Shown here piece after piece: positions 1 through 64,000 of a DNA stretch of 64,000 nucleotides. The translations under genes and the position numbers were made by a program. How positions within the stretch are numbered: the stretch's first letter is position 1; each line of letters opens with the position of its first letter. Source of the DNA: an uncultured Pseudomonadota bacterium (lineage in GTDB: Bacteria; Myxococcota_A; Polyangia; Fen-1088); assembly GCA_963847705.1 (NCBI GenBank), contig CAWKBC010000014.1, positions 128,001 through 192,000 of the forward strand, given 5' to 3'. The notes under the pieces were generated by a model that saw only the letters and a program-made list of their open reading frames with translations, searched no databases and was not told where the DNA came from.

Positions 1-1713
1 CACAGCGAAAAAACACCCTCGTTCACCGTCCACGAGCCCCGGCAGTTCTTCCACTGCTTCGGCTGCGACGAAAAGGGGGACGCCATAAGCTTCCTGGTCA
101 AGATCGAGCAACGTCCGTTCATGGACGTTCTGACCGACTTGGCCCAGGCGGCGGGCGTCGATCTGGAGGTCCGGCCGCTCACGCCGGCCGAGGTCAAGGC
201 GCGCAAGGAGGCCGAGTCCGAGCGCGACCGGATGCTGCGCGCGCTCGATCTGGCGGCCGCCTTTTTCGAGGACCAGTACCTCTCGCCCGCCGGCGCGGCC
301 GCGCGCGCCTACGTCGAGGGGCGCGGCATCGGCACGGCCGTGCGCGAGAGGTTCCGCGTCGGCTACGCCCCGGCGCGCTGGGATGGCCTCTCGTCGCACC
401 TGGCCAGCAAGAAGATCCCCGTCTCCGACCTGGAGCGGCTGGGCCTCTGCGCGGTCAACGAGCGCGGGCGCTACGACTTCTTCCGCGACCGGGTGATGCT
501 GCCGGTGATCGATCGCCAGAAGCGCGTGGTCGGTTTCGGCAGCCGCCTCCTCGATCCGGACGCCAAGGATCGCAAGTACGTCAACTCGCCCGAGTCGCCG
601 CTCTTTCACAAGAAGGAGCAGCTCTATGGCCTGCACGCCGCGCTGGAGGCGATCCGCAAGACCGGCAGCGCCGTGGTCGTCGAGGGGAACTTCGACGTGC
701 TCGCGCTGCACGAGGCGGGCATCGAAGAGGCAATCGCGCCGATGGGGACCGCTCTCACCGTCGAGCAGGTGTCGGCGCTCGGACGTATCGCCAAGACGGT
801 CACGGTGGTGTTCGACGGCGACAGCGCCGGGCAGCGCGCGGCGCAGAAGGCGGTGCCGCTGTTCATCGACGGCGAGGTCGACGGCCGGGTGGCGCGTCTG
901 CCAGCCGGGTTCGATCCCGACGACTTCGTGCGCCGCAGCGACGACGGCGCTGCCACGTTCCGGCGCATGGTCGACGGGGCGCGGCCGATGCTCGATCAGT
1001 TCATCCAGGACAGCGTCGAGGAGAGCAGCATCGAAGGCAAGCTGGCGACGCTGGAGAAGGTCGCTGAGCTCCTGGTCCGGGTCCGGAACCAGACCAAGCG
1101 CGAGCTCTACGCCGGGCAGCTGGCCGGCGTGCTCGGCCTGACCACCCTTCAGGTCAAGCGCGCGCTGCAGGAGGCCGCGACGCGCGCCCACCGCGGCAGC
1201 CACACGGCGCCCGGCGCCGAGGCGGCGGCGCCTGCCGAGACCCCCGTCGCAGCCGCCCCGGTGCGGCTGCCGCCGGAGGAGCTGCACGTGATCGTGCTCC
1301 TGGCCCGCTACCCCGAGCTCTTGCGCGCGCCCGAGGCCGCCCGCGCCGGGGAGCTGCTGCTGCACCCGACGCTTCGCCAGCTGTACCGGACGGCCGCCGC
1401 CATGGTCGCCGAGACCGGCAAGCTCGACGTGCCGGCCTGGCTGGACGCCGCGCCGGTCGATCAGCGCAAGACGGTGACGGCCGGCCTCATGGACGGAAGC
1501 CTGGCCGAGGTCGCCGATCCGACTGGCCTCCTCCGCAAGCTGGCCACCCGGCTTGAGCTTCTGCGGCTGGACGCCGAGATCGAAATGAGCGCGCGGCTGT
1601 CGCGGGAGGCCCACGCGCGGGGGGACGAGGCGGCGCAGCGCGCGCTGTCGATCCGCGGAATCGAGCTTCGTAAAACCAAAGAAGGGCTGCAGGCAGCCCT
1701 GCAGAGGCCTTAG
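1..1713 (+). CDS. dnaG: DNA primase, 5'-truncated by window edge
   Basis: Frame 1 from base 1 reads [10 protein letters not shown]...FHCFGC (CHC2 zinc finger); [17 protein letters not shown] and FDGDSAG TOPRIM motifs; directly upstream of rpoD. Confidence 0.97.
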
Positions 1714-1717
1714 GGAC

Positions 1718-3646
<1,929 letters not shown>

Positions 3647-3767
3647 GAGGGGCGGAAGGGGCTTTGCCCCTCCCACCGGCCCACCCCACGGAGTGAAGTG
3701 GGCCCGGATCTGCTCGGCAGGTAAGTCTCCGGCGGGCAAAGCCCGCCTCCGATCAACCAGGAGAGAG

Positions 3768-4274
3768 ATGCGATTCGCGGTCAAGATCGATGGTCGGGAG
3801 CGGATCGTCGAGCTGGACGAGGCCGGCAAGCCGCGCGTGGACGGCGTCGTGTGGGACGTCGAGATCGTCGAGGCGGAGCGCGGCGTCTGGCTGTTGCGGC
3901 ACGACGGCCAGCAGACGGTCGCGGTCGTCGACGGGGCGGGCGCGAAGACGGTCGTGGAGATCCGGCGGCCCGGCGCCGACCCGCTGGTGCTGGCCGCCGA
4001 GGTGACCGACGCCCGGCGGGCGAAGATCGCCGTGCCGGCCCGCGCGGGCAACGACGCCGCGCCGGTCACGATGCGCTCGCCGATCCCGGGGCGGGTCGTC
4101 AAGCTGCTGGTGAAGGTGGACGACACGGTGAAGGCCGGTCAGACCGTCATCGTCCTCGAGGCGATGAAGATGGAGAACGAGCTCCGTGCGCCGCGCCACG
4201 GCCGGGTCTCGATCGTCCGGTGCGCGGAGGGGGCAGCGGTGGAAGCGGGCCAGGATCTCGTCACGATCGCGTAG
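3768..4274 (+). CDS. Biotin/lipoyl carrier protein (acyl-CoA carboxylase BCCP subunit)
   Basis: LEAMKMENE biotinylation motif; ATG 3768 after AGGAGAG. Confidence 0.88.
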
Positions 4275-4307
4275 ACGAAGCCCGGCAACGCCCGTAGTCT
4301 CAACCCG

Positions 4308-4955
4308 ATGCTCGCGGTTGCCGTTCTGGCCTCGTGGTTGGCGCAGGCCGAGCCGGCACCGACGGAACCGTCGCCGGCAACGCCGGCCGCCCCGCTGGTG
4401 GTGACCCCGCCGCCACCGCCGTCGCCGTTCGACAAACGGGTCGCCGTGTACGCAGGGCTCAGCCATCGTCTCGGGCCCGAAGGGAAGAGCATCGGTCCGG
4501 CCAACGGCCCCTCGTTCGGGGGCAGCTTCGCGCGCCGTTACTGGGCGTCCCCGGAGGGTTTCGATCTCGACCTGGGGCTCGACTTCTTCTACGACCAGTT
4601 CGAGACCGACCTGCTCGGAACGACCATCTCGCAGACCAGCTTCGCGCTCACGCAGACGGCCGGCTGGCGCTGGCGCCGGTTGCGCCCCTTCGCCCAGGTC
4701 GCCGCCGGCGTCGCCATCGGGTACGTCTCGATCCCCAACGGAAACCTCGACTCCACGCAGCCGCTGGTGCGCGGCGCGGCCGGCCTCGACGTGGCGATCA
4801 CACCAAACATCGGGGTGTCGCTGCGCCTGGCCTACACACTCTTCTTCTCCCGACCAACCGTCACCACCGACGTCACCCCGCCCGCGACCCCGATGACCTA
4901 CTCCCCGCTCGGCAATCTGCTCGACGCCGATCTGGGCGTGGTCATGCTGTTCTGA
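4308..4955 (+). CDS. Putative small outer-membrane beta-barrel protein
   Basis: Signal-like N-terminus, Pro-rich linker, amphipathic beta strands, C-terminal Phe. Confidence 0.6.
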   Translation: MLAVAVLASWLAQAEPAPTEPSPATPAAPLVVTPPPPPSPFDKRVAVYAGLSHRLGPEGKSIGPANGPSFGGSFARRYWASPEGFDLDLGLDFFYDQFETDLLGTTISQTSFALTQTAGWRWRRLRPFAQVAAGVAIGYVSIPNGNLDSTQPLVRGAAGLDVAITPNIGVSLRLAYTLFFSRPTVTTDVTPPATPMTYSPLGNLLDADLGVVMLF

Positions 4956-4959
4956 TCCC

Positions 4960-6045
4960 ATGGGCCGCCGCGCGCTCACCCTCTGTCTTCTTCTCGTGCC
5001 GGCCGTCGGCCTCGGCGCGCTCGGCCTGTTGATGGTCGCGGCGGCGCCCGCGCGCCCGGGCGCCGCAGGCGTCGGCGCGCCCGCCCACTATGCGGTCCGC
5101 CAGTTGGTCGGGCTCGGCTGCGGCGCCGCGCTGGGTGCCCTCCTGGCGCGTCTCGGAACGCGGCGCCTCTTCGCCGCCGCACCGCTCGTTTTTCTGGCGG
5201 CGCTGGCGCTCACGCTGGCGGTGTTCGCCCCGGGCATCGGCGTGCGGGCGGCGGGGGCGCGGCGTTGGGTCCACCTCGGCTTCTTGTCGGGCGGCCCTGC
5301 CCCTTTTCTTCTGGGCGCGGTGGCGTTGCTGGTCGCTGCCGCCCGTGACCCCCGGGCGCGGCGTCTGGCGGTCGCCGGCGCGCTGCTGGCGGTGCTGGCG
5401 CTGGTCATCGAGCCGGACTTCTCGGCCGCGGCGATCGCCCTGGCGGTGGCGTTCGCCGCGCTGGCCGGCGGGGGCGTGGCCGGGCGGCGCCTGCTGCCGG
5501 CGGCGGGCCTGTTGCTCATCGCGCTGGCGATCGGCGCGACGCGCTTCGGATACGTCGACAACCGGATCCGCGGCTTTCTTTCGCCGGAGAGCGATCGCCG
5601 CGGCAAGGGGTTCGAGGTGCTGGCCCTGGCGCACGCCAACGCCGCCGGCGCGGCGCGCGGCGTCGGGCTCGGCCGAGGCAGCTCGCGCCATCGGCTGTCG
5701 TCGCCCGCCAGCGACTACGCCTTCGCGATGGTCGGGGAGGAGCTGGGACCGGCCGGCGCCTTCGGGGTCCTCGCCGCCTGGCTGGCCATCGGCGCGGGCG
5801 TGGTGCTGGCCGCGCGCTCGCCGGCCGCCCGCCACGATCCGTCCGCGCGTGCCGCGGTGGCCGGCCTCGGCACCGCGCTCGGGGCCCCGGTCGCGCTGCA
5901 CATCGCCGTCTGCCGGGGGTGGCTCCCGATCATCGGCGTGACCATGCCGCTCCTCAGCTACGATCCGGCGTTGACCGTCGCCTCGGGCGCCGAGCTGGGG
6001 TTGCTGGCGGCGATCGTGCTAGACGCTCGGGCAGAGCTCGCGTGA
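4960..6045 (+). CDS. SEDS family (FtsW/RodA/SpoVE-like) membrane protein, divergent
   Basis: GARRW, EPDFS, SDYAFAMVGEELG, LPIIGVTMPLLSY motifs; multiple TM segments. Confidence 0.8.
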   Translation: MGRRALTLCLLLVPAVGLGALGLLMVAAAPARPGAAGVGAPAHYAVRQLVGLGCGAALGALLARLGTRRLFAAAPLVFLAALALTLAVFAPGIGVRAAGARRWVHLGFLSGGPAPFLLGAVALLVAAARDPRARRLAVAGALLAVLALVIEPDFSAAAIALAVAFAALAGGGVAGRRLLPAAGLLLIALAIGATRFGYVDNRIRGFLSPESDRRGKGFEVLALAHANAAGAARGVGLGRGSSRHRLSSPASDYAFAMVGEELGPAGAFGVLAAWLAIGAGVVLAARSPAARHDPSARAAVAGLGTALGAPVALHIAVCRGWLPIIGVTMPLLSYDPALTVASGAELGLLAAIVLDARAELA

Positions 6046-6989
6046 ACCCTCTCTTCGCACCTCTCCTCGATCGCACCCTCATCGTCATCTCCGGAAAAGG
6101 AGGCGTCGGTCGGACGACGGTGGCGGCGGCGCTGGCGCGCGCGGCCGCCGACGCCGGCAAGCGGGTGCTGATCGCCGCCTCGGCCCCGACCGATCGGCTG
6201 GGGCACCTCTACGGGCGGGCGCCCCTCGGCCCCACGGTGACCACGGTGGCGCCCGGAATCGACGCGGTCAACATGACGCCCGAGAGCGCGTTGCGCGAGT
6301 ACGGCGTCCTGACCCTCCGCTCGGAGCTGGTCGCCCGCGCGCTGCTGGAGAACCGCGCCGCCCGCTCCTTCTTGAGCGCGGTGCCGGGCCTCGACGCCTA
6401 CGCTGTCCTCGGCAAGGCCTGGTGGCACACCACCGAGCGGTTGAACGGCCGCCTGCGCTACGACCTCACCATCCTCGACGGCCCGGCCAGCGGCCACGCG
6501 GCGCTCATGCTGCGGATCCCGGGCGCGATCCTCGATGCCATGTCCAAGGGACCGCTGGCCCCCGACGCCCGCGCCATCGACGAGCTGCTGCACGACCCGA
6601 GGCGGGCGGCGCTCCTCATCGTGACGCTTCCGGAGGAGTTGCCGGCGCGCGAGGCGGGCGAGCTGGCGGCGGCGCTGCGCGAGCTCCGCCTGCCGCTCGG
6701 TCCGCTGGTGGTGAACGCCGTCCCCTCGGGGGACGCGACCGCCCCCGCGCTCACCCCGATTCTGGAGCGGGCGGCGGCAGCCGCTGACCCGGCGCTGGGG
6801 GCGACGCTGCGGTTGACGATCGCCGCACGCGCGCATCGCCAGATCGCCGAGCAGACCATTGCCGGACTGCGGCGCGACCTGGGGCTGCCCATCCTCGCGC
6901 TCCCCCGTCTCCCCACCGTCGACGTCGGCCCCGCCGAAATCGCCACTCTCGCCAGGCAGCTCGCCGCAGCCCAGGTCGAGACTCCGTAG
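6042..6989 (+). CDS. ArsA/Get3-like ATPase
   Basis: ISGKGGVGRTT deviant Walker A, LDGPASGH, VTLPEELP; GTG start overlaps upstream stop. Confidence 0.8.
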   Translation: MNPLFAPLLDRTLIVISGKGGVGRTTVAAALARAAADAGKRVLIAASAPTDRLGHLYGRAPLGPTVTTVAPGIDAVNMTPESALREYGVLTLRSELVARALLENRAARSFLSAVPGLDAYAVLGKAWWHTTERLNGRLRYDLTILDGPASGHAALMLRIPGAILDAMSKGPLAPDARAIDELLHDPRRAALLIVTLPEELPAREAGELAAALRELRLPLGPLVVNAVPSGDATAPALTPILERAAAAADPALGATLRLTIAARAHRQIAEQTIAGLRRDLGLPILALPRLPTVDVGPAEIATLARQLAAAQVETP

Positions 6990-7067
6990 CCCGCGTCAGG
7001 TTTCCGACGGCGAAATGCGATTTGCGGGGCCGCGCGGCGACCGGTATCGTGGCTCACAGCGACGACT

Positions 7068-9641
7068 TTGCTTGCTCTTCACCTTCTGTCCGCCCTGCTC
7101 GCTTTAGCGCCGAACGAGGGCACCGAACCGCCCCATCTGGTCGCGGTCAAGACGCCGGCCCCGCCGCTCATCGACGGTCGCCTCGAAGATCCGGTCTGGC
7201 AGCTGGCCCCGGGCACCTCGGCGTTCACGCAATCCTTCCCTTTCGACGGCGGGCTGCCCTCGGAAAAGACCGTGCTGCGCGTGCTCTACGACGAGACGGC
7301 GATCTACATCGGGTTCGAGTGCGAGCAGCTCCACACGCCGATCGTCGAGCGCCTGACCCGCCGCGACCGCGACTCGGAGAGCGAGTGGGTCTACGTCAAC
7401 ATCGATTCGCGCAACGACGGCAAGAGCGCCTACATGTTCGCCGTCAACATCGCCGGCGTGCTCGCCGACGCACAGATCATCGACCAGACCACCTACTCCT
7501 GGGAGTGGGACGAAAACTGGGAAGCGAAGACCACCCGGACCAAGAAGGGCTGGTCGGCGGAGATCCGGATCCCGCTGCGGGTGCTGCGCTTCGACAGCAA
7601 GCTGCCGGTGCAGAGCTGGGGGTTCCAGGCCTCGCGCTTCATCGCCCAGCGGGAAGAGACCGACCTGTGGACCTACGTCCCGCGTGACGTCGCGGCGCCG
7701 ATCGCGTTCTACGGACGCCTCGATGGCCTCAGCGATCTCAGGGGGGCCGGCGCGCTGGAGCTGCAGCCCTTCGTCCTCGCCTCCGGCCAGCGGCGCGACG
7801 CCAGCCAGATGGCCGTCGGAGGCGGCACCTCGGGCAGCGCCTCGGCCGGCCTCGATCTCAAGTGGCACATCGCCCAGGACCTCACCTTCGACGCCGCGCT
7901 CAACCCGGACTTCTCCCAGGTCGAGCTCGACCAGATCATCCTGAACCTCGGCACCTACGAGACGTTCCTGCCGGAGAAGCGCCCGCTTTTCCTGGAGGGG
8001 ATCGACGCCTTCTCGTTCCCGATGCAGGTCTTCTATTCGCGCCGGATCGGCAGCGCGCCGGTGGCGCCCTCGCTGCGGAGCGATGCCTCCAGCAACGAAG
8101 AGCTGGTCAACCTCACGACGCCGGCGACGATCTACGGCGCCGGGAAGCTGGTCGGCCGCCTCAGCCCCAACTGGACGATCGGCGCGCTGAGCGCCCTCAC
8201 GGCCGCCAACAACGTCACCATCTACGACAACATCAACGAAAGAGAGACCCAGCGGCTGGCGGCGCCGATCACCGCATTCAACGTTCTGCGTCTCAAGCGC
8301 GAGCTCGGCAGCGGCGGCCACATCGGCCTCATCGGAACCGGCTCGACGACGTTCGAGAACGACGGCGGCTACCCCAAGCTGACCACCGAGAGCCTTCGCG
8401 AGCTGTGCCCCTCGGGGGCGACCCCGCCCGTCGGGAGCAACTGTTTCCACGACGCCTACGTCGGCGGCCTCGACGGTCTCTGGCGCTCGCCCTCGGGCGC
8501 CTACGTCGTCAACGGCGCGTTCATCGAGTCGTACATCCGCGGCGGGCCGGTGGTCATGCAGCCCGACGGGACGTTGATCGGCTCGGGCGCGGCGGCGCCG
8601 GGCGGGTGGCTGCGGGTGGCGAAAGAGGGGGGCAAGCACCTCACCTGGAGCGCGGAGTACACCGGCGCGGGGCGCCAGCTCGACTACAACGACCTCGGCT
8701 ACATGCAGCGGCAAAACGTGGAGACCGTGCAGGCGACTGTCGGCTGGCGGACGCTGGAGCCGGGCAAGCACACCGTCGACACCACCAGCACCCTGGTCGT
8801 CTCGGACAGCCGCAACATGTCCTGGCTCGATCTCGGGCAGGGCTACGAGCTGAACACGCGCCTCCACCTGCTCGACTTCTCGTCGGTGTTCCTGGCCGCG
8901 GACTACGCCCCCGCGCGCTTCGACGACCGCGAGGTCGGCGACGGCACCGCGCTCGAGCGCGCCGGCTACCTCGGCGGCAAGCTGGAGTACGACAGCGATC
9001 CGCGCCGCGCCGTCTACGCGACGATCGCCAACCAGACGCAAGTGATGGGCGCCGGCATCTACGCGACCAGCGTGCAGGCGAGCGCCCTGTTCCACGCGCT
9101 CCCGCAGCTCGACATCGAGATCATCCCGACGTTCACCTGGGCGGCCGGCGAGTACCGCTACGCCTGGCAGTCGGTCGGCCCGGACGACCCCTATCTGTTC
9201 GGCAAGCTGGCCGCCAAGAACGTCAGCGCCACCCTGCGCGCCAGCTACACCTTCACCCCGCGCCTCACGCTGCAGGCCTACGCGCAGGCCTTTCTCGCCT
9301 CCGGACATTTCTCCGACGTCCGCGCGATCGGCGCCCTGCCGAGCGGGCCCGGCGCGCCCCCGCGCCAGCCAGGCGGCACGGTTCACCTGTCGACGCTCGC
9401 CGGCTCTCCGGGAGTCATCCCCGGCACGAACCCCGACTTCGAAGAGGCGGCCATCAATGCCAGCGTCGTCTTCCGCTGGGAGTACCGCCTCGGTTCGACT
9501 CTCTATCTCGTGTATACCCGCTCACAAATTCCAGAGGTACAGAACCTGATGGGCCCGGCGATGCTGGCTCCGCGCGAGTTCAACCACGGCGCGGCGACCG
9601 ACGTGATTTTGCTGAAACTCTCATATTGGTGGGCCAGCTGA
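7068..9641 (+). CDS. Outer-membrane protein with N-terminal CBM9-like domain and DUF5916-like barrel
   Basis: IDGRLEDPVW, GWSAEIRIP, NPDFSQVELD, FLPEKRPLFLEG, FYSRRIG, FRWEYRLGSTLYLVY, C-terminal KLSYWW. Confidence 0.8.
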   Translation: MLALHLLSALLALAPNEGTEPPHLVAVKTPAPPLIDGRLEDPVWQLAPGTSAFTQSFPFDGGLPSEKTVLRVLYDETAIYIGFECEQLHTPIVERLTRRDRDSESEWVYVNIDSRNDGKSAYMFAVNIAGVLADAQIIDQTTYSWEWDENWEAKTTRTKKGWSAEIRIPLRVLRFDSKLPVQSWGFQASRFIAQREETDLWTYVPRDVAAPIAFYGRLDGLSDLRGAGALELQPFVLASGQRRDASQMAVGGGTSGSASAGLDLKWHIAQDLTFDAALNPDFSQVELDQIILNLGTYETFLPEKRPLFLEGIDAFSFPMQVFYSRRIGSAPVAPSLRSDASSNEELVNLTTPATIYGAGKLVGRLSPNWTIGALSALTAANNVTIYDNINERETQRLAAPITAFNVLRLKRELGSGGHIGLIGTGSTTFENDGGYPKLTTESLRELCPSGATPPVGSNCFHDAYVGGLDGLWRSPSGAYVVNGAFIESYIRGGPVVMQPDGTLIGSGAAAPGGWLRVAKEGGKHLTWSAEYTGAGRQLDYNDLGYMQRQNVETVQATVGWRTLEPGKHTVDTTSTLVVSDSRNMSWLDLGQGYELNTRLHLLDFSSVFLAADYAPARFDDREVGDGTALERAGYLGGKLEYDSDPRRAVYATIANQTQVMGAGIYATSVQASALFHALPQLDIEIIPTFTWAAGEYRYAWQSVGPDDPYLFGKLAAKNVSATLRASYTFTPRLTLQAYAQAFLASGHFSDVRAIGALPSGPGAPPRQPGGTVHLSTLAGSPGVIPGTNPDFEEAAINASVVFRWEYRLGSTLYLVYTRSQIPEVQNLMGPAMLAPREFNHGAATDVILLKLSYWWAS

Positions 9642-9752
9642 TTCGAGACTAGCGCCCACTAGTCATAGATCCTGGAACCCGGCTGGTCTTAGTCGCGGCG
9701 CGCCCGGACGCGGAGGTCGTTGAGATGACGGTCTCTGCTGGGTTGGGCGAGG

Positions 9753-9768
9753 TGGCACGATCGCTGCT
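9753..9768 (+). promoter_or_regulatory. sigma54 -24/-12 promoter (of decayed precursor copy)
   Basis: TGGCACG-ATCG-CTGCT matches TGGCACG-N4-TTGCW with one change; near-identical to the 10346 site. Confidence 0.65.
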
Positions 9769-9796
9769 TTGTCCGTGGCGTCGTTTTCAGACGACC

Positions 9797-9970
9797 ATGA
9801 CCACGACGAGGAAGAGCACGGACCTGAAAGCGAGGACGACGATCGAGCTCGGCGGTCTCAACGCCACCAACCACACCTGCGCTGGTCTCGAGGTCCGCCA
9901 GCCAGGCAACGCCGCGTCGCCATCGATCACAACTGCGGCGCCGGTCTCGTCTTGAGATCGAGCCACGCTC
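9797..9970 (+). pseudogene. Degenerate paralogue of the NHN-cassette precursor
   Basis: MTTTRKSTDLKARTTIELGGLNATNHTCAGLEVR aligns with MKTTT..GLKVKSAIKAGGL..ANHNRSALKVR; a second cassette remnant (VAIDHNCGAGLVLR) is in another frame; in-frame stop at 9955. Confidence 0.6.
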
Positions 9971-10345
9971 TCCACACCCTCGTCAGCAGAACCGCGTCGA
10001 GCGTTTACAGAGTCAGGTTCGCCAAGAAACATTGAGAGAGAACTCGGTCTCTCTCGACGGATCACGCAGCATTTTCGGTGAGCGAGAACGCGACGTGAGT
10101 TCGGGTATCGCAGGCTCACGAAAATAGTTCACGCATATCGCGTTTTCTCTGCGGCCTCACGCCGATCTCACCGCCGGTCTTCGTTCGTTCCCACGCGGGC
10201 CACCAGTTCGTCGACAAGAAACAACACGATCGATCGTGATTAGCGTCCGCTAGTCACAGATCTCGGAAGTCTCTTGGTCAGAGGCTCGCCACGCTCGCGT
10301 CTCCAAATCGTCGGAAAATCTGGCTCGCTTTTATCGCGACCGCTA

Positions 10346-10361
10346 TGGCACGGTCGCTGCA
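10346..10361 (+). promoter_or_regulatory. sigma54 -24/-12 promoter of the polyprotein precursor
   Basis: TGGCACG-GTCG-CTGCA about 60 bp upstream of ATG 10421; RBS AGGGAG at 10406-10411. Confidence 0.75.
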
Positions 10362-10420
10362 ACTCCGTGAGGTGTTCACGGAAAAAAACCTCGAGCAAAA
10401 AAATCAGGGAGACCACGATC

Positions 10421-11119
10421 ATGAAGACCACGACGACGACCACGACCGGCCTGAAGGTGAAGAGCGCGATCAAGGCTGGTGGCGGGCCTGGCTCGCTTGT
10501 CGCCAATCACAATCGCTCCGCACTCAAGGTCAAGTCGACGATCAAGGCCGGTGGACTCGGCACCGCCAATCACAATCGCTCCGCACTCAAGGTCAGGTCA
10601 GCGATCAGGGCCGGCGCCGTCGACGTACTGTCGGCCAACCACAGTCGCTCCGCACTCAAGGTCAAGTCAGCGATCAGGGCCGGCGCCGTCGACGTACTGT
10701 CGGCCAACCACAATCGCTCCGCACTCAAGGTCAGGTCAGCGATCAAGGCCGGCGGACTCGGCACCGCCAACCACAATCGCTCCGCACTCAAGGTCAGGTC
10801 AGCGATCAAGGCCGGCGGACTCGGCACCGCCAATCACAATCGCTCCGCACTCAAGGTCAAGTCAGCGATCAAGGCCGGCGGACTCGGCACCGCCAATCAC
10901 AATCGCTCCGCACTCAAGGTCAAGTCAGCGATCAAGGCCGGCGGACTCGGCACCGCCAATCACAATCGCTCCGCACTCAAGGTCAGGTCAGCGATCAAGG
11001 CCGGCGGACTCGGCACCGCCAATCACAATCGCTCCGCACTCAAGGTCAAGTCGACGATCAAGGCCGGCGGACTCGGCACCGCCAATCACAATCGCTCCGC
11101 ACTCAAGGTCAAGGAGTAG
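10421..11119 (+). CDS. 232-aa multi-cassette peptide precursor (10 double-glycine/NHN cassettes)
   Basis: RBS plus ATG; 10 units LKV(K/R)S(A/T)I(K/R)AG(G/A)-variable-ANH(N/S)RSA; all unit lengths keep frame; C39-peptidase exporter nearby. Confidence 0.85.
   Translation: MKTTTTTTTGLKVKSAIKAGGGPGSLVANHNRSALKVKSTIKAGGLGTANHNRSALKVRSAIRAGAVDVLSANHSRSALKVKSAIRAGAVDVLSANHNRSALKVRSAIKAGGLGTANHNRSALKVRSAIKAGGLGTANHNRSALKVKSAIKAGGLGTANHNRSALKVKSAIKAGGLGTANHNRSALKVRSAIKAGGLGTANHNRSALKVKSTIKAGGLGTANHNRSALKVKE
10451..11113 (+). repeat. Coding tandem repeat of 63/69/72-bp units
   Basis: Recurrent GCCAATCACAATCGCTCCGCACTCAAGGTCA(A/G)GTC; seven 63-bp, two 69-bp and one 72-bp unit. Confidence 0.95.
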
Positions 11120-11171
11120 TCAACGTAGGCGGCACGGGAGATGCTGGGGGCCATCCACATCGGATCCCAAC

Positions 11172-13862
11172 TCAGATAGCACGACGTCCAACATCGGCCT
11201 GCGCCGATTCGTGCTTTTGAAGCCACGCTTCCACCTGCGCCAGATTCTTACCGAGGGCCGCCTTCTCGTACACGGCTCGAGCGTCCTCTGCCAGTCGACG
11301 AGCGCGGCTCTGTTCTCGGCCCGATTCCCACAGCGCCTTTGCAAGGGCGAACCAAGTGTCGGCCCGATCGATCGGATCAACACCATCCTGGTCCCCGCGC
11401 ATCTTGACGGCCCGCTCTAGCGGCTCGACTGCAGCAGCGCCTCGCCCTTCCGTCAGATAGCCGATACCGATTCCAGTCAAGGAATAGGCGAGGACCGGTG
11501 CTTCCTTGCCGAGCTCGCGCTGCCAGATGGCGATCGCCTCTTCGAACGATCGCCGCGCCTCGTCCGGTTTGCCAAGGGCGTTGAGAATTTCGCCGCGATT
11601 GTTCAGCTGACTGGCCAAGTCCGGGTGTCCTGGACCGAGCCTTTTGACCTGGATTTCGATCGATCGCTCGACGTGAACCAACGCTTCTTCGTTCCGACCA
11701 GCGCCCTCTAGCACGTAGCCAAGGTTCCCTTCGGACTTCCCGACATCAGGATGATCCGGGCCCAGCAGGGCCTTCTTGAGCGCCAGTCCTTCTGTGAGCG
11801 CCTGTACGCCTGACTCCGTATCGCGGTGGACAGCGTAGGCACATCCGAGGTTGTTGAGCGCCCACGCTCTTAACAACTCGTGTCCGCCGAGCCGCTTGAG
11901 CACCGCGTTCGCGGTCACGAACCATCTCTTGGAGTCCTCAAGCCGTGCTTCTTGATCCCCCACCACGAAGACCAGTGTGGTCGCAACCTCGGCACGGATC
12001 TCGTCGTGCCGTGACGCGTCCGCAAGACTGTAGGCCTCGACCAACGCTTTCTCGGCAGCGTGGGGGTCGTTGGTTCTCTGTTTCATTGTCCCGAAGAGTC
12101 CCAGAGATTCTGCCAGCAGCGGCTCATAGCCGACCGTGCGAGCTTCCAAAACCAGTGCTGGTGCGTTCTGCAGCGTCTCTTTCCACCTTCCGGCATCGAA
12201 TCGCGCTTTCGTTTCCGCCATCCGCTTCCGCAGATCCGCCACCTTAGCCACCTTAGCCGGATCGTCGGGTGGCCGAACGACGGCTCGCAGCGTCGGAACG
12301 TCCGCGCAGCGGTCGAGCGTCGCAAGGGCGTTCGTCGCGGAAACAGCATTCTCGACGACCTCTCCCGTGGCGTCGGCGAATACATCCGTGAGGGCGTGGA
12401 ATCCGTTGAGTCGCTCGTTCAGGCAGGACATACGCAAGTCCAGCACCTCCGGGGACTGCTCATGGCGGAGCTGCGTCGCCTCGCAAGTCTGCTTGTACAT
12501 GTTCGCCCAAGTCTGGGCGTAGCCGGTCATCGCGCGCGTGACCGTTTCGTAGACGTCGGCGGCGTAGCTCTTTCCCGTCCGCATGAATGCGGCATGAATC
12601 TGAGACTGCCGCGGGGTCTCGGGTTGATCGGGCGGGTGAAGCTCCCAAATGCCCGCCAACTTCTCGCCGGCGCCGTCGCAAAGGGCCCGCCTGTCGATCA
12701 AGCTCTGGCGGACCCCGAGGCCGACCAACACCGGCAGCATCGCCACCGTCGCACCAACCGCCCACTTTCGCCGTTCCGCGCGCGGGTCTTTGCCGAGCGC
12801 GGCGAGCAGCTCCGCCATCGACGGATATCGCTCCGCCGGCGCCGAGCGCAAACCGCGCAGCAAGATCCGGCGTACCCAGAATGGCACCTTCGTTCCGGGC
12901 GGCGCGGAGCGGATGGTCCCCTGCACGACGTTCGCGGTCAACTCGGTCAGTTTTTTCCCCGGGAACGGCCGCTCTCCGTAGAGCGACTCGTAGAGCGCCA
13001 CGCAGAAACTGAACTGATCGGTGCGCGCGTCGGTCTCTTTGCCGAAGAACTGCTCGGGCGCCATGTACGCGGGCGTCCCCATCATCGCGCCGGTCCGCGT
13101 GAGGCGCGCGTCGAACAGGCCGGAGACCGACGACTGCATCTCGGCGCCCGAATCGGCCAGGCCGGGATTGAGCACCAACGTCCCTTCGTCGACCGGAAGT
13201 GCACCTCGATCACGTAGCGGCACCCCGTTGTCGAGTGGCAGCGTCCCAGTGCCGACCTCGATGTCTCCGCGCTTCTGCCCTGGGGAGGTGGCACGCGCGC
13301 GGTGCTCCTTGAGGCCGGGCTTGTCGATCTGGCGCGCCAGACCGAAGTCCATGACGCGGACCTGGCCGTCGCGGCCGACCATCACGTTGTCGGGCTTGAA
13401 GTCTCGGTGGACGAGACCCTTCTCGTGCGCCGCGGTCAGACCGCGTCCCGCCGAGATGAAGATGCGCAGGATCTCCTGCCAGGTGCGCGGCTTCTGCTCC
13501 AGCCAGAAGGTCACGGTGTTCCCCTCGACGAACTCCATCGCGATGAAGACCTTGTCTTCGAACGTGCCGACGTCGTAGACGACGACCACGTTGGGATCCG
13601 ACAGGCGCGCGATCGCCTGCGCCTCGCGCAGGGTCCGCTGGCGCCCCTCCGTCATCGAGACGCCGTTGCCGGCCTTGACCCGCAGCAGCTTGACCGCGAC
13701 CTTGCGATCGAGCTCCGGATCGTACGCGGCGTAGACCTCGCCCATCCCACCGCGTCCCACCAGCCCCAGCACGACGTAGCGGCCGATGATCGCGCCGCGC
13801 CCGAGCGGCGTGGCGGCCGAATCGATCGGAATGTGCGAGGGGGTGGGGTTCGTCTTCGACAT
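11172..13862 (-). CDS. Membrane Ser/Thr protein kinase with C-terminal TPR domain
   Basis: GRGGMGEVY, VAVK, HRDFKPDN, DFGLAR, GTPAYMAPEQ; TM segment; TPR-like repeats (LGPDHPDV). Confidence 0.93.
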   Translation of the reverse strand: MSKTNPTPSHIPIDSAATPLGRGAIIGRYVVLGLVGRGGMGEVYAAYDPELDRKVAVKLLRVKAGNGVSMTEGRQRTLREAQAIARLSDPNVVVVYDVGTFEDKVFIAMEFVEGNTVTFWLEQKPRTWQEILRIFISAGRGLTAAHEKGLVHRDFKPDNVMVGRDGQVRVMDFGLARQIDKPGLKEHRARATSPGQKRGDIEVGTGTLPLDNGVPLRDRGALPVDEGTLVLNPGLADSGAEMQSSVSGLFDARLTRTGAMMGTPAYMAPEQFFGKETDARTDQFSFCVALYESLYGERPFPGKKLTELTANVVQGTIRSAPPGTKVPFWVRRILLRGLRSAPAERYPSMAELLAALGKDPRAERRKWAVGATVAMLPVLVGLGVRQSLIDRRALCDGAGEKLAGIWELHPPDQPETPRQSQIHAAFMRTGKSYAADVYETVTRAMTGYAQTWANMYKQTCEATQLRHEQSPEVLDLRMSCLNERLNGFHALTDVFADATGEVVENAVSATNALATLDRCADVPTLRAVVRPPDDPAKVAKVADLRKRMAETKARFDAGRWKETLQNAPALVLEARTVGYEPLLAESLGLFGTMKQRTNDPHAAEKALVEAYSLADASRHDEIRAEVATTLVFVVGDQEARLEDSKRWFVTANAVLKRLGGHELLRAWALNNLGCAYAVHRDTESGVQALTEGLALKKALLGPDHPDVGKSEGNLGYVLEGAGRNEEALVHVERSIEIQVKRLGPGHPDLASQLNNRGEILNALGKPDEARRSFEEAIAIWQRELGKEAPVLAYSLTGIGIGYLTEGRGAAAVEPLERAVKMRGDQDGVDPIDRADTWFALAKALWESGREQSRARRLAEDARAVYEKAALGKNLAQVEAWLQKHESAQADVGRRAI

Positions 13863-13988
13863 CTAGAGGATGGGCCCCCTATATCGACGAATCCGGAAGC
13901 GAAACTGAGGGCTACCGTCCGACATCAACCCACACCTCGTCGGTCAACAACGGGGCCCACTTTAACGCGATGAGCCCGCGATCACGAA

Positions 13989-16109
13989 CTATGGGTGCGC
14001 GATGACGATCAAAGTCTCAGCCCGACTGAGCACGCAGGCGAGCGCGCGCTCGAGCGTCTCCGGGTCGAGCGCGGCGAAGCTCTCGTCGAGGATGCGGGCG
14101 TCGAGCGGCTGCAAAAGCGAACGCGCAATGTAGAGCCGCCCGCGCTCGCCGTGCGACAGCTGCCAGCCGCTCTCGCCGACCAGCTGCTCGAGCCCCGACG
14201 GCATGCGCCCGAGGAGCGGCCCGAGGTCGAGCTCGCGGCAGATCGCTTCGGCCTCCGCGACGTCCTCGCGGCGCGGGGGCCAGGCGCGTCCGAGCAGCAG
14301 ATTGAAGAGGAGGCTGGCGGAGAAGACGTGGTTCTCGTGGAACTGCGGCGCCGCGCCCACGCGCGCCCGCCAGCGCTCGTCGCCGAGCGCGCTCCGGTCG
14401 ATCCCGTCGAGCTGCAGGCTCCCCGAGGAGGGCGCCCTCAGCCCGCAGAGCAGCGCCGCGAGCGTCGACTTGCCGCCGCCCGAGGGGCCTTCGAGCAGCA
14501 CCCGATCGCCGCGCCGAATCTCGAGCGCGCAGTCGTCGAGCACCGGCTCGCGGCGTCCGGGGTAGCGGAAGCCCAGGGCGCGGGCCGCGATGAGCACGCC
14601 CCCGTCGGTGGCGGGCACCGCCGGTGAGGCGGGCGACGAAGTGGCCAAGGAAGTCGCCGACGAAGTCGCCGAGGAAATTGCGGCGCTCGGGCGCGCGGCC
14701 GTCGCGTCGCCCGCCAGCAGATCGCCGATGTTCCGCCAGGCGATCGCCGCGGCGCCGAGCGCGGGGAAGGCCCGCGCCAACTTGCGGAGCGCGCTGGTGA
14801 CGAAGAGGAGGCCGCCCAGGCTGGCGGCGAACGCGCCCGGGCGCTGCGTCGCCTCGCCGAATCGCGGCGCCAGGATGACGAGGGCGCCGATCAGGAAACC
14901 GCGCGGCACGACCACGGTCAGCGCAGCGACCGCGCGATCGAGCGCGCGGCCTCGCGACGAATAGAGGGCGAGCGCGCGGTCCTCGTCGCGGTGCCACAGC
15001 TCGCTCGGCTGCTGCGCGACCAGCGTCCGTTGCCCGACCATGCGTTCGACGAGATCGTGCGTGAGCGCCAGCCGCTCGGCCGACCAGGCCCGGAGCGACC
15101 GCTGCACGCGCGCCGCGAGCGCCGCGGCCAGGAGTCCCCAGGTTGCCGCGAAGACCAGCTCGCCGACCGGCGCCACGCCGACCGCCAGCACGCAGAGGCC
15201 GGTGGCAAGCTCGAAGAGCCCCACCGCCGCAGTGAGGCCACCGCCGAGCGCCAGCGATTCGACCGCCTCGACGTCGGCGACACGCCCCATGAGCCGGCCG
15301 ATCCCGGCCGCGCGCAGCGGCTCGGTGTCGAGGCGCAAGAGGCCGTGCAGGATCCGATCGCGCAGCACCGCGCCGGCATCGATCGCCAGCCGGCCGGCCG
15401 CGCGCGACGAGGCGAGACGGACGGCGGCCAGGAGTGCGATGAGGGCGATCCACCCCCAGCCACCGCCCCCGAGGCTGCTCGCCCTCACGGCGCGCGCGCC
15501 GATCGTCCCCCAGAGCGCGACCAGCAGCGCGAGCTGCCCGACATAGCCCAGGAGCGCCGCCCCCAACCGGCGCCCGACGCCGGCGGCGCGCAGGGCCGCG
15601 CCGATCGAACGCCGCGCAGGGCGGAGCCGCGCCCCTTCGGCCACCCGCTCACCTCCGAGCGCCGCGGCCAGCAACGCCGCGCGCACGGATTCGGCGCGCG
15701 CCCCGGCGAAGCCCGCCTGCGCCACCGCCGCCTCCACGCCCGTCGGCGACGAGGCTTCGACCGGCGCGCGCAACAGCGCCGACAGCGCCGCGCTCGCGCG
15801 GACGGCGACGGTGCCGCCCGGGACCAGCAGACGCACGTCGGTGCCGGCGTGGCCGACGAGCCCCAGGAGCGCGCCCGCGCCGCCCCCCACGCGCAGAACC
15901 GCGGGCGCTTCGGCGCGCGCCCGCGACGTGAACACCGGCGCGACATCGGCGTAGCTGAGCTCGAAGCGATCGGATGGCCCTGGCTGCGCGATCCCGGCCG
16001 CCAACGCCAGCGCCGCGGTCAGCTCGTCGCGGCGCTCGAGTGGCCACAAGCAGTCGTCCAAGCTGCTGTTCGAGCCGGCGTTCGCCTTGGCTTCCCAGCG
16101 GGCGCTCAC
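13989..16109 (-). CDS. ABC exporter half-transporter (TMD+NBD)
   Basis: GPSGGGKST, LSHGE, ILDESFAALD, terminal IAHP; overlaps stop of the upstream PCAT. Confidence 0.88.
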   Translation of the reverse strand: MSARWEAKANAGSNSSLDDCLWPLERRDELTAALALAAGIAQPGPSDRFELSYADVAPVFTSRARAEAPAVLRVGGGAGALLGLVGHAGTDVRLLVPGGTVAVRASAALSALLRAPVEASSPTGVEAAVAQAGFAGARAESVRAALLAAALGGERVAEGARLRPARRSIGAALRAAGVGRRLGAALLGYVGQLALLVALWGTIGARAVRASSLGGGGWGWIALIALLAAVRLASSRAAGRLAIDAGAVLRDRILHGLLRLDTEPLRAAGIGRLMGRVADVEAVESLALGGGLTAAVGLFELATGLCVLAVGVAPVGELVFAATWGLLAAALAARVQRSLRAWSAERLALTHDLVERMVGQRTLVAQQPSELWHRDEDRALALYSSRGRALDRAVAALTVVVPRGFLIGALVILAPRFGEATQRPGAFAASLGGLLFVTSALRKLARAFPALGAAAIAWRNIGDLLAGDATAARPSAAISSATSSATSLATSSPASPAVPATDGGVLIAARALGFRYPGRREPVLDDCALEIRRGDRVLLEGPSGGGKSTLAALLCGLRAPSSGSLQLDGIDRSALGDERWRARVGAAPQFHENHVFSASLLFNLLLGRAWPPRREDVAEAEAICRELDLGPLLGRMPSGLEQLVGESGWQLSHGERGRLYIARSLLQPLDARILDESFAALDPETLERALACVLSRAETLIVIAHP

Positions 16110-18881
16110 CGCGGCCGCTCCACGATCCGGCGCTCTTCGAGCCGCAGCCGGCGCCAGCGCTCACCCGACCAGGCCGCCGCCCGCACCCGCCGCTCGGCGT
16201 CGGCCAGCGCCGCATAACGCGAGCCCGGCTGCGCGAGCAGCGCCGCGGGGGCGCCGTCCTCGGCGACGCGGCCGTCCGCGATCACCAGGACGCGCGGAAA
16301 GGCCGCCGTCTCGTCGATGTCGTGGGTCACGCAAAACAGCGTCGCCGAGGACCAGCGGCGCCGCGCCCGCGCCAGCAGAGCCTGGCGCTGGTCGCGCGAG
16401 AGCCCCCGGAACGGCTCGTCGAGGATCACCAGCCGCGGCCGCTCGCGCAAAAGCCCGCGCCCGAACCGCACCCGCTGTCCTTCGCCGCCCGACACCAGGC
16501 CGCCCGCCTCGCCGAGCGGCGTCGCGAGCCCCTCGGGCAGCCGGCGCACCACCTCGCCGAGCTCCGCCTCGTCGAGCACGGCGCCGAACGCGTCGGGGGT
16601 GGCCGCCAGGCCGAACGCCAGGTTGTCGGCCAGCGACCGGTTCCAGAGATAGACGGCGGGATCGATCCAGACGGTCCGGCGGCGCAGCGCCTCGATCCCG
16701 GCGCCGTCGAGCGGCGCCCCGTCGATGCGGACCGTGCCGGTCGCCGGCCGGTGCCATCCGAGCAGCAGCCCCACCAGGCTCGATTTGCCGGCGCCCGACG
16801 CACCGACGATCGCCACCGCCTCTCCGGGCGCGATCGCCAGCGCGCCGACCTCGAGGATTCTGGTGACCGCCGGCCACCACGCGCACGTCGTCGAGCTGAA
16901 TGCGCACACCCGGCCTGACGTCGTCGGCAGGCGCGCCGGCGTCTTCTGTGGGCGTGGTCTGTGCGGCTCGAGCGGCGCCCGCGGCGTCGTCCTCGGGGGC
17001 GCCGAGCGGCTCGAGCAGCCGCAGGGTGAGGTTGCGCTGGGCCGGGATCTGCTGGACCAACGCGGTCAGCTCCTGGCCGAGCGCCGGCAACGACAGCGCC
17101 CAGTAGACGAGCAGCAGCGCCGTGCCGGGATCTGCCGTCGCGGCCGTCGCCGCTCCACGCCCGAAGAAGCCCACCAGCAGCCGCACCGCCAGCGCGAGCC
17201 CGAGCAGCGTCTGCGCGGCCTCCGCCGTCAGCGCCGCGCCGAGCGCCCGCCGCGCGGCCGCCACCCATTCCCGCAGGCGATCGCGATGCTCCCGCGCCAG
17301 CGCAGGCTCGCCGCCGTGCGTGCGCACCGCCACCAGCCCCAGCAGCCCGTCGAGGTAGAAGCGCCCCAACGCGCCCGCGTGGTTGCGCATCCGCAGATCG
17401 CGCTCCGCCACGGCCGGCTCGGCGACGAACGGGACCAGCAGCGCGACCAGCCCGAGCGCGATCGCCAACCCCGCGCCGCGCGGGTCGAGCCAGGCCAGTC
17501 CACCCGCGACGACCACGATCTCGATCCCGGTGCGGGCAATCTCTCCGCCCAGCGTCGGGAGCGCGCGCAGTCGGTGCAGGAGGTGCGCGCGCTCGGCCAT
17601 GTCCGAGACCGGTCGGCTCTGGAAGTAGCGATCTGGCAGGCGTGGAATCTTGCGCAGGTAGAGCGCGCGCAGCCGCTCCTCGAGCCGGGCCCCCGCGCGG
17701 CGCAAGCTCCCCGCCAGCGGGAGCTCGAGCGCGAGCAGCGCCACCAGCAGCACCACGATCGCCCCCGCGAGCGCCCGGGGACTGCGCGGCGCGCCGCCGA
17801 GGGCGTGGCCGGCGAGGCGCGAGAGGAATCCGGCGCTGCCGGCGCCATCCCCCACCGCGAGATCGATGAGCGCCCGGAACAGCAGGGCTTCGGCGACGGC
17901 GCCCAGCGCCGCCAGCACGACCCCGACGGCGAGCGCGGCCCAGCGCCCGCGCCCGTCGCGGACCAGCAGGCGCCAGAGCTCGGCCGCGGCGCGCGGGCGC
18001 GGCTCCTCGACGGCGGCGCGCAGCTCGGCCGGCAACGCCGCCTTCCGGACGTCGTCGAGCGGCCTGGCCGCCGACGCCCGCAGCAGGACGGCGCCGCGGA
18101 CCGTGACCTGCGCGGTGCCGTCCTCGGCGGCGGGCGCAGCCGAGGCGGTGGCGTAGATGGGCGGCACCAAGGGAGGTCCGTCGTCGCCCGCCCGGGCGAA
18201 CGCCAGCGAGTTGACCAGGCCGCCGGCTTCGGCGCCGGATGAGACCGCACCCGAGGCCACCAGCGCGGCGACCGTTCGTGTCGCGCCGTCGAGCGCGGCG
18301 ATCGCCGACCAGCCCGCATCGTCGAGAGCGCGGGCGATCAGCGCTTCGCCATCCGGCGCTCCCAGCGCGCGCAGCCGGTGAGCGAGCGGGCGGGTGAACG
18401 CGTCGCTGGCGGCGAACTCGCGGAAGGCGTCGGCGGGAACCGACATCCGGTGCACGTAGACGTCACGCAGGAACGTCTCGCGCCGCACCCACCGCCGCCC
18501 CCGCGCCGGGTCCATGACCTGCACGAAGCCGCCGTGCACGCGCCAGACGACCACGAAGTGAACCAGCCCCGACGGCAACCGCGTCACGACGATGGCGGGC
18601 AGCGCCTCCGCCTCGGCGAGCAGCAGGTGGTCGACCGGCATCATCACCTGCTCGGCGTCGAGCCCCAGGCTGGCCCCCAGCGTCTCCAGCGTGTCGATCG
18701 ACGTCCCGTCGACGGAGGTCTGGCAGGCCTCGCGCAGGCGGCCGTAGCTGACGCCGACGCCAAAGCCCTCCAGCAGGCACTTCAGGGCCGCCGGCCCACA
18801 GTCCATCGCCGAGGTCTGAATCACCTCCGGCGCGAAGAATCGCCGTGAAGCTCGCGACGGCGACGACGGCGACGACGACAT
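16106..18881 (-). CDS. Peptidase C39-containing ABC transporter (PCAT), apparent frameshift at ~16858
   Basis: QTSAMDCGPAAL (catalytic Cys), HFVVVW, MDPARG; TMD; removing one base joins VVAGGHQ to ILEVG...GASGAGKS, VSGGE, LDEPF. Confidence 0.88.
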
Positions 18882-18911
18882 TTGGGCCACCCACGCTACA
18901 ATGACGGCCCG

Positions 18912-20042
18912 GTGGCATCCATCCCTCGCGCTCCCGGCGCCGACCGCGCCGAGCGCCATCTGACCGTCGCTGTCGCCGCCCACGAGCGCGCCATCGCGCT
19001 GCGGATCGCCGGCCGCTTCGCTCCGGCCGAGCAGGCCTGCCGCCGGGCGCTGGCGGGCTATACGGCCGCGGAGGGGGCCCGCCACCCCGACGTGGCCAAC
19101 GCGCTCTGCGAGCTGGCCACGACCCTGCAGGCGCGCGATCGCCCCACCGAGGCTGCCCGTGCCCTCCGCCGGGCGCTGGCGATCCTGCGCGCGCCCTCGG
19201 ACGATCCCGATCTGCTGCGCCTCCGGCTGCAAGCGCGGATTGCCCTGGCCGGCCTCGACCGCGCGCGCGGCGCCTACGGCGCCGCCGACCGCGGCTTCCG
19301 GGCCGTGCTGGCGGAGGCGCGGCGCCGGCTGCCGCCGCGCGATCCGCTGACGCTCGGGGTGCTCAACAACCTGGGCGTCCTGCGCAAGGCCGAGGGGCGC
19401 TACGCCGAGGCCGTCGGCTTTTATCGGCAGACGAAGCGCCTGCTCGGCCGCGATCGCCAGGCGCGCGCCACGCTGGAGCACAACCTCGGCGGCATCGCCC
19501 ACGCGCGCGGCCGCTACGCCGAGGCCGAGCCGCACGCCCGGCGCGCGGTCACGCTGCGGGCGGCGGCCGTCGGGGCGTCGCACCCGGCCTGGGCGGCCGA
19601 CGTCGCGGCGCTGGCGGCGGTGGTGGAATCGCGCGGTCGCCTCGACGAGGCGGCGGCCCTCTACCGCCGGTCCCAGGCGGTCTTCCGCCGCAAGCTCGGC
19701 GAGGCCAGCCTGGAGTTCGGCCTGGGGCTGGCCGGGCTGGCGGCCGTCGAGCAGCAGCGGGGGAACGTCGCCCGCGCCCGGTCGCTGTATGCGCGGGCGC
19801 TGCCGACGCTGGGGCGCCGCCTCGGACGCCACCATCCCGACGTCGCCTTGACCGTCAACAACCTCGCCGTGCTGGAGCGAAACGAGCATCGCCTCGGGCG
19901 CGCGGAGGCGCTGTTCCGGCGCGCGGCCGAGAGCCTGCGGCGCGCGCTCGGGGCGCGGCACCCACACACCGTCCTGGCGCGCGACAACCTGCGCGCGGTG
20001 ACTGCGGCACGGCTCAAGCCCACCCGCGTCACCCGCCGATGA
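18912..20042 (+). CDS. TPR-repeat protein
   Basis: Repeated HPDVA..NNL / LNNLG TPR-like units; divergent from the PCAT; start uncertain. Confidence 0.8.
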   Translation: MASIPRAPGADRAERHLTVAVAAHERAIALRIAGRFAPAEQACRRALAGYTAAEGARHPDVANALCELATTLQARDRPTEAARALRRALAILRAPSDDPDLLRLRLQARIALAGLDRARGAYGAADRGFRAVLAEARRRLPPRDPLTLGVLNNLGVLRKAEGRYAEAVGFYRQTKRLLGRDRQARATLEHNLGGIAHARGRYAEAEPHARRAVTLRAAAVGASHPAWAADVAALAAVVESRGRLDEAAALYRRSQAVFRRKLGEASLEFGLGLAGLAAVEQQRGNVARARSLYARALPTLGRRLGRHHPDVALTVNNLAVLERNEHRLGRAEALFRRAAESLRRALGARHPHTVLARDNLRAVTAARLKPTRVTRR

Positions 20043-20052
20043 CCAGTCACTG

Positions 20053-21444
20053 ATGGCGGAGCCCCTCCTCGACCTGGTTGTGCGCGGGGGGACCATCGTG
20101 AACGCCGACGGGCGACAGCGGGTCGACGTGGGGGTCGCCGGCGGGCGCGTCGTTCAGCTCGGCGGCGCGATGACCGGCGCCCGCGAGCTCGACGCCGGTG
20201 GCCGCTTCGTCCTGCCGGGGGGCGTCGATCCGCATGTCCACCTCAACGTCGCCGAGCTCGACTCCAGCGAACCGGACTGGGTCGACGACTACACCAGCGG
20301 CTCGGAGGCCGCGCTGGCCGGGGGCGTCACCACCGTCGGCAACATGTCCTACGTCCTGCCCTGGGAGACCATCGCCGAGCGCGTGGCCGCCGAGTCGGCG
20401 CTGGTGGCGCGGCAGGCGATCGCCGACGTCTTCTTCCACGCCGTCGTGCTGACGCCGGGCCCCGAGCTCGTGGCCGAGGTGGGACCGGCGGTGGCGGCGG
20501 GTCAGTCGAGCATGAAGATCTTCATGTGCATGCCGTCCTTCGACGCCTGCGCCCCGGAGTTCAGCCGGCTGATGAAGGCCACCGGCGACGCGGGTGGAAT
20601 CGTGCTCATCCACTGCGAAGATCTCGCCACCATCGAATGTTGCACCGCCATGCTCTCGGCGCGGGCGCAGACCGCGACCGCGCACTTCGCCGAGAGCCGG
20701 CCGGTCGCCTCGGAGGTCATCGCGGTCGAGCGGGCCATCGCCATGTGCCGCGCCACCGGCGCGCCGACCTACATCGTCCACCTGTCGTCGGCGGGCGCGC
20801 TGGTGGCCGCGCGGGCGGCCCGCGCCGAGGGGCTCCCCCTCTTCGTGGAGACGCGCCCCCTCTACCTCTACCTGACCGAGGAGCGTTACCGCGACCCCGA
20901 CGGCGGCATCTACGTGGCCCAGCCGCCGCTGCGCGCCGACGTCGATTGCGAGGCCCTCTGGCGCGGCATCGCCGACGGCACGGTCGACACGCTCGGCAGC
21001 GATCATGCTCCCTGGACGCGCGCGCTCAAGCTCGACCCCAAGCTGGACGTCGCTCATCCGCGCCCGGGCGTGGCCGAGCTCGACACCATGTTGCCGCTCT
21101 TCTTCACCGAGGCGGTCGGCAAGGAACGGATCACGCTGGAGCGCTTCGTCGCCCTCACCGCCAGCAACGCCGCCCGCCTGTTCGGCCTCTATCCGCGCAA
21201 GGGGACGATCGCGGTCGGCTCCGACGCCGACCTGGTGATCTGGGAGACGCGCGGGCGGCGAACGATTCGCGACGAGCAGCTCTTCTCGCGCGCCGGCCAC
21301 ACCGTCTACGCCGGCCGGGAGATCACCGCCTGGCCAAGGACCACCATCCGCCGGGGCGAGGTGGTGTTCGACGACGGCCGCATCGTGGGTCGCCCCGGCG
21401 GCGGCCAGCCCGTCCCGCGCGGCAAGACGCAGCCGCCGCGCTGA
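20053..21444 (+). CDS. Cyclic amidohydrolase (dihydropyrimidinase/hydantoinase-like)
   Basis: PGGVDPHVH, GGVTT, IHCED, IVHLSS, GSDHAP, KGTIAVGSDADLVIW. Confidence 0.88.
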   Translation: MAEPLLDLVVRGGTIVNADGRQRVDVGVAGGRVVQLGGAMTGARELDAGGRFVLPGGVDPHVHLNVAELDSSEPDWVDDYTSGSEAALAGGVTTVGNMSYVLPWETIAERVAAESALVARQAIADVFFHAVVLTPGPELVAEVGPAVAAGQSSMKIFMCMPSFDACAPEFSRLMKATGDAGGIVLIHCEDLATIECCTAMLSARAQTATAHFAESRPVASEVIAVERAIAMCRATGAPTYIVHLSSAGALVAARAARAEGLPLFVETRPLYLYLTEERYRDPDGGIYVAQPPLRADVDCEALWRGIADGTVDTLGSDHAPWTRALKLDPKLDVAHPRPGVAELDTMLPLFFTEAVGKERITLERFVALTASNAARLFGLYPRKGTIAVGSDADLVIWETRGRRTIRDEQLFSRAGHTVYAGREITAWPRTTIRRGEVVFDDGRIVGRPGGGQPVPRGKTQPPR

Positions 21445-21516
21445 CTGTCCCGCGCGGCAAGACGCAGCCGCCGCGCTGACTGTCCCGCGCGGCGAGACGC
21501 AGCCCCCGCGCTGACT
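21412..21516 (+). repeat. 3 x 35-bp tandem repeat across the amidohydrolase stop codon
   Basis: GTCCCGCGCGGCAAGACGCAGCCGCCGCGCTGACT at 21412, 21447 and 21482 (third copy has 2 mismatches). Confidence 0.95.
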
Positions 21517-24064
21517 ACCCCGGCTGGCGTGCGGCCAGCCAGCGGGTCACCTCGTCGGCTCGGCTCGCGAAGGCGGGCTGCCGGAGATAGGCCTTGTGGG
21601 CGCCGGTGGCCAGCCGAAGCGCGCGCTCCCGGTCGCCGCCCGATTCCCACAGCGCGCGGGCCAGCGCGAAGCTCGTCTCGGCCACCAACGCGGCGTCGTT
21701 TTCGTGCAGATCGCGGATGCGCCAGGCCCGTTCGAGCGGCGCGACCGCCACCGCCGGCAGGTGCTCGGCGAGGTAGCTCTGGCCGAGGCCGGCCAGGGTG
21801 TAGGCGACGATCGTGCTGTCCGCCCCGTAGGCCCGCTCCTCGATGGAGAGCGCCTGTCGATAGGCCGCGCGTGCCTCCTCGTGACGGCCCAGCTTGTCGA
21901 GGCTCTCCCCCTTGTTGGAGATGAAGGTGGCGACCAGCGGGTGCCCGGCCCCGACCTCTCGAGCCAGGTCGGCGATCGCCCGATCGAAATAGCCGACCGC
22001 CTCTTGGTTCCGGCCGACATCCGCCAGGACATTGGCCTCGTTGTTCAAGCTACGCGCCACATCGCCGCGGCTCACGCCTGCGTGGACTTTGAGCGCGACG
22101 GCGCGTTCTTCGTGGGCCAGCGCTTCCGGATAGCGCCCCTGGCTCTTCCGGTTGGTCGCGATGTGCGTCTCCAGCCAGGCCCGCAACCGCTCGTGCCCGC
22201 CGATCCGGTCGAGAATCGCATAGGCCTGGCCAGTCCAGTCATCGGCCTCGTCGTAACGTCCGAGCGCGCCCGACGTCCAGACCAAGAACACGATCGCCTC
22301 CGCTTCGGTCTCGTCGGCGTGCGACGCCTCGGCCAGCCAGGCCGCCTCCTTGATCGCTTCATGGCTCGCCGCGCCGTCATTCCCACCCGCCAGAACCTCG
22401 CCGAGCTGCAAGAGCGATTCCGCCAGCACCGGCGAATAGTGAATGCGGCGCGCGTCGACCACCAGCGCCCGCAGGTTGCTGGTGGCCGCCTTTTCGTTGC
22501 CCGCGCCATGCAGCACCTTGGCTTCGGCGATGCCCGCGCGGATCCGAGCCACCTCGTCGCGGGTCGCGGCATCCGCAGGCGGCGACAGGACGTTGCGCAG
22601 CAGCTTGGGATCGGCGCACAGCTCCAGGGTGCCGAGCGCGTCCGCGGCGGCGACGGCGTTGTCGACCACGTCGCCGTCGGCCTGTGAAAGCAGCTGGGTC
22701 AGTGACTTCGCGCCGTTCAACCTCTCGCCCAGGCAGGCCATCCGCAGGTCGAGGACCTCGGCCGATTGCTCGCCACGGACCTGGGTTGCCTCGCAGGCCT
22801 CGGTGTACATCCCGCTCCAGCGCCCGAGATAGTCCGTCAGCAGGCGGTCGACGCTGGAGAAGCTCTCCGCCGCGTAGGAGCGGCCGCTCCGGTCGAACGC
22901 CTGAAGCGCCCGGCGCTTGACGCCGCCGTCCCAGACCCCCGCCAGCCTGTCACCGGCGGCCCGGCAGAGGCGCGGGCGCTCGGCAATCTGAACGGCGCGC
23001 ATGCCCCCCACGCAGGCCGCGACGACCAGCGCCGCCGACGTCAAGCGCCGGTGCCGCGCGACCCCCTTTTTCGCCCGCACCCAGCTGCGCTGGAGCGCGG
23101 ACCGCGGCCGCGCCGCTTCTGCCGCCGCCAGGCGCCCCACCACGGCCATCGCGGTCGGGGGGCGCAACGCCGGGTTGGCGGAGAGGCAGTCGACGCACAG
23201 CCGCGCCAGCTCCTCCTCGACCGGGGTTGCTTCCGGCGGCAGCGGCCATTTCAGGGTGGGCCTGTCGTCGATCTGCTCGAAGGCGGGTCGGCAACCAAAC
23301 AGGGTCTCGTGGAGGATGACGCCGAGCTGCCAGACGTCGGACCGCCGATCACCGCGCTGACCGAGCAGCGTCTCCGGCGGCATGTAGTTGGGCGTCCCGC
23401 CGTTCATGGTCGTGCTGGCCGACAGCTCGATGGCCAGACCGAAGTCCGAAATCACCAGGCGGCCGTCCTCCATGCGCAGCACGTTCTGGGGCGTCACGTC
23501 ACGGTGGACGATCCCGACGGCGTGGATCGCCGCCAGCCCGGCGCAGATCGCCCGGGCGTCCGTCAGGCGCTCCCCGAGCGGCCTGGGCTCCTTGCGGGTC
23601 CCCTGATGCAGCAGGGCGCGCAACGTTCCCCCGGTCCCCAGCTCCATGGTCACGAACCAATGCCCGTCCGCGTGACCCAGCTCGTACACCCGACAGACGT
23701 TCGGATGACGAATGGCGCGAGCGACCTTCACCTCCCGCGCGAGCCGCATGATCCAGCTCCGCTGGCGCGCCCGATCGGGGCGCAGAACCTTGATTGCAAT
23801 CAGCTCGCCCAGCACGCGATCCCAGGCACGGTAGACCGTTCCGCTCCCCCCCTGTCCCAGGATCGCTTCGATCTGATAGCGCCCCGCCAGGACCGCCGCG
23901 ACGCCGAGCTCGGTTTCCGGCGCCACCTCGAACTGGTGCGATTCCGCGGACATCGTCACCGAATGCTCGGGCTCGCTCCCGGAGAAAACAGCCTTCTGGG
24001 AATCGTCCGAATCGTCCGCCAACGCGCCCTCCTCCCTGCACCGGCCGGTGCCGTTGTATATCAT
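21515..24064 (-). CDS. Second membrane Ser/Thr kinase with TPR domain
   Basis: GQGGSGTVY, HRDVTPQN, DFGLA, GTPNYMPPE; CEATQ..EQS.EVLDLRM.CL block shared with the kinase at 11172; true start may be TTG 24022. Confidence 0.9.
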   Translation of the reverse strand: MIYNGTGRCREEGALADDSDDSQKAVFSGSEPEHSVTMSAESHQFEVAPETELGVAAVLAGRYQIEAILGQGGSGTVYRAWDRVLGELIAIKVLRPDRARQRSWIMRLAREVKVARAIRHPNVCRVYELGHADGHWFVTMELGTGGTLRALLHQGTRKEPRPLGERLTDARAICAGLAAIHAVGIVHRDVTPQNVLRMEDGRLVISDFGLAIELSASTTMNGGTPNYMPPETLLGQRGDRRSDVWQLGVILHETLFGCRPAFEQIDDRPTLKWPLPPEATPVEEELARLCVDCLSANPALRPPTAMAVVGRLAAAEAARPRSALQRSWVRAKKGVARHRRLTSAALVVAACVGGMRAVQIAERPRLCRAAGDRLAGVWDGGVKRRALQAFDRSGRSYAAESFSSVDRLLTDYLGRWSGMYTEACEATQVRGEQSAEVLDLRMACLGERLNGAKSLTQLLSQADGDVVDNAVAAADALGTLELCADPKLLRNVLSPPADAATRDEVARIRAGIAEAKVLHGAGNEKAATSNLRALVVDARRIHYSPVLAESLLQLGEVLAGGNDGAASHEAIKEAAWLAEASHADETEAEAIVFLVWTSGALGRYDEADDWTGQAYAILDRIGGHERLRAWLETHIATNRKSQGRYPEALAHEERAVALKVHAGVSRGDVARSLNNEANVLADVGRNQEAVGYFDRAIADLAREVGAGHPLVATFISNKGESLDKLGRHEEARAAYRQALSIEERAYGADSTIVAYTLAGLGQSYLAEHLPAVAVAPLERAWRIRDLHENDAALVAETSFALARALWESGGDRERALRLATGAHKAYLRQPAFASRADEVTRWLAARQPG

Positions 24065-24099
24065 GACGTTTTCGCAAACTGCCTTCTGACCGACCAGCC

Positions 24100-25581
<1,482 letters not shown>

Positions 25582-25582
<1 letters not shown>

Positions 25583-26758
25583 TGGGGACTGCGAAGGTCG
25601 TGTTGCGGCAGGGGCGTGCGCGCCCGCTCTGGTTCGGACATCCCTGGGTCTACGCCAACGGCGTGGCGCGCGTCGAGGGGGACCCGGCCCCGGGCGACGT
25701 GGTGGCGCTCTGCGATCACGACGGCCGGTTCATCGGCCAGGGCTTTTACAACCCGCGTTCGCAGATTCCGGTCCGGCTCTGCACGCGGGGCGACGGGCCG
25801 GTCGACGCCGCCTTCTTCCGGGCCCGGATCGCCCGAGCCCGCGTCGCGCGCGCCCGTCTCGGCCTGCCGTCCGAGCGCACGAGTGTCTACCGCCTGGTCA
25901 ACAGCGAGGGGGACGACCTGCCGGGGCTGGTGGTCGACGTCTACGGTGACGCCGCGGTCGTGCAGATCACCACGCTGGGGATCTCGGCCCGGCGCAACGA
26001 GATCTTCGACGCGCTGGAGGCGGAGCTGGGGAGCAAGACGATCTTCGAGATCTCCCCCGCCTCCTACGCGGAGCTGGAGGGGTTCGCCGCCGGCTCGCGC
26101 GTGGCGCGCGGAGAGCCGCGCACCAGCGTCACGGTCGTCGAGGAGGGCATCACGCTGGAGGTCGAGCCGCTCTCCGGACAGAAGACGGGGATGTTCATCG
26201 ACCAGCGCGAGACCCGCGCCCGCGTCGGCGCGCTGGCCAGGGGCGCGCGCGTGCTCGATTCTGTACGCCTACGCCGGCGGCTTCTCGCTGGCCGCCGCCC
26301 GCGGCGGCGCCAAGACGGTCACTGCCGTCGACAGCTCGGCCCGCGCCGTCGCCCGCACGCTGGCGCACGCCGAGAAGAACGGGGTCAAGATCGACGCGGT
26401 CGAGGCCGACGCCTTTCGCTTCCTCGAGACGGCCACGCCGCGCGCCTTCGATCTGCTGGTGGTCGACCCGCCCAAGTTCGCGCGCGCCCGCAAGGATCTG
26501 GAAGCGGCACGCAAAGGCTACGAACGGCTGAACTCGCTGGCCATGCAGGCGGCGGCGCCGGGGGCGATCCTGGTGACCTGCTCCTGCTCGCAGAACGTCG
26601 ACGCGGAGGCGTTCGAACGGATCGTCGCCGCTGGCGCCAAGCAGGCCGGCCGCGAGGTCCGCGTCTTCGAGCGCCGCGGCCCGGCCGCCGACCACCTCCT
26701 TCCGCCCGGCTTCACCGAAGGCCAGTACCTCAAAGTCCTGCTCTGCTACGTGGTCTGA
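25582..26758 (+). CDS. rlmI: RlmI-like rRNA m5C methyltransferase, apparent frameshift at ~26259
   Basis: PUA-type GHPWVY, SEGDDLPGLVVDVY, GQKTGMFIDQR, LDLYAYAGGF after correction, DPPKF, YLK. Confidence 0.8.
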
Positions 26759-26854
26759 ACCGCCTCCCCCTCTCCGCTCCGCCCGCAAACCGCCCCCGCC
26801 CGGCCACCAATCCGCCCCCGCCCCTGCGAAGTGGAGCCGAGGTGAAACGCGAGT

Positions 26855-26969
26855 GCGGCGGGGGACGGGGGACTCCTCGGCCGGAGCTGAGTCGGGCGGC
26901 TCTGTCGTTCCGCCCGACGATTCCAACCTTTCAGGTGCGCAGGCCGAGGAGTCCCCCGTCCCCCGCCGC
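26855..26969. repeat. Perfect 28-bp inverted repeat (59-bp spacer) between convergent genes
   Basis: GCGGCGGGGGACGGGGGACTCCTCGGCC at 26855-26882; exact reverse complement at 26942-26969. Confidence 0.9.
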
Positions 26970-27010
26970 CGCCAGTGAACCGAGCGGAGCGGCCCCGAAG
27001 GCGAGGGGCG

Positions 27011-27373
27011 TCAGGGCGCGCCGTGGACGCTGCCTGGGCTGCCGTGCAGGACGGCCAGGTAGTAGACGAGCATGGCGATGATGGTGCCGAGCGAGATCCA
27101 CTCGAAGGGGATGCGCCCGAACAGCTTCCAGCGCGGCGCGAAGAACCGCCCGTGCGAGCGCTTGTAGATCTGCTGTTTGACGTCGGTCAGGAGACTGGGC
27201 GGCGCCGTCTGCTTGAGGCGTCCGAGCGAGCCGAGCGTCCGCTTGAACGCCACCAGCTCGGTGCGGCACTGGATGCAGATCGCCAGGTGCTGCTCGACCT
27301 CCACGCGCTTGATCTCGGGGAGCGCCCCGTCGACAAAGTCGGAGAATTCGTTCTGCGCCTCGGCGTGGTCCAT
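27011..27373 (-). CDS. Zinc-binding anti-sigma factor (zf-HC2) with TM helix
   Basis: HLAICIQC; C-terminal TM; follows the ECF sigma gene. Confidence 0.85.
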   Translation of the reverse strand: MDHAEAQNEFSDFVDGALPEIKRVEVEQHLAICIQCRTELVAFKRTLGSLGRLKQTAPPSLLTDVKQQIYKRSHGRFFAPRWKLFGRIPFEWISLGTIIAMLVYYLAVLHGSPGSVHGAP

Positions 27374-27375
27374 GG

Positions 27376-27966
27376 CTACTTGGTGTGCTTGTCCAGCTCT
27401 TCTTTGATCGCCATGCGGGCCCGGTGGAGGCGCGATTTGATCGTCCCTTCGGGCAGGCCGGTGATCTCCCCTATCTCTTGATATGACATCTCTTCGACGT
27501 CGCGCAAAATCACCAGCAGGCGGTGCTCCTCGTCCAGCGCGGCGATGGCCGTCTGCATGAGCCGCTCCATCTCGGCCGCCTCGAGCAGCTTGTCCGGCGC
27601 GTCGATCTGCGCGTGCGCGATCGGCCCGGGCGTCCCCCCCGGCGCACCGACCCCCGCCTGCGCCGCGTCGTCGACCTCGCCGCCGTCGGTCGGCCGCCGC
27701 GCCAGGTACTTGATCCGGTTCTTGCTCTGGTTGGCGGCGATGCGCAGGAGCCAGGTCGAAAACTTCGCCTCCCCCCGGAAGCTGTCCACCGTCTTGAAGA
27801 CGGTGATGAAGACCTCCTGCGCGACGTCCTCCGCCTCGTGGCGGTTCCCCAGCATCCGGTAGATGAGGCTGAAGACCTTGTCGCCGTAGCGGCGAACGAT
27901 CTCGTCGAACGCCGACGGATCGCGTTCCTTCAAACGTGCGATGAGCAGCCGCTCGGCCAGGCTCAT
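27376..27966 (-). CDS. ECF sigma factor
   Basis: AEDVAQEVF, FRGEAKFSTWL, SYQEI..GTIKSRLHRAR. Confidence 0.92.
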   Translation of the reverse strand: MSLAERLLIARLKERDPSAFDEIVRRYGDKVFSLIYRMLGNRHEAEDVAQEVFITVFKTVDSFRGEAKFSTWLLRIAANQSKNRIKYLARRPTDGGEVDDAAQAGVGAPGGTPGPIAHAQIDAPDKLLEAAEMERLMQTAIAALDEEHRLLVILRDVEEMSYQEIGEITGLPEGTIKSRLHRARMAIKEELDKHTK

Positions 27967-28063
27967 CGTGTACGGAACCCGGTTTCGCGATCGCGCCCGC
28001 GCAAAACGGAGCGTCGCTTCCACGTCAATACGGACAACGGACGCGTGGAAAGGTTCCCGCGGG

Positions 28064-29029
28064 TCACGGATTGTTCACGGGCGCGCGGGAATCCTGCATG
28101 TCCAGCGAGGGATCCTGCTGCGAGGCTGGAATGAAGAGGCGCAGCGAGACCTGCAACACCGTCTCGCGCACCTCGGCCCCCGAGGCGAGCGCGCTGCGGG
28201 TGAGGTCCTGTCGGATGCCGCCATCGAAGCCGCCGATCTCGGAGAGGCCCGACAGCCCGAAGGTGAGGTAGCCGTTGCCCGTCGAGGCGTCGTAGCCGCC
28301 CCCGGCGCGCACCGCCAGCTTGCCGAAGAAGGTGTAGCCGGCGCCGCCCATCAGCGAGGTCCCCTGGCGCCCCGTCTGGTTGTCGGCGGTGAAGCGGGTC
28401 AGCCCGTCGGCCACCACCAGCATGTTGGTGAGCGGAATCAGCGCCACCCCGTAGCCCACCGCCTGCGTCGCCTGGCTGGTCCCGAGGTCGCGCAGGTTGG
28501 TCCCCACGAGGCCGATGGAGACGATCTCGGTCGGCCGGATGGTGGCGCCGACGTCGAAGGTCAACCCGCCGTCGTGGCCGTTGAAGACGTCGGCGTCCTC
28601 CAGCCTGAAGTACTTGAGCGTCGCGCCAATCGACACGTAGGGCCCGAAGGGGAACGACAGCGCCAGCCCCGCCTCGTGACCGTGCGCGGCGAGGCCGTCG
28701 CTCGGATTGCTGGAGTGGTAGGTGTAGTAAAGGCCGCCCGCCAGATTGAACGGCGAGGTGCTGTCGACGATCGAGGCGTGCAGGAACTGGTCGGAGAGGC
28801 GGCTGCCGTAGCCGTACGTTCCGTCGATGGTGTAGGCCTTGGAGAGCGACATCCCCGACGGGTTGAGCAGCGGGCCCTCGTCGCCCACCGCCCAGGCCCG
28901 CGAAGCTCCCCCTGTCCCCAGGGCCTCCGTGGGCGTGAACTCCTCGAAGGCGCGCGCGGTCGCTCCCACCGCCGAGGTCAGGACGATCGCCAGGAGAACG
29001 ACGCAGGATCTCGAGCGGGCCGGGAGCAC
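28064..29029 (-). CDS. Putative outer-membrane beta-barrel protein
   Basis: Signal peptide, ALGTGGA..NPSG N-terminus, beta-strand pattern. Confidence 0.55.
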   Translation of the reverse strand: MLPARSRSCVVLLAIVLTSAVGATARAFEEFTPTEALGTGGASRAWAVGDEGPLLNPSGMSLSKAYTIDGTYGYGSRLSDQFLHASIVDSTSPFNLAGGLYYTYHSSNPSDGLAAHGHEAGLALSFPFGPYVSIGATLKYFRLEDADVFNGHDGGLTFDVGATIRPTEIVSIGLVGTNLRDLGTSQATQAVGYGVALIPLTNMLVVADGLTRFTADNQTGRQGTSLMGGAGYTFFGKLAVRAGGGYDASTGNGYLTFGLSGLSEIGGFDGGIRQDLTRSALASGAEVRETVLQVSLRLFIPASQQDPSLDMQDSRAPVNNP

Positions 29030-29054
29030 GGAGGGAGTCTAAGGCCGGCGGGCG

Positions 29055-29732
29055 CTACCTCCAATTGCGCTCCGCGAGGCTGGCGTACCCGTCCCACCCG
29101 ACGACGACGTGATCGAGCACCGGGATGCCGCAGAGATCGCCCACCTCGCGCAGCCGGGCGGTCAGCTCGATGTCGGCCCGCGAGGGGGCCGGATCGCCCG
29201 ACGGATGGTTGTGGCAAAAAATGACGGCAGCGGTCGCCTGCCGGATCAAAGGTCGGAAGACGTCGCGCGGATGGATCTCCACACCCGTGAGCGAGCCGCG
29301 CGCCAGACAGTGCTCGCTCTGCACCCGGTGACGCACGTCGAGGCCGAGCGCCCAGAACTCTTCGACCGACAAGGGGGCCAGTCGGCTGCGCAGATACGTC
29401 CAGACCTCGGACGCGCCGGCCACCCTCTGTCCACGCGAAGGACGGCCGGCGACCGCACGCCTTCCCAGCTCCAGCGCTGCCGCGATCAGGGTGGCGCGCA
29501 CCGGGCCGATCCCGGCGAAGCCGGACAGCTCGACGGGGGAGGCGCGCAAGAGCCCCGCCGGCCCCTCGACGCCGCGCAGAACCGCCGCCGCCACCTCCAG
29601 CGCGCTCGCCCCGCGCCGGCCGGTGCCGAGCACGACGGCCAGCAGCTCGCCGTCGGTGAGCTGCTCTGCGCCACGCGCCGCCAGCCGCTCGCGTGGACGA
29701 GCGTCCGGTTCCATGGCCGCGATCAGCGTCAT
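29055..29732 (-). CDS. radC: RadC (JAB domain) protein
   Basis: RPRERL, IHPRDVF, HNHPSGDPAPSRAD, LDHVVV. Confidence 0.93.
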   Translation of the reverse strand: MTLIAAMEPDARPRERLAARGAEQLTDGELLAVVLGTGRRGASALEVAAAVLRGVEGPAGLLRASPVELSGFAGIGPVRATLIAAALELGRRAVAGRPSRGQRVAGASEVWTYLRSRLAPLSVEEFWALGLDVRHRVQSEHCLARGSLTGVEIHPRDVFRPLIRQATAAVIFCHNHPSGDPAPSRADIELTARLREVGDLCGIPVLDHVVVGWDGYASLAERNWR

Positions 29733-30021
29733 GCGTCGCAACGTTCGCAACGGTCGTGCCAGAGCAACGGTCCTGCTACGGCAACGGTCTTGCCACAGCC
29801 GCGCAAAGGTTCCGGGTCGCAATCCTCTACCTAACTATTGCTTTGGACTTCGCCAAAAGGCGTGCTAGCTTCCTTGCAACGCTCGTGGTTCGCGGCATTC
29901 TTGGCCGCACCGGCGTTGGAGGGCCGCGGTGGTTTTTGACGGCCCCCGCAGAGGTTTTCCACAGGGTGCATGAGGGCAGTTGGGCTGAACGGCGAGGGTA
30001 AGCGCCCATTTTTCCAGGAGT

Positions 30022-32499
30022 TTGAGACTGAGTTCCGACGATGATGTGCGGGACGCCGCAGGCGCAACGAGCGCCGCGAGCCCCGAGCACGATACAGAAT
30101 CTCCCAAGGCGGCCGAGCTGGATGACGGTGTTCCGACCATCGTGATCCGCACCTCCGACGCCGCGGAGGAGTTTGGCCATCATGGCCGTCAAGATGGTCG
30201 ACCTGACGGCCGGCAGGACGCGCCGCCGTCGATCGTGGCCGCGACGCCGGTCGACGAGCCGCCTCCGCCCCCATCGCCGGGGCTGCTGCGCGCGCTCGAG
30301 AAGATGCGCTCGGTCTTCCACATCCGGGACCTTCGACCCGGGCAGGCGGAGATCATCGAATCGGTGCTGGCCGGTCGCGACACGCTGGCGATCATGCCGA
30401 CCGGCAGCGGCAAGTCGCTGACCTATCAGCTGCCGGCGCTGGTTCTGGAAGGCCCCACACTGGTCGTGTCGCCGCTGCTGGCCCTCATCGAGGATCAGTA
30501 CAGCAAGCTGAAGGCGGCGGGCGTCGCGGTGGTGCGCATCGATTCGACCCGCACCGCCAAGGAGCGCGCCGCCGATCTGGCCGCCGTCCGCGAGGGGACG
30601 GTCCGACTGGTGATGATCACGCCCGAGTCGGTCAACTCGCCGACGGTGCAAGAGGCGCTGGCGGGGGTGAAGTTCTCGCTCTTCTGCGTCGACGAGGCGC
30701 ACTGCGTCTCCCAGTGGGGACACGACTTCCGCCCTGCGTACCTGGGCCTGCGCCGGGCCGCGCAGGTGCTCGGCCGGCCGCCGATCCTCGGTCTGACCGC
30801 GACCGCCACGCCGGAGATCGGCGACGACGTCCTCGTCCAGCTGGGGATGAAGGACTCGAAGGTTTGCCGCGTCTCCTTCCATCGCCCGAACCTGGCGTTC
30901 GACGTGCGCAAGGTGGCCGGCGAGGCCGACAAGCTGCGCCAGCTCGGCAAGCTGATCTCGCGCCTGCGCCGCCCCGGCATCGTCTACTGCGCGACGGTGC
31001 GCGCGGTCGACGAGCTCTACGTGGCGCTGCGCCACGGCAAGATCCCGGTCGAGCGCTACAACGGCAAGATGACCCAGGACGAGCGCGAGAAGTCGCAGGC
31101 GTCGTTCATGCAATCTGGCCGCAAGGTCGTCATGCTGGCGACCAACGCCTTCGGTCTCGGCATCGACAAGCCCGACATTCGCTACATCATCCACTACCAG
31201 ATGCCGGGCTCGCCCGAGGCCTACGTGCAGGAGGCGGGGCGCGCCGGACGGGACGGCAAACCGTCGCGCTGCGTGCTGCTGTTCCAGCCCGACGACATCT
31301 CCATCCAGGAGCACTTCCTCAAGGAGGCGCACCCGACCAAGTCGCAGGCGCGCATGGTCGCCGAGGGGCTCTACGCCTGGAGCGACGAGGGCAAAGAGGT
31401 CTCGGTCCGCGATCTGGCGATGTCGATGGCGCTGCCCGAGCGTCGCGTCCGCGTCATCCTCTCGGTGCTGGAGGCGATGGGCGTGGCCGAAGAGGTCAAG
31501 GCCGCGCGCTGGAAGGGCGTCGAGCCGCGCCCCACCCGCGAGCAGATCGACAAGGCGGCGATGGTGTTCGAGGCGCGGCGCATCTCCGATCGCCGGCGGC
31601 TGGAATCGCTGCTGAAGTACATGAACACGCAGCGCTGCCGCGTGCAGATGCTGCGCGCCTACTTCGGCGAGCCCGAAGGGGAGAAGTGCGGCCTCTGCGA
31701 TTCGGACGCCGGCCTCGACAGCGAGGTGTTCGATACGGCGTCGTCCGACGAGCGGCACGGCCTGCACGCCGCAACCGACTTCCACGCGCGCCCGCGACGG
31801 CGCAGGCGCGGACGGCCCGGGTACGATCTGCCGGCACCCCCGCCACCAGCGGCACCGCAGCTGCCGCAAGCGCCGGTCGTCCCGCGCTACGAGACGGCGA
31901 TCCCCACCGATCTCTTGCCGCCGCTGCCGCCGTTCGAGATCCCGTTGCCGTCCGAACGGGAGAGCGCCTTCGACGAAGCCATCTGGGCCGACGCCGGGGA
32001 GCTCGCCGCCGCGTGGCTTTCAGGCGAGGTGGTGATCGATCCGGAGAACGACTGGACCGCACCCGCTGCGCTCGAATCGGCGGCGGCAGCAGATGCACCC
32101 AGCGGCGAGGTCGTCCTGCCCCCCGAGGGAGGCGAGCAGCCGGACGCCCTGGACGCTCGCTGGATCGCCATCCGCGACGCCAACATTCGCCCCTACCTCG
32201 ACTGGCGCCCGGGCGTGGTGGTGCCGTTGCCACCGCTGGTCGTCCGCCCCGGACAACACGTGTCGCGCGGCCCACAACCGCAGCAGCACCACGCTGGCCC
32301 CCCGCGCCACGGGGGACGGCCGGGCTACAACGGACCCGGACCGCGGCCCAACGGAGCCGGTGGTGGCGGCGGTGGTGGTGGAAATGGACGTCGGCGGCGC
32401 GGACGCGATCGCGATCGCGACCGGCCGCGAAACGATCACGCTCGACACCGCGACCGCGGCCCTCGTCTGCCAGGCTTCTACAATCCCGGCGGCGATTAG
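30022..32499 (+). CDS. recQ: RecQ-family helicase with long low-complexity termini
   Basis: PTGSGKS, DEAHCVSQWGHDFRP, LTATAT, QEAGRAGRDG, CR..CGLC zinc domain; start uncertain. Confidence 0.9.
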   Translation: MRLSSDDDVRDAAGATSAASPEHDTESPKAAELDDGVPTIVIRTSDAAEEFGHHGRQDGRPDGRQDAPPSIVAATPVDEPPPPPSPGLLRALEKMRSVFHIRDLRPGQAEIIESVLAGRDTLAIMPTGSGKSLTYQLPALVLEGPTLVVSPLLALIEDQYSKLKAAGVAVVRIDSTRTAKERAADLAAVREGTVRLVMITPESVNSPTVQEALAGVKFSLFCVDEAHCVSQWGHDFRPAYLGLRRAAQVLGRPPILGLTATATPEIGDDVLVQLGMKDSKVCRVSFHRPNLAFDVRKVAGEADKLRQLGKLISRLRRPGIVYCATVRAVDELYVALRHGKIPVERYNGKMTQDEREKSQASFMQSGRKVVMLATNAFGLGIDKPDIRYIIHYQMPGSPEAYVQEAGRAGRDGKPSRCVLLFQPDDISIQEHFLKEAHPTKSQARMVAEGLYAWSDEGKEVSVRDLAMSMALPERRVRVILSVLEAMGVAEEVKAARWKGVEPRPTREQIDKAAMVFEARRISDRRRLESLLKYMNTQRCRVQMLRAYFGEPEGEKCGLCDSDAGLDSEVFDTASSDERHGLHAATDFHARPRRRRRGRPGYDLPAPPPPAAPQLPQAPVVPRYETAIPTDLLPPLPPFEIPLPSERESAFDEAIWADAGELAAAWLSGEVVIDPENDWTAPAALESAAAADAPSGEVVLPPEGGEQPDALDARWIAIRDANIRPYLDWRPGVVVPLPPLVVRPGQHVSRGPQPQQHHAGPPRHGGRPGYNGPGPRPNGAGGGGGGGGNGRRRRGRDRDRDRPRNDHARHRDRGPRLPGFYNPGGD

Positions 32500-32506
32500 C
32501 AACACG

Positions 32507-32636
32507 GAACCCTGAGAGGGTTCCTGCAACCTCCCGCCACGGGGTCGCGCGAGCAAAGCTCGTGTGACTACAACACACGAACCCTGAGAGGGTTCCTGCT
32601 ACCTCCCGCGACCGGCTCGCACGAGCAAAGCTCGTG
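32507..32636. repeat. Two ~58-bp imperfect direct repeats with internal hairpins (REP-like)
   Basis: GAACCCT-GAG-AGGGTTC and CGAGC-AAA-GCTCG in both copies (32507-32564, 32579-32636), between convergent genes. Confidence 0.85.
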
Positions 32637-32662
32637 CGGGCACGCGCGCGATTGTGCTCCCT

Positions 32663-33613
32663 CTACGCGCGGAGCCAGGTGACGAAGCGGGCGATGCCCT
32701 CTTCGATTGGAATCTTGGGCGCGTAGCCGAGCGCGCGTCCCGAGAGTGTGAGGTCGGCCAGCGTGCGCTTCATGTCCCCCGGCTGCTCCGGTCGCCACTC
32801 GACGATCGGCTTCTTGCCGAGCGCCTGACCGAGCAGGTCGACCAACTCCAGCAGGGTCGTCGTGCGTGAGCCACCGAGATTGTAGATGCGGTGGCCGGGC
32901 ACGGCGACCGGCTCGTCGATCGACGCCACGATGCCGTCGACGATATCGTCGATGAACGTATAGTCGCGGCTGCTGCTGCCGTCGCCGAACAGGGGAATCG
33001 GCTGCCCCGCGGCGATCAAGCGACCGAACTTGTGGATGGCCAGATCCGGCCGCTGGCGCGGGCCGTAGACGGTGAAGAAGCGCAGACAGGCGACGTCGAG
33101 CGCATACAGGTGATGCGCGGCGAACAGCAACAGCTCGCCCGAGCGCTTGGTCGACGCGTAGGGCGACACCGGCTTGAGGCAGGGATCGGACTCCTTGAAC
33201 GGCGGCTGACTGTCGAGCCCGTAGACCGACGACGACGAGGCAAAGACGAACCGGGGGACACCAGCCGCGCGGGCGGCGTCGATCATCCGCTGGGTGCCGA
33301 CCAGGTTCACGTCGGCGTAGCGCGCCGGCTCGGCCAGCGACGGCTGCACGCCCGCCAGGGCGGCCAGGTGCACCACCGCGTCGGGGCGCGCCCTCCCGAA
33401 CGCACCCGCCAGCGCCGCAGCGTCACGGACGTCGCCCTCGATGAGGGTGAACGCCGCGACGGACCGGAGCCGCGCCAGATTCTGATCCTTGGTCGCCCGC
33501 GGATAAAAGGGATCGAAGTTGTCGACGCCGACCACCTCGTCCCCACGCGCGCACAGCCGTTCGCAGAGATGCGACCCGATGAACCCGGCGGCGCCAGTGA
33601 CGAGGACTCGCAT
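32663..33613 (-). CDS. NAD-dependent nucleotide-sugar epimerase (UDP-glucuronate 4-epimerase-like)
   Basis: TGAAGFIG, ASSSSVYG, YASTK, RFFTVYGPRQRPD. Confidence 0.92.
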   Translation of the reverse strand: MRVLVTGAAGFIGSHLCERLCARGDEVVGVDNFDPFYPRATKDQNLARLRSVAAFTLIEGDVRDAAALAGAFGRARPDAVVHLAALAGVQPSLAEPARYADVNLVGTQRMIDAARAAGVPRFVFASSSSVYGLDSQPPFKESDPCLKPVSPYASTKRSGELLLFAAHHLYALDVACLRFFTVYGPRQRPDLAIHKFGRLIAAGQPIPLFGDGSSSRDYTFIDDIVDGIVASIDEPVAVPGHRIYNLGGSRTTTLLELVDLLGQALGKKPIVEWRPEQPGDMKRTLADLTLSGRALGYAPKIPIEEGIARFVTWLRA

Positions 33614-33619
33614 GGGCCG

Positions 33620-34405
33620 CTATGGTACACGCTCCGCGCCGGACGGCAGCCGGAGCGCGAGCAGAAACTCGACGTTCCCCTTCCCGCCCGTGATCGGCGA
33701 GACCGTGTCGGCGCCGACCTCGAAGCCGAGCGCATCGGCGGCCGCGCGCACCTCGGCCAGGGCGCGCGCCCGTGCCGCCTCGTCGCGCACGATCCCCCCT
33801 TTTCCGACGTCGGCGCGCCCGACTTCGAACTGCGGTTTGACGAGAGCGATCACCGGCGCCCCCGGCTTGGCGAACGGCGGCAGCGCCGGAAGCACCAGGC
33901 GCAGGGAAATGAACGACACGTCGATGACCACCAGATCGACCCGCGCCGGGAGCAGATCGGGCGGCGCGGTCCGGATGTTCGTCCGGTCGATCACCCGCAC
34001 CCGCGGATCCGAGGCCACCTTCCAGTCGAGCTGCCCATGCCCCACGTCCACGCAGGTGACGTGCGTGGCCCCGCGCTGCAGCAGGCAGTCGGTGAAGCCG
34101 CCCGTCGACGCCCCGACGTCGAGCGCGCTGAGCCCCCGGGGATCGACAGCGAACGTGTCGAGCGCGTGCGCCAGCTTGAGCCCGCCGCGCGACACGAACG
34201 GCATCGGCCCCGAGCGCAGCCGCAGCTCGGCGTCCGCATCGACCAGATCCCCGGCCTTGTCGATCGGCAGATCGCCCGCCAGCACCTCTCCGGCCAGGAT
34301 CAGAGCGCGCGCCTTTTCGCGCGAGGGTGCCAATCCCTGCTCGACCAGCGCCAGGTCCGCACGCAGGCGCTTGGGGGCCGGGCTGCGCGCGCCGGGCGGG
34401 TTCAT
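33620..34405 (-). CDS. tlyA: TlyA-family RNA methyltransferase
   Basis: S4 domain, FVSRGGLKL, DVGASTGGFTD, DVSFISL, LVKPQFE, GNVEF. Confidence 0.93.
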   Translation of the reverse strand: MNPPGARSPAPKRLRADLALVEQGLAPSREKARALILAGEVLAGDLPIDKAGDLVDADAELRLRSGPMPFVSRGGLKLAHALDTFAVDPRGLSALDVGASTGGFTDCLLQRGATHVTCVDVGHGQLDWKVASDPRVRVIDRTNIRTAPPDLLPARVDLVVIDVSFISLRLVLPALPPFAKPGAPVIALVKPQFEVGRADVGKGGIVRDEAARARALAEVRAAADALGFEVGADTVSPITGGKGNVEFLLALRLPSGAERVP

Positions 34406-34487
34406 GGCGCGATGATAGCGCCGCGTCAGCGCACCAACGTAAGGGAAACACCTAGCCTTCGTGCGCGTCGTCCCCATGTTCTGTGAA

Positions 34488-34787
34488 ATGAAACGAACTC
34501 TGCCGTTGTTTGTATTCCTCTTTCTCGGCGCCTTCGCCCTGGGCAGCTCGATCAGCTGCGACTCGATCGACGAGGCCTTCGACTGCTCGCAGGTCTGCGG
34601 TCGCTACCGCGACTGCTACGACAGCTCGTACGACGTCGACGCCTGCGAGAGCCGCTGTCGGACGAACGCGGCGAACGACCCCAACGTCAAGGCCGCCGCC
34701 GACGCCTGCGACTCCTGCATCGGCGACAAGTCCTGCCTCTCGGCCACGTTCAACTGCGCCAGCAGCTGCGGCTCGATCGTCCCCTGA
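34488..34787 (+). CDS. Small Cys-rich putative lipoprotein
   Basis: Hydrophobic signal ending SIS-C; many Cys in the mature part. Confidence 0.7.
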   Translation: MKRTLPLFVFLFLGAFALGSSISCDSIDEAFDCSQVCGRYRDCYDSSYDVDACESRCRTNAANDPNVKAAADACDSCIGDKSCLSATFNCASSCGSIVP

Positions 34788-34867
34788 CCCGGGCCGTCGG
34801 CGCCGGTTGACCTGCGGCGGGCTGGCGGGCCCCAGATCGACCTGTGCCGCGCCCGCGCAGACGCAGG

Positions 34868-34895
34868 TTGCAAAGCAAGCGCCCCTGCGTAGAAT
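34868..34895 (+). promoter_or_regulatory. sigma70-type promoter of tRNA-Ala
   Basis: TTGCAA-16 bp-TAGAAT about 30 bp upstream of the tRNA. Confidence 0.55.
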
Positions 34896-34926
34896 GTCGC
34901 CGCGTTCGAGCTTGGTCGGACGCGTT

Positions 34927-34999
34927 GGGGATGTAGCTCAGCTGGGAGAGCGCCTGAATCGCACTCAGGAGGCCGACGGTTCGATCCCGTTCATCTCCA
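34927..34999 (+). tRNA. tRNA-Ala (CGC), CCA not encoded
   Basis: Acceptor GGGGATG/CATCTCC with G3:U70; anticodon stem CCTGA/TCAGG, loop ATCGCAC; GGTTCGATCC T arm. Confidence 0.95.
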
Positions 35000-36158
35000 C
35001 GATTTTCTTACTGTTTTTTCTGACACGGGGCTCCGCGGTAATGAAATTCTGCGAATCATTACCGCGGCTGGGGATGGCGGACCGATTGTTTCGAGGTGCG
35101 TGAGTGCGTCCGCCGGCTAGCACGGTGAGCACCCGCCGCTGGTCCGCGCCGGTGATCGCCTCGCGCGCGATGTAGCTTTCGCGCGACGTGGTCTCCGACT
35201 CGTGGCCGAGGGCCTGCGCCACGGCGTGGGTAGTGGCGCCCCGCTCCACCGCGAGCGTGCCGTGAAGGCCGCGCATCCCGTGCGCGGTCACCTCTGGCAC
35301 CTTCGCCGCTTTGCAGATTCGCTGCACCCATTCCCGTGGCCAGTCCCTCCAGTGCTGCCCGAAGAGCGAATCCGTGGGCCCTTTCCTTTCGGCGATCTTC
35401 TGCAGGTACGGCTGCAGAACCTCGGGGACCGGAAGCGTCCGCTTGCCCGCCTCCGTCTTCGTCTCAGGGATCCAGAGCAACCGTCCCTCGTCGTCCAGAT
35501 CGCGCACGATCCGGCTGACGATCTCCGACGCCCGCATCCCCATCAGCAACGACATCATCGCCGCCACTGCCCCTTCTTCCCCCTGATCGGCGAACTGAAG
35601 AGCCTTCGCCTGCCACCTCCGCGCCTCGTCGATCCGGAGCTGGGCTTTCCCATGCCTCCGCCTGCCCACCCCGGTCACCTCTTCCAACGGGTTGCGCGCG
35701 ATCCACCGCTTCCCCACGCACCACTTCAGGAACGACTTCGCCTCCGCGAGGATGTTCCGGTGCGAGTCGACGGCGAGCGGACGCTTCGTCGTCGGCCTCG
35801 GGCGCGTCCGCAGGTCCTCGTAGTAACCCCTGCAGCGAGCCGGCGTGAGATCGTCGAGCGGGAGATCATCCTCGTGGAAGAAGATCCCCAGTCGCCACGA
35901 GGTGGCCTCGATCGATCGCTGTTTGTTCCCCTTGTCGTCCCGCATATACGCCTCGTACTTCTCCCGCGCTTCCCCGATCGTCCGCTCCCCGCCTTTCGCG
36001 AGCTCCCTCCTCAACGATCGGACGACCTGTTTCGCTTCCTCTTCGCTTTCATAGTCCGTAACAGTCTTCTCGCCTCCTGCTGAGACCAGGAGGACTCTCC
36101 ATCGTCTGTAGTGTCGATATGGTCCGAGCACCCGCTCGGGTTTGCTTCTTCGCGCCAT
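34965..36158 (-). CDS. int: Tyrosine recombinase/integrase
   Basis: GMRASE, KTEAG, HGMR, LGH, SY catalytic set; adjacent to attL. Confidence 0.92.
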   Translation of the reverse strand: MARRSKPERVLGPYRHYRRWRVLLVSAGGEKTVTDYESEEEAKQVVRSLRRELAKGGERTIGEAREKYEAYMRDDKGNKQRSIEATSWRLGIFFHEDDLPLDDLTPARCRGYYEDLRTRPRPTTKRPLAVDSHRNILAEAKSFLKWCVGKRWIARNPLEEVTGVGRRRHGKAQLRIDEARRWQAKALQFADQGEEGAVAAMMSLLMGMRASEIVSRIVRDLDDEGRLLWIPETKTEAGKRTLPVPEVLQPYLQKIAERKGPTDSLFGQHWRDWPREWVQRICKAAKVPEVTAHGMRGLHGTLAVERGATTHAVAQALGHESETTSRESYIAREAITGADQRRVLTVLAGGRTHAPRNNRSAIPSRGNDSQNFITAEPRVRKNSKKIVEMNGIEPSAS

Positions 36159-36515
36159 GGGTCCATCTCCTTTCGCAGGCGCGGAGAAACGTCAGCGGCA
36201 TCGACGCTACCACGACCCGATATGACCGGAGCCAGCAGTCTGGCCAGTAGGGGAGCCAACACCTCCGCCAAGCGACGCACGTCACCAAAGCTCAGCTCGG
36301 GCGTCTCCGCATCCTCGACGGACGACGACCCGGTCTTGGTGGCGCCGGCGCTCACCGCAGAGATCTCCGTGCCCAATCGCGTAAGCAACTCAGATCGCTG
36401 GCCCCCGATAAGGGAACGTCCGGGACGCCGCGCACCTTTTCGTGCACGGCGTCCCGGATGAACCGGCGAAGGAGCTCTGCGAGGGTCACGTCTGAATCCA
36501 AGGTGATGAATGTTT

Positions 36516-36941
36516 TCAGCTGCTCGTCTGCGACCCGATCCGACCGTCACGCCCATTTGGCGGTGGGAGAGCGGTTGGCGCGGTTGCCGTCCGGGTGACC
36601 GGAGAAGGCGACGACGCGGCCGGTGCAGCGGCAAGGGCGGAAGGCTCGGTTTCTGCCGTCCCTACTGCCCGACCGCCCGTTCGCTTGTGCTCCTGCCAGC
36701 ACTTGTCGCGGGCGAAGACGTCGCGGAGCGCGAAGTCGATGGTCTTGGACATGGCCTCGGCAGGTGTCAGCTTCGCGGGTGCCGACTCCCTCACCCATAC
36801 GGCGTAGGCGCTCAGCTCCTGCGCGGTATCCGCGGAAACCTCGGTGAGGATTGTCTCTCGCTTTTGAGTGCCTTCCAGGACCAGCGGTCCGGTGCGGGGA
36901 TCGGATTTGGGTCTGCCAGCTTTCTTCTTCGTGCTTTCCAT
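36516..36941 (-). CDS. Hypothetical protein, possible DNA-binding
   Basis: MESTKKKAGRPK start after an AAGGA RBS; lies in the int-relaxase operon. Confidence 0.55.
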   Translation of the reverse strand: MESTKKKAGRPKSDPRTGPLVLEGTQKRETILTEVSADTAQELSAYAVWVRESAPAKLTPAEAMSKTIDFALRDVFARDKCWQEHKRTGGRAVGTAETEPSALAAAPAASSPSPVTRTATAPTALPPPNGRDGRIGSQTSS

Positions 36942-36989
36942 GGATGCGTTCCTTTCTTGGTGGGTGCAGGTCCGTGCGCTCCGCACGGC

Positions 36990-38747
36990 TCAGCGGGAAA
37001 TCTCCGGACTGATCTGAATCGAAAGGCGGCCCACGGGATCACGCGCGACGGTCACGACCTTTGCCCGCAGCCGCTCGGCGTCCTTGGGTTTCGGAACAAG
37101 CGCGAGCTGGCGGTGCCGATAGTCGACAACCTGGACGTACTCGGTTCCGGACGGACCCGCTGGCGCTGGAACCAGCTGTCCCCTGAATCGCTGAGGATTG
37201 GCCACGAAGGCCAGCCCAAGCCGTTGGGCGGCCCCCTCACCGATCGTCACCCGTTCCTTTTCCAGGTCGGTGATGAGCGGCGCTGCGGGCTCCCTCTTAG
37301 CGGGCGAGAACTTGTCGATCTGAAGGCGGGGGCGAGAGTGCGTCCGTTCCCTCGACTCCAACTGGGCGATCAGGTCAGATGGGACCCGCCATCGCCCCTC
37401 TGGCAGTTGACTGGCCAACCCATACGCCAACAGGCGTTCGAGTCGACGGACATTTCCCTCGACGAGATTCGCCGGCGACAGGGCGTCCGCGTCGGACTTC
37501 GTGGCCTGCTTGGTTTCGAGCTCCCGCTGATGCTCCCGCGGGGCATACACGCCGCCATTTTCTTTGGCGACTTGAGCGATGGCCTTGTCGGCGGCCTTCA
37601 GCCAATCTTCGGCCTTGAAGCCCACTCTGATCGTGTCCCCCCGGTGCAGGGTCTCCGCGACCTCGGGCCGAATCGGGATGTAATAGCCTTGGCCGTGGGT
37701 CGCCTGCACAGCGACGAACATCTCGCCGGACAACTCGTCATGAAGGCCCTTGCCGACTACGACGGCTCCGAAATTGGACAGGGGCAGTTTCGGATCGACG
37801 AACTGATATTCGGCTGCCTTCTCGCCGACGATGGGATACAGCCGCTCGATGCGGTCGTTCTGCTCGCCCAGGCGGGTAAGCGTTTCCTTCCACCCGCCGG
37901 TCAGACGCCACACCCCGGGTCGCTCTTCGACCGCCAGCTTGAGTTCGGTGAGGGTCTGAAGCCGTGCCACGCAATTCCGACCCTCTGGCCCCGGTCGGGC
38001 GAGCAGCTTCTTGAGAGTCACCGTGCCGTCAGGCTGAACATGCTCGGTCAGAAATCGGTCGACCATGGTGACGCGCTCGACTCCAATTTCCGCCTCGCGC
38101 GCCCGGGAATATTCGAGCTCCGTCCTGGGCCCCAGCTCGCGCGTGACAATTTCCTGCGCCCGCCAGCGCATCTGGTGCTTGATGTAAGCGGAGTCGATTC
38201 GGACGTCGTCACCATCGACGTCGACGCCTCGGACGTCGATATGGACGTGGGGGTTATCGGTGTTGTGATGATTGACGGCGGCCCAGATGAGACGCCGCCC
38301 GAGGTCGTTTTCGACCTGGTTCATCAACCGGCGGGCGAATTCTTTCAGGTCGAGCTCATCCCCATCTTCGGGGGAAACGATGAATCGAAATTGCCGCTCC
38401 TCACCGGCCAGAGGGGCACGAAAGGCATCCCAATCGAACCCATCGTCCGCTCCGTAAAGACGTCCCGGAGAGCCGTCTCGTTCGACGCCGTCGCGTTCCA
38501 GGTACGCGAGGTGGCGCCTCATCCCCGCAAGACCCTGCTTTCCCAGCGTTGCGTACCTGCTCTTGATCACGCATCGCCGACTACTTTCTGCCGGCGTATG
38601 AACCGCCACGCGGGCCGGGCGGGCGGCCTTTCTCGCGAGTCGCCGAAATCCACCCCCGGGCGACGGCACACGATCCGGGCTGCGTCGGCGCCGACCAATT
38701 CGGGGGCGAAATGGCTCCTCTGGATCGCCGAGATTCCAGGTGCTCAT
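36990..38747 (-). CDS. Relaxase (VirD2/RlxS-like, DUF3363-type)
   Basis: HLAYLERDG, FRFIVSPEDG, WAAVNHHNTDNPHVHI HUH motif, GLHDEL. Confidence 0.88.
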   Translation of the reverse strand: MSTWNLGDPEEPFRPRIGRRRRSPDRVPSPGGGFRRLARKAARPARVAVHTPAESSRRCVIKSRYATLGKQGLAGMRRHLAYLERDGVERDGSPGRLYGADDGFDWDAFRAPLAGEERQFRFIVSPEDGDELDLKEFARRLMNQVENDLGRRLIWAAVNHHNTDNPHVHIDVRGVDVDGDDVRIDSAYIKHQMRWRAQEIVTRELGPRTELEYSRAREAEIGVERVTMVDRFLTEHVQPDGTVTLKKLLARPGPEGRNCVARLQTLTELKLAVEERPGVWRLTGGWKETLTRLGEQNDRIERLYPIVGEKAAEYQFVDPKLPLSNFGAVVVGKGLHDELSGEMFVAVQATHGQGYYIPIRPEVAETLHRGDTIRVGFKAEDWLKAADKAIAQVAKENGGVYAPREHQRELETKQATKSDADALSPANLVEGNVRRLERLLAYGLASQLPEGRWRVPSDLIAQLESRERTHSRPRLQIDKFSPAKREPAAPLITDLEKERVTIGEGAAQRLGLAFVANPQRFRGQLVPAPAGPSGTEYVQVVDYRHRQLALVPKPKDAERLRAKVVTVARDPVGRLSIQISPEISR

Positions 38748-39208
38748 CGGCCTGGCCCTTTCCCACTGTCACTAACGCCAACCGCTCCCGAACCAGGACG
38801 AGGTGGGACGCGATCGCCCGTTGGCGGGAAGACCTCGCCGGTAAACCTGCGGCCGGCGCTGAACTTCCTCCCGGCCCCGCGCAGTAGCTCGCTGTACAAC
38901 TTCTCCGCCCGCTGCACCGACTCCGGCGTCGGGGGCTGCGTCGGCAGAAAACGGCACCACAGCTCGGTGTAGTGTGCGAACGCCATCGCCAACAGCTCGA
39001 GGGTGTTCTGAAGCCGTTCGAGCCGCTGGGTCAGGGTATCGAGGCGCGATCCGACAAGGTCGACGTCACCTCGTTCGCCTGCCAGGAAGCGCTCATATGC
39101 CTCTTTCGTGAACGCGCTGCGTGTCCATCCCCTCGCGGATGCATAGGCCTGGACCTTCTTCCGCAACTCGGGGTGGACGTAGGATTGCTCTCGGACTTTG
39201 TGACGCAT
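38744..39208 (-). CDS. Ribbon-helix-helix-like mobilization accessory protein
   Basis: VREQSYVHPEL..; coiled segment; overlaps the relaxase start. Confidence 0.6.
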   Translation of the reverse strand: MRHKVREQSYVHPELRKKVQAYASARGWTRSAFTKEAYERFLAGERGDVDLVGSRLDTLTQRLERLQNTLELLAMAFAHYTELWCRFLPTQPPTPESVQRAEKLYSELLRGAGRKFSAGRRFTGEVFPPTGDRVPPRPGSGAVGVSDSGKGPGR

Positions 39209-39373
39209 CTCTTGCTCCTGGTGTTGGTCTGCTCGGGGTCGTTCTCGGCAACTGGGCGGCAAAAGCGACCAGCTTTCTTCTGACGCGGTTACGTTTTCGG
39301 TCCCTTGCATCACCCTTCTCGGCAACCCGCCTACGAATGGAACTGGGATTCTTCTGGTGGCTCTCTTTCGTCA

Positions 39374-39507
39374 CTGCACGCCGGAGTTGTCGAGAGGAGG
39401 CCCGAAAAAGGGACCAACTTTCGTCGGCGCACCGGATCTTTTTTTCGCTGCTCACCGGGGGTTATCGGCCAACCGCGAAATTTTTGACCTGCACGCCGGA
39501 GTTGTCG
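39374..39507. repeat. 19-bp direct repeats upstream of the mob operon (candidate oriT region)
   Basis: CTGCACGCCGGAGTTGTCG at 39374 and 39489. Confidence 0.7.
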
Positions 39508-39903
39508 GACCGGAGCCGAAAGAACCGACCTCCTTTCTTTCGATTCACGGGGCGCTCAGCGACTGGGTGCGCCCGCCGGCCATTGGGAACCTTCTTGGGG
39601 AACCGTTACTGACCTGTACGGTTCTCGTGGCGAGATGCCCCACCGTTGCCGGCGTGCGCGGCCGCCCGAACGGATCAGCGGCGGGCGCTCAAGAAACCGC
39701 TGAATTCGCGGGTGACTCCCACGAAAGTCCAGTCTTGGCGCGGCCTTCGGCGCACGTGAGCGCCAGCCCGAAAGGCGTGCCTCTATACTTTTCCGAGTGA
39801 ACGCGCCCGCTTAGGGCGGCGTGAACTCCGACCCTTTATCTTGCAGTCCCAGTCCCTGTGCTAACCCATCTGTCGGATCCCCGATTTTCCCGCGTAGCAA
39901 ACT

Positions 39904-40719
39904 CTACGTTCGGCGACCGGTCCTTCGGCGCCATCGGGGCTCACGTCTGACTCCCCGGCGCCTACGCCGGGGCCGTCGAGTCTTAGAAAGGGAGCGGCGT
40001 GCTTTCCGCGCTCGCTTGATTTCGTACATCGCCGCATCGGCCCGCTTGACTACCTCGTCGAGCGATTCTGTCTCTTCATCGAACACGTGAACCCCACCAC
40101 TGAGCCCGACAGTAATGCCCGCGGCGCTAATGAGGGCGTGAAGGCCGCAGTTCTTTGACACGACAGCGACGATCCTGTCACGGACGGCTTCGGCCCATGT
40201 CCGGTCGTGATCGGGCAACAACACGACTACCTCATCACCGCCCCAGCAGTAAGCCTCACCGGGCCACTTCACGACTGATGCGACGCTTTTGAAATAAATC
40301 TGCAGGATTTCGTCGCCGACGTCGTGGCCGAGGCGATCGTTGATCGCCTTCATCCCGTCGAGGTCCAGAAAAAGGAGTGCGTGGGTCGTTCCGCTAACCC
40401 ACTCAAGTTGCTCTGGGCCGTTCGTTTTGACGAACCGGCGGTCGAACAAGATCCCAAACTTCTCTCTCAGAAGGTCTGGCGCCGCCGCAATTGTACGCGC
40501 AATCTCCTCCTTCGGCATCGACTCGGCTTTGAGCAGGACCCTTCCCTCTTCGTCGAGCAAGGCAGCTCCCCCGCCGGCTGTCTCCGTCCATCGCCATCTG
40601 GGCCCCTGGGCTTGCTCCTGGTCAGGGTGCGCCAGCTTTGCCATCGACCTGTTGAGCCGGCGTAACTCATCGACCGAGCGGTTTAGATGGTCGAGCAGCC
40701 CCTTTTTGGGTTTGGCCAT
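39904..40719 (-). CDS. GGDEF-domain protein
   Basis: LFLDLDGMKAINDRLGHDVGD, WGGDEV, ADAAMY. Confidence 0.82.
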   Translation of the reverse strand: MAKPKKGLLDHLNRSVDELRRLNRSMAKLAHPDQEQAQGPRWRWTETAGGGAALLDEEGRVLLKAESMPKEEIARTIAAAPDLLREKFGILFDRRFVKTNGPEQLEWVSGTTHALLFLDLDGMKAINDRLGHDVGDEILQIYFKSVASVVKWPGEAYCWGGDEVVVLLPDHDRTWAEAVRDRIVAVVSKNCGLHALISAAGITVGLSGGVHVFDEETESLDEVVKRADAAMYEIKRARKARRSLSKTRRPRRRRRGVRREPRWRRRTGRRT

Positions 40720-41024
40720 TCGCCTATAGGAATGACACTTGGATATGGGTCATTTCAAGTCTGGGCCGCGCCTACTCCTGATGATGCAGTCTCGAGATCA
40801 GAGAGGTCCGATCTCGGCCTGAACTTCTGATTCAAGGTCGGTGAGGCCGCTCTCCGCGCGCTGGCCGCAGCGGCTCAGCCTTCCTCATGCGGATAAGGTC
40901 GCGGCGACCGTGCAGGCCCTGCGCAAATCCGGCGCTCCCGAGGCAGACATTGAGGCATTCATCGAGGGGCAGGCGGCGTGAACGAGATTTCCGTGCACGT
41001 CACAGGGCCCGTGGAGTGCTGACT

Positions 41025-42719
41025 CTATGGGCTAAGCACCGCCTGAACCATCGTCGCCAGCAAAGGTTCCAGGGTATCCGACACCCGTGGGAACTGAGAC
41101 TCCTCCAGGAGGCTGTACTCCCGGCTTAACCGCACGGTGGCATCGAACTCATAGTCAGTCTCCGATTCAAGGCCGACGATGAGCTGGTTATTGTCCTCCA
41201 GCCGCTCCGCGATAAAGCGGATCACCCGGGGCAAATTTACGTCGTCCTGGCCCTGTTGGTTCGGCGAGTCGATTACGAGTGGAACGGAAAACGACCCATG
41301 CGGGCCATGACATGCTCGCCAGAGTGCGGAATAGTACGCGAGAATCGAGCGAGGACCTCCGCTGCCGGAAACGTTCGGGCGCGAGGTAAGGCGCTGCGCC
41401 GCCGTGTTTATGGACGGGAGATTCAATTCTTCACGGGCCGCAGCCAGCGCCGTTCTAAAGGTCGCCAAGATTGACTTCGATCTCTCTTTGCTGGTCAGTT
41501 CCTTCAGCCGGGAATCGAGGGTATCGACTTGCCCGGCCTTCTTATCTACCTCCGCCTGCAGAGCATCGGCCTGTGTGTCGAACGCGCGAAATGCGCTCTC
41601 AGCGCCGAGGCTTTCGACGACTTGACCAAACCGTAGCTCGCCCTTTCTTAGGTCTAAGATGGCGGACACTCGCCGATAGTTGTCATCGAGCGTCCGCATT
41701 TCACGCTCAGTCTCGGCTCGCCGCAGGGACGCCTCTTGCGCATCCTTTTGCAGGCGCACCGCGAGTTCCCGGGCAACCCGAGCATCCTCAGCGTAGGTAA
41801 GCGCGTCCAGGAATGGTTCGGCGTGCTCGGCTCCGCACGTGGGGCACACGATACCGGCGTGAGTCCGTTCTCTGATAAAGCGCGAGTCGCTTTCATACCC
41901 GCGGAGAGATTCCTCAGTCAGTCGAATCTGGTCCGCAATGCTCGCGATGAGTTCCTGCTCACGGACCGCACGATCGCGGAGATCTTCCTGCTTTCGATTC
42001 AGCTCAGTCACCTCAGCAGTCAAGAGGCTGATTTCGCGCTCGAAATCCTTCGGATCGAGTTTCGGTCCTGACGACGACAGAGTCTGTTCGAGCCGGCGTC
42101 GGGCTTGCGCCAGGGAAGCGACCTGCCTACGGGACTCGTCCAGCGCTTTTGCCTCCGCGTCGCGCTGGGCGCGCAGGTCATAATATTCGGGGGGCTTTAC
42201 GCCACTGAAATACTCAAGGATCGCGGTCGCAGGACTGGCAAAGCGCTTGAGGGATTTGAATGTGTCCCAGCCTCCCTGCCAGCTCCCGTCCTGATTGACG
42301 TAGAAGGGAAGAAAGAAGCAGCTCGGATCGGCGGGGACGGCTTTCGAATTCTTGTCAGTCAGAACGAGGTTGAAGGAAGTGACTGCGGCGAACGCCGCTG
42401 CCCATTGATCGTGACGTCCCGTAGCAACGATCAATCGGCCATCATGTCGAAACAAAGCTCGTAGCCCGCCGTGCGACAGGGCTCGGTAGGAAGTGCCGTC
42501 CACGCTGAAATCGACTGCGCTGGCCGCCTCGGAGTCCCAGCGCTGGAGCTCTCCCTGCGGGTGAGCGCCGAGCGTTTCGAAGAGATTCTTAATTATCGTT
42601 GATTTTCCGGTGTGGTTGCGCCCGCTGAGGAGGGTCCGCCGGGGATGAAACGTTGTCAGAAGGGCGCGGCGCTCCCTGCGGGATAGCAGCCAAATAGCGT
42701 CGAATCTGAAGCTTTTCAT
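41025..42719 (-). CDS. SMC/Rad50-like ABC ATPase (Lamassu LmuB-like)
   Basis: GRNHTGKS, coiled coil with CPTC hook, SGSGGPR signature, LVIDSP. Confidence 0.8.
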   Translation of the reverse strand: MKSFRFDAIWLLSRRERRALLTTFHPRRTLLSGRNHTGKSTIIKNLFETLGAHPQGELQRWDSEAASAVDFSVDGTSYRALSHGGLRALFRHDGRLIVATGRHDQWAAAFAAVTSFNLVLTDKNSKAVPADPSCFFLPFYVNQDGSWQGGWDTFKSLKRFASPATAILEYFSGVKPPEYYDLRAQRDAEAKALDESRRQVASLAQARRRLEQTLSSSGPKLDPKDFEREISLLTAEVTELNRKQEDLRDRAVREQELIASIADQIRLTEESLRGYESDSRFIRERTHAGIVCPTCGAEHAEPFLDALTYAEDARVARELAVRLQKDAQEASLRRAETEREMRTLDDNYRRVSAILDLRKGELRFGQVVESLGAESAFRAFDTQADALQAEVDKKAGQVDTLDSRLKELTSKERSKSILATFRTALAAAREELNLPSINTAAQRLTSRPNVSGSGGPRSILAYYSALWRACHGPHGSFSVPLVIDSPNQQGQDDVNLPRVIRFIAERLEDNNQLIVGLESETDYEFDATVRLSREYSLLEESQFPRVSDTLEPLLATMVQAVLSP

Positions 42720-42743
42720 ACGATTTCGTCCTGAGGCTTCGGA

Positions 42744-43883
42744 TCAGCCTTCTGAAATTGGGTCCGCGCATTTGTTCACAGCCGCCAATAGGACAGTTGC
42801 TGAAATCTCAGCTGCCTTAGCTGAAGGGTGTAGGCCTCGGATATCCTCAAGCGCTTTGTTAAGCCACGGCCGCAGGGGGAGCGTGAGTGGGTTGGCATCA
42901 AGCCAGCGGTCGGAGTCGACGTCAAGAGCGCTCGCCGAGCTCGCAGGGAGCAGTTGCCGACGCGATACGGAGAGACACGCAAGCCGCAACCTTGACATCT
43001 CGGTCGGTGGCAAACCCTCGTCGCGGAGCTGTGCATACCAGTCCTCGAGCAAGGCCACGGCGTCCGGCACCTCGTTGAGATGCTCGAGATCCCGGGCGAA
43101 GTCCTCACGGGTGTACCCTCGTTGCCGGAGCAGATCCTCGTAGGTCGCGCAGGCGTCGGTCCGCCTTCCCAGAGAGCTGAGCTTGGCGATGAGCGCGTCG
43201 ACGAGAGCCCGTGCCTGGCCAGCATGGGGCGGGTTCCTCGCCAGCAGAAAATCGTGCGCGATGCCGACCAAATACCGGTCGGGAGCGTCCGGCGGCAGCG
43301 GGACTCGGAGCACCCTCAAGAGACTGGAGCTGAGGGCTCCTGCCGCTGAAAGCAGGTCGGAAATTGCCTCAGTCAGCTCTTTTGCTCTGGAGGGCTCCAG
43401 GTCCTGGAGGGTAAAACCGACCGCCGTCGCAAGATTTCCGCCGTTCGCCAGTTCCAGATCGCAGCCAGCATTGGAGACAAAGTGTCCCTCCACTCGGAGC
43501 TCGTTGAACCCCGAGAGCGTGAGGCAGAGTTTCCCGAGCGGACTGGCACGAAACTTGGCCGGCCTATCCGCGGTGGCCACTGCCCCCTTCTTACGGCGAG
43601 GGTTTGAGAGGCCGGTCAGTTCGGCCCAAGACCACTCTCCCCAATCCTTCTTTTTGACCTGGTAGACGCGAACGGACGTGGGGGCAGTAGCAGAATCCAA
43701 TTCCGCTACATCTTGAAAGCATTCGAAAAGAAACAGGAAATCCTGCTGCCCCGCACCCTCTGCCTCGAACATTCGCATGAGCGCCCAATGGCGCTGAAAA
43801 TCGACGCCCTTTTGGCCGTGCCCACCTCCCGTCTCGGCGAGATCCTCGCGACTCGCCACGAGCATGATTTCTGGATGGGGCAC
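42744..43883 (-). CDS. DUF4297/Cap4-like nuclease (Lamassu LmuA-like)
   Basis: GVDFQRHWA..ECFQDV..YQVKKK PD-(D/E)xK-type pattern; directly upstream of the SMC-like gene. Confidence 0.75.
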   Translation of the reverse strand: MPHPEIMLVASREDLAETGGGHGQKGVDFQRHWALMRMFEAEGAGQQDFLFLFECFQDVAELDSATAPTSVRVYQVKKKDWGEWSWAELTGLSNPRRKKGAVATADRPAKFRASPLGKLCLTLSGFNELRVEGHFVSNAGCDLELANGGNLATAVGFTLQDLEPSRAKELTEAISDLLSAAGALSSSLLRVLRVPLPPDAPDRYLVGIAHDFLLARNPPHAGQARALVDALIAKLSSLGRRTDACATYEDLLRQRGYTREDFARDLEHLNEVPDAVALLEDWYAQLRDEGLPPTEMSRLRLACLSVSRRQLLPASSASALDVDSDRWLDANPLTLPLRPWLNKALEDIRGLHPSAKAAEISATVLLAAVNKCADPISEG

Positions 43884-43949
43884 GGCCCGAGTAAATCACG
43901 ACCTGAAACGGCGCTCCAATCTCGTCGGTGCCGGCACTCCCCCCTGGCG

Positions 43950-44173
43950 TCGGATTCTGGAAAATACGTCTCCATCGTCGCTCGGAGCCGCGCCGCCTTT
44001 TCCGACGGAATCTTTCCCTTCGCGACGAGGTTTCGCTCCATTTCGTCGAGGATGTCCTTGCTCCAACGGAGCTAATAGAAGCCCGACGCGGCGGCGTGAA
44101 GCACCGTGTCCCGGAGGGTGAGCGGGTACAGGACGTTTGCGTCGATGACGACGATGAACGGAGGCGGGCCCAT
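43950..44173 (-). pseudogene. PIN-domain gene with internal stop, 3'-truncated
   Basis: FIVVIDANVLYPLTLRD..GFY*LRWSKDILDEMERNL; TAG at 44072-44074; similarity lost after YFPES. Confidence 0.75.
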
Positions 44174-44192
44174 TGGGCTGGCGCCGACTGTA

Positions 44193-44648
44193 CTACTTCA
44201 CTTCGACGTCGTAGCCGCCGAACTCCTGGCTCATCTGAGACAGCTCGCGGAGTCCGGCGCGGCGATCCTTGTCACGCTTCTCCTTGAACTTGAGGACGTC
44301 TTCGATCCGCAGTCGGCGGTGCTTTCCGGTCTTGCGGAAGGGAATTCGCTTCTCGTCGAGCAGCCGCACGAGGTACTGGCGAGACACGTTGAGCAGGTCA
44401 GCAGCCTGCTGTGTCGTCACCTCGCGACCAACGGGAACCACGGTGATCGAATCGCCGCGGGCCATGACCTCCGCCACGCGTTCGAGAACGTAGAAGACGG
44501 ACTCGGGCAGGACGATCGTTTCTCCATTCGGACCGACCAGCTTGCACCTCGGCCCTCGTCGCGACCGCGCGTGGCTCATTCCTTCCAGCGCCTTGAACAG
44601 TGCGGCCACATCCGCCTGTTGATCAGGCGGTGCGGCGACAGGAGTCAT
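44193..44648 (-). CDS. Excisionase-family HTH DNA-binding protein (PIN partner)
   Basis: TTQQAADLLNVSRQYLVRLLD..GKHRRL; start uncertain. Confidence 0.85.
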   Translation of the reverse strand: MTPVAAPPDQQADVAALFKALEGMSHARSRRGPRCKLVGPNGETIVLPESVFYVLERVAEVMARGDSITVVPVGREVTTQQAADLLNVSRQYLVRLLDEKRIPFRKTGKHRRLRIEDVLKFKEKRDKDRRAGLRELSQMSQEFGGYDVEVK

Positions 44649-44996
44649 CCGACGGATCTGGCCCTCTATCGTGCTAGCGGCAGCGGTTTTCACGACGTCG
44701 AGGTGGTTTATATTCGACACAAACGCAACATCAGACGACTCAAGCGCAACCAGGTGTTGGCGGTCCTTTGGCCACCAATCACGCCAATAACATTCGCCGT
44801 AGCTAACTAATATCATTCGTGTTTATTCCATTCAGTCCTCGTTCCAAGGTGGCACCGAAGCTGCTAAACTCAGGCACTCCCTCGGGACAATCAGTCATCC
44901 GGCGGATGACGCCGCAGCCGCTCCGGTCCCTGGACTGTAGCGGCGGTCAGAGCTGAGATGCGGGAGGAGCCTTGGGCGAGTGCGGAGCGCTGCAGG

Positions 44997-45734
44997 ATGA
45001 AGCTTCAAATCATGTCCGACTTGCACCTCGAGATGCATGCCGATGGGGGTGCGGAGTTGATTCGCGGGCTGGATCCGACGGGCGTCGACGTTCTCGTGCT
45101 GGCGGGCGACATCACGACGGCGCGGTACTACGAGAACCTCGAGAGGCCGTTCAAAGCGCTGGCCCAAAAATATCGTCACATCCTCTACATTCCGGGAAAT
45201 CACGAGTACTACAAATCGTCACCCAGCCAGGTCACGCGCAACTTGGTGAAGCTGACGAAAGCGCTGCCCGAGGTCGTGATCCCTCAGAACGGCGCTGTGG
45301 AGATCGCCGGTCAGCGATTCGTGGCTGGCACGATGTGGTTTCGTCTCGACCCGACGGCGGAGCCGGGCAAGCGCGTCATGCATGATTTCTCTCTGATCCA
45401 GGACTTCGAGCCCTGGGTGTACGAACAGAACGCAGCGTTCGAGCAAGTCGTCGCCACTCGGTTGAAAGCGAGTGACGTCGTGGTCAGCCACCATCTGCCG
45501 GCCCCGGCAAGTATCCCCGAACGGTTCGCGCGTTCGGCCATGAACGCGTTCTTCGTCTGCGACATGACAAGCTACATATCCGAGCGGCAGCCAAAACTCT
45601 GGATTCACGGACACTCTCACGACCGGTGCGACTACTTACTCGGAGCGACCCGCGTGGTGGCCAACCCACTCGGATACCCCAGTGAGCCCAGAAGCCTGGA
45701 AGCCTTTGACCCCGCGCTTCAGATAGAGGTCTGA
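44997..45734 (+). CDS. Calcineurin-like metallophosphoesterase
   Basis: SDLH, AGD, GNHE, SHH, HGHSH, NPLGY. Confidence 0.9.
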   Translation: MKLQIMSDLHLEMHADGGAELIRGLDPTGVDVLVLAGDITTARYYENLERPFKALAQKYRHILYIPGNHEYYKSSPSQVTRNLVKLTKALPEVVIPQNGAVEIAGQRFVAGTMWFRLDPTAEPGKRVMHDFSLIQDFEPWVYEQNAAFEQVVATRLKASDVVVSHHLPAPASIPERFARSAMNAFFVCDMTSYISERQPKLWIHGHSHDRCDYLLGATRVVANPLGYPSEPRSLEAFDPALQIEV

Positions 45735-45830
45735 CCTGGCCGCCAGGTCTCGTGGAATGCGCAGCGAGTCGACCATCATGGCTGAGGGTTCCGTCATGCT
45801 CGCTTGAACGGGCATGGTAGAATACACGCA

Positions 45831-46532
45831 GTGACCAAGAACCCTCATGCTGTCGCCCTCGGACGCCTCGGCGGTGCCAAGGGCGGAAGAGCCCGTGCGA
45901 GAGCCCTGACTCCTCGCCGCCGTCGAGAGATAGCCCGCCAGGCTTCAGCGGCACGCACGAGGAGTCTCTCGGCCGAGGAACGAAGGGAGCTCGCCAGCCG
46001 CGCTGCTCGAGCCCGATGGTCCACCGCGACGCCTACGGCCCCAACGGTGAGGAGCTGGCTTCGCGATCTAGGCGCGCCGCTGACTCGCGCCGCCGTCGCA
46101 AACAGGCGGGCCCCGGACCCCGAGCAGGTCGTGGTCCAAGGCCTCCGCCTGGCTCACACGGACGCGTCCGTGGCGAGGGCACTCCCCGTGATGCTCTGGG
46201 CCAATCGCGACACGCTACGGCTCGCCGATTTGGTCCGCCGTGCACGGCGAGCGAAGGAGGGAGCTACTCTCGGGTTCTTCCTGGAACTGACGTCCGAGCT
46301 TGCCGGGAGTCGGCCATTCGCCGCCGAATACGCAGATCTAAGGCGGGATCGGCCGCCTTCGAACACCTTCTTCTTCGATGGCGCCGAGAAGAGCCTGGTC
46401 GGGAAGGAGCTGGCTGCGCTCAACACGCCACCCGTCGCTCGGCGATGGCGGTTCCTGATGAACATGCCGCTCGACAGCTTCGAGACCCTCTTCCGAAAGA
46501 CCTTCCGTGCGCCACCGTCCCCAGGAACTTGA
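45831..46532 (+). CDS. Putative antitoxin/regulator with basic N-terminal GRLGGAKGG module
   Basis: KNPHAVALGRLGGAKGGRARA..; overlaps the nucleotidyltransferase gene. Confidence 0.55.
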   Translation: MTKNPHAVALGRLGGAKGGRARARALTPRRRREIARQASAARTRSLSAEERRELASRAARARWSTATPTAPTVRSWLRDLGAPLTRAAVANRRAPDPEQVVVQGLRLAHTDASVARALPVMLWANRDTLRLADLVRRARRAKEGATLGFFLELTSELAGSRPFAAEYADLRRDRPPSNTFFFDGAEKSLVGKELAALNTPPVARRWRFLMNMPLDSFETLFRKTFRAPPSPGT

Positions 46533-47079
46533 ACGCTTCGTCGAGGCAATCGATGCGGCGCTGCCCGAGCCCGCCGCGATCCTCGTCATCGGCGGTGCCG
46601 CTGCAGCGCTCGCGTACGGAGCGACCCGGCCGACCGACGACATCGACACTTTTCATCCGCTGACTCCCGTCGTCCAGAAGGCCATCGAAGCGGCGCAGCG
46701 CTCGACAGGCCTGACGATTCCTGTCTCCTTCGCGGCGGTGGCGGATGCTCCCTACGACTTCGAGGACCGATTGATCCCGATTCGTGCGCTACGACTGAAA
46801 CGGCTGACGGTCGTGGTTCCGGAGCGGCACGACCTCGTCCTGATGAAGACGCTGCGGGGCTACCAGCACGACGTCGAGGTCATCGAGCAGATTCACCGAC
46901 GACAACCCTTGGTCTTCGAGGTGCTGCGCTCGCGGTGGAAGAGCGAGATGGGCCACGCAGTGGTGGACCCTCGCCGCGCGAATCTGAACTTCGTCGAGGT
47001 CGTCGATCACCTCTTCGGTCGCGAGCGCGCGGAGGCGATTCGACGCGAGTTGGGACACAGCCGCGGACCTGAGCGATAG
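46507..47079 (+). CDS. Nucleotidyltransferase (DUF6036/AbiEii-like)
   Basis: VIGGAA..RPTDDID, DLVLMK..HD. Confidence 0.75.
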   Translation: MRHRPQELERFVEAIDAALPEPAAILVIGGAAAALAYGATRPTDDIDTFHPLTPVVQKAIEAAQRSTGLTIPVSFAAVADAPYDFEDRLIPIRALRLKRLTVVVPERHDLVLMKTLRGYQHDVEVIEQIHRRQPLVFEVLRSRWKSEMGHAVVDPRRANLNFVEVVDHLFGRERAEAIRRELGHSRGPER

Positions 47080-47204
47080 GCACGGACAACCCAAGATTGG
47101 GATGAGCGCTCCCGGGTTCCGACTTCATCGGGATACCCCGCGCTGCTCTTGGTCGCCGCTCCTCGGCGTAAGAGCCGCAGACGCAGTTACCGTATCGGCG
47201 TCAT

Positions 47205-47513
47205 CTAGACCGGAAGACGAACGATCTTCCCGCGAAGCGTGGCGACGATGTGAATCTCGCCTCCAAGCGCCTCGACATATCTCTTGATCAGGGACACCCG
47301 AGCATCCGCCCCACCCTGCCGCTCGAGCCGCGAGATTTGCGACTGGTCCATCTCGACCTTCTCGGCGATCTCTTCCTGAGTCACCCCCGCGCCTTCACGC
47401 AGGGCTCGAAGATCCTCCTCGAGGAGATCCCGGAGCGCGTCCTTGCGGATTCGCGCGACCTCTTCCGGCTTGAAGCGTTCGGCTTTGATGTCACTCCACT
47501 TGTGCGTCTTCAT
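47205..47513 (-). CDS. XRE-family HTH protein (HigA-like, no adjacent toxin)
   Basis: LRALRE..TQEEIAEKVEMDQSQISRLE..YVEALGG. Confidence 0.85.
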   Translation of the reverse strand: MKTHKWSDIKAERFKPEEVARIRKDALRDLLEEDLRALREGAGVTQEEIAEKVEMDQSQISRLERQGGADARVSLIKRYVEALGGEIHIVATLRGKIVRLPV

Positions 47514-47692
47514 TTGAATTCCTGCTCCTTCCGGACCCACTCCGGTTCTATTATGCGCCTGGATCATATGCTGTAAACGCATATCGACGTGATAGGGCGA
47601 CCGGGGCCGGAACTCTAAGAAACGTCGGCCAGCCATCGCCGAACACCCTCCCGAGCCGCTGGCCACTTTGAGCCGCGACCGGAGATGAGATA

Positions 47693-48226
47693 GTGGTCGA
47701 CGCCGTGTCGTACCTCATGGTGGACATCGAAGCGGATGGACCGATCCCGGAGCGCTACTCAATGGTGGCGATCGGGGCGGTGGTGGTCGAGCCCGGTTTG
47801 CAGCGCACGTTCTACGGGCGCCTGCGGCCGATCTCCGAGCAGTTCATCCCTACCGCCCTCGCGGTCAGCGGATTCTCGCGTGCCGATACCCTGGCGTTCC
47901 CGAATCCGGGTGACGTGATGCGCGAATTCTCCCACTGGATTGGCGAGAACACGACCGGCCGCCCGATGTTCGTCTCCGACAACAACGGCTTCGACTGGCA
48001 GTTCGTCAACTGGTACTTCCACGCGTTCCTGGGCGAGAACCCCTTCGGGCACTCGTCGACGAACCTCGGGTCGCTCTACAAGGGCCTCGTGAAGGACTTC
48101 AAAAAGAATTTCAAACACCTGCGCCGCTCTCGGCACACCCACAACCCGGTCGACGACGCGCGGGGCAACGCCGAGGCGCTCCTGCACATGAGGGACGCGC
48201 TCGGGCTGAAGATAGATCTCCGATAG
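47693..48226 (+). CDS. DEDDh 3'-5' exonuclease
   Basis: VDIEADG, FDW, HTHNPVDDA. Confidence 0.85.
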   Translation: MVDAVSYLMVDIEADGPIPERYSMVAIGAVVVEPGLQRTFYGRLRPISEQFIPTALAVSGFSRADTLAFPNPGDVMREFSHWIGENTTGRPMFVSDNNGFDWQFVNWYFHAFLGENPFGHSSTNLGSLYKGLVKDFKKNFKHLRRSRHTHNPVDDARGNAEALLHMRDALGLKIDLR

Positions 48227-48417
48227 CCGGCCCCCCAAGGCCGCTGCCCCAACCCGAAACTCGGTCCGATCAGGTCGTCGAATCCTTTGACCGCGGCCGG
48301 AAGGCAGCCCCCGATTCTCCTAGTGATTTGTCTGAAAGAGCCCGAACTCAAAACGGGATGTTGCCTTTGGATGCCGGAATTCTGTAAGATTCCATCCAGG
48401 GGAAACAGGAGGTTTCG

Positions 48418-48735
48418 ATGGAGCGAGATTGGCGCAAGAAGCTGGCTACTCTGCTGGCGTCGTTGGAGCGAATCTGGGGCCTGAAGACCCGTGTGGCCCT
48501 CGGAGCGACGGTCGCTTCGATAGTCTCGCTGGCGGCTTTACCGGCGGCGAGAGCGGAGGCAAAGACAGACTCGACGGAGATCGCGGCGACCGCCCCCCGC
48601 AAGCCCGGCAAGCTGGCTGGCAAGTTCCTCCTTCGGCAGGCTGGCGGCCGGAGCGGCAGGACGCAGGCTGAACACGGCTCTCACTCCTCGCACAGCTCTC
48701 ACTCGTCGCACCGCTCGGGAGCCTGGCTCCTCTAA
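48418..48735 (+). CDS. hxsA: His-Xaa-Ser repeat precursor (HxsA-like)
   Basis: C-terminal HGS-HSS-HSS-HSS-HRS; AGGAGG RBS; heads the rSAM operon. Confidence 0.85.
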   Translation: MERDWRKKLATLLASLERIWGLKTRVALGATVASIVSLAALPAARAEAKTDSTEIAATAPRKPGKLAGKFLLRQAGGRSGRTQAEHGSHSSHSSHSSHRSGAWLL

Positions 48736-48740
48736 CGACC

Positions 48741-49055
48741 ATGTTCGGCGAGACCGAAAGGTCCGTCGAGGGCGAGCGTCAGCTCACTGTCGAGTTGCCG
48801 CTGTACGGGCGTGAGGGACTTCTACGCGCCTGCTATGCCTTCACGGACCGCTGTTTTCTGTTCCTTCGAGACGCCGGTCCCTCGAAGGTCACGGTCGTCT
48901 TTCGTAAGCGACAGAGCCCCAAGACTCTCGAAGCCCTCGTCGAGGAATTCGCCAACGAACTCGTCGGCCAAAGCCTCCGGGCGCAGCTCGCTGCCGAGAC
49001 GAAGTCCGTGCGGGAGCTGATCGTGGCTCAGGCCTTCGCAGAATCTGACCTGTGA
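48741..49055 (+). CDS. hxsD: His-Xaa-Ser system protein HxsD
   Basis: CYAFTDR..FANELVGQSLRAQLAAET..RELIVAQAF resembles the HxsD signature; operon position. Confidence 0.75.
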   Translation: MFGETERSVEGERQLTVELPLYGREGLLRACYAFTDRCFLFLRDAGPSKVTVVFRKRQSPKTLEALVEEFANELVGQSLRAQLAAETKSVRELIVAQAFAESDL

Positions 49056-49279
49056 TCGCCCGTACCCGGACGTTCTCGGCCAGTCTGTACCCGAGATCCG
49101 CCGTTGAGGCCGCCGTGCTCGCTTTCCATGGCATCTGCGAGGTCAGCGTCGAGGACGAACTCGGAGGTATCCGCGCCACGTTCGAGCTACCGGACGGTGC
49201 CACAGAAGATGTCATCGGCGAGTTCTGCAACGTCGCCCTGATCACCGCTGTCGAGATGGAGTTCGGGACCCGTCCATGA
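49052..49279 (+). CDS. Second small HxsD-like protein
   Basis: LY..AV...EFCN pattern; overlapping start/stop codons on both sides. Confidence 0.6.
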   Translation: MIARTRTFSASLYPRSAVEAAVLAFHGICEVSVEDELGGIRATFELPDGATEDVIGEFCNVALITAVEMEFGTRP

Positions 49280-50781
49280 CGAAGCCCGTTTTCCGCGAGC
49301 CGAGTCACTTCGAGGAACGGCGGCGGCCATACACATTCCTACCGTTCAGGTACTTGGACCTGGCCGGGCAGAAGCTTCTCGTGAACGAGGTTGGCGAGCA
49401 CCTACTGGTGGCCGATTCCACGTTCGAAGCATTCGTCGGCAAGAAGCTGCAACCGGACGCAGTCGCGTACGGCGATCTAAAGGCTAAGCAAATGCTGCTG
49501 GACGGGCCTCCGGATGTCCCTATCAGGATGCTCGCCACGAAGTACCGGACGAAGCGTAGCTTCCTGTCTGGGTTTACCCGCCTCCACATCTTCGTCGTCA
49601 GTCTCCGCTGCGAGCATTCTTGCCACTACTGCCAGGTCTCTCGAGTGAGTACCGACAAGAGTCGCTACGACATGACTGTGGAGACAGCCAATCGTTCACT
49701 CGACCTCGTGTTTCGGTCGCCGGCACCCGAGCTCAGCATCGAGTTCCAGGGCGGTGAACCACTCCTCAACTTCAACTTGATCCGGCACGTAGTCGAGCAG
49801 GTAGAGCGCAGGATCGCAGTCGAGCCGAGACGGGTCCAATTCGTCATCACCACGAACCTCGCCCTTGTGACCGATGAGATCCTAGAGTTTTGCCGTCAGC
49901 ACAAAATCCTGATCTCGACGTCGCTCGACGGACCGGCATCCATCCACAACACGAATCGCCCCCGACCAGGCAACGACAGTCACGAGCTGACCGTCCGGGG
50001 TATCGAGCGCGCAAGGTCGATCCTCGGTTACGACCAGGTCTCGGCGCTGATGACGACGACGAAGCTGACGCTGGACCACCCCGAGGAGGTCGTCGACGAG
50101 TACGTTCGACTCGGTTTTGACCACATCGTCCTGCGCCCGCTCAGCCCTTACGGGTTCGCGGTCAAGACGAAGCTCAAGACCGGCTACGACACGGACGCCT
50201 ACCTTCGCTTCTATGAGAGGACGCTCGCCTACGTCATCGAGATGAATCGAGGGGGTGGGTTCTTCGTGGAAGGCTTCTCGCAGCTGCTGCTCACCAAGAT
50301 CCTCACCCCGTTCGCGACTGGATACGTCGACTTGCAGTCGCCTGCCGGTGCCGGGATCTCGGCGGCCGTCTACAACTACGATGGCGACGTCTACGTGTCC
50401 GACGAAGCCAGGATGCTGGCCGAAATGGGTGACAAGACCTTCAGGCTCGGAAGTGTCCACACCGACACCTACGAGGCCATGTTCGGTGGCGAGCTGCTGC
50501 GCACGCTTGTGGAATCGTCGTGCGTGGAGTCACTCCCGGGCTGTTCGGACTGCGCACTCCAGACTTGGTGCGGATCCGATCCCGTCGAGAACTACGCCAA
50601 GCAGGGCAACATCGTCGGGCACCGACCGACCAGCGATTTCTGCCACCGGAACATGAGCATCATCAAGCACCTGCTGCGCCTCTATCATGAGGGAGACGAT
50701 CAGCTCCGACGCATTTTCTGGTCGTGGGTGAACAACAGACCAGTCGCCGAACTGGTTCCGGGCTTGGAGGCGATAGCGTGA
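49276..50781 (+). CDS. hxsB: His-Xaa-Ser radical SAM/SPASM maturase HxsB
   Basis: CEHSCHYCQVS, EFQGGEPLL, YVDLQSPAG, SDEARML, CSDC..WCGSDP. Confidence 0.88.
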   Translation: MTKPVFREPSHFEERRRPYTFLPFRYLDLAGQKLLVNEVGEHLLVADSTFEAFVGKKLQPDAVAYGDLKAKQMLLDGPPDVPIRMLATKYRTKRSFLSGFTRLHIFVVSLRCEHSCHYCQVSRVSTDKSRYDMTVETANRSLDLVFRSPAPELSIEFQGGEPLLNFNLIRHVVEQVERRIAVEPRRVQFVITTNLALVTDEILEFCRQHKILISTSLDGPASIHNTNRPRPGNDSHELTVRGIERARSILGYDQVSALMTTTKLTLDHPEEVVDEYVRLGFDHIVLRPLSPYGFAVKTKLKTGYDTDAYLRFYERTLAYVIEMNRGGGFFVEGFSQLLLTKILTPFATGYVDLQSPAGAGISAAVYNYDGDVYVSDEARMLAEMGDKTFRLGSVHTDTYEAMFGGELLRTLVESSCVESLPGCSDCALQTWCGSDPVENYAKQGNIVGHRPTSDFCHRNMSIIKHLLRLYHEGDDQLRRIFWSWVNNRPVAELVPGLEAIA

Positions 50782-51980
50782 TCAGGCTCGTCTCCCGCGG
50801 CGTCGCGCAGGGTCAGTTCAGGGACGAGAGGCTCGGTCGGATCACGACAACGGCTATCGACCCAGACCTTCGAGCAGATCACGCCTTCCTCGTCAGGCCG
50901 GCATCGGCGACGCCAGACCTCACTGGGTATGCCGGCGTCCTGGTGCTTCCCGGCGCTGAGGTTCCGACGACGGACCTACCAGCGACGAAGGTCGGCGAGG
51001 AACTGAGCTACCTATCAGACGGCGATGTCGTCCTCATGACACCGTCGGGCCGGATAAGCGTCCTGTACCGGAAATCATCACGACACAATACGATCCTGTC
51101 GACGGAGAGGTGCAACAGCCTCTGCCTCATGTGCTCGCAGCCCCCGCAACCTGAGGACGACAGCTACAGGGTTCCCCAGATCCTGCGACTGCTGGACCTC
51201 ATCGACACCGGCTGTGTCGAACTGGGTGTTAGCGGGGGCGAGCCCCTGCTCCTGGGTGACGGCTTCTTTTCGATCGTCGAGAAGTGCAAGCGGCTGCTGC
51301 CATCGACCGCCCTTCACGTGCTCACGAACGGCCGCCTGTTCAAGGATCCGACCTTTGCGAAGCGACTCGGCGACATCGCTCACCCAGACATCATGCTCGG
51401 GATTCCCCTGTACGCGGACGTCGACACCGTCCACGACTATGTCGTGCAGGTGCAAGGCGCCTTCGATGAGACCGTCTTCGGTCTATACAACCTGGCTGAA
51501 CACGGCGTTCCCATCGAGATCCGCGTCGTCCTCCACGCCCAGACGTACCGACGTCTGCCTCAGCTGGCCGAGTACATCTATCGAAACTTCCCATTCGTCT
51601 CCCACGTCGCCCTCATGGGCCTGGAGATGTTCGGGTACACGAACATCAACCTGGCCGACCTCTGGATCGACCCCGTCGACTACCAACCCGAACTTCGGGC
51701 TGCGACGATGACTCTCGCGGAGCGCGGGCTGAACGTCTCCATCTACAATCACCAACTCTGCACGATCCCGCAGGAACTGTGGCCGTTCGCTAGGCAGTCG
51801 ATCTCCGACTGGAAGAACATCTTCGTACCCGAGTGCGAGGGCTGTTCGGCAAAGGCGATGTGCTCGGGGTTCTTCCACTCAGCAGCGAAGCGGCACAGCG
51901 CCCACATAGCGCCGCCGAAGATACCGGCAGTGCTTGCGGATCGATTGACCAGCCTGGGAGTCGAGGCGGCTCGCGGGTAG
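50778..51980 (+). CDS. hxsC: His-Xaa-Ser radical SAM maturase HxsC
   Basis: TERCNSLCLMCSQPP, SGGEP, LTNGR, SISDWKN, CEGC..CSGFF. Confidence 0.88.
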   Translation: MIRLVSRGVAQGQFRDERLGRITTTAIDPDLRADHAFLVRPASATPDLTGYAGVLVLPGAEVPTTDLPATKVGEELSYLSDGDVVLMTPSGRISVLYRKSSRHNTILSTERCNSLCLMCSQPPQPEDDSYRVPQILRLLDLIDTGCVELGVSGGEPLLLGDGFFSIVEKCKRLLPSTALHVLTNGRLFKDPTFAKRLGDIAHPDIMLGIPLYADVDTVHDYVVQVQGAFDETVFGLYNLAEHGVPIEIRVVLHAQTYRRLPQLAEYIYRNFPFVSHVALMGLEMFGYTNINLADLWIDPVDYQPELRAATMTLAERGLNVSIYNHQLCTIPQELWPFARQSISDWKNIFVPECEGCSAKAMCSGFFHSAAKRHSAHIAPPKIPAVLADRLTSLGVEAARG

Positions 51981-52085
51981 AAGATGTGCTCCTGGCGGTC
52001 ACGATGATCAACCACTCGTGCTCGATCAGCTGGTTGGCCCCCGTCGATGCAGGATCAAGCTTGATCGGTTTTTGCCTGAACCAGG

Positions 52086-53153
52086 TTACGTACGTAGGCC
52101 AGTAGGCAGTATCGGACCAGTCGGTGGAAGAACTCTGCGTACGGCAGCTTCTGTTCGGACTCGAAAACTTCGGTCCCCCCAAGTCATGCCGACCGAGGCG
52201 TCCATGTGCCAGTCTGGAAACATCGGCACGCCTGGTGACAGATACATGGGGTCGCCGTTGTGGAGGTAACCAGATCTCGCGTCATAGATTGCCGCTGCAA
52301 CGTCAGCGAGAGTTTCCGGCGTCACCTGGGTATGGGCGGGCTCGCGCGGTTCAGGATCGAAGAAGCCTTTGGAGTACTGCTCGAGGAACCCGACGAATCG
52401 GACCTTTGCCTTCCGAGTGTGAAGCAGGCCGCGAAGCTCGCCGCGCTGGTCTTCTCTTAACTGCTCCATCTTGAAGAGCTGTTCGGCGGTGAGGCCGTCG
52501 AATAGATCGCCTGGGATTGGCTGATCCTGTGCGACCGTCTCGATCGCCGATACGAGGCGGACGAAAACCATCTCGGCGTCGAGACCGATGTTTCGTAGAC
52601 CGCGAGCGTAGTGATTGGCGGCCGTGACCACGCGCTGGTGGTACCTCTCGGGAAGAGCGGAGAGGTCGTCCAGGAATGGTGGCAGCGAAAGCGTGAAATT
52701 GCGGTCGCTCAGTGAGAAAACGATCGAGTCGACCCCAGGACCGGTTTGTCCTCGAAGGGGCCAATATTCCGTCTTGAGCCGAACACCGTCATCTCCCAGA
52801 GGGGGAATCGTCGTCGATACGAGATACAAACGGGCTTGAAGAGAGAGTGAGAAGAGCGCGATCAGCTCACCGATTGGACCATCGGGGAACAGATATCCTT
52901 TCCGCGTCCCTTCTGATCGGAGAACTTCCGCGGCGGTGGGCGGCAGCCTGAGTCTCAGGGCATATTTGTACAGCCCTGCCGGATCCGGGACGAGGGTCGT
53001 ACATCGGGAGATGACAGCACCTTCTCGATAAATCATCAGACCCGGGATGAGCACTTCGGATGCGAACTCGGCCTCGAGATACTCTGCGCCACCTTGAGCA
53101 GAGGCGGCGTCTAGGGTCCGCAACCAAAGCATTCGCTTGTCTGGATCTGCCAT
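52086..53153 (-). CDS. HEPN-domain protein (ApeA-like), possible frameshift near 52165
   Basis: LVSAIE and YDARSGYLH (Rx4H); an alternative frame gives a more plausible tail, KLPYAEFFHRLVRYCLL. Confidence 0.65.
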   Translation of the reverse strand: MADPDKRMLWLRTLDAASAQGGAEYLEAEFASEVLIPGLMIYREGAVISRCTTLVPDPAGLYKYALRLRLPPTAAEVLRSEGTRKGYLFPDGPIGELIALFSLSLQARLYLVSTTIPPLGDDGVRLKTEYWPLRGQTGPGVDSIVFSLSDRNFTLSLPPFLDDLSALPERYHQRVVTAANHYARGLRNIGLDAEMVFVRLVSAIETVAQDQPIPGDLFDGLTAEQLFKMEQLREDQRGELRGLLHTRKAKVRFVGFLEQYSKGFFDPEPREPAHTQVTPETLADVAAAIYDARSGYLHNGDPMYLSPGVPMFPDWHMDASVGMTWGDRSFRVRTEAAVRRVLPPTGPILPTGLRT

Positions 53154-53213
53154 CTTGTCTCTTCGTCCGAGCGAGTAAGCGCGACCGGCTACGGCGGGCC
53201 GGCCTGCTCGCAT

Positions 53214-54146
53214 TCAGGACGTCCCTCTTCCATTGGATCCGCGAACTGATTCGTATCGGAGAAGAATGAAGTGCGCGGCCGTCAGCGCGTACTGTCGACA
53301 GATCCTCGCGTGTTCGTGCTCGGACATGTTCGCGTGGCCGCCGTGAATACTGAGGATCGTGTGGAGTGCGAAAAGGAACCTCTCTTCCTCCTCGGTGATC
53401 AGGCCGTTCGCTTTTAGGAAGGCGCGCACCGGGCCGGGCAGCGCACTCCTGGCAAGGTTCTTCTTGCTCGCGACGGCAGCTGCGCGGGCGACGCCGAGCA
53501 GGGCGATCTCCATGACGTCCCGCCCATGCTTGATGCTGTCTCCCCATTTTCCCGCGGTGTAGTGCTCATCAGTCAGATTCAGATCGTTTGATACTTGCTC
53601 GAGGCCTTCCAAACTCAGGCTCTTGAAAAGGGACAGCAAGGCACCCGATTGCTCCTCGACGTCGAACACATTGGCCTCCCGCACGGCGACTTTGCCATCG
53701 CGGAGCTCATAGCCATCCAGTTCGAGGCAATTGGTCATTCGCTTGATGAGCCAGGAACCCGGCTTCACAAGGCATTCCTCGCTGCGAGCGAACTTCACGA
53801 TATCCTCGACGAGCTTCAGCACGATTCGTTGCGAGGCGATCAGCAGCTCTGGCGCGCTCGCTGCTAGTGCCGAGACTTGCGGCGTCGTCCCCATCCTGGC
53901 GTCGAGACCGAGAACGAAATATTTGATGGCGCCTCGCTGGGGCTGGAGTTGGCGTGCGAGGTGGATCAGCGGTGCGGGATACTCGTTTGCGTACAGAAGA
54001 TCAGCGAACCAGTCGGGGCGGACGCGTTCCTCAGATTTGCCACCGAGGTTGATCGTGAACTCGAAGCACGCCGAGACGACCTCCGCCAAGGCCAAGATCG
54101 TTCGGTTACGAAGCGGTGGCCCAACCACGCTGCGTGCCTCTGCCAT
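53214..54146 (-). CDS. Hypothetical protein, abortive-infection-like architecture possible
   Basis: Long ORF; LELDGY linker and helical C-terminal domain with GGH; cotranscribed with the HEPN gene. Confidence 0.5.
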   Translation of the reverse strand: MAEARSVVGPPLRNRTILALAEVVSACFEFTINLGGKSEERVRPDWFADLLYANEYPAPLIHLARQLQPQRGAIKYFVLGLDARMGTTPQVSALAASAPELLIASQRIVLKLVEDIVKFARSEECLVKPGSWLIKRMTNCLELDGYELRDGKVAVREANVFDVEEQSGALLSLFKSLSLEGLEQVSNDLNLTDEHYTAGKWGDSIKHGRDVMEIALLGVARAAAVASKKNLARSALPGPVRAFLKANGLITEEEERFLFALHTILSIHGGHANMSEHEHARICRQYALTAAHFILLRYESVRGSNGRGTS

Positions 54147-54579
54147 GTGGGCGAGTCTATCGCTTGGCGACGTCGAGCGGGACCAGCCGCCACTATCCGC
54201 TGGACGGGCCGGCCCGATGCCGACCTTCGGCCTCATGAGGCCGACCACAGACGCGGATTTCTGCCGCCGCGGCCGTCGAGCGCAGGGTGTCTGCTTACGT
54301 CGCCGTCGCTTCGCTCATTCACGAGTCGAGCACCACGACGATCTAGGCTATCTCAGGCCCGAGGTCGCCGTCGCGCTTGGAGGGGTGAACGCTCACGGTG
54401 CTCAGGGGTGCGCCCCTGAGCGATGGCGCGGTGCGAGGCGGATGACCTGCTCACCGGGAAGTTCCCTCGCGTGGGACGATGCCCATGTTGTGTGGGGCTG
54501 GTAGTACGTTCGGCAGTAGGGCGCTTGTGCCAAGTCCAGACGGATATTAGTGTATTCAAATACTTGCGCGGGTGTCCGC

Positions 54580-54607
54580 GCCTATGCCACGCTAGCGTGG
54601 CATAGGC
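54580..54607. repeat. Perfect 28-bp palindrome without loop
   Basis: GCCTATGCCACGCT|AGCGTGGCATAGGC. Confidence 0.95.
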
Positions 54608-54693
54608 AACAAAATATGGCTTGACCGGCTCGGCCGCGCTTCCTATGGTCCCTCCCTAAAGGCCTAGGGGGGTCTTTCCGAAAAGGAGAACGA

Positions 54694-54921
54694 ATGGCGT
54701 TGAATCTCAAGGATCTCGCAGCCAATCCCAAGCTGCTTGACGATCTGAGATCACGGGCGGGCGGGCGGGGCTGTGTCAAGTGCAGCACTCCTCTACAGGA
54801 AACGCTCACCGGAAAGCGGCAGCTCGCAGACGGCGATGCCTGCAGCGACTGTTTCTACGAAGAATTGGGTAAGCTCGTCGAAGAGCATCCCATCGCATCG
54901 GCAGGGACCCGCCGAAGCTAA
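54694..54921 (+). CDS. Small zinc-finger-like protein
   Basis: CVKC...CSDC; AAGGAG RBS. Confidence 0.7.
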   Translation: MALNLKDLAANPKLLDDLRSRAGGRGCVKCSTPLQETLTGKRQLADGDACSDCFYEELGKLVEEHPIASAGTRRS

Positions 54922-54991
54922 GAGTAAGCCCAAGGGACAGTAGTCCTTCGGGCTTACCTCTCCATCGGAGTGCCGAGGCTCTACCGATCAC

Positions 54992-55939
54992 GTGAATACC
55001 TATTTCATCGGGAAAGAGGAGATTGAGGCGTACGCCCTCGACCTAGTCGGCCGCTTGGAACGCCTTGAGTCGTTCCCACAGGTTTGGTGCCCCGTCACCA
55101 AGTCCGGGGACGCCATCCAAAAAGTCCTTGCGCCGATCATCCAGGCGATCCGACCGCAATTGTTGGAAGGAGTTCGCAGTGTTTCTATCGGGGTTGAAAA
55201 AACTGGGATCACGTTTTTAGAAGAGGCGAATCCGGGCTCTGAGTTAAGCGGGAAAAGCGTGCTTCTTTTGGACGGCGCCATTCACTCCGGCGATACGATG
55301 AATCGGTGTACGGCGGAGATTCTGAGGTATCAGCCCAAAGAACTGAGTAGCTACTCCTTGGTTATGAAGGTCGGAGCATCCTTCATACCGACCTTTTGGG
55401 GCGTCGCAATAGACGAGACCGATCGCGCCTTTTTCCTCTTAGACAATATCCCGAATCATCGCTTGGACGCTGGGCCGACAAGACGTCAGCCGCCAGTCCA
55501 CCTGGAGCGGCTTTCCGAGAAGCACGTGAAACTGCCGCGGTTAGAATGCGGCGTCGGATCGATGGACCGGATGACATGGTCCGATCGATATTTCCAGATG
55601 CAGGCGGCCGAACATCCCCCGTGTACGTACCTGCTCATGCGCAGCCAGACAATCGTCGGCTACCTGACGGTACGTCATGGTTCCAATGGGGTCTTTTCAA
55701 TCGACGAGGTGGCCAGCACGAAGTCCTCAGGGTATGGGGGAATTCTGATGCGTTTTGCTGACACGCTGGCTCGCCAAACGAATTGCGCGCTCGTCCAGCT
55801 AAACGCAATTGAAAATCAAGTCTCGTTCTACTTGAAATTCGGCTATCGCAAGATAGATGGTCGCCGGCCGCTGACCTTGGATGACGAGATCTTCTGGCCG
55901 ATGGAACGAACGGTTCTTTACCACCAGAGACACCGCTAG
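54992..55939 (+). CDS. Phosphoribosyltransferase-GNAT fusion protein
   Basis: VLLLDGAIHSGDT PRPP-loop-like motif; C-terminal GNAT (IDEVAS..GYGGILM..FYLKFGY). Confidence 0.7.
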   Translation: MNTYFIGKEEIEAYALDLVGRLERLESFPQVWCPVTKSGDAIQKVLAPIIQAIRPQLLEGVRSVSIGVEKTGITFLEEANPGSELSGKSVLLLDGAIHSGDTMNRCTAEILRYQPKELSSYSLVMKVGASFIPTFWGVAIDETDRAFFLLDNIPNHRLDAGPTRRQPPVHLERLSEKHVKLPRLECGVGSMDRMTWSDRYFQMQAAEHPPCTYLLMRSQTIVGYLTVRHGSNGVFSIDEVASTKSSGYGGILMRFADTLARQTNCALVQLNAIENQVSFYLKFGYRKIDGRRPLTLDDEIFWPMERTVLYHQRHR

Positions 55940-56031
55940 GACCGAGACTTCGTTCGGCCGACCCTCTGCCGCGCAGCCCCCTTTCCCGGCACCTCCGGCC
56001 CGTCGTAAGCTCAGCTGTTGGGAGGCTCGAC

Positions 56032-56337
56032 ATGGCGCGATTCATCGCTCGGGTGCAGCTTCACGAGGACGGGGACTACGAGGCGCTTCACAAAGCGATG
56101 GCTACGCTCGGGTTCGTCCCGACGATACCCGACCTCGGCGTCCCCCCGCTGCGCCTCCAGCTCCCAGAGGGAACTTACTATCGGCTCGCAGACCACGACG
56201 ACGTCATGAGGGCGCTGACCTTGGAGGTCTATGAGGCGGCCGTGAAGGCTAACAAAGGGCGCAAGGCCATGGTGTTGGTCGTGAAGGCGGCCGCTGGCGC
56301 GGAAGACGTGTACGAACTCGGTCTTCCAGCAAAGTAG
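56032..56337 (+). CDS. GhoS/DUF2622-like small protein
   Basis: MARFIARVQLH..DYEALHKAM..GF..LPEGTY pattern; GGAGG RBS. Confidence 0.6.
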   Translation: MARFIARVQLHEDGDYEALHKAMATLGFVPTIPDLGVPPLRLQLPEGTYYRLADHDDVMRALTLEVYEAAVKANKGRKAMVLVVKAAAGAEDVYELGLPAK

Positions 56338-56372
56338 ATCAGCGGACCTCGGCGCTGAGCGAAAATCCGAGC

Positions 56373-57248
56373 ATGACCGCCTCCCGAGAGGTTGTAGAGC
56401 TGATCGACTGCGATACCGCCGAACAGTTCCTTAATGTACTGAGCCCGCAAAACCCCGTTTGGGGACCGGACCCCTCGCTATGGATCTTCAGGGGTCACGC
56501 TCAGGCTGATTGGTTGCTCCTGTCAACCGCGCAGCGGGCCGATCTCCACGAAGATTACAACGTCAGGTGGGCAATCACTCGTGGGTGGGAGACAGGGGCA
56601 AGCGCACAAGAGTCTGACAGAAGGCGGGCGGCCGAGGGAGCCCTAGTCGACCGCTTTCGGCGGGCCCTGGACGAGGCGGCTCTGAATATTCCGGTCAACC
56701 CTTTTCAATCGACGTTCTCTGAGGTCGTTCATTCGTACGAGGTTGATCTCGACGGTCTTCCCTTGCTGGCCTTGGCCCAGCATTTAGGGCTTCCGACCAG
56801 CCTATTGGACTGGACTAGGATCGCCCCTAAGGGTGCCTATTTCGCTGCAGGTGACTTTGAGGTCGCAGAGGACGAAGGACGTCTCGCGGTATGGGGACTG
56901 AATACAGGACTCTTTGCATCGGGGATTTTCGTCGATCCACTCACCATGAGGATCGTCACTGCCCCGAACGCCAGCAACCCGAATCTCCACGCTCAGTCGG
57001 GACTATTTACCCAAGCGCGCGGCGGAGAGCTGCTCGCGGTCGACGACTACGTTCGAGCTGTATTCGACGAGAACTCAGCACACATAAAGGTCCCGCTACC
57101 GTGGATGAGAAAACTGACCCTTCGTCGAACCTTTCGGAAGGAGTTATTGCGCCTGCTTTCCTACGGCGGGATCAACGGATCTTCGATGTTCCCCGGCTAT
57201 TCGGGGGTCGTGCGTCGTCTTCGGGAAGAGGCTCTCTGGAAGCCATAG
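56373..57248 (+). CDS. FRG-domain protein
   Basis: WIFRGH, AQHLGLPTSLLDWT, NLHAQSGLF. Confidence 0.88.
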   Translation: MTASREVVELIDCDTAEQFLNVLSPQNPVWGPDPSLWIFRGHAQADWLLLSTAQRADLHEDYNVRWAITRGWETGASAQESDRRRAAEGALVDRFRRALDEAALNIPVNPFQSTFSEVVHSYEVDLDGLPLLALAQHLGLPTSLLDWTRIAPKGAYFAAGDFEVAEDEGRLAVWGLNTGLFASGIFVDPLTMRIVTAPNASNPNLHAQSGLFTQARGGELLAVDDYVRAVFDENSAHIKVPLPWMRKLTLRRTFRKELLRLLSYGGINGSSMFPGYSGVVRRLREEALWKP

Positions 57249-57358
57249 GTCGTCCGCCTCCCAGTCTGGACAGTCGCACCGGCAGCGTGGGAACCCAAGG
57301 CGGCCAGCGCAGCGAGCAGACCGTGACCCCGGTAAGCCGAGCCAGACTAGCGTCGAAA

Positions 57359-59953
57359 TTAAAAGCCAGGAATCTCGAGCTTGCGGGCGAGACGGAGGAC
57401 GTGATCGTTCTTCGGGTCCAAGGCCAGCGCCTTTTCGACGGCCCGTCGAGCAGGAGGATGTTCTTCGAGATTCAGGTGCAACCACGCCAGCCTTGAAAGA
57501 TCTGTCGCGTCCACCTGCTTCCCGAATCGAGAAAATGCGTCAACGATTGGCGCGATGAGGGAGCGCCGATCGTAACCGTAGTCCTTGAAGTCCCTGAGGA
57601 TTCCATTTATGCGATTTGCGGCTTCACTGATCTCCTCCAGGCTAATGAGAGAACTCCTGCCGTATTCGCCCCAGGCGTGTAGAGCTGCCTCGGGGTCGCC
57701 GAGCCGCTGTGAGTAGAGCGCCAGTTCTCGCCATGCCTGGCGGCGGTCAGCATCTTGCGGTGCTACCTCGATATACCGTCTAAGGGCGTCCCTCGAGTGT
57801 TTCCACCCATCCGCGTTTCCGACTTCGCCGTAGAGGCGAGACATCATCAGCCAAGCCTGTGGATAGTCCTGAGCGATGTATTCCAGAACCGGAACGTAGT
57901 TCTCGAACTGTTCTGGGCCGTCTGCGAGTGCTTCGGACGCAAGCGCAAAGACCTTCTCCACGTGAGGTGCGATCCCGTGCCGAAGATCCGCTTCCTGAGT
58001 CGCACCGAAAGCTCGGAGGAGAGCGACATCAGCAGCGACTGCCGGGCTTGACGGTTCCGTGCTGAGCTTCCTGCGGCCGAACAGCGACGCGACGAGTGGT
58101 GCGCGGAGAAATTCGTGTCGGCCGGACATCAGAACCTCGATCAGGGAGGATCTCCGAAGAGCTTCAACGGCTTTCTCGACATCCATCTTGTCGGCGTTTG
58201 CTGGTCGAAGGAGCACCGCTTCGAGCCCCACCCGTGGGACCCATGACCGCCAACTGCACAGCGTGAGAAACACACGTCGCGAGCTAGGATCGAGGCTGCC
58301 GTACGTCCGCTCGAAGAGAGCCGTCAAGATGTTTTCTTTCGACGCGACGATCCGCTCGACAGCGAGGAGACGGCCGGCGTTTGCCACCTCGCCGAGAAGA
58401 ACCTTCATCACATAAGGGTGGCCCTCTGCTTCCTCGTGCAGGCGCCGCTTGTACTCGGAAGTCAACAGCCCTGTGATCCCGAGACTACTGGCAGTACCTT
58501 CGATCAGCTTCTCGCTCTCTTCCTCCTCCATGCCGGACACCGCGATCTGGTAGTCCCCGTTGAATTCGCTCAGGCGTGTCGTGATCAGAACCTTGTTGGG
58601 CAAACGGATAGAAGCATCGATCCAGCGAAACAGATCCACGGGCGATGACACCGTCTCGAAATTGTCGAACACGAATAGGGTCGCCCCGGCAGCGGCGCGT
58701 TCCATTTCACTCCTCATAAACTCCACAGGCTTGAAACCCCTCTTCCCGGCGTCGGGCGCGTCTATCAAGCGTGCGTATTCCGTCGCAATGTCCACCTCGT
58801 TCAAAACATCCGGTTTCACCGGCTTCGGGCCCGCGGTCATCAGATCGACGTCGCGAGCACTGAACCAGAGAATGGCAGTGAACTGTCCCGACATAGCGAG
58901 GTCGTTCAGGACCTCGAGGGCTAGCGACGTCTTGCCGATGCCGCCGCGCCCATGAAGCGTCACTAGCGGGTGACGATCGTCCGTGAGACAGCGAGACAGT
59001 TCTCGCTCAAGCCTCTCCCTCTTGATGTAGCCTGGTGGGCGAACAGGAAGGTTGGCGAAGGAGTTCCCAACGATCTCCAGTGCACCTCGAGCTTTCGTCT
59101 CACTTCCGGGCAAGGAGGTAGCAGGTACGAGGTATGGGGCCGCATCGGCCGATGCCGCGCTGCCGGTAATGTACGAGACGACCTCGAACCGCTTGTCGTT
59201 GAACCCGCCATTCGGACAGTGGAAGTCTGAGAGTTCACCATCCGAACGCAGCATTTCGACGAGCCGGAGACGATCAAACTCGACGTAGATGCCGTTCGGC
59301 AACGATGTAGAGGTCTTGGATCGGAGGTCGTCGAATGCACGAGATGAAGCGCCACAATAGGCAACCCGATACTTTCCGGAAAGGTTGCGGTGGAGGAACG
59401 CCCACGGGCGACCGAATAGCGCGAAGTTGGCCATGACCATTTCGATCGAGGCGGCCAAGGCCTCGATCGCTGCCGCCCGTTGAACTGGTCCCTGCGCCCC
59501 ATGCCCGCGGGTCTTGTTCCTGAGATGGACGAATATCCTGAACCAGTCTCGTTGGCTCGGACTACCGGAAACGTCCGGAACGTCGGGCGCTAGTTGGCCG
59601 GCGGCACGATGAATAGCTGTAACCGCATTGACCACCCACTCGGCCGACGACTTCTTCTGCGTTAGCGCACGTACCTCGTCTTCAGCTGCCGTTCGGAACT
59701 GTGCCGTAGGCCCCGTAAGGATCTCTTCGATCACTTCCCCCCACACACCGAGACCGCTCGCCCGTACCAGTCGATGGATCTGCCTATATCGATGTCGGTC
59801 GGCGTCATCGTCTATTGCGGCGACCAAGCCAGCGGTAACCAACTTGGTCACGAACTCCCCCGCAAGCATCAGACTGTCGAAATACTCAGCGTCGGAATTC
59901 TCACGGGCGCGCGACATTCGCTCGCGCATCCGATCTAGCGGCAGGAACGGCAT
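57359..59953 (-). CDS. STAND (NB-ARC-like) ATPase with C-terminal TPRs
   Basis: GRGGIGKT, FVFDNFE, VLITTR, GHP; TPR-like C-terminus; uncharacterised N-terminal domain. Confidence 0.82.
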   Translation of the reverse strand: MPFLPLDRMRERMSRARENSDAEYFDSLMLAGEFVTKLVTAGLVAAIDDDADRHRYRQIHRLVRASGLGVWGEVIEEILTGPTAQFRTAAEDEVRALTQKKSSAEWVVNAVTAIHRAAGQLAPDVPDVSGSPSQRDWFRIFVHLRNKTRGHGAQGPVQRAAAIEALAASIEMVMANFALFGRPWAFLHRNLSGKYRVAYCGASSRAFDDLRSKTSTSLPNGIYVEFDRLRLVEMLRSDGELSDFHCPNGGFNDKRFEVVSYITGSAASADAAPYLVPATSLPGSETKARGALEIVGNSFANLPVRPPGYIKRERLERELSRCLTDDRHPLVTLHGRGGIGKTSLALEVLNDLAMSGQFTAILWFSARDVDLMTAGPKPVKPDVLNEVDIATEYARLIDAPDAGKRGFKPVEFMRSEMERAAAGATLFVFDNFETVSSPVDLFRWIDASIRLPNKVLITTRLSEFNGDYQIAVSGMEEEESEKLIEGTASSLGITGLLTSEYKRRLHEEAEGHPYVMKVLLGEVANAGRLLAVERIVASKENILTALFERTYGSLDPSSRRVFLTLCSWRSWVPRVGLEAVLLRPANADKMDVEKAVEALRRSSLIEVLMSGRHEFLRAPLVASLFGRRKLSTEPSSPAVAADVALLRAFGATQEADLRHGIAPHVEKVFALASEALADGPEQFENYVPVLEYIAQDYPQAWLMMSRLYGEVGNADGWKHSRDALRRYIEVAPQDADRRQAWRELALYSQRLGDPEAALHAWGEYGRSSLISLEEISEAANRINGILRDFKDYGYDRRSLIAPIVDAFSRFGKQVDATDLSRLAWLHLNLEEHPPARRAVEKALALDPKNDHVLRLARKLEIPGF

Positions 59954-60177
59954 CGACCCTCCGGCAAGTTTACGATTGATCTTACTGCGAATCGCCGACG
60001 GCGAGAACGGCACTGAGATCAGCGAGGGAGCCGCGCAGCTTGGTGACCTCCGTTTGCAGGGCCTCCCGAGGATCGGTGCTAAACGCTGTGATTTTTGGAT
60101 TCGCCTCGTCTCACGGGATTGAACACTTTCAAAAGGTTGCGCCCCCCTGCTACCCGCTGCGATGCCCCCCTTGCGTA

Positions 60178-60220
60178 CTGTCACGCCGGAGGCCGCGGGT
60201 TCAAGTCCCGTCCACCCCGC
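60178..60220 (+). other. 3' half of a tRNA-Asp(GTC): att-site remnant
   Basis: CTGTCACGCCGGAGGCCGCGGGTTCAAGTCCCGTCCACCCCGC gives anticodon loop, T arm and acceptor 3' strand; no 5' half. Confidence 0.8.
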
Positions 60221-60607
60221 TGAAACCCCTACCTCCTGCGATACTTGCGATACAGAGATCGCCCGAAGTCGAGGATTCGAACTCCCCCGCTGAGGTTGAG
60301 AAAGGAGTTCTCGGCAGCAAGCTGCGCCGGCGAGACCTCGCCCCGCCGAAGGCGGCGCTCATCCTCTTCGCGAGATCGCTGCTTCTCGGCCGCTCGCTCT
60401 GCGAAAGACTTCATCCTGCTAGCCACGTCAGTTCCTACCTGCACCGTATCGACCATCTTTTCTCTCGGTCAAGAGAGACATGATCGCCAGGCATGCCTAC
60501 CAGACTTTCCAATCGTTACCGCTGGAACTACCGAGAACTGCTGACGTTTCTCCGTCTGCGGTAACGTTTCGTGGTCGTAAGCTATTGATTTTGTTCGTAG
60601 ACGGTCA

Positions 60608-60658
60608 GAATCGCACTCAGGAGGCCGACGGTTCGATCCCGTTCATCTCCACGATTTT
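60608..60658 (+). repeat. attR: duplicated 3' part of tRNA-Ala
   Basis: Identical to 34956-35006. Confidence 0.95.
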
Positions 60659-60759
60659 ACTGATGATTTTTTTGCCGCAGGGCAGCGAGAAAACGTTTGA
60701 GAGGCAAACGTTTTTCGTTAGCTCGGCAGAAGTAACGCCCATTCGGGAGACGGCGCCCT

Positions 60760-62169
60760 CTAGGGTCTGGCGATGAGCTGCCCGATCTTGGTGGCCACGG
60801 CGGTCGTCGTGGTCGCGTAGCTCGCGTCGCAGACCGATCCGAGGACGTTGTTCGGGAAGGCGTTCACGAACTGGGCGATGCGCACGCCCGGATCGGCGAA
60901 GCTGCCGTCGGTCGTGTTCTGGGTGGCCTTGGGGTTGACGTAGCCGCCGGGGCCGACCGCGCCGCAGGAGTGCATGACCGTCGGCCAGAGCTCACCCGGC
61001 TGCGTGTTCTGACCACCCTCCGCGGGTATCCAGGCGACCGTGTAAGGTGCGGCGGGCCCGGCGATGGCGGCGACGAGGATCTGGTTGTCCGGGTCTGGCT
61101 TCAGCGACTTGATGTCGCTGATGAACTTCGAGACCGGCGTGAGCGCGCTCGATCCGGTCCCCGTCGGGGGTTGCTCGTTGTCGACGCAGTTGGCGAGATC
61201 GAGAGTGGGCGCGCTGGACGTCCCCTGCGCGTCGGTGGGGGGCTTGAGCGGCGGGATCATCCAGGCGTTTCCGCTCGCCACATCCTGGCAGTAGTGGGCC
61301 CCGCGGGGGCCGCCGTTGCAGCGGTAGTTGGCGATGGGGCCGTCGGGGTTCGAGATGTTCTGCTGGGCGCCGTTGAGCGAATAGATCGTCGTGTCGGCGG
61401 GGGCCGAGCAGTCGTCCTCGTTGGTCAGCATCAAGATGACGAGGTAGGCGCTCGGCCGCAGGAAGTTGGAGTTCGTGGCCGGGGCCGCGCCGAGGCCGTC
61501 GGCGCCGAGGGCGCGATCGATCGAGGCGAGCTGATGCTCGAAGCCGCAGCCTTTGCCACCGAGGAGCTCGATGCACTGGACCACGTTGCCGAGGGGGTCG
61601 GTGTAGTTCGGCATCATGTCGGCATCGGAGATGAACGTGTCGCCGGCGATCAGCGTCGTGTTCACGCAGGTGCCCTGCGGCGCCGCATGGAAGGCACCCT
61701 GGTCGCCCTGTTTGGTGCAGCCAATCGAGGTGGTCGAGTCGCCGGGCGCGCCCATGTCCGAAGAGACGACGGCCAGGTGCAGGCTGAGCGGTACGGGGAG
61801 TCCCTCCAGCGCATTGATGAACCCCGGGAGCTGGTCGTAGAGCTTCGCCTGCATCTCCTCCATCTCGGACGAGTCGTCGATCATCATCAGGACGTCGACC
61901 TCGTTGTTGATCTTGCTTCCGAACGAGCCGCCGACCGGCGTCCCCCCGCTGCCGCCCGAGCCGAAGCTTCCGCCCATGATGCCCGCGCCGCCGGTGTCCC
62001 CGCCCGAACCGCCGGAACCACCAGTCGCGCCCGCCCCGCCGGCTCCCGACAGCGATTCGCCGCCGTGACAGCCGGCCACGGAGCCGGCCACGGAGCCGGC
62101 CACGACCGCCAGTACGACCGAGAGGCCGAGGGGCCACCGCCGAGTCTCCCGAGCTGAGCGAACAGTCAT
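60760..62169 (-). CDS. Myxobacterial lipoprotein with Gly-rich linker and VWA-like Cys-rich domain
   Basis: Lipobox VAGC; VDVLMMIDDSSEM; GCGFEHQL; LTNEDDCS. Confidence 0.75.
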   Translation of the reverse strand: MTVRSARETRRWPLGLSVVLAVVAGSVAGSVAGCHGGESLSGAGGAGATGGSGGSGGDTGGAGIMGGSFGSGGSGGTPVGGSFGSKINNEVDVLMMIDDSSEMEEMQAKLYDQLPGFINALEGLPVPLSLHLAVVSSDMGAPGDSTTSIGCTKQGDQGAFHAAPQGTCVNTTLIAGDTFISDADMMPNYTDPLGNVVQCIELLGGKGCGFEHQLASIDRALGADGLGAAPATNSNFLRPSAYLVILMLTNEDDCSAPADTTIYSLNGAQQNISNPDGPIANYRCNGGPRGAHYCQDVASGNAWMIPPLKPPTDAQGTSSAPTLDLANCVDNEQPPTGTGSSALTPVSKFISDIKSLKPDPDNQILVAAIAGPAAPYTVAWIPAEGGQNTQPGELWPTVMHSCGAVGPGGYVNPKATQNTTDGSFADPGVRIAQFVNAFPNNVLGSVCDASYATTTTAVATKIGQLIARP

Positions 62170-62782
62170 CAGAGCCTTCCACGTCTTTAGTGCGATCCCA
62201 CCGATCAGATCGGGTCAGCTTTCGCGCTCCCGAGGATGAGTAAGAAAAGCGCGGGTTTTGGCTGATAATACTTCCTTCCGTCCGTCAGAATCGCGTGGCC
62301 GCCCTGGCGGAACATCGACCTTGGTGCCGCTGAACTTGACGCTCACCTGCGGGGATCGCAGGGCCAGGGACTCTGGCGGTCCTCATTAAGCGATCGCCAC
62401 CACGTCGCAGGCGACCAGCGATGGCAGCGTCACGGTCTCCGCCGTATTGGCTACCTTCATCACCGAACCTCTGACAGTTCTCGTCTCTAGCCTCTGGTTC
62501 TCGTAGACGCCTGAGGCGCTCGGCGTTCGGTCCCGGCCTGAGACCCTTCGCCGCCAGGTGCTTGCCGTAGGAGTCGATCGCGGTCGGCCACAGTCACGCC
62601 CTCCTCCACGATTGGATCGCCGATCTAGCTCTGTGACGGTGAGACTCCCGCTGGCGCCTGGTTCTGCCTTCCGTGAAGAGATCTCCATTCGTTTTGCTTC
62701 CAAGTAGCTAACGTTGCTGACGTTCTCGGAGTCGAGAAAACGTTTGGGTTCATGAGGCGTGGATATCGTTCGTTAATCTTTA

Positions 62783-62817
62783 GAATCGCACTCAGGAGGC
62801 CGACAGTTCGATCCCGT
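62783..62817 (+). repeat. Third, shorter tRNA-Ala 3' fragment (older attR)
   Basis: GAATCGCACTCAGGAGGCCGACaGTTCGATCCCGT, 1 mismatch to the tRNA. Confidence 0.85.
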
Positions 62818-62832
62818 CCCGGGACCGGGACC

Positions 62833-63705
62833 TCAATTGAAGCCGAGCTGAAGTTGGCCCTGGTCAGAGATGAAGACCGGCGCGGCGACGAAGATCGGGG
62901 GGAGAGGGTTCAAAGGATAGAAGTAAACGGCACCTATGGTGAGCGCAAGCACTGGTGGGTTCGGGAGCGACGCGGACGGTACGAGGCGGTACCCGATACC
63001 GGCGCCGTCGCTGGTGAGCGAGGTGCCGCAGCCGTCGACGGCCGGGCTCGGGTCAGACGGAGTGGGAGCGCAATCAGGGAAGTTGGCCGAGACCTCGGCA
63101 TCGAATATGTCCCCGAGCGCCAGCACGGGCGACAGGACCGTACAGGTCGCGGCGTCCGTGCAGCTCACGACCTCGATCGCCTGACCGGTAGGCATGAGAT
63201 TGACCACGGTCACGTGCTCGTTGCCGGCCGTGGGTGCGTCGGGGAGCGACACGAAGAGGCCCTGCAAGGCGTCGAGCGGACCGTACAGAAACAACCGCGC
63301 GTTTCCCCCCGCCGGAATCTGACCGTCGCCGTCGAAGATCGGCGCCTGCCCCGGCGCCGCGATCGTGAAGTGGTGCGGGCCGGCGTCCAGGTAGTGGACC
63401 GAATTCTCGGCCCCCTCGGTCACCGTGTAGAGGGACTGGCCCGCTTGTTCCGGGTCATAGAGGAGATCGCCGTCGAGCCAGAGATCGTACTGCGTCAAGT
63501 TCGGGTTCGTCGCAACGCGCGCCTGCTCCGCCTGGAATGTGGCGTCGGTGGGGGAGAGTGAGGTGACCAGGCCGCCTTTGTTCGATCCGGCGCTGGTGCT
63601 GGCGATGACGACGTTGCTCGGATCGACGTTTTTCGTGGCGCACGCCGAGAGACAGAGATGCATGCAGGCGAACCACAAGACTGTCAACAGCCGACGGTTT
63701 TTCAT
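62833..63705 (-). CDS. Putative lipoprotein
   Basis: MKNRRLL..LSAC lipobox; beta-rich mature domain; GGAG RBS. Confidence 0.65.
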   Translation of the reverse strand: MKNRRLLTVLWFACMHLCLSACATKNVDPSNVVIASTSAGSNKGGLVTSLSPTDATFQAEQARVATNPNLTQYDLWLDGDLLYDPEQAGQSLYTVTEGAENSVHYLDAGPHHFTIAAPGQAPIFDGDGQIPAGGNARLFLYGPLDALQGLFVSLPDAPTAGNEHVTVVNLMPTGQAIEVVSCTDAATCTVLSPVLALGDIFDAEVSANFPDCAPTPSDPSPAVDGCGTSLTSDGAGIGYRLVPSASLPNPPVLALTIGAVYFYPLNPLPPIFVAAPVFISDQGQLQLGFN

Positions 63706-64000
63706 CGAAGCTCCTTCCACCCTTTTTGTTGGGACCGTTGCCTTTCTTGGTCGGGTGCAGTGAGCAAAAAGAAAGATCTTCCCGACCGGGAAGTCCGCCA
63801 GACTAACCACCGGTAGTGTATCGGGCCTCTCGACACAAGCTCCTCCTCTGCCTGGCGGGCGTCGCGTTGCTGGCAGCGGCGGCCTCGCGCACCCACGCTG
63901 GGACCGCCGACGCGGCGCCCCCGATGCCGCCCACACCGGAGCAGCTAGACACGCTGCCGTTTTCGGACGCCGAGCTCCAGCAAGCGTTGCTGGCGCGGTT

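Follow-up and report, generated by a model that had tools for sequence, protein, structure and literature searches.

The window, which is the whole 64,000-nucleotide stretch of DNA that was analyzed, carries on its forward strand a cassette-repeat peptide precursor gene, here called PEP (10421..11119), which was characterized from its open reading frame and translation, its 63-bp array, its coding-frame statistics, and its charge. The ORF opens with an ATG at 10421, its stop codon ends at 11119, and translation gives 232 amino acids. The product begins with MKTTTTTTTG, continues through ten cassettes, and ends in a truncated eleventh leader-like segment, LKVKE, with a computed net charge of +40 and a pI of 12. 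The core tally given in an initial annotation holds in the translated ORF, with one copy of GPGSLVANHNRSA, two of VDVLSANH(S/N)RSA, and seven of LGTANHNRSA. It had also stated, correctly, that the G-A junction is restricted to the VDVLS cores, that ANH(N/S)RSA is constant across the cassettes, and that a Sec signal is absent, the N terminus having no hydrophobic signal-like stretch. Its statement that variation is confined to the residues just after GG or GA was too strict; these residues are indeed hypervariable, but conservative changes occur in the leader-like part too, which reads LKV(K/R)S(A/T)I(K/R)AG(G/A). An LGT unit cut at both junctions would have a computed unmodified mass of 2093.4 Da.

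Several smaller features surround this gene on the same strand. A Shine-Dalgarno-like GGGAG (10407..10411), read from the sequence, lies 9 nt 5' of the PEP ATG, and a sigma-54-type -24/-12 element, TGGCACGGTCGCTGC (10346..10360), found by a scan of the family and the window, lies 75 nt 5' of it. Downstream, a consensus scan alone picked out a terminator-like hairpin with a T-run (11193..11208), 74 nt past the PEP stop and within the 3' end of the convergent kinase gene. Upstream is a small ORF (9797..9955) whose translation contains one degenerate cassette (…DLKARTTIELGGLNATNHT…) and which gives a weak match (E 0.12 at 9812-9928); the window scan placed a second sigma-54-type element, TGGCACGATCGCTGC (9753..9767), 44 nt 5' of it. 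To judge from its translation, this small ORF could be either a decayed paralogue or a single-cassette gene.

Tandem Repeats Finder reports a single array at 10501-11113 (period 63, 9.5 copies, 93% matches, score 957); the repeat pattern exceeds chance. GC content at PEP codon positions 1, 2, and 3 is 0.55, 0.54, and 0.79, while the other two frames have 0.56 and 0.54 at position 3. In a conserved 10-residue segment, represented by 54 distinct 30-mers from relatives, column entropy at the three codon positions is 0.51, 0.37, and 1.05, and Ser is encoded in the relatives by TCN as well as AGC codons. Moreover, the start codon, the ribosome-binding site, the promoter element, and a stop right after the last cassette are conserved among the relatives of PEP. 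Because of the third-position GC, the synonymous variation in relatives, the ribosome-binding site, and the conserved start, we take PEP to be protein-coding; on these sequence criteria, it is a real protein under selection.

Sequence comparison places PEP in an unnamed family of soil myxobacteria (Polyangia). No Pfam or NCBIfam model matched PEP above its curated cutoff, those for the NHLP, Nif11, and class II bacteriocin signal families included, and the subthreshold matches to TIGR02623 (23.5 bits; cutoff, 300) and PF25146 (19.6; cutoff, 34.1) are spurious. A literature search found no published description of a PEP-like family, and the protein names of the matches suggested none; the family is unannotated. 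Matches occur in 22 of the 24 other genomes of the genus and in 46 of 401 Polyangia genomes, including 36 of the 71 in one family-level group, counts that overstate independence because the genomes are kin; among 20 loci inspected from the Polyangia matches, 2 were other repeats. Metagenomes contributed about 190 further matches (11 proteins about as long as PEP and 181 that are shorter), and the named ones are all labeled "hypothetical protein" save one labeled FlgA. A sister branch of the family is represented by 44 metagenome loci.

Diversity within the family is concentrated in the cassettes. When cassette number, which the initial annotation had proposed to compare between strains, was compared across species, it was found to vary from 2 to 14, and cassette length differs even within single proteins. 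The cores differ among species and among paralogues of one genome. Each unit carries a charge of about +4 and is nearly devoid of acidic residues, such that 34 family proteins (4219 residues) contain 773 basic versus 30 acidic residues. The core His is the sole invariant residue of the family, and a Ser or Thr following K/R-V-K/R is conserved in most cassettes, with Ala in its place in some members.

On the opposite strand lies an exporter gene pair. PCAT (16106..18950, reverse strand) encodes a C39 peptidase-ABC exporter (PF03412, E 7e-21) whose C39 domain matches the solved ComA and PCAT1 domains and whose catalytic Gln, Cys, His, and Asp align with those of solved PCAT1 (Q, DCG, HFVV, and DP are kept). 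The assembly has one inserted nucleotide in this gene, at about 16858-16859 (an extra A relative to three relatives), and the resulting frameshift cuts the ATPase domain off from the rest. Domain searches identified the adjoining gene, ABC2 (13989..16109, reverse strand), as a second ABC exporter subunit without a peptidase domain. The best-scoring peptidase-ABC family for the C39 region is NCBIfam TIGR03796 (E 8.5e-21, below cutoff), and TIGR03797 is among the families listed for ABC2, also below cutoff. A C39-ABC protein paired with a peptidase-less ABC protein is the arrangement of NHLP/Nif11-type export pairs (TIGR03796 plus TIGR03797). Unlike in those systems, however, PEP matches neither leader family nor any other NCBIfam model above cutoff, and no membrane-fusion (HlyD-type) or outer-membrane partner was seen adjoining the exporter.

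Across the 401 Polyangia genomes, PEP occurs in 25 of the 29 that have the ABC2 N-domain versus 21 of the 372 that do not; together with the C39 match and the aligned catalytic residues, this indicates that the exporter context described initially is real and conserved. A convergent arrangement of PEP and ABC2 is seen in other genera, where 159-209 bp separate the two, and in the sister branch one strand carries PCAT, ABC2, and four PEP paralogues. Within the genus, each genome has a single ABC2 copy, away from several PEP loci.

The most constant partner of PEP, absent from the initial annotation, is a TPR receptor kinase. In the window this is STK1 (11172..13862, reverse strand), a receptor-like Ser/Thr kinase gene identified from its domains, transmembrane helix, Cys residues, and recurrent adjacency to PEP. 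The protein consists, in order, of a kinase domain, one transmembrane helix (residues ~366-385), a four-Cys region, and TPR_12/TPR_10 repeats. STK1 and PEP are convergent, with 52 bp between their stop codons, and so are not cotranscribed. Among 29 STK1 homologues, most have an RRR-type stretch and a hydrophobic segment, and 25 to 26 keep the four Cys that follow it. Identity to STK1 drops from the kinase domain through the middle region to the TPR region (e.g., 0.88, 0.78, and 0.59), and the kinase ectodomain is mildly acidic (net -8 and -3) versus the +40 of PEP. By these features STK1 looks like a receptor-type kinase, and we infer a periplasmic location for its TPR domain.

The neighbors that recur beside PEP are the C39-ABC exporter with its second ABC protein, a TPR protein, and the kinase-TM-TPR protein. 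A kinase domain lies within 3.5 kb of 23 of 34 PEP genes, the TPR end of the kinase lies within 1 kb of 15 of 34, and a kinase, TPR, or ABC partner lies within 1 kb of 26 of 34; the other 8 lack any listed partner over that distance, and at 5 examined loci none was seen at all. These counts come from a background in which the genome of the window itself contains about 80 kinase genes in 6.1 Mb. Paralogous loci without an exporter repeat the kinase-PEP pair, either tail to tail at 20-170 bp or head to head at 330-430 bp. The window has a second kinase-TM-TPR gene, STK2 (21515..24064, reverse strand), assigned by its domains; in one relative (L057) a PEP gene is convergent with the STK2 orthologue, and the link of STK2 to PEP in the window is uncertain.

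Divergent from PCAT is TPR386 (18882..20042, forward strand), which by its domains encodes a soluble TPR_12/TPR_10 protein without a signal peptide (pI 11.6) that is 28% identical to the TPR region of STK1; the gene is found again next to PCAT and PEP in other genera as well as in the sister branch. TPR386 was considered as an electrostatic partner of PEP and rejected; the window copy has a net charge of +34, and with orthologues anywhere between -22 and +31, no consistent electrostatic signal emerges. Two further candidates were also set aside. A 417-amino-acid ORF (20047-21300, reverse strand) is a shadow ORF, the true genes being those for a TPR protein and a dihydropyrimidinase on the forward strand. 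DUF5916 (7068-9641) adjoins PEP in several genera, yet adjacent housekeeping genes do too, and its proximity is therefore taken as plain synteny.

The sigma-54-type promoter, likewise absent from the initial annotation, recurs beyond the window. A -24/-12 element lies within 250 nt upstream of 17 of 34 family genes, PEP of the window included, against a background of 22 matches across 1.02 Mb of these loci, and a sigma-54-type element occurs at 11 of 34 sister-branch genes. The window contains four such elements versus 0.48 expected, and rpoN is present in its genome. Domains and synteny also point to a gene for a sigma-54 activator-like AAA+ protein (24461..25582, forward strand), which was rejected as the regulator of PEP; its link to PEP stays speculative because GAHSTA replaces GAFTGA and there is no N-terminal sensor domain.

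All ten junctions of PEP qualify as the double-glycine type (eight G-G and two G-A), each with Ala at -3. Of 176 junctions counted across the family, 111 have G-G or G-[AS], and the remaining 65 comprise 24 of A-G, 37 in which a bulky residue comes after K[AS]G, and 4 others. As described in excerpts of published work (PMC6363468), a double-glycine cleavage site has G-G, G-A, or G-S at -2/-1, and the C39 domain binds a leader that has Ala at -3 and is hydrophobic at -4, -7, and -12, as a short helix docked in the protease groove. Compared with that excerpted pattern, the leader-like segment of PEP has the Ala at -3 but lacks the hydrophobic residues, having K, S, and A at -4, -7, and -12, and it matches a canonical double-glycine leader at -1 to -3 only. 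Its hydrophobic residues are I at -5, V at -9, and L at -11, an alternation that looks more like a beta-strand than the helix of the LahT150 complex as excerpted.

The initial proposal of repeated C39 cleavage thus stands in part. The conserved exporter context and the G-G/G-A junctions with Ala at -3 speak for it, while the lack of the hydrophobic pattern, the limited share of canonical junctions family-wide (111/176), and the frameshift of the exporter in this assembly speak against it. The accompanying division of each cassette into leader and core proved arbitrary, as a C39 cut alone would leave each "leader" C-terminal on the preceding peptide. C39 cleavage alone would yield peptides of 21 to 24 amino acids that carry the next "leader," and a second protease would therefore be required for 10- to 13-mers.

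We propose that PEP is a sigma-54-driven, multicopy precursor that is exported and cut by the C39 exporter and whose peptides the paired kinase senses through its TPR domain, a reading to which we assign a probability of roughly 0.4. Transcription would likely proceed from the sigma-54 promoter, and the neighboring C39 peptidase-ABC exporter would then export PEP and cut it at the G-G/G-A junctions. The predicted products, peptides of 21 to 24 residues, are candidate ligands that would bind the extracytoplasmic TPR domain of STK1. Three to seven hypervariable residues past each junction may set specificity, and cassette count may set dose and mixture, which here would be 7:2:1 if all junctions are cut. 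Any autoregulatory loop is one that we infer. The basis of the model, namely, the cassette anatomy, the coding frame, the family membership, the recurrent neighbors, and the -24/-12 element, was observed directly, and the identity gradient of the kinase marks its TPR domain as fast evolving relative to its kinase domain.

Export and cutting by PCAT would look alike if the peptides were cationic antimicrobials or bacteriocin-like, with other cells as their targets and the kinases as regulators or unrelated genes. Units of about +4, the great excess of basic over acidic residues in the 34 family proteins, hypervariable cores, and a PCAT context akin to class II bacteriocin loci would all suit such a function, and myxobacteria are predators. 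Nevertheless, no immunity-like small membrane protein was noticed at PEP loci, the kinase and PEP reappear together as a pair at exporter-free loci, and the TPR part of the kinase evolves fastest, which is unexpected for an unrelated regulator. We regard an antimicrobial role as unlikely, though it fares best among the alternatives. The proposed signaling role has its closest precedent in the double-glycine pheromones of Gram-positive bacteria (ComC, which has ComAB as its exporter and ComD as its kinase, and the inducers of class II bacteriocins). There, too, a small precursor lacking a Sec signal has Ala at -3 of a G-G-type junction, export is by a C39 peptidase-ABC protein, and a nearby gene encodes a membrane receptor kinase. 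However, PEP proteins have 2 to 14 tandem units where ComC-type precursors have one, STK1, unlike the histidine kinase ComD, is a Ser/Thr kinase of the Hanks type with a TPR ectodomain, and the leader lacks the hydrophobic residues at -4, -7, and -12 of the excerpted canonical pattern. The host is also a diderm myxobacterium, the promoter is of the sigma-54 type, and signaling is here a putative function.

Structure prediction provides a point against the cleavage model. For PEP residues 103-231, AlphaFold2 predicts a regular strand(8)-loop-strand(5) repeat at a pLDDT of about 70, and the strand-turn-strand stack modeled for the six identical cassettes would fit an intact structural protein. 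PEP could accordingly be exported whole, with or without removal of an N-terminal leader, and work outside the cell as a repeat protein, for instance a beta-solenoid, an amyloid-like fiber, or a matrix or polyanion binder. The 21-residue period resembles curli-type repeats, the conserved Asn and Gly and the predicted strand-turn-strand are shared with CsgA and FapC, and FapC and CsgA fibrils are among the weak top Foldseek rows; also, the Fap system uses a C39 peptidase, FapD, for which there is a weak NCBIfam row in the window. Yet the Foldseek search with the PEP model returned nothing significant (the best was FapC, with E 0.22 and TM about 0.1), and the overall pLDDT is 58, falling below 50 over the first 100 residues, where cassette lengths differ. 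Perfect repeats tend to give over-regular predictions, stacked +4 rungs without countercharge would be unfavorable, cassette length varies within proteins, and copies can be as few as 2. In contrast to CsgA and FapC, PEP is extremely positively charged and has no Sec signal; it has no Pfam match, and its locus carries no curli or Fap genes. An intact extracellular repeat protein appears quite improbable.

The TPR proteins permit another arrangement, in which PEP stays uncleaved in the cytoplasm as a multivalent partner of the soluble TPR protein or the kinases, serving as a scaffold, a substrate, or a secretion-coupled regulator with no signaling outside the cell. A TPR protein free of a signal peptide is conserved by PCAT and PEP in several genera and the sister branch, and in one sister-branch protein the neighbor of the TPR protein is fused to a TPR domain, which suggests that TPR recruits the peptide inside the cell. 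The Ser/Thr conserved after K/R-V-K/R in most cassettes is also compatible with this, but it is replaced by Ala in some members. Moreover, the TPR region of the kinase lies beyond a conserved transmembrane segment, TPR386 of the window is itself very basic (net +34), and the co-occurrence with the exporter would be left unexplained. A purely cytoplasmic role is, in our judgment, decidedly unlikely. Nor does the locus resemble RRNPP systems, in which the TPR receptor is cytosolic, carries a fused HTH or phosphatase domain, and responds to a peptide that is Sec exported and reimported; PEP is partnered by a kinase-TM-TPR protein and a stand-alone, effector-less TPR protein, and it has no Sec signal.

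If PEP were a RiPP, an enzyme encoded at another site in the genome would tailor the invariant N-H-N/S-R or Arg residues. The sister branch encodes, between its PEP genes and the TPR gene, a protein whose fold is that of a peptidyl-arginine/agmatine deiminase, in one relative a B12-radical SAM gene lies directly upstream of a ten-cassette PEP, and the only invariant residue of the family is the core His. Like multicore RiPP precursors (cyanobactin PatE and multicore microviridins; PMC5934393), PEP has repeated hypervariable cores between constant recognition sequences, but whereas those precursors have one N-terminal leader, PEP has a leader copy before every core. In addition, no heterocyclase, ATP-grasp, or other tailoring enzyme is present at the window's locus, a search of its genome (85% complete) with the sister-branch query did not find the deiminase-like protein, and the other conserved neighbors are transporters, TPR proteins, and kinases. 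Tailoring of PEP is considered very unlikely. Finally, although the array is open in all three forward frames, a noncoding tandem repeat with a frame open by chance is hardly credible and is refuted as far as sequence evidence can go by a GC3 that singles out one frame, synonymous-biased variation with two Ser codon families, and conserved start, ribosome-binding site, promoter element, and stop.

The reading of PEP as a cleaved precursor of kinase ligands has a design analogy among eukaryotes. Yeast alpha-factor, Kex2-processed repeat proteins, and multidomain plant CLE precursors are multicopy propeptides in which short tandem peptides are separated by constant spacers, copy number varies among strains, and membrane receptors (receptor kinases for CLE) perceive the products. 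PEP likewise holds short tandem peptides and constant spacers in one polypeptide, but unlike these Kex2- or subtilase-processed propeptides it would rely on a C39 protease, and it differs in secretion route and lineage and has no sequence relationship to them. An extended version of our proposal, which we consider somewhat unlikely as a whole, would make the system a bacterial counterpart of peptide hormones. The C39 exporter would cut the tandem propeptides, producing a ligand mixture specified by the gene, and each ligand would be read by a cognate Ser/Thr kinase with a TPR ectodomain; cores and receptors would codiversify into private Polyangia channels; and the sister lineage would add TPR-guided tailoring by a peptidyl-arginine deiminase.

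A leader repeated before every core would be unusual for a substrate of a peptidase-ABC exporter, and such a precursor would provide simple genetic control of peptide dose and mixture. The deiminase-fold enzyme linked to the sister-branch peptides may point to a new class of modified peptides. To our knowledge, the ligands are unknown for nearly all of the many Ser/Thr kinases of myxobacteria; if the proposed reading is true, the paired peptide and kinase genes would constitute directly testable ligand-receptor candidates.

The repeat gene PEP runs on the forward strand from an ATG at position 10421 to 11119 and comprises 232 codons, reading MKTTTTTTTG, then ten cassettes, then a truncated LKVKE. 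Each cassette consists of LKV(K/R)S(A/T)I(K/R)AG(G/A), a variable core, and ANH(N/S)RSA, and the core is LGT in seven cassettes, VDVLS in two, and GPGSLV in one. Translation reproduced these counts from the initial annotation, together with its statements that a G-A junction occurs solely before VDVLS and that there is no Sec signal, the N terminus carrying no hydrophobic signal. Its further claim that variation is limited to the residues after GG or GA needs correcting, since the leader-like part also has conservative K/R and A/T exchanges.

PEP lies among genes of several kinds. Listed from the first gene, these are a DUF5916 gene (+), a small ORF at 9797 to 9955 (+), PEP itself, the Ser/Thr kinase gene STK1 (11172 to 13862, −), whose stop codon is 52 bp from that of PEP, the peptidase-less ABC gene ABC2 (13989 to 16109, −), the C39 peptidase-ABC exporter gene PCAT (16106 to 18950, −), TPR386, which encodes a soluble TPR_12/TPR_10 protein (18882 to 20042, +), a dihydropyrimidinase gene (20053 to 21444, +), a second kinase-TPR gene (21515 to 24064, −), and a sigma-54-activator-like AAA+ gene (24461 to 25582, +). 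The small ORF reads MTTTRKSTDLKARTTIELGGLNATNHT… and has a single degenerate cassette; it is probably a paralogue of PEP that either decayed or comprises only one cassette. A 417-amino-acid open frame at 20047 to 21300 (−) has tblastn matches in relatives and was rejected as a shadow of the dihydropyrimidinase gene. In one relative (G001, locus L025), the DUF5916, ArsA-like, STK1, and TPR386 genes are each matched piecewise, with successive pieces in different frames, which suggests that this assembly holds many indel errors.

Against Pfam and NCBIfam, PEP gave sub-threshold noise only, and it matches no named leader family. Relatives are nevertheless numerous, occurring in 22 of the 24 other genomes of the genus and, across the class, in 46 of 401 genomes, including 36 of the 71 in the same family-level group; the relatives, recorded as Polyangia or Myxococcales MAGs, are phylogenetically clustered kin, and the counts are not independent. 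Twenty further loci were fetched, of which 18 hold true members and two (L065 and L067) unrelated repeats. Metagenomes added 11 proteins of about the same length and 181 that are shorter, the named matches being "hypothetical protein" with one exception called FlgA, and the ESM Atlas adds unnamed clusters of 160, 101, and 75 members. The set used below comprises 34 genes, namely, the window's own and 33 complete genes from relatives, where genes were called by ORF scans made for this analysis. They contain 2 to 14 cassettes each and share the consensus L-x-V-K/R-S/T/A-x-I/V-K-A-G-G-(L/F)-x-x-x-N-H-N/S-R, in which the His is the sole invariant core residue. The residues from the junction to N-H differ both across species and across paralogues within one genome.

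The most frequent partner of PEP is a kinase. A kinase domain lies within 3.5 kb of 23 of the 34 PEP genes, and the TPR end of such a kinase lies within 1 kb of 15. Within 1 kb of 11 genes there is a TPR386-like match, while ABC2 falls within 3.5 kb of 10 and PCAT within 8 kb of 12; at least one listed partner (kinase, TPR, or ABC) is within 1 kb in 26 of 34. Five loci have no partner; Pfam scans of their neighbors found one kinase, one B12-radical SAM gene, and otherwise unrelated genes. Because there are 88 Pkinase matches (about 80 genes) across the 6.1 Mb of the window's genome, kinase-PEP adjacency is far above the base rate among these genomes, which are kin and not independent. The pair takes two layouts, tail-to-tail at 20 to 170 bp and head-to-head at 330 to 430 bp, and it is also found at paralogous loci without the exporter.

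An alignment of 29 STK1-type proteins points to a receptor-like architecture. In most of them, a basic stretch precedes a hydrophobic segment (19-residue Kyte-Doolittle mean of 1.5 to 2.6), past which four cysteines (STK1 residues 395, 460, 480, and 519) are kept in 25 to 26 of the 29. The region past the TM segment is mildly acidic (net −8 and −3). In every case, identity to STK1 is highest in the kinase domain, lower in the middle region, and lowest in the TPR region (e.g., 0.88/0.78/0.59 and 0.86/0.74/0.51). We infer from these sequences that STK1 is receptor-like, with a cysteine-containing TPR domain outside the cytoplasm. An alignment of 197 residues gives 28% identity between TPR386 and the TPR region of STK1. 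The Pkinase match of STK1 falls into two parts (profile positions 1 to 152 and 155 to 251) around an insertion of ~70 residues in the kinase domain, and two more kinases of this genome (914 and 865 amino acids) show the same split.

The exporter also tracks PEP across genomes. PEP is present in 25 of the 29 genomes that have the ABC2 N-terminal domain and in 21 of the 372 that lack it (the same 401 genomes), and some of these 21 carry divergent PCAT/ABC2 beside PEP. In other genera, PEP is directly convergent with ABC2 at 159 to 209 bp (L051 and L061). Genomes of the genus have one ABC2 locus each, often on another contig than some PEP genes, a pattern that fits one exporter serving several precursors. 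Alignment of the C39 domain to solved PCAT1 places Gln, Cys (DCG), His, and Asp all in position. One extra A at ~16858 to 16859 relative to three relatives (AGAATCC versus AGATCC) puts the ATPase domain out of frame, and this is either an assembly indel or real inactivation; the frameshift, like the cassette number of PEP, is read from one assembly.

Transcription of the family is very probably sigma-54 dependent, as judged from upstream elements that recur in both branches of the family and from a sigma-54 gene in the window's genome. The element TGGCACGGTCGCTGC lies 75 nt 5′ of the PEP ATG, and a near-identical one (from 9753) lies 44 nt 5′ of the small degenerate ORF. Of the 34 PEP genes, 17 have the pattern TGG[CT]A[CT]-N5-[TC]TGC in the 250 nt before the gene, in most cases at −55 to −94, against 22 matches overall in 1.02 Mb of the same loci (both strands); three further genes have GTGC instead of CTGC. 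In a sister branch of related peptides, TGGCA[CT]-N5-NTGC precedes 11 of 34 ORFs by 42 to 64 nt. The activator-like protein encoded at 24461 to 25582 was set aside as the regulator of this promoter because GAHSTA replaces the expected GAFTGA in it and it lacks an N-terminal sensor domain; its gene is syntenic with TPR/exporter genes in several genera. Further TGGCAC-N6-TGC matches, at 29747 to 29761 (−) before a RadC-like ORF and 44850 to 44864 (+) before a metallophosphoesterase-like ORF, may be additional sigma-54 promoters or chance.

Taken as an exported signal, the PEP precursor would be made from a sigma-54 promoter, its leader-like segments would serve for recognition, the C39 domain would cut it after G-G or G-A, and the peptides would leave through the PCAT/ABC2 pair. 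Delivery to the periplasm would be the simplest reading, since no membrane-fusion or outer-membrane partner was seen near the exporter at the locus, and there the paired kinase would bind the peptides through its TPR domain. Full junction cleavage would yield one 24-mer, two 23-mers, and seven LGT units, of which six are 21-mers and the C-terminal one is a 15-mer, each product with its variable residues first and …IKAGG or …IRAGA last (…LKVKE in the C-terminal one). The 10- to 13-mers initially proposed would require a second cut after NHNRSA. In the LahT150 complex, leader positions −4, −7, and −12 dock in the protease groove (PMC6363468); PEP has K, S, and A there. Among 176 family cassettes, junctions are G-G in 106, G-[AS] in 5, A-G in 24, K[AS]G plus a bulky residue in 37, and other in 4, so a third are non-canonical. 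By sequence, then, PEP resembles a double-glycine substrate in its junctions and exporter but not in the hydrophobic leader pattern. We give the full exporter-plus-receptor reading a probability of roughly 0.4.

Other readings are less probable. PEP, with 43 K+R versus 3 D+E and a pI of 12, could be a source of secreted antimicrobial peptides, which we consider unlikely. Export of the intact product as a repeat or amyloid-like protein is more doubtful still: AlphaFold2 predicts a strand-turn-strand stack for six identical cassettes (pLDDT of ~70), but overall pLDDT is 58, with no significant fold match. A similarly low probability attaches to PEP as a cytoplasmic, multivalent TPR partner, and we hold it improbable that PEP yields a RiPP whose tailoring enzyme is encoded at another locus, an idea that overlaps the others. 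Finally, PEP is a 63-bp tandem array (9.5 copies, 93% matches) open in all three forward frames, yet a non-coding repeat is scarcely credible, as the frame translated here alone looks coding from its third-position GC (0.79 versus 0.56 and 0.54), a GGGAG 9 nt 5′ of the ATG, and variation that, in a conserved ten-residue segment of the relatives, falls mostly at third positions (codon-position entropy of 0.51/0.37/1.05 for 54 distinct 30-mers) and includes Ser codons of both kinds, TCN and AGC.

Under the exporter-plus-receptor reading, PEP would work most like Gram-positive double-glycine pheromone systems, in which a precursor is paired with a C39 exporter and a membrane kinase. It differs from them in that its precursor is a tandem polyprotein and its putative receptor is a Hanks-type kinase whose ectodomain would be the TPR domain. 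Tandem polyprotein precursors are familiar from yeast alpha-factor, Kex2-processed repeat proteins, and multidomain CLE precursors.

The sister branch, with proteins of the form MTIRTQLKAGG-x-NHNEALQVRS…, is found at 44 metagenome loci. One of these (L071) encodes on one strand PCAT, ABC2, four PEP paralogues (3 to 9 cassettes), a 505-amino-acid protein, a 386-amino-acid TPR protein, and a PQQ-type propeller, and another (L098) runs on into a kinase. The 505-amino-acid protein, encoded between the PEP genes and the TPR gene (L071:8062-9579), has no match in Pfam, NCBIfam, or PDB sequences and belongs to an unannotated family of ~481 to 505 amino acids with 146 relatives, which is also encoded at L098:1418-2890. 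Its AlphaFold2 model (pLDDT of 85) matches agmatine/peptidyl-arginine deiminases in Foldseek (E ~1e-11, probability of 1.00), suggesting a candidate peptide-arginine tailoring enzyme. Given this fold, a member fused to TPR repeats (P0239), and, among the invariant residues, a Cys near the C-terminal end within GGLHC, the sister lineage may tailor arginine in its peptides, with the TPR protein as recruiting partner. Separately, at one locus only (L056:8811-11906, relative G383), a 1,031-amino-acid B12-binding radical SAM protein, whose best NCBIfam row, under cutoff, is a RiPP maturation C-methyltransferase, is encoded on the same strand directly 5′ of a ten-cassette PEP gene. Since the window's genome (85% complete) gave no homologue of the deiminase-like protein with this query, the core common to both branches is the exporter, the TPR protein, and PEP, and the pairing with a kinase is prominent in the window's family.
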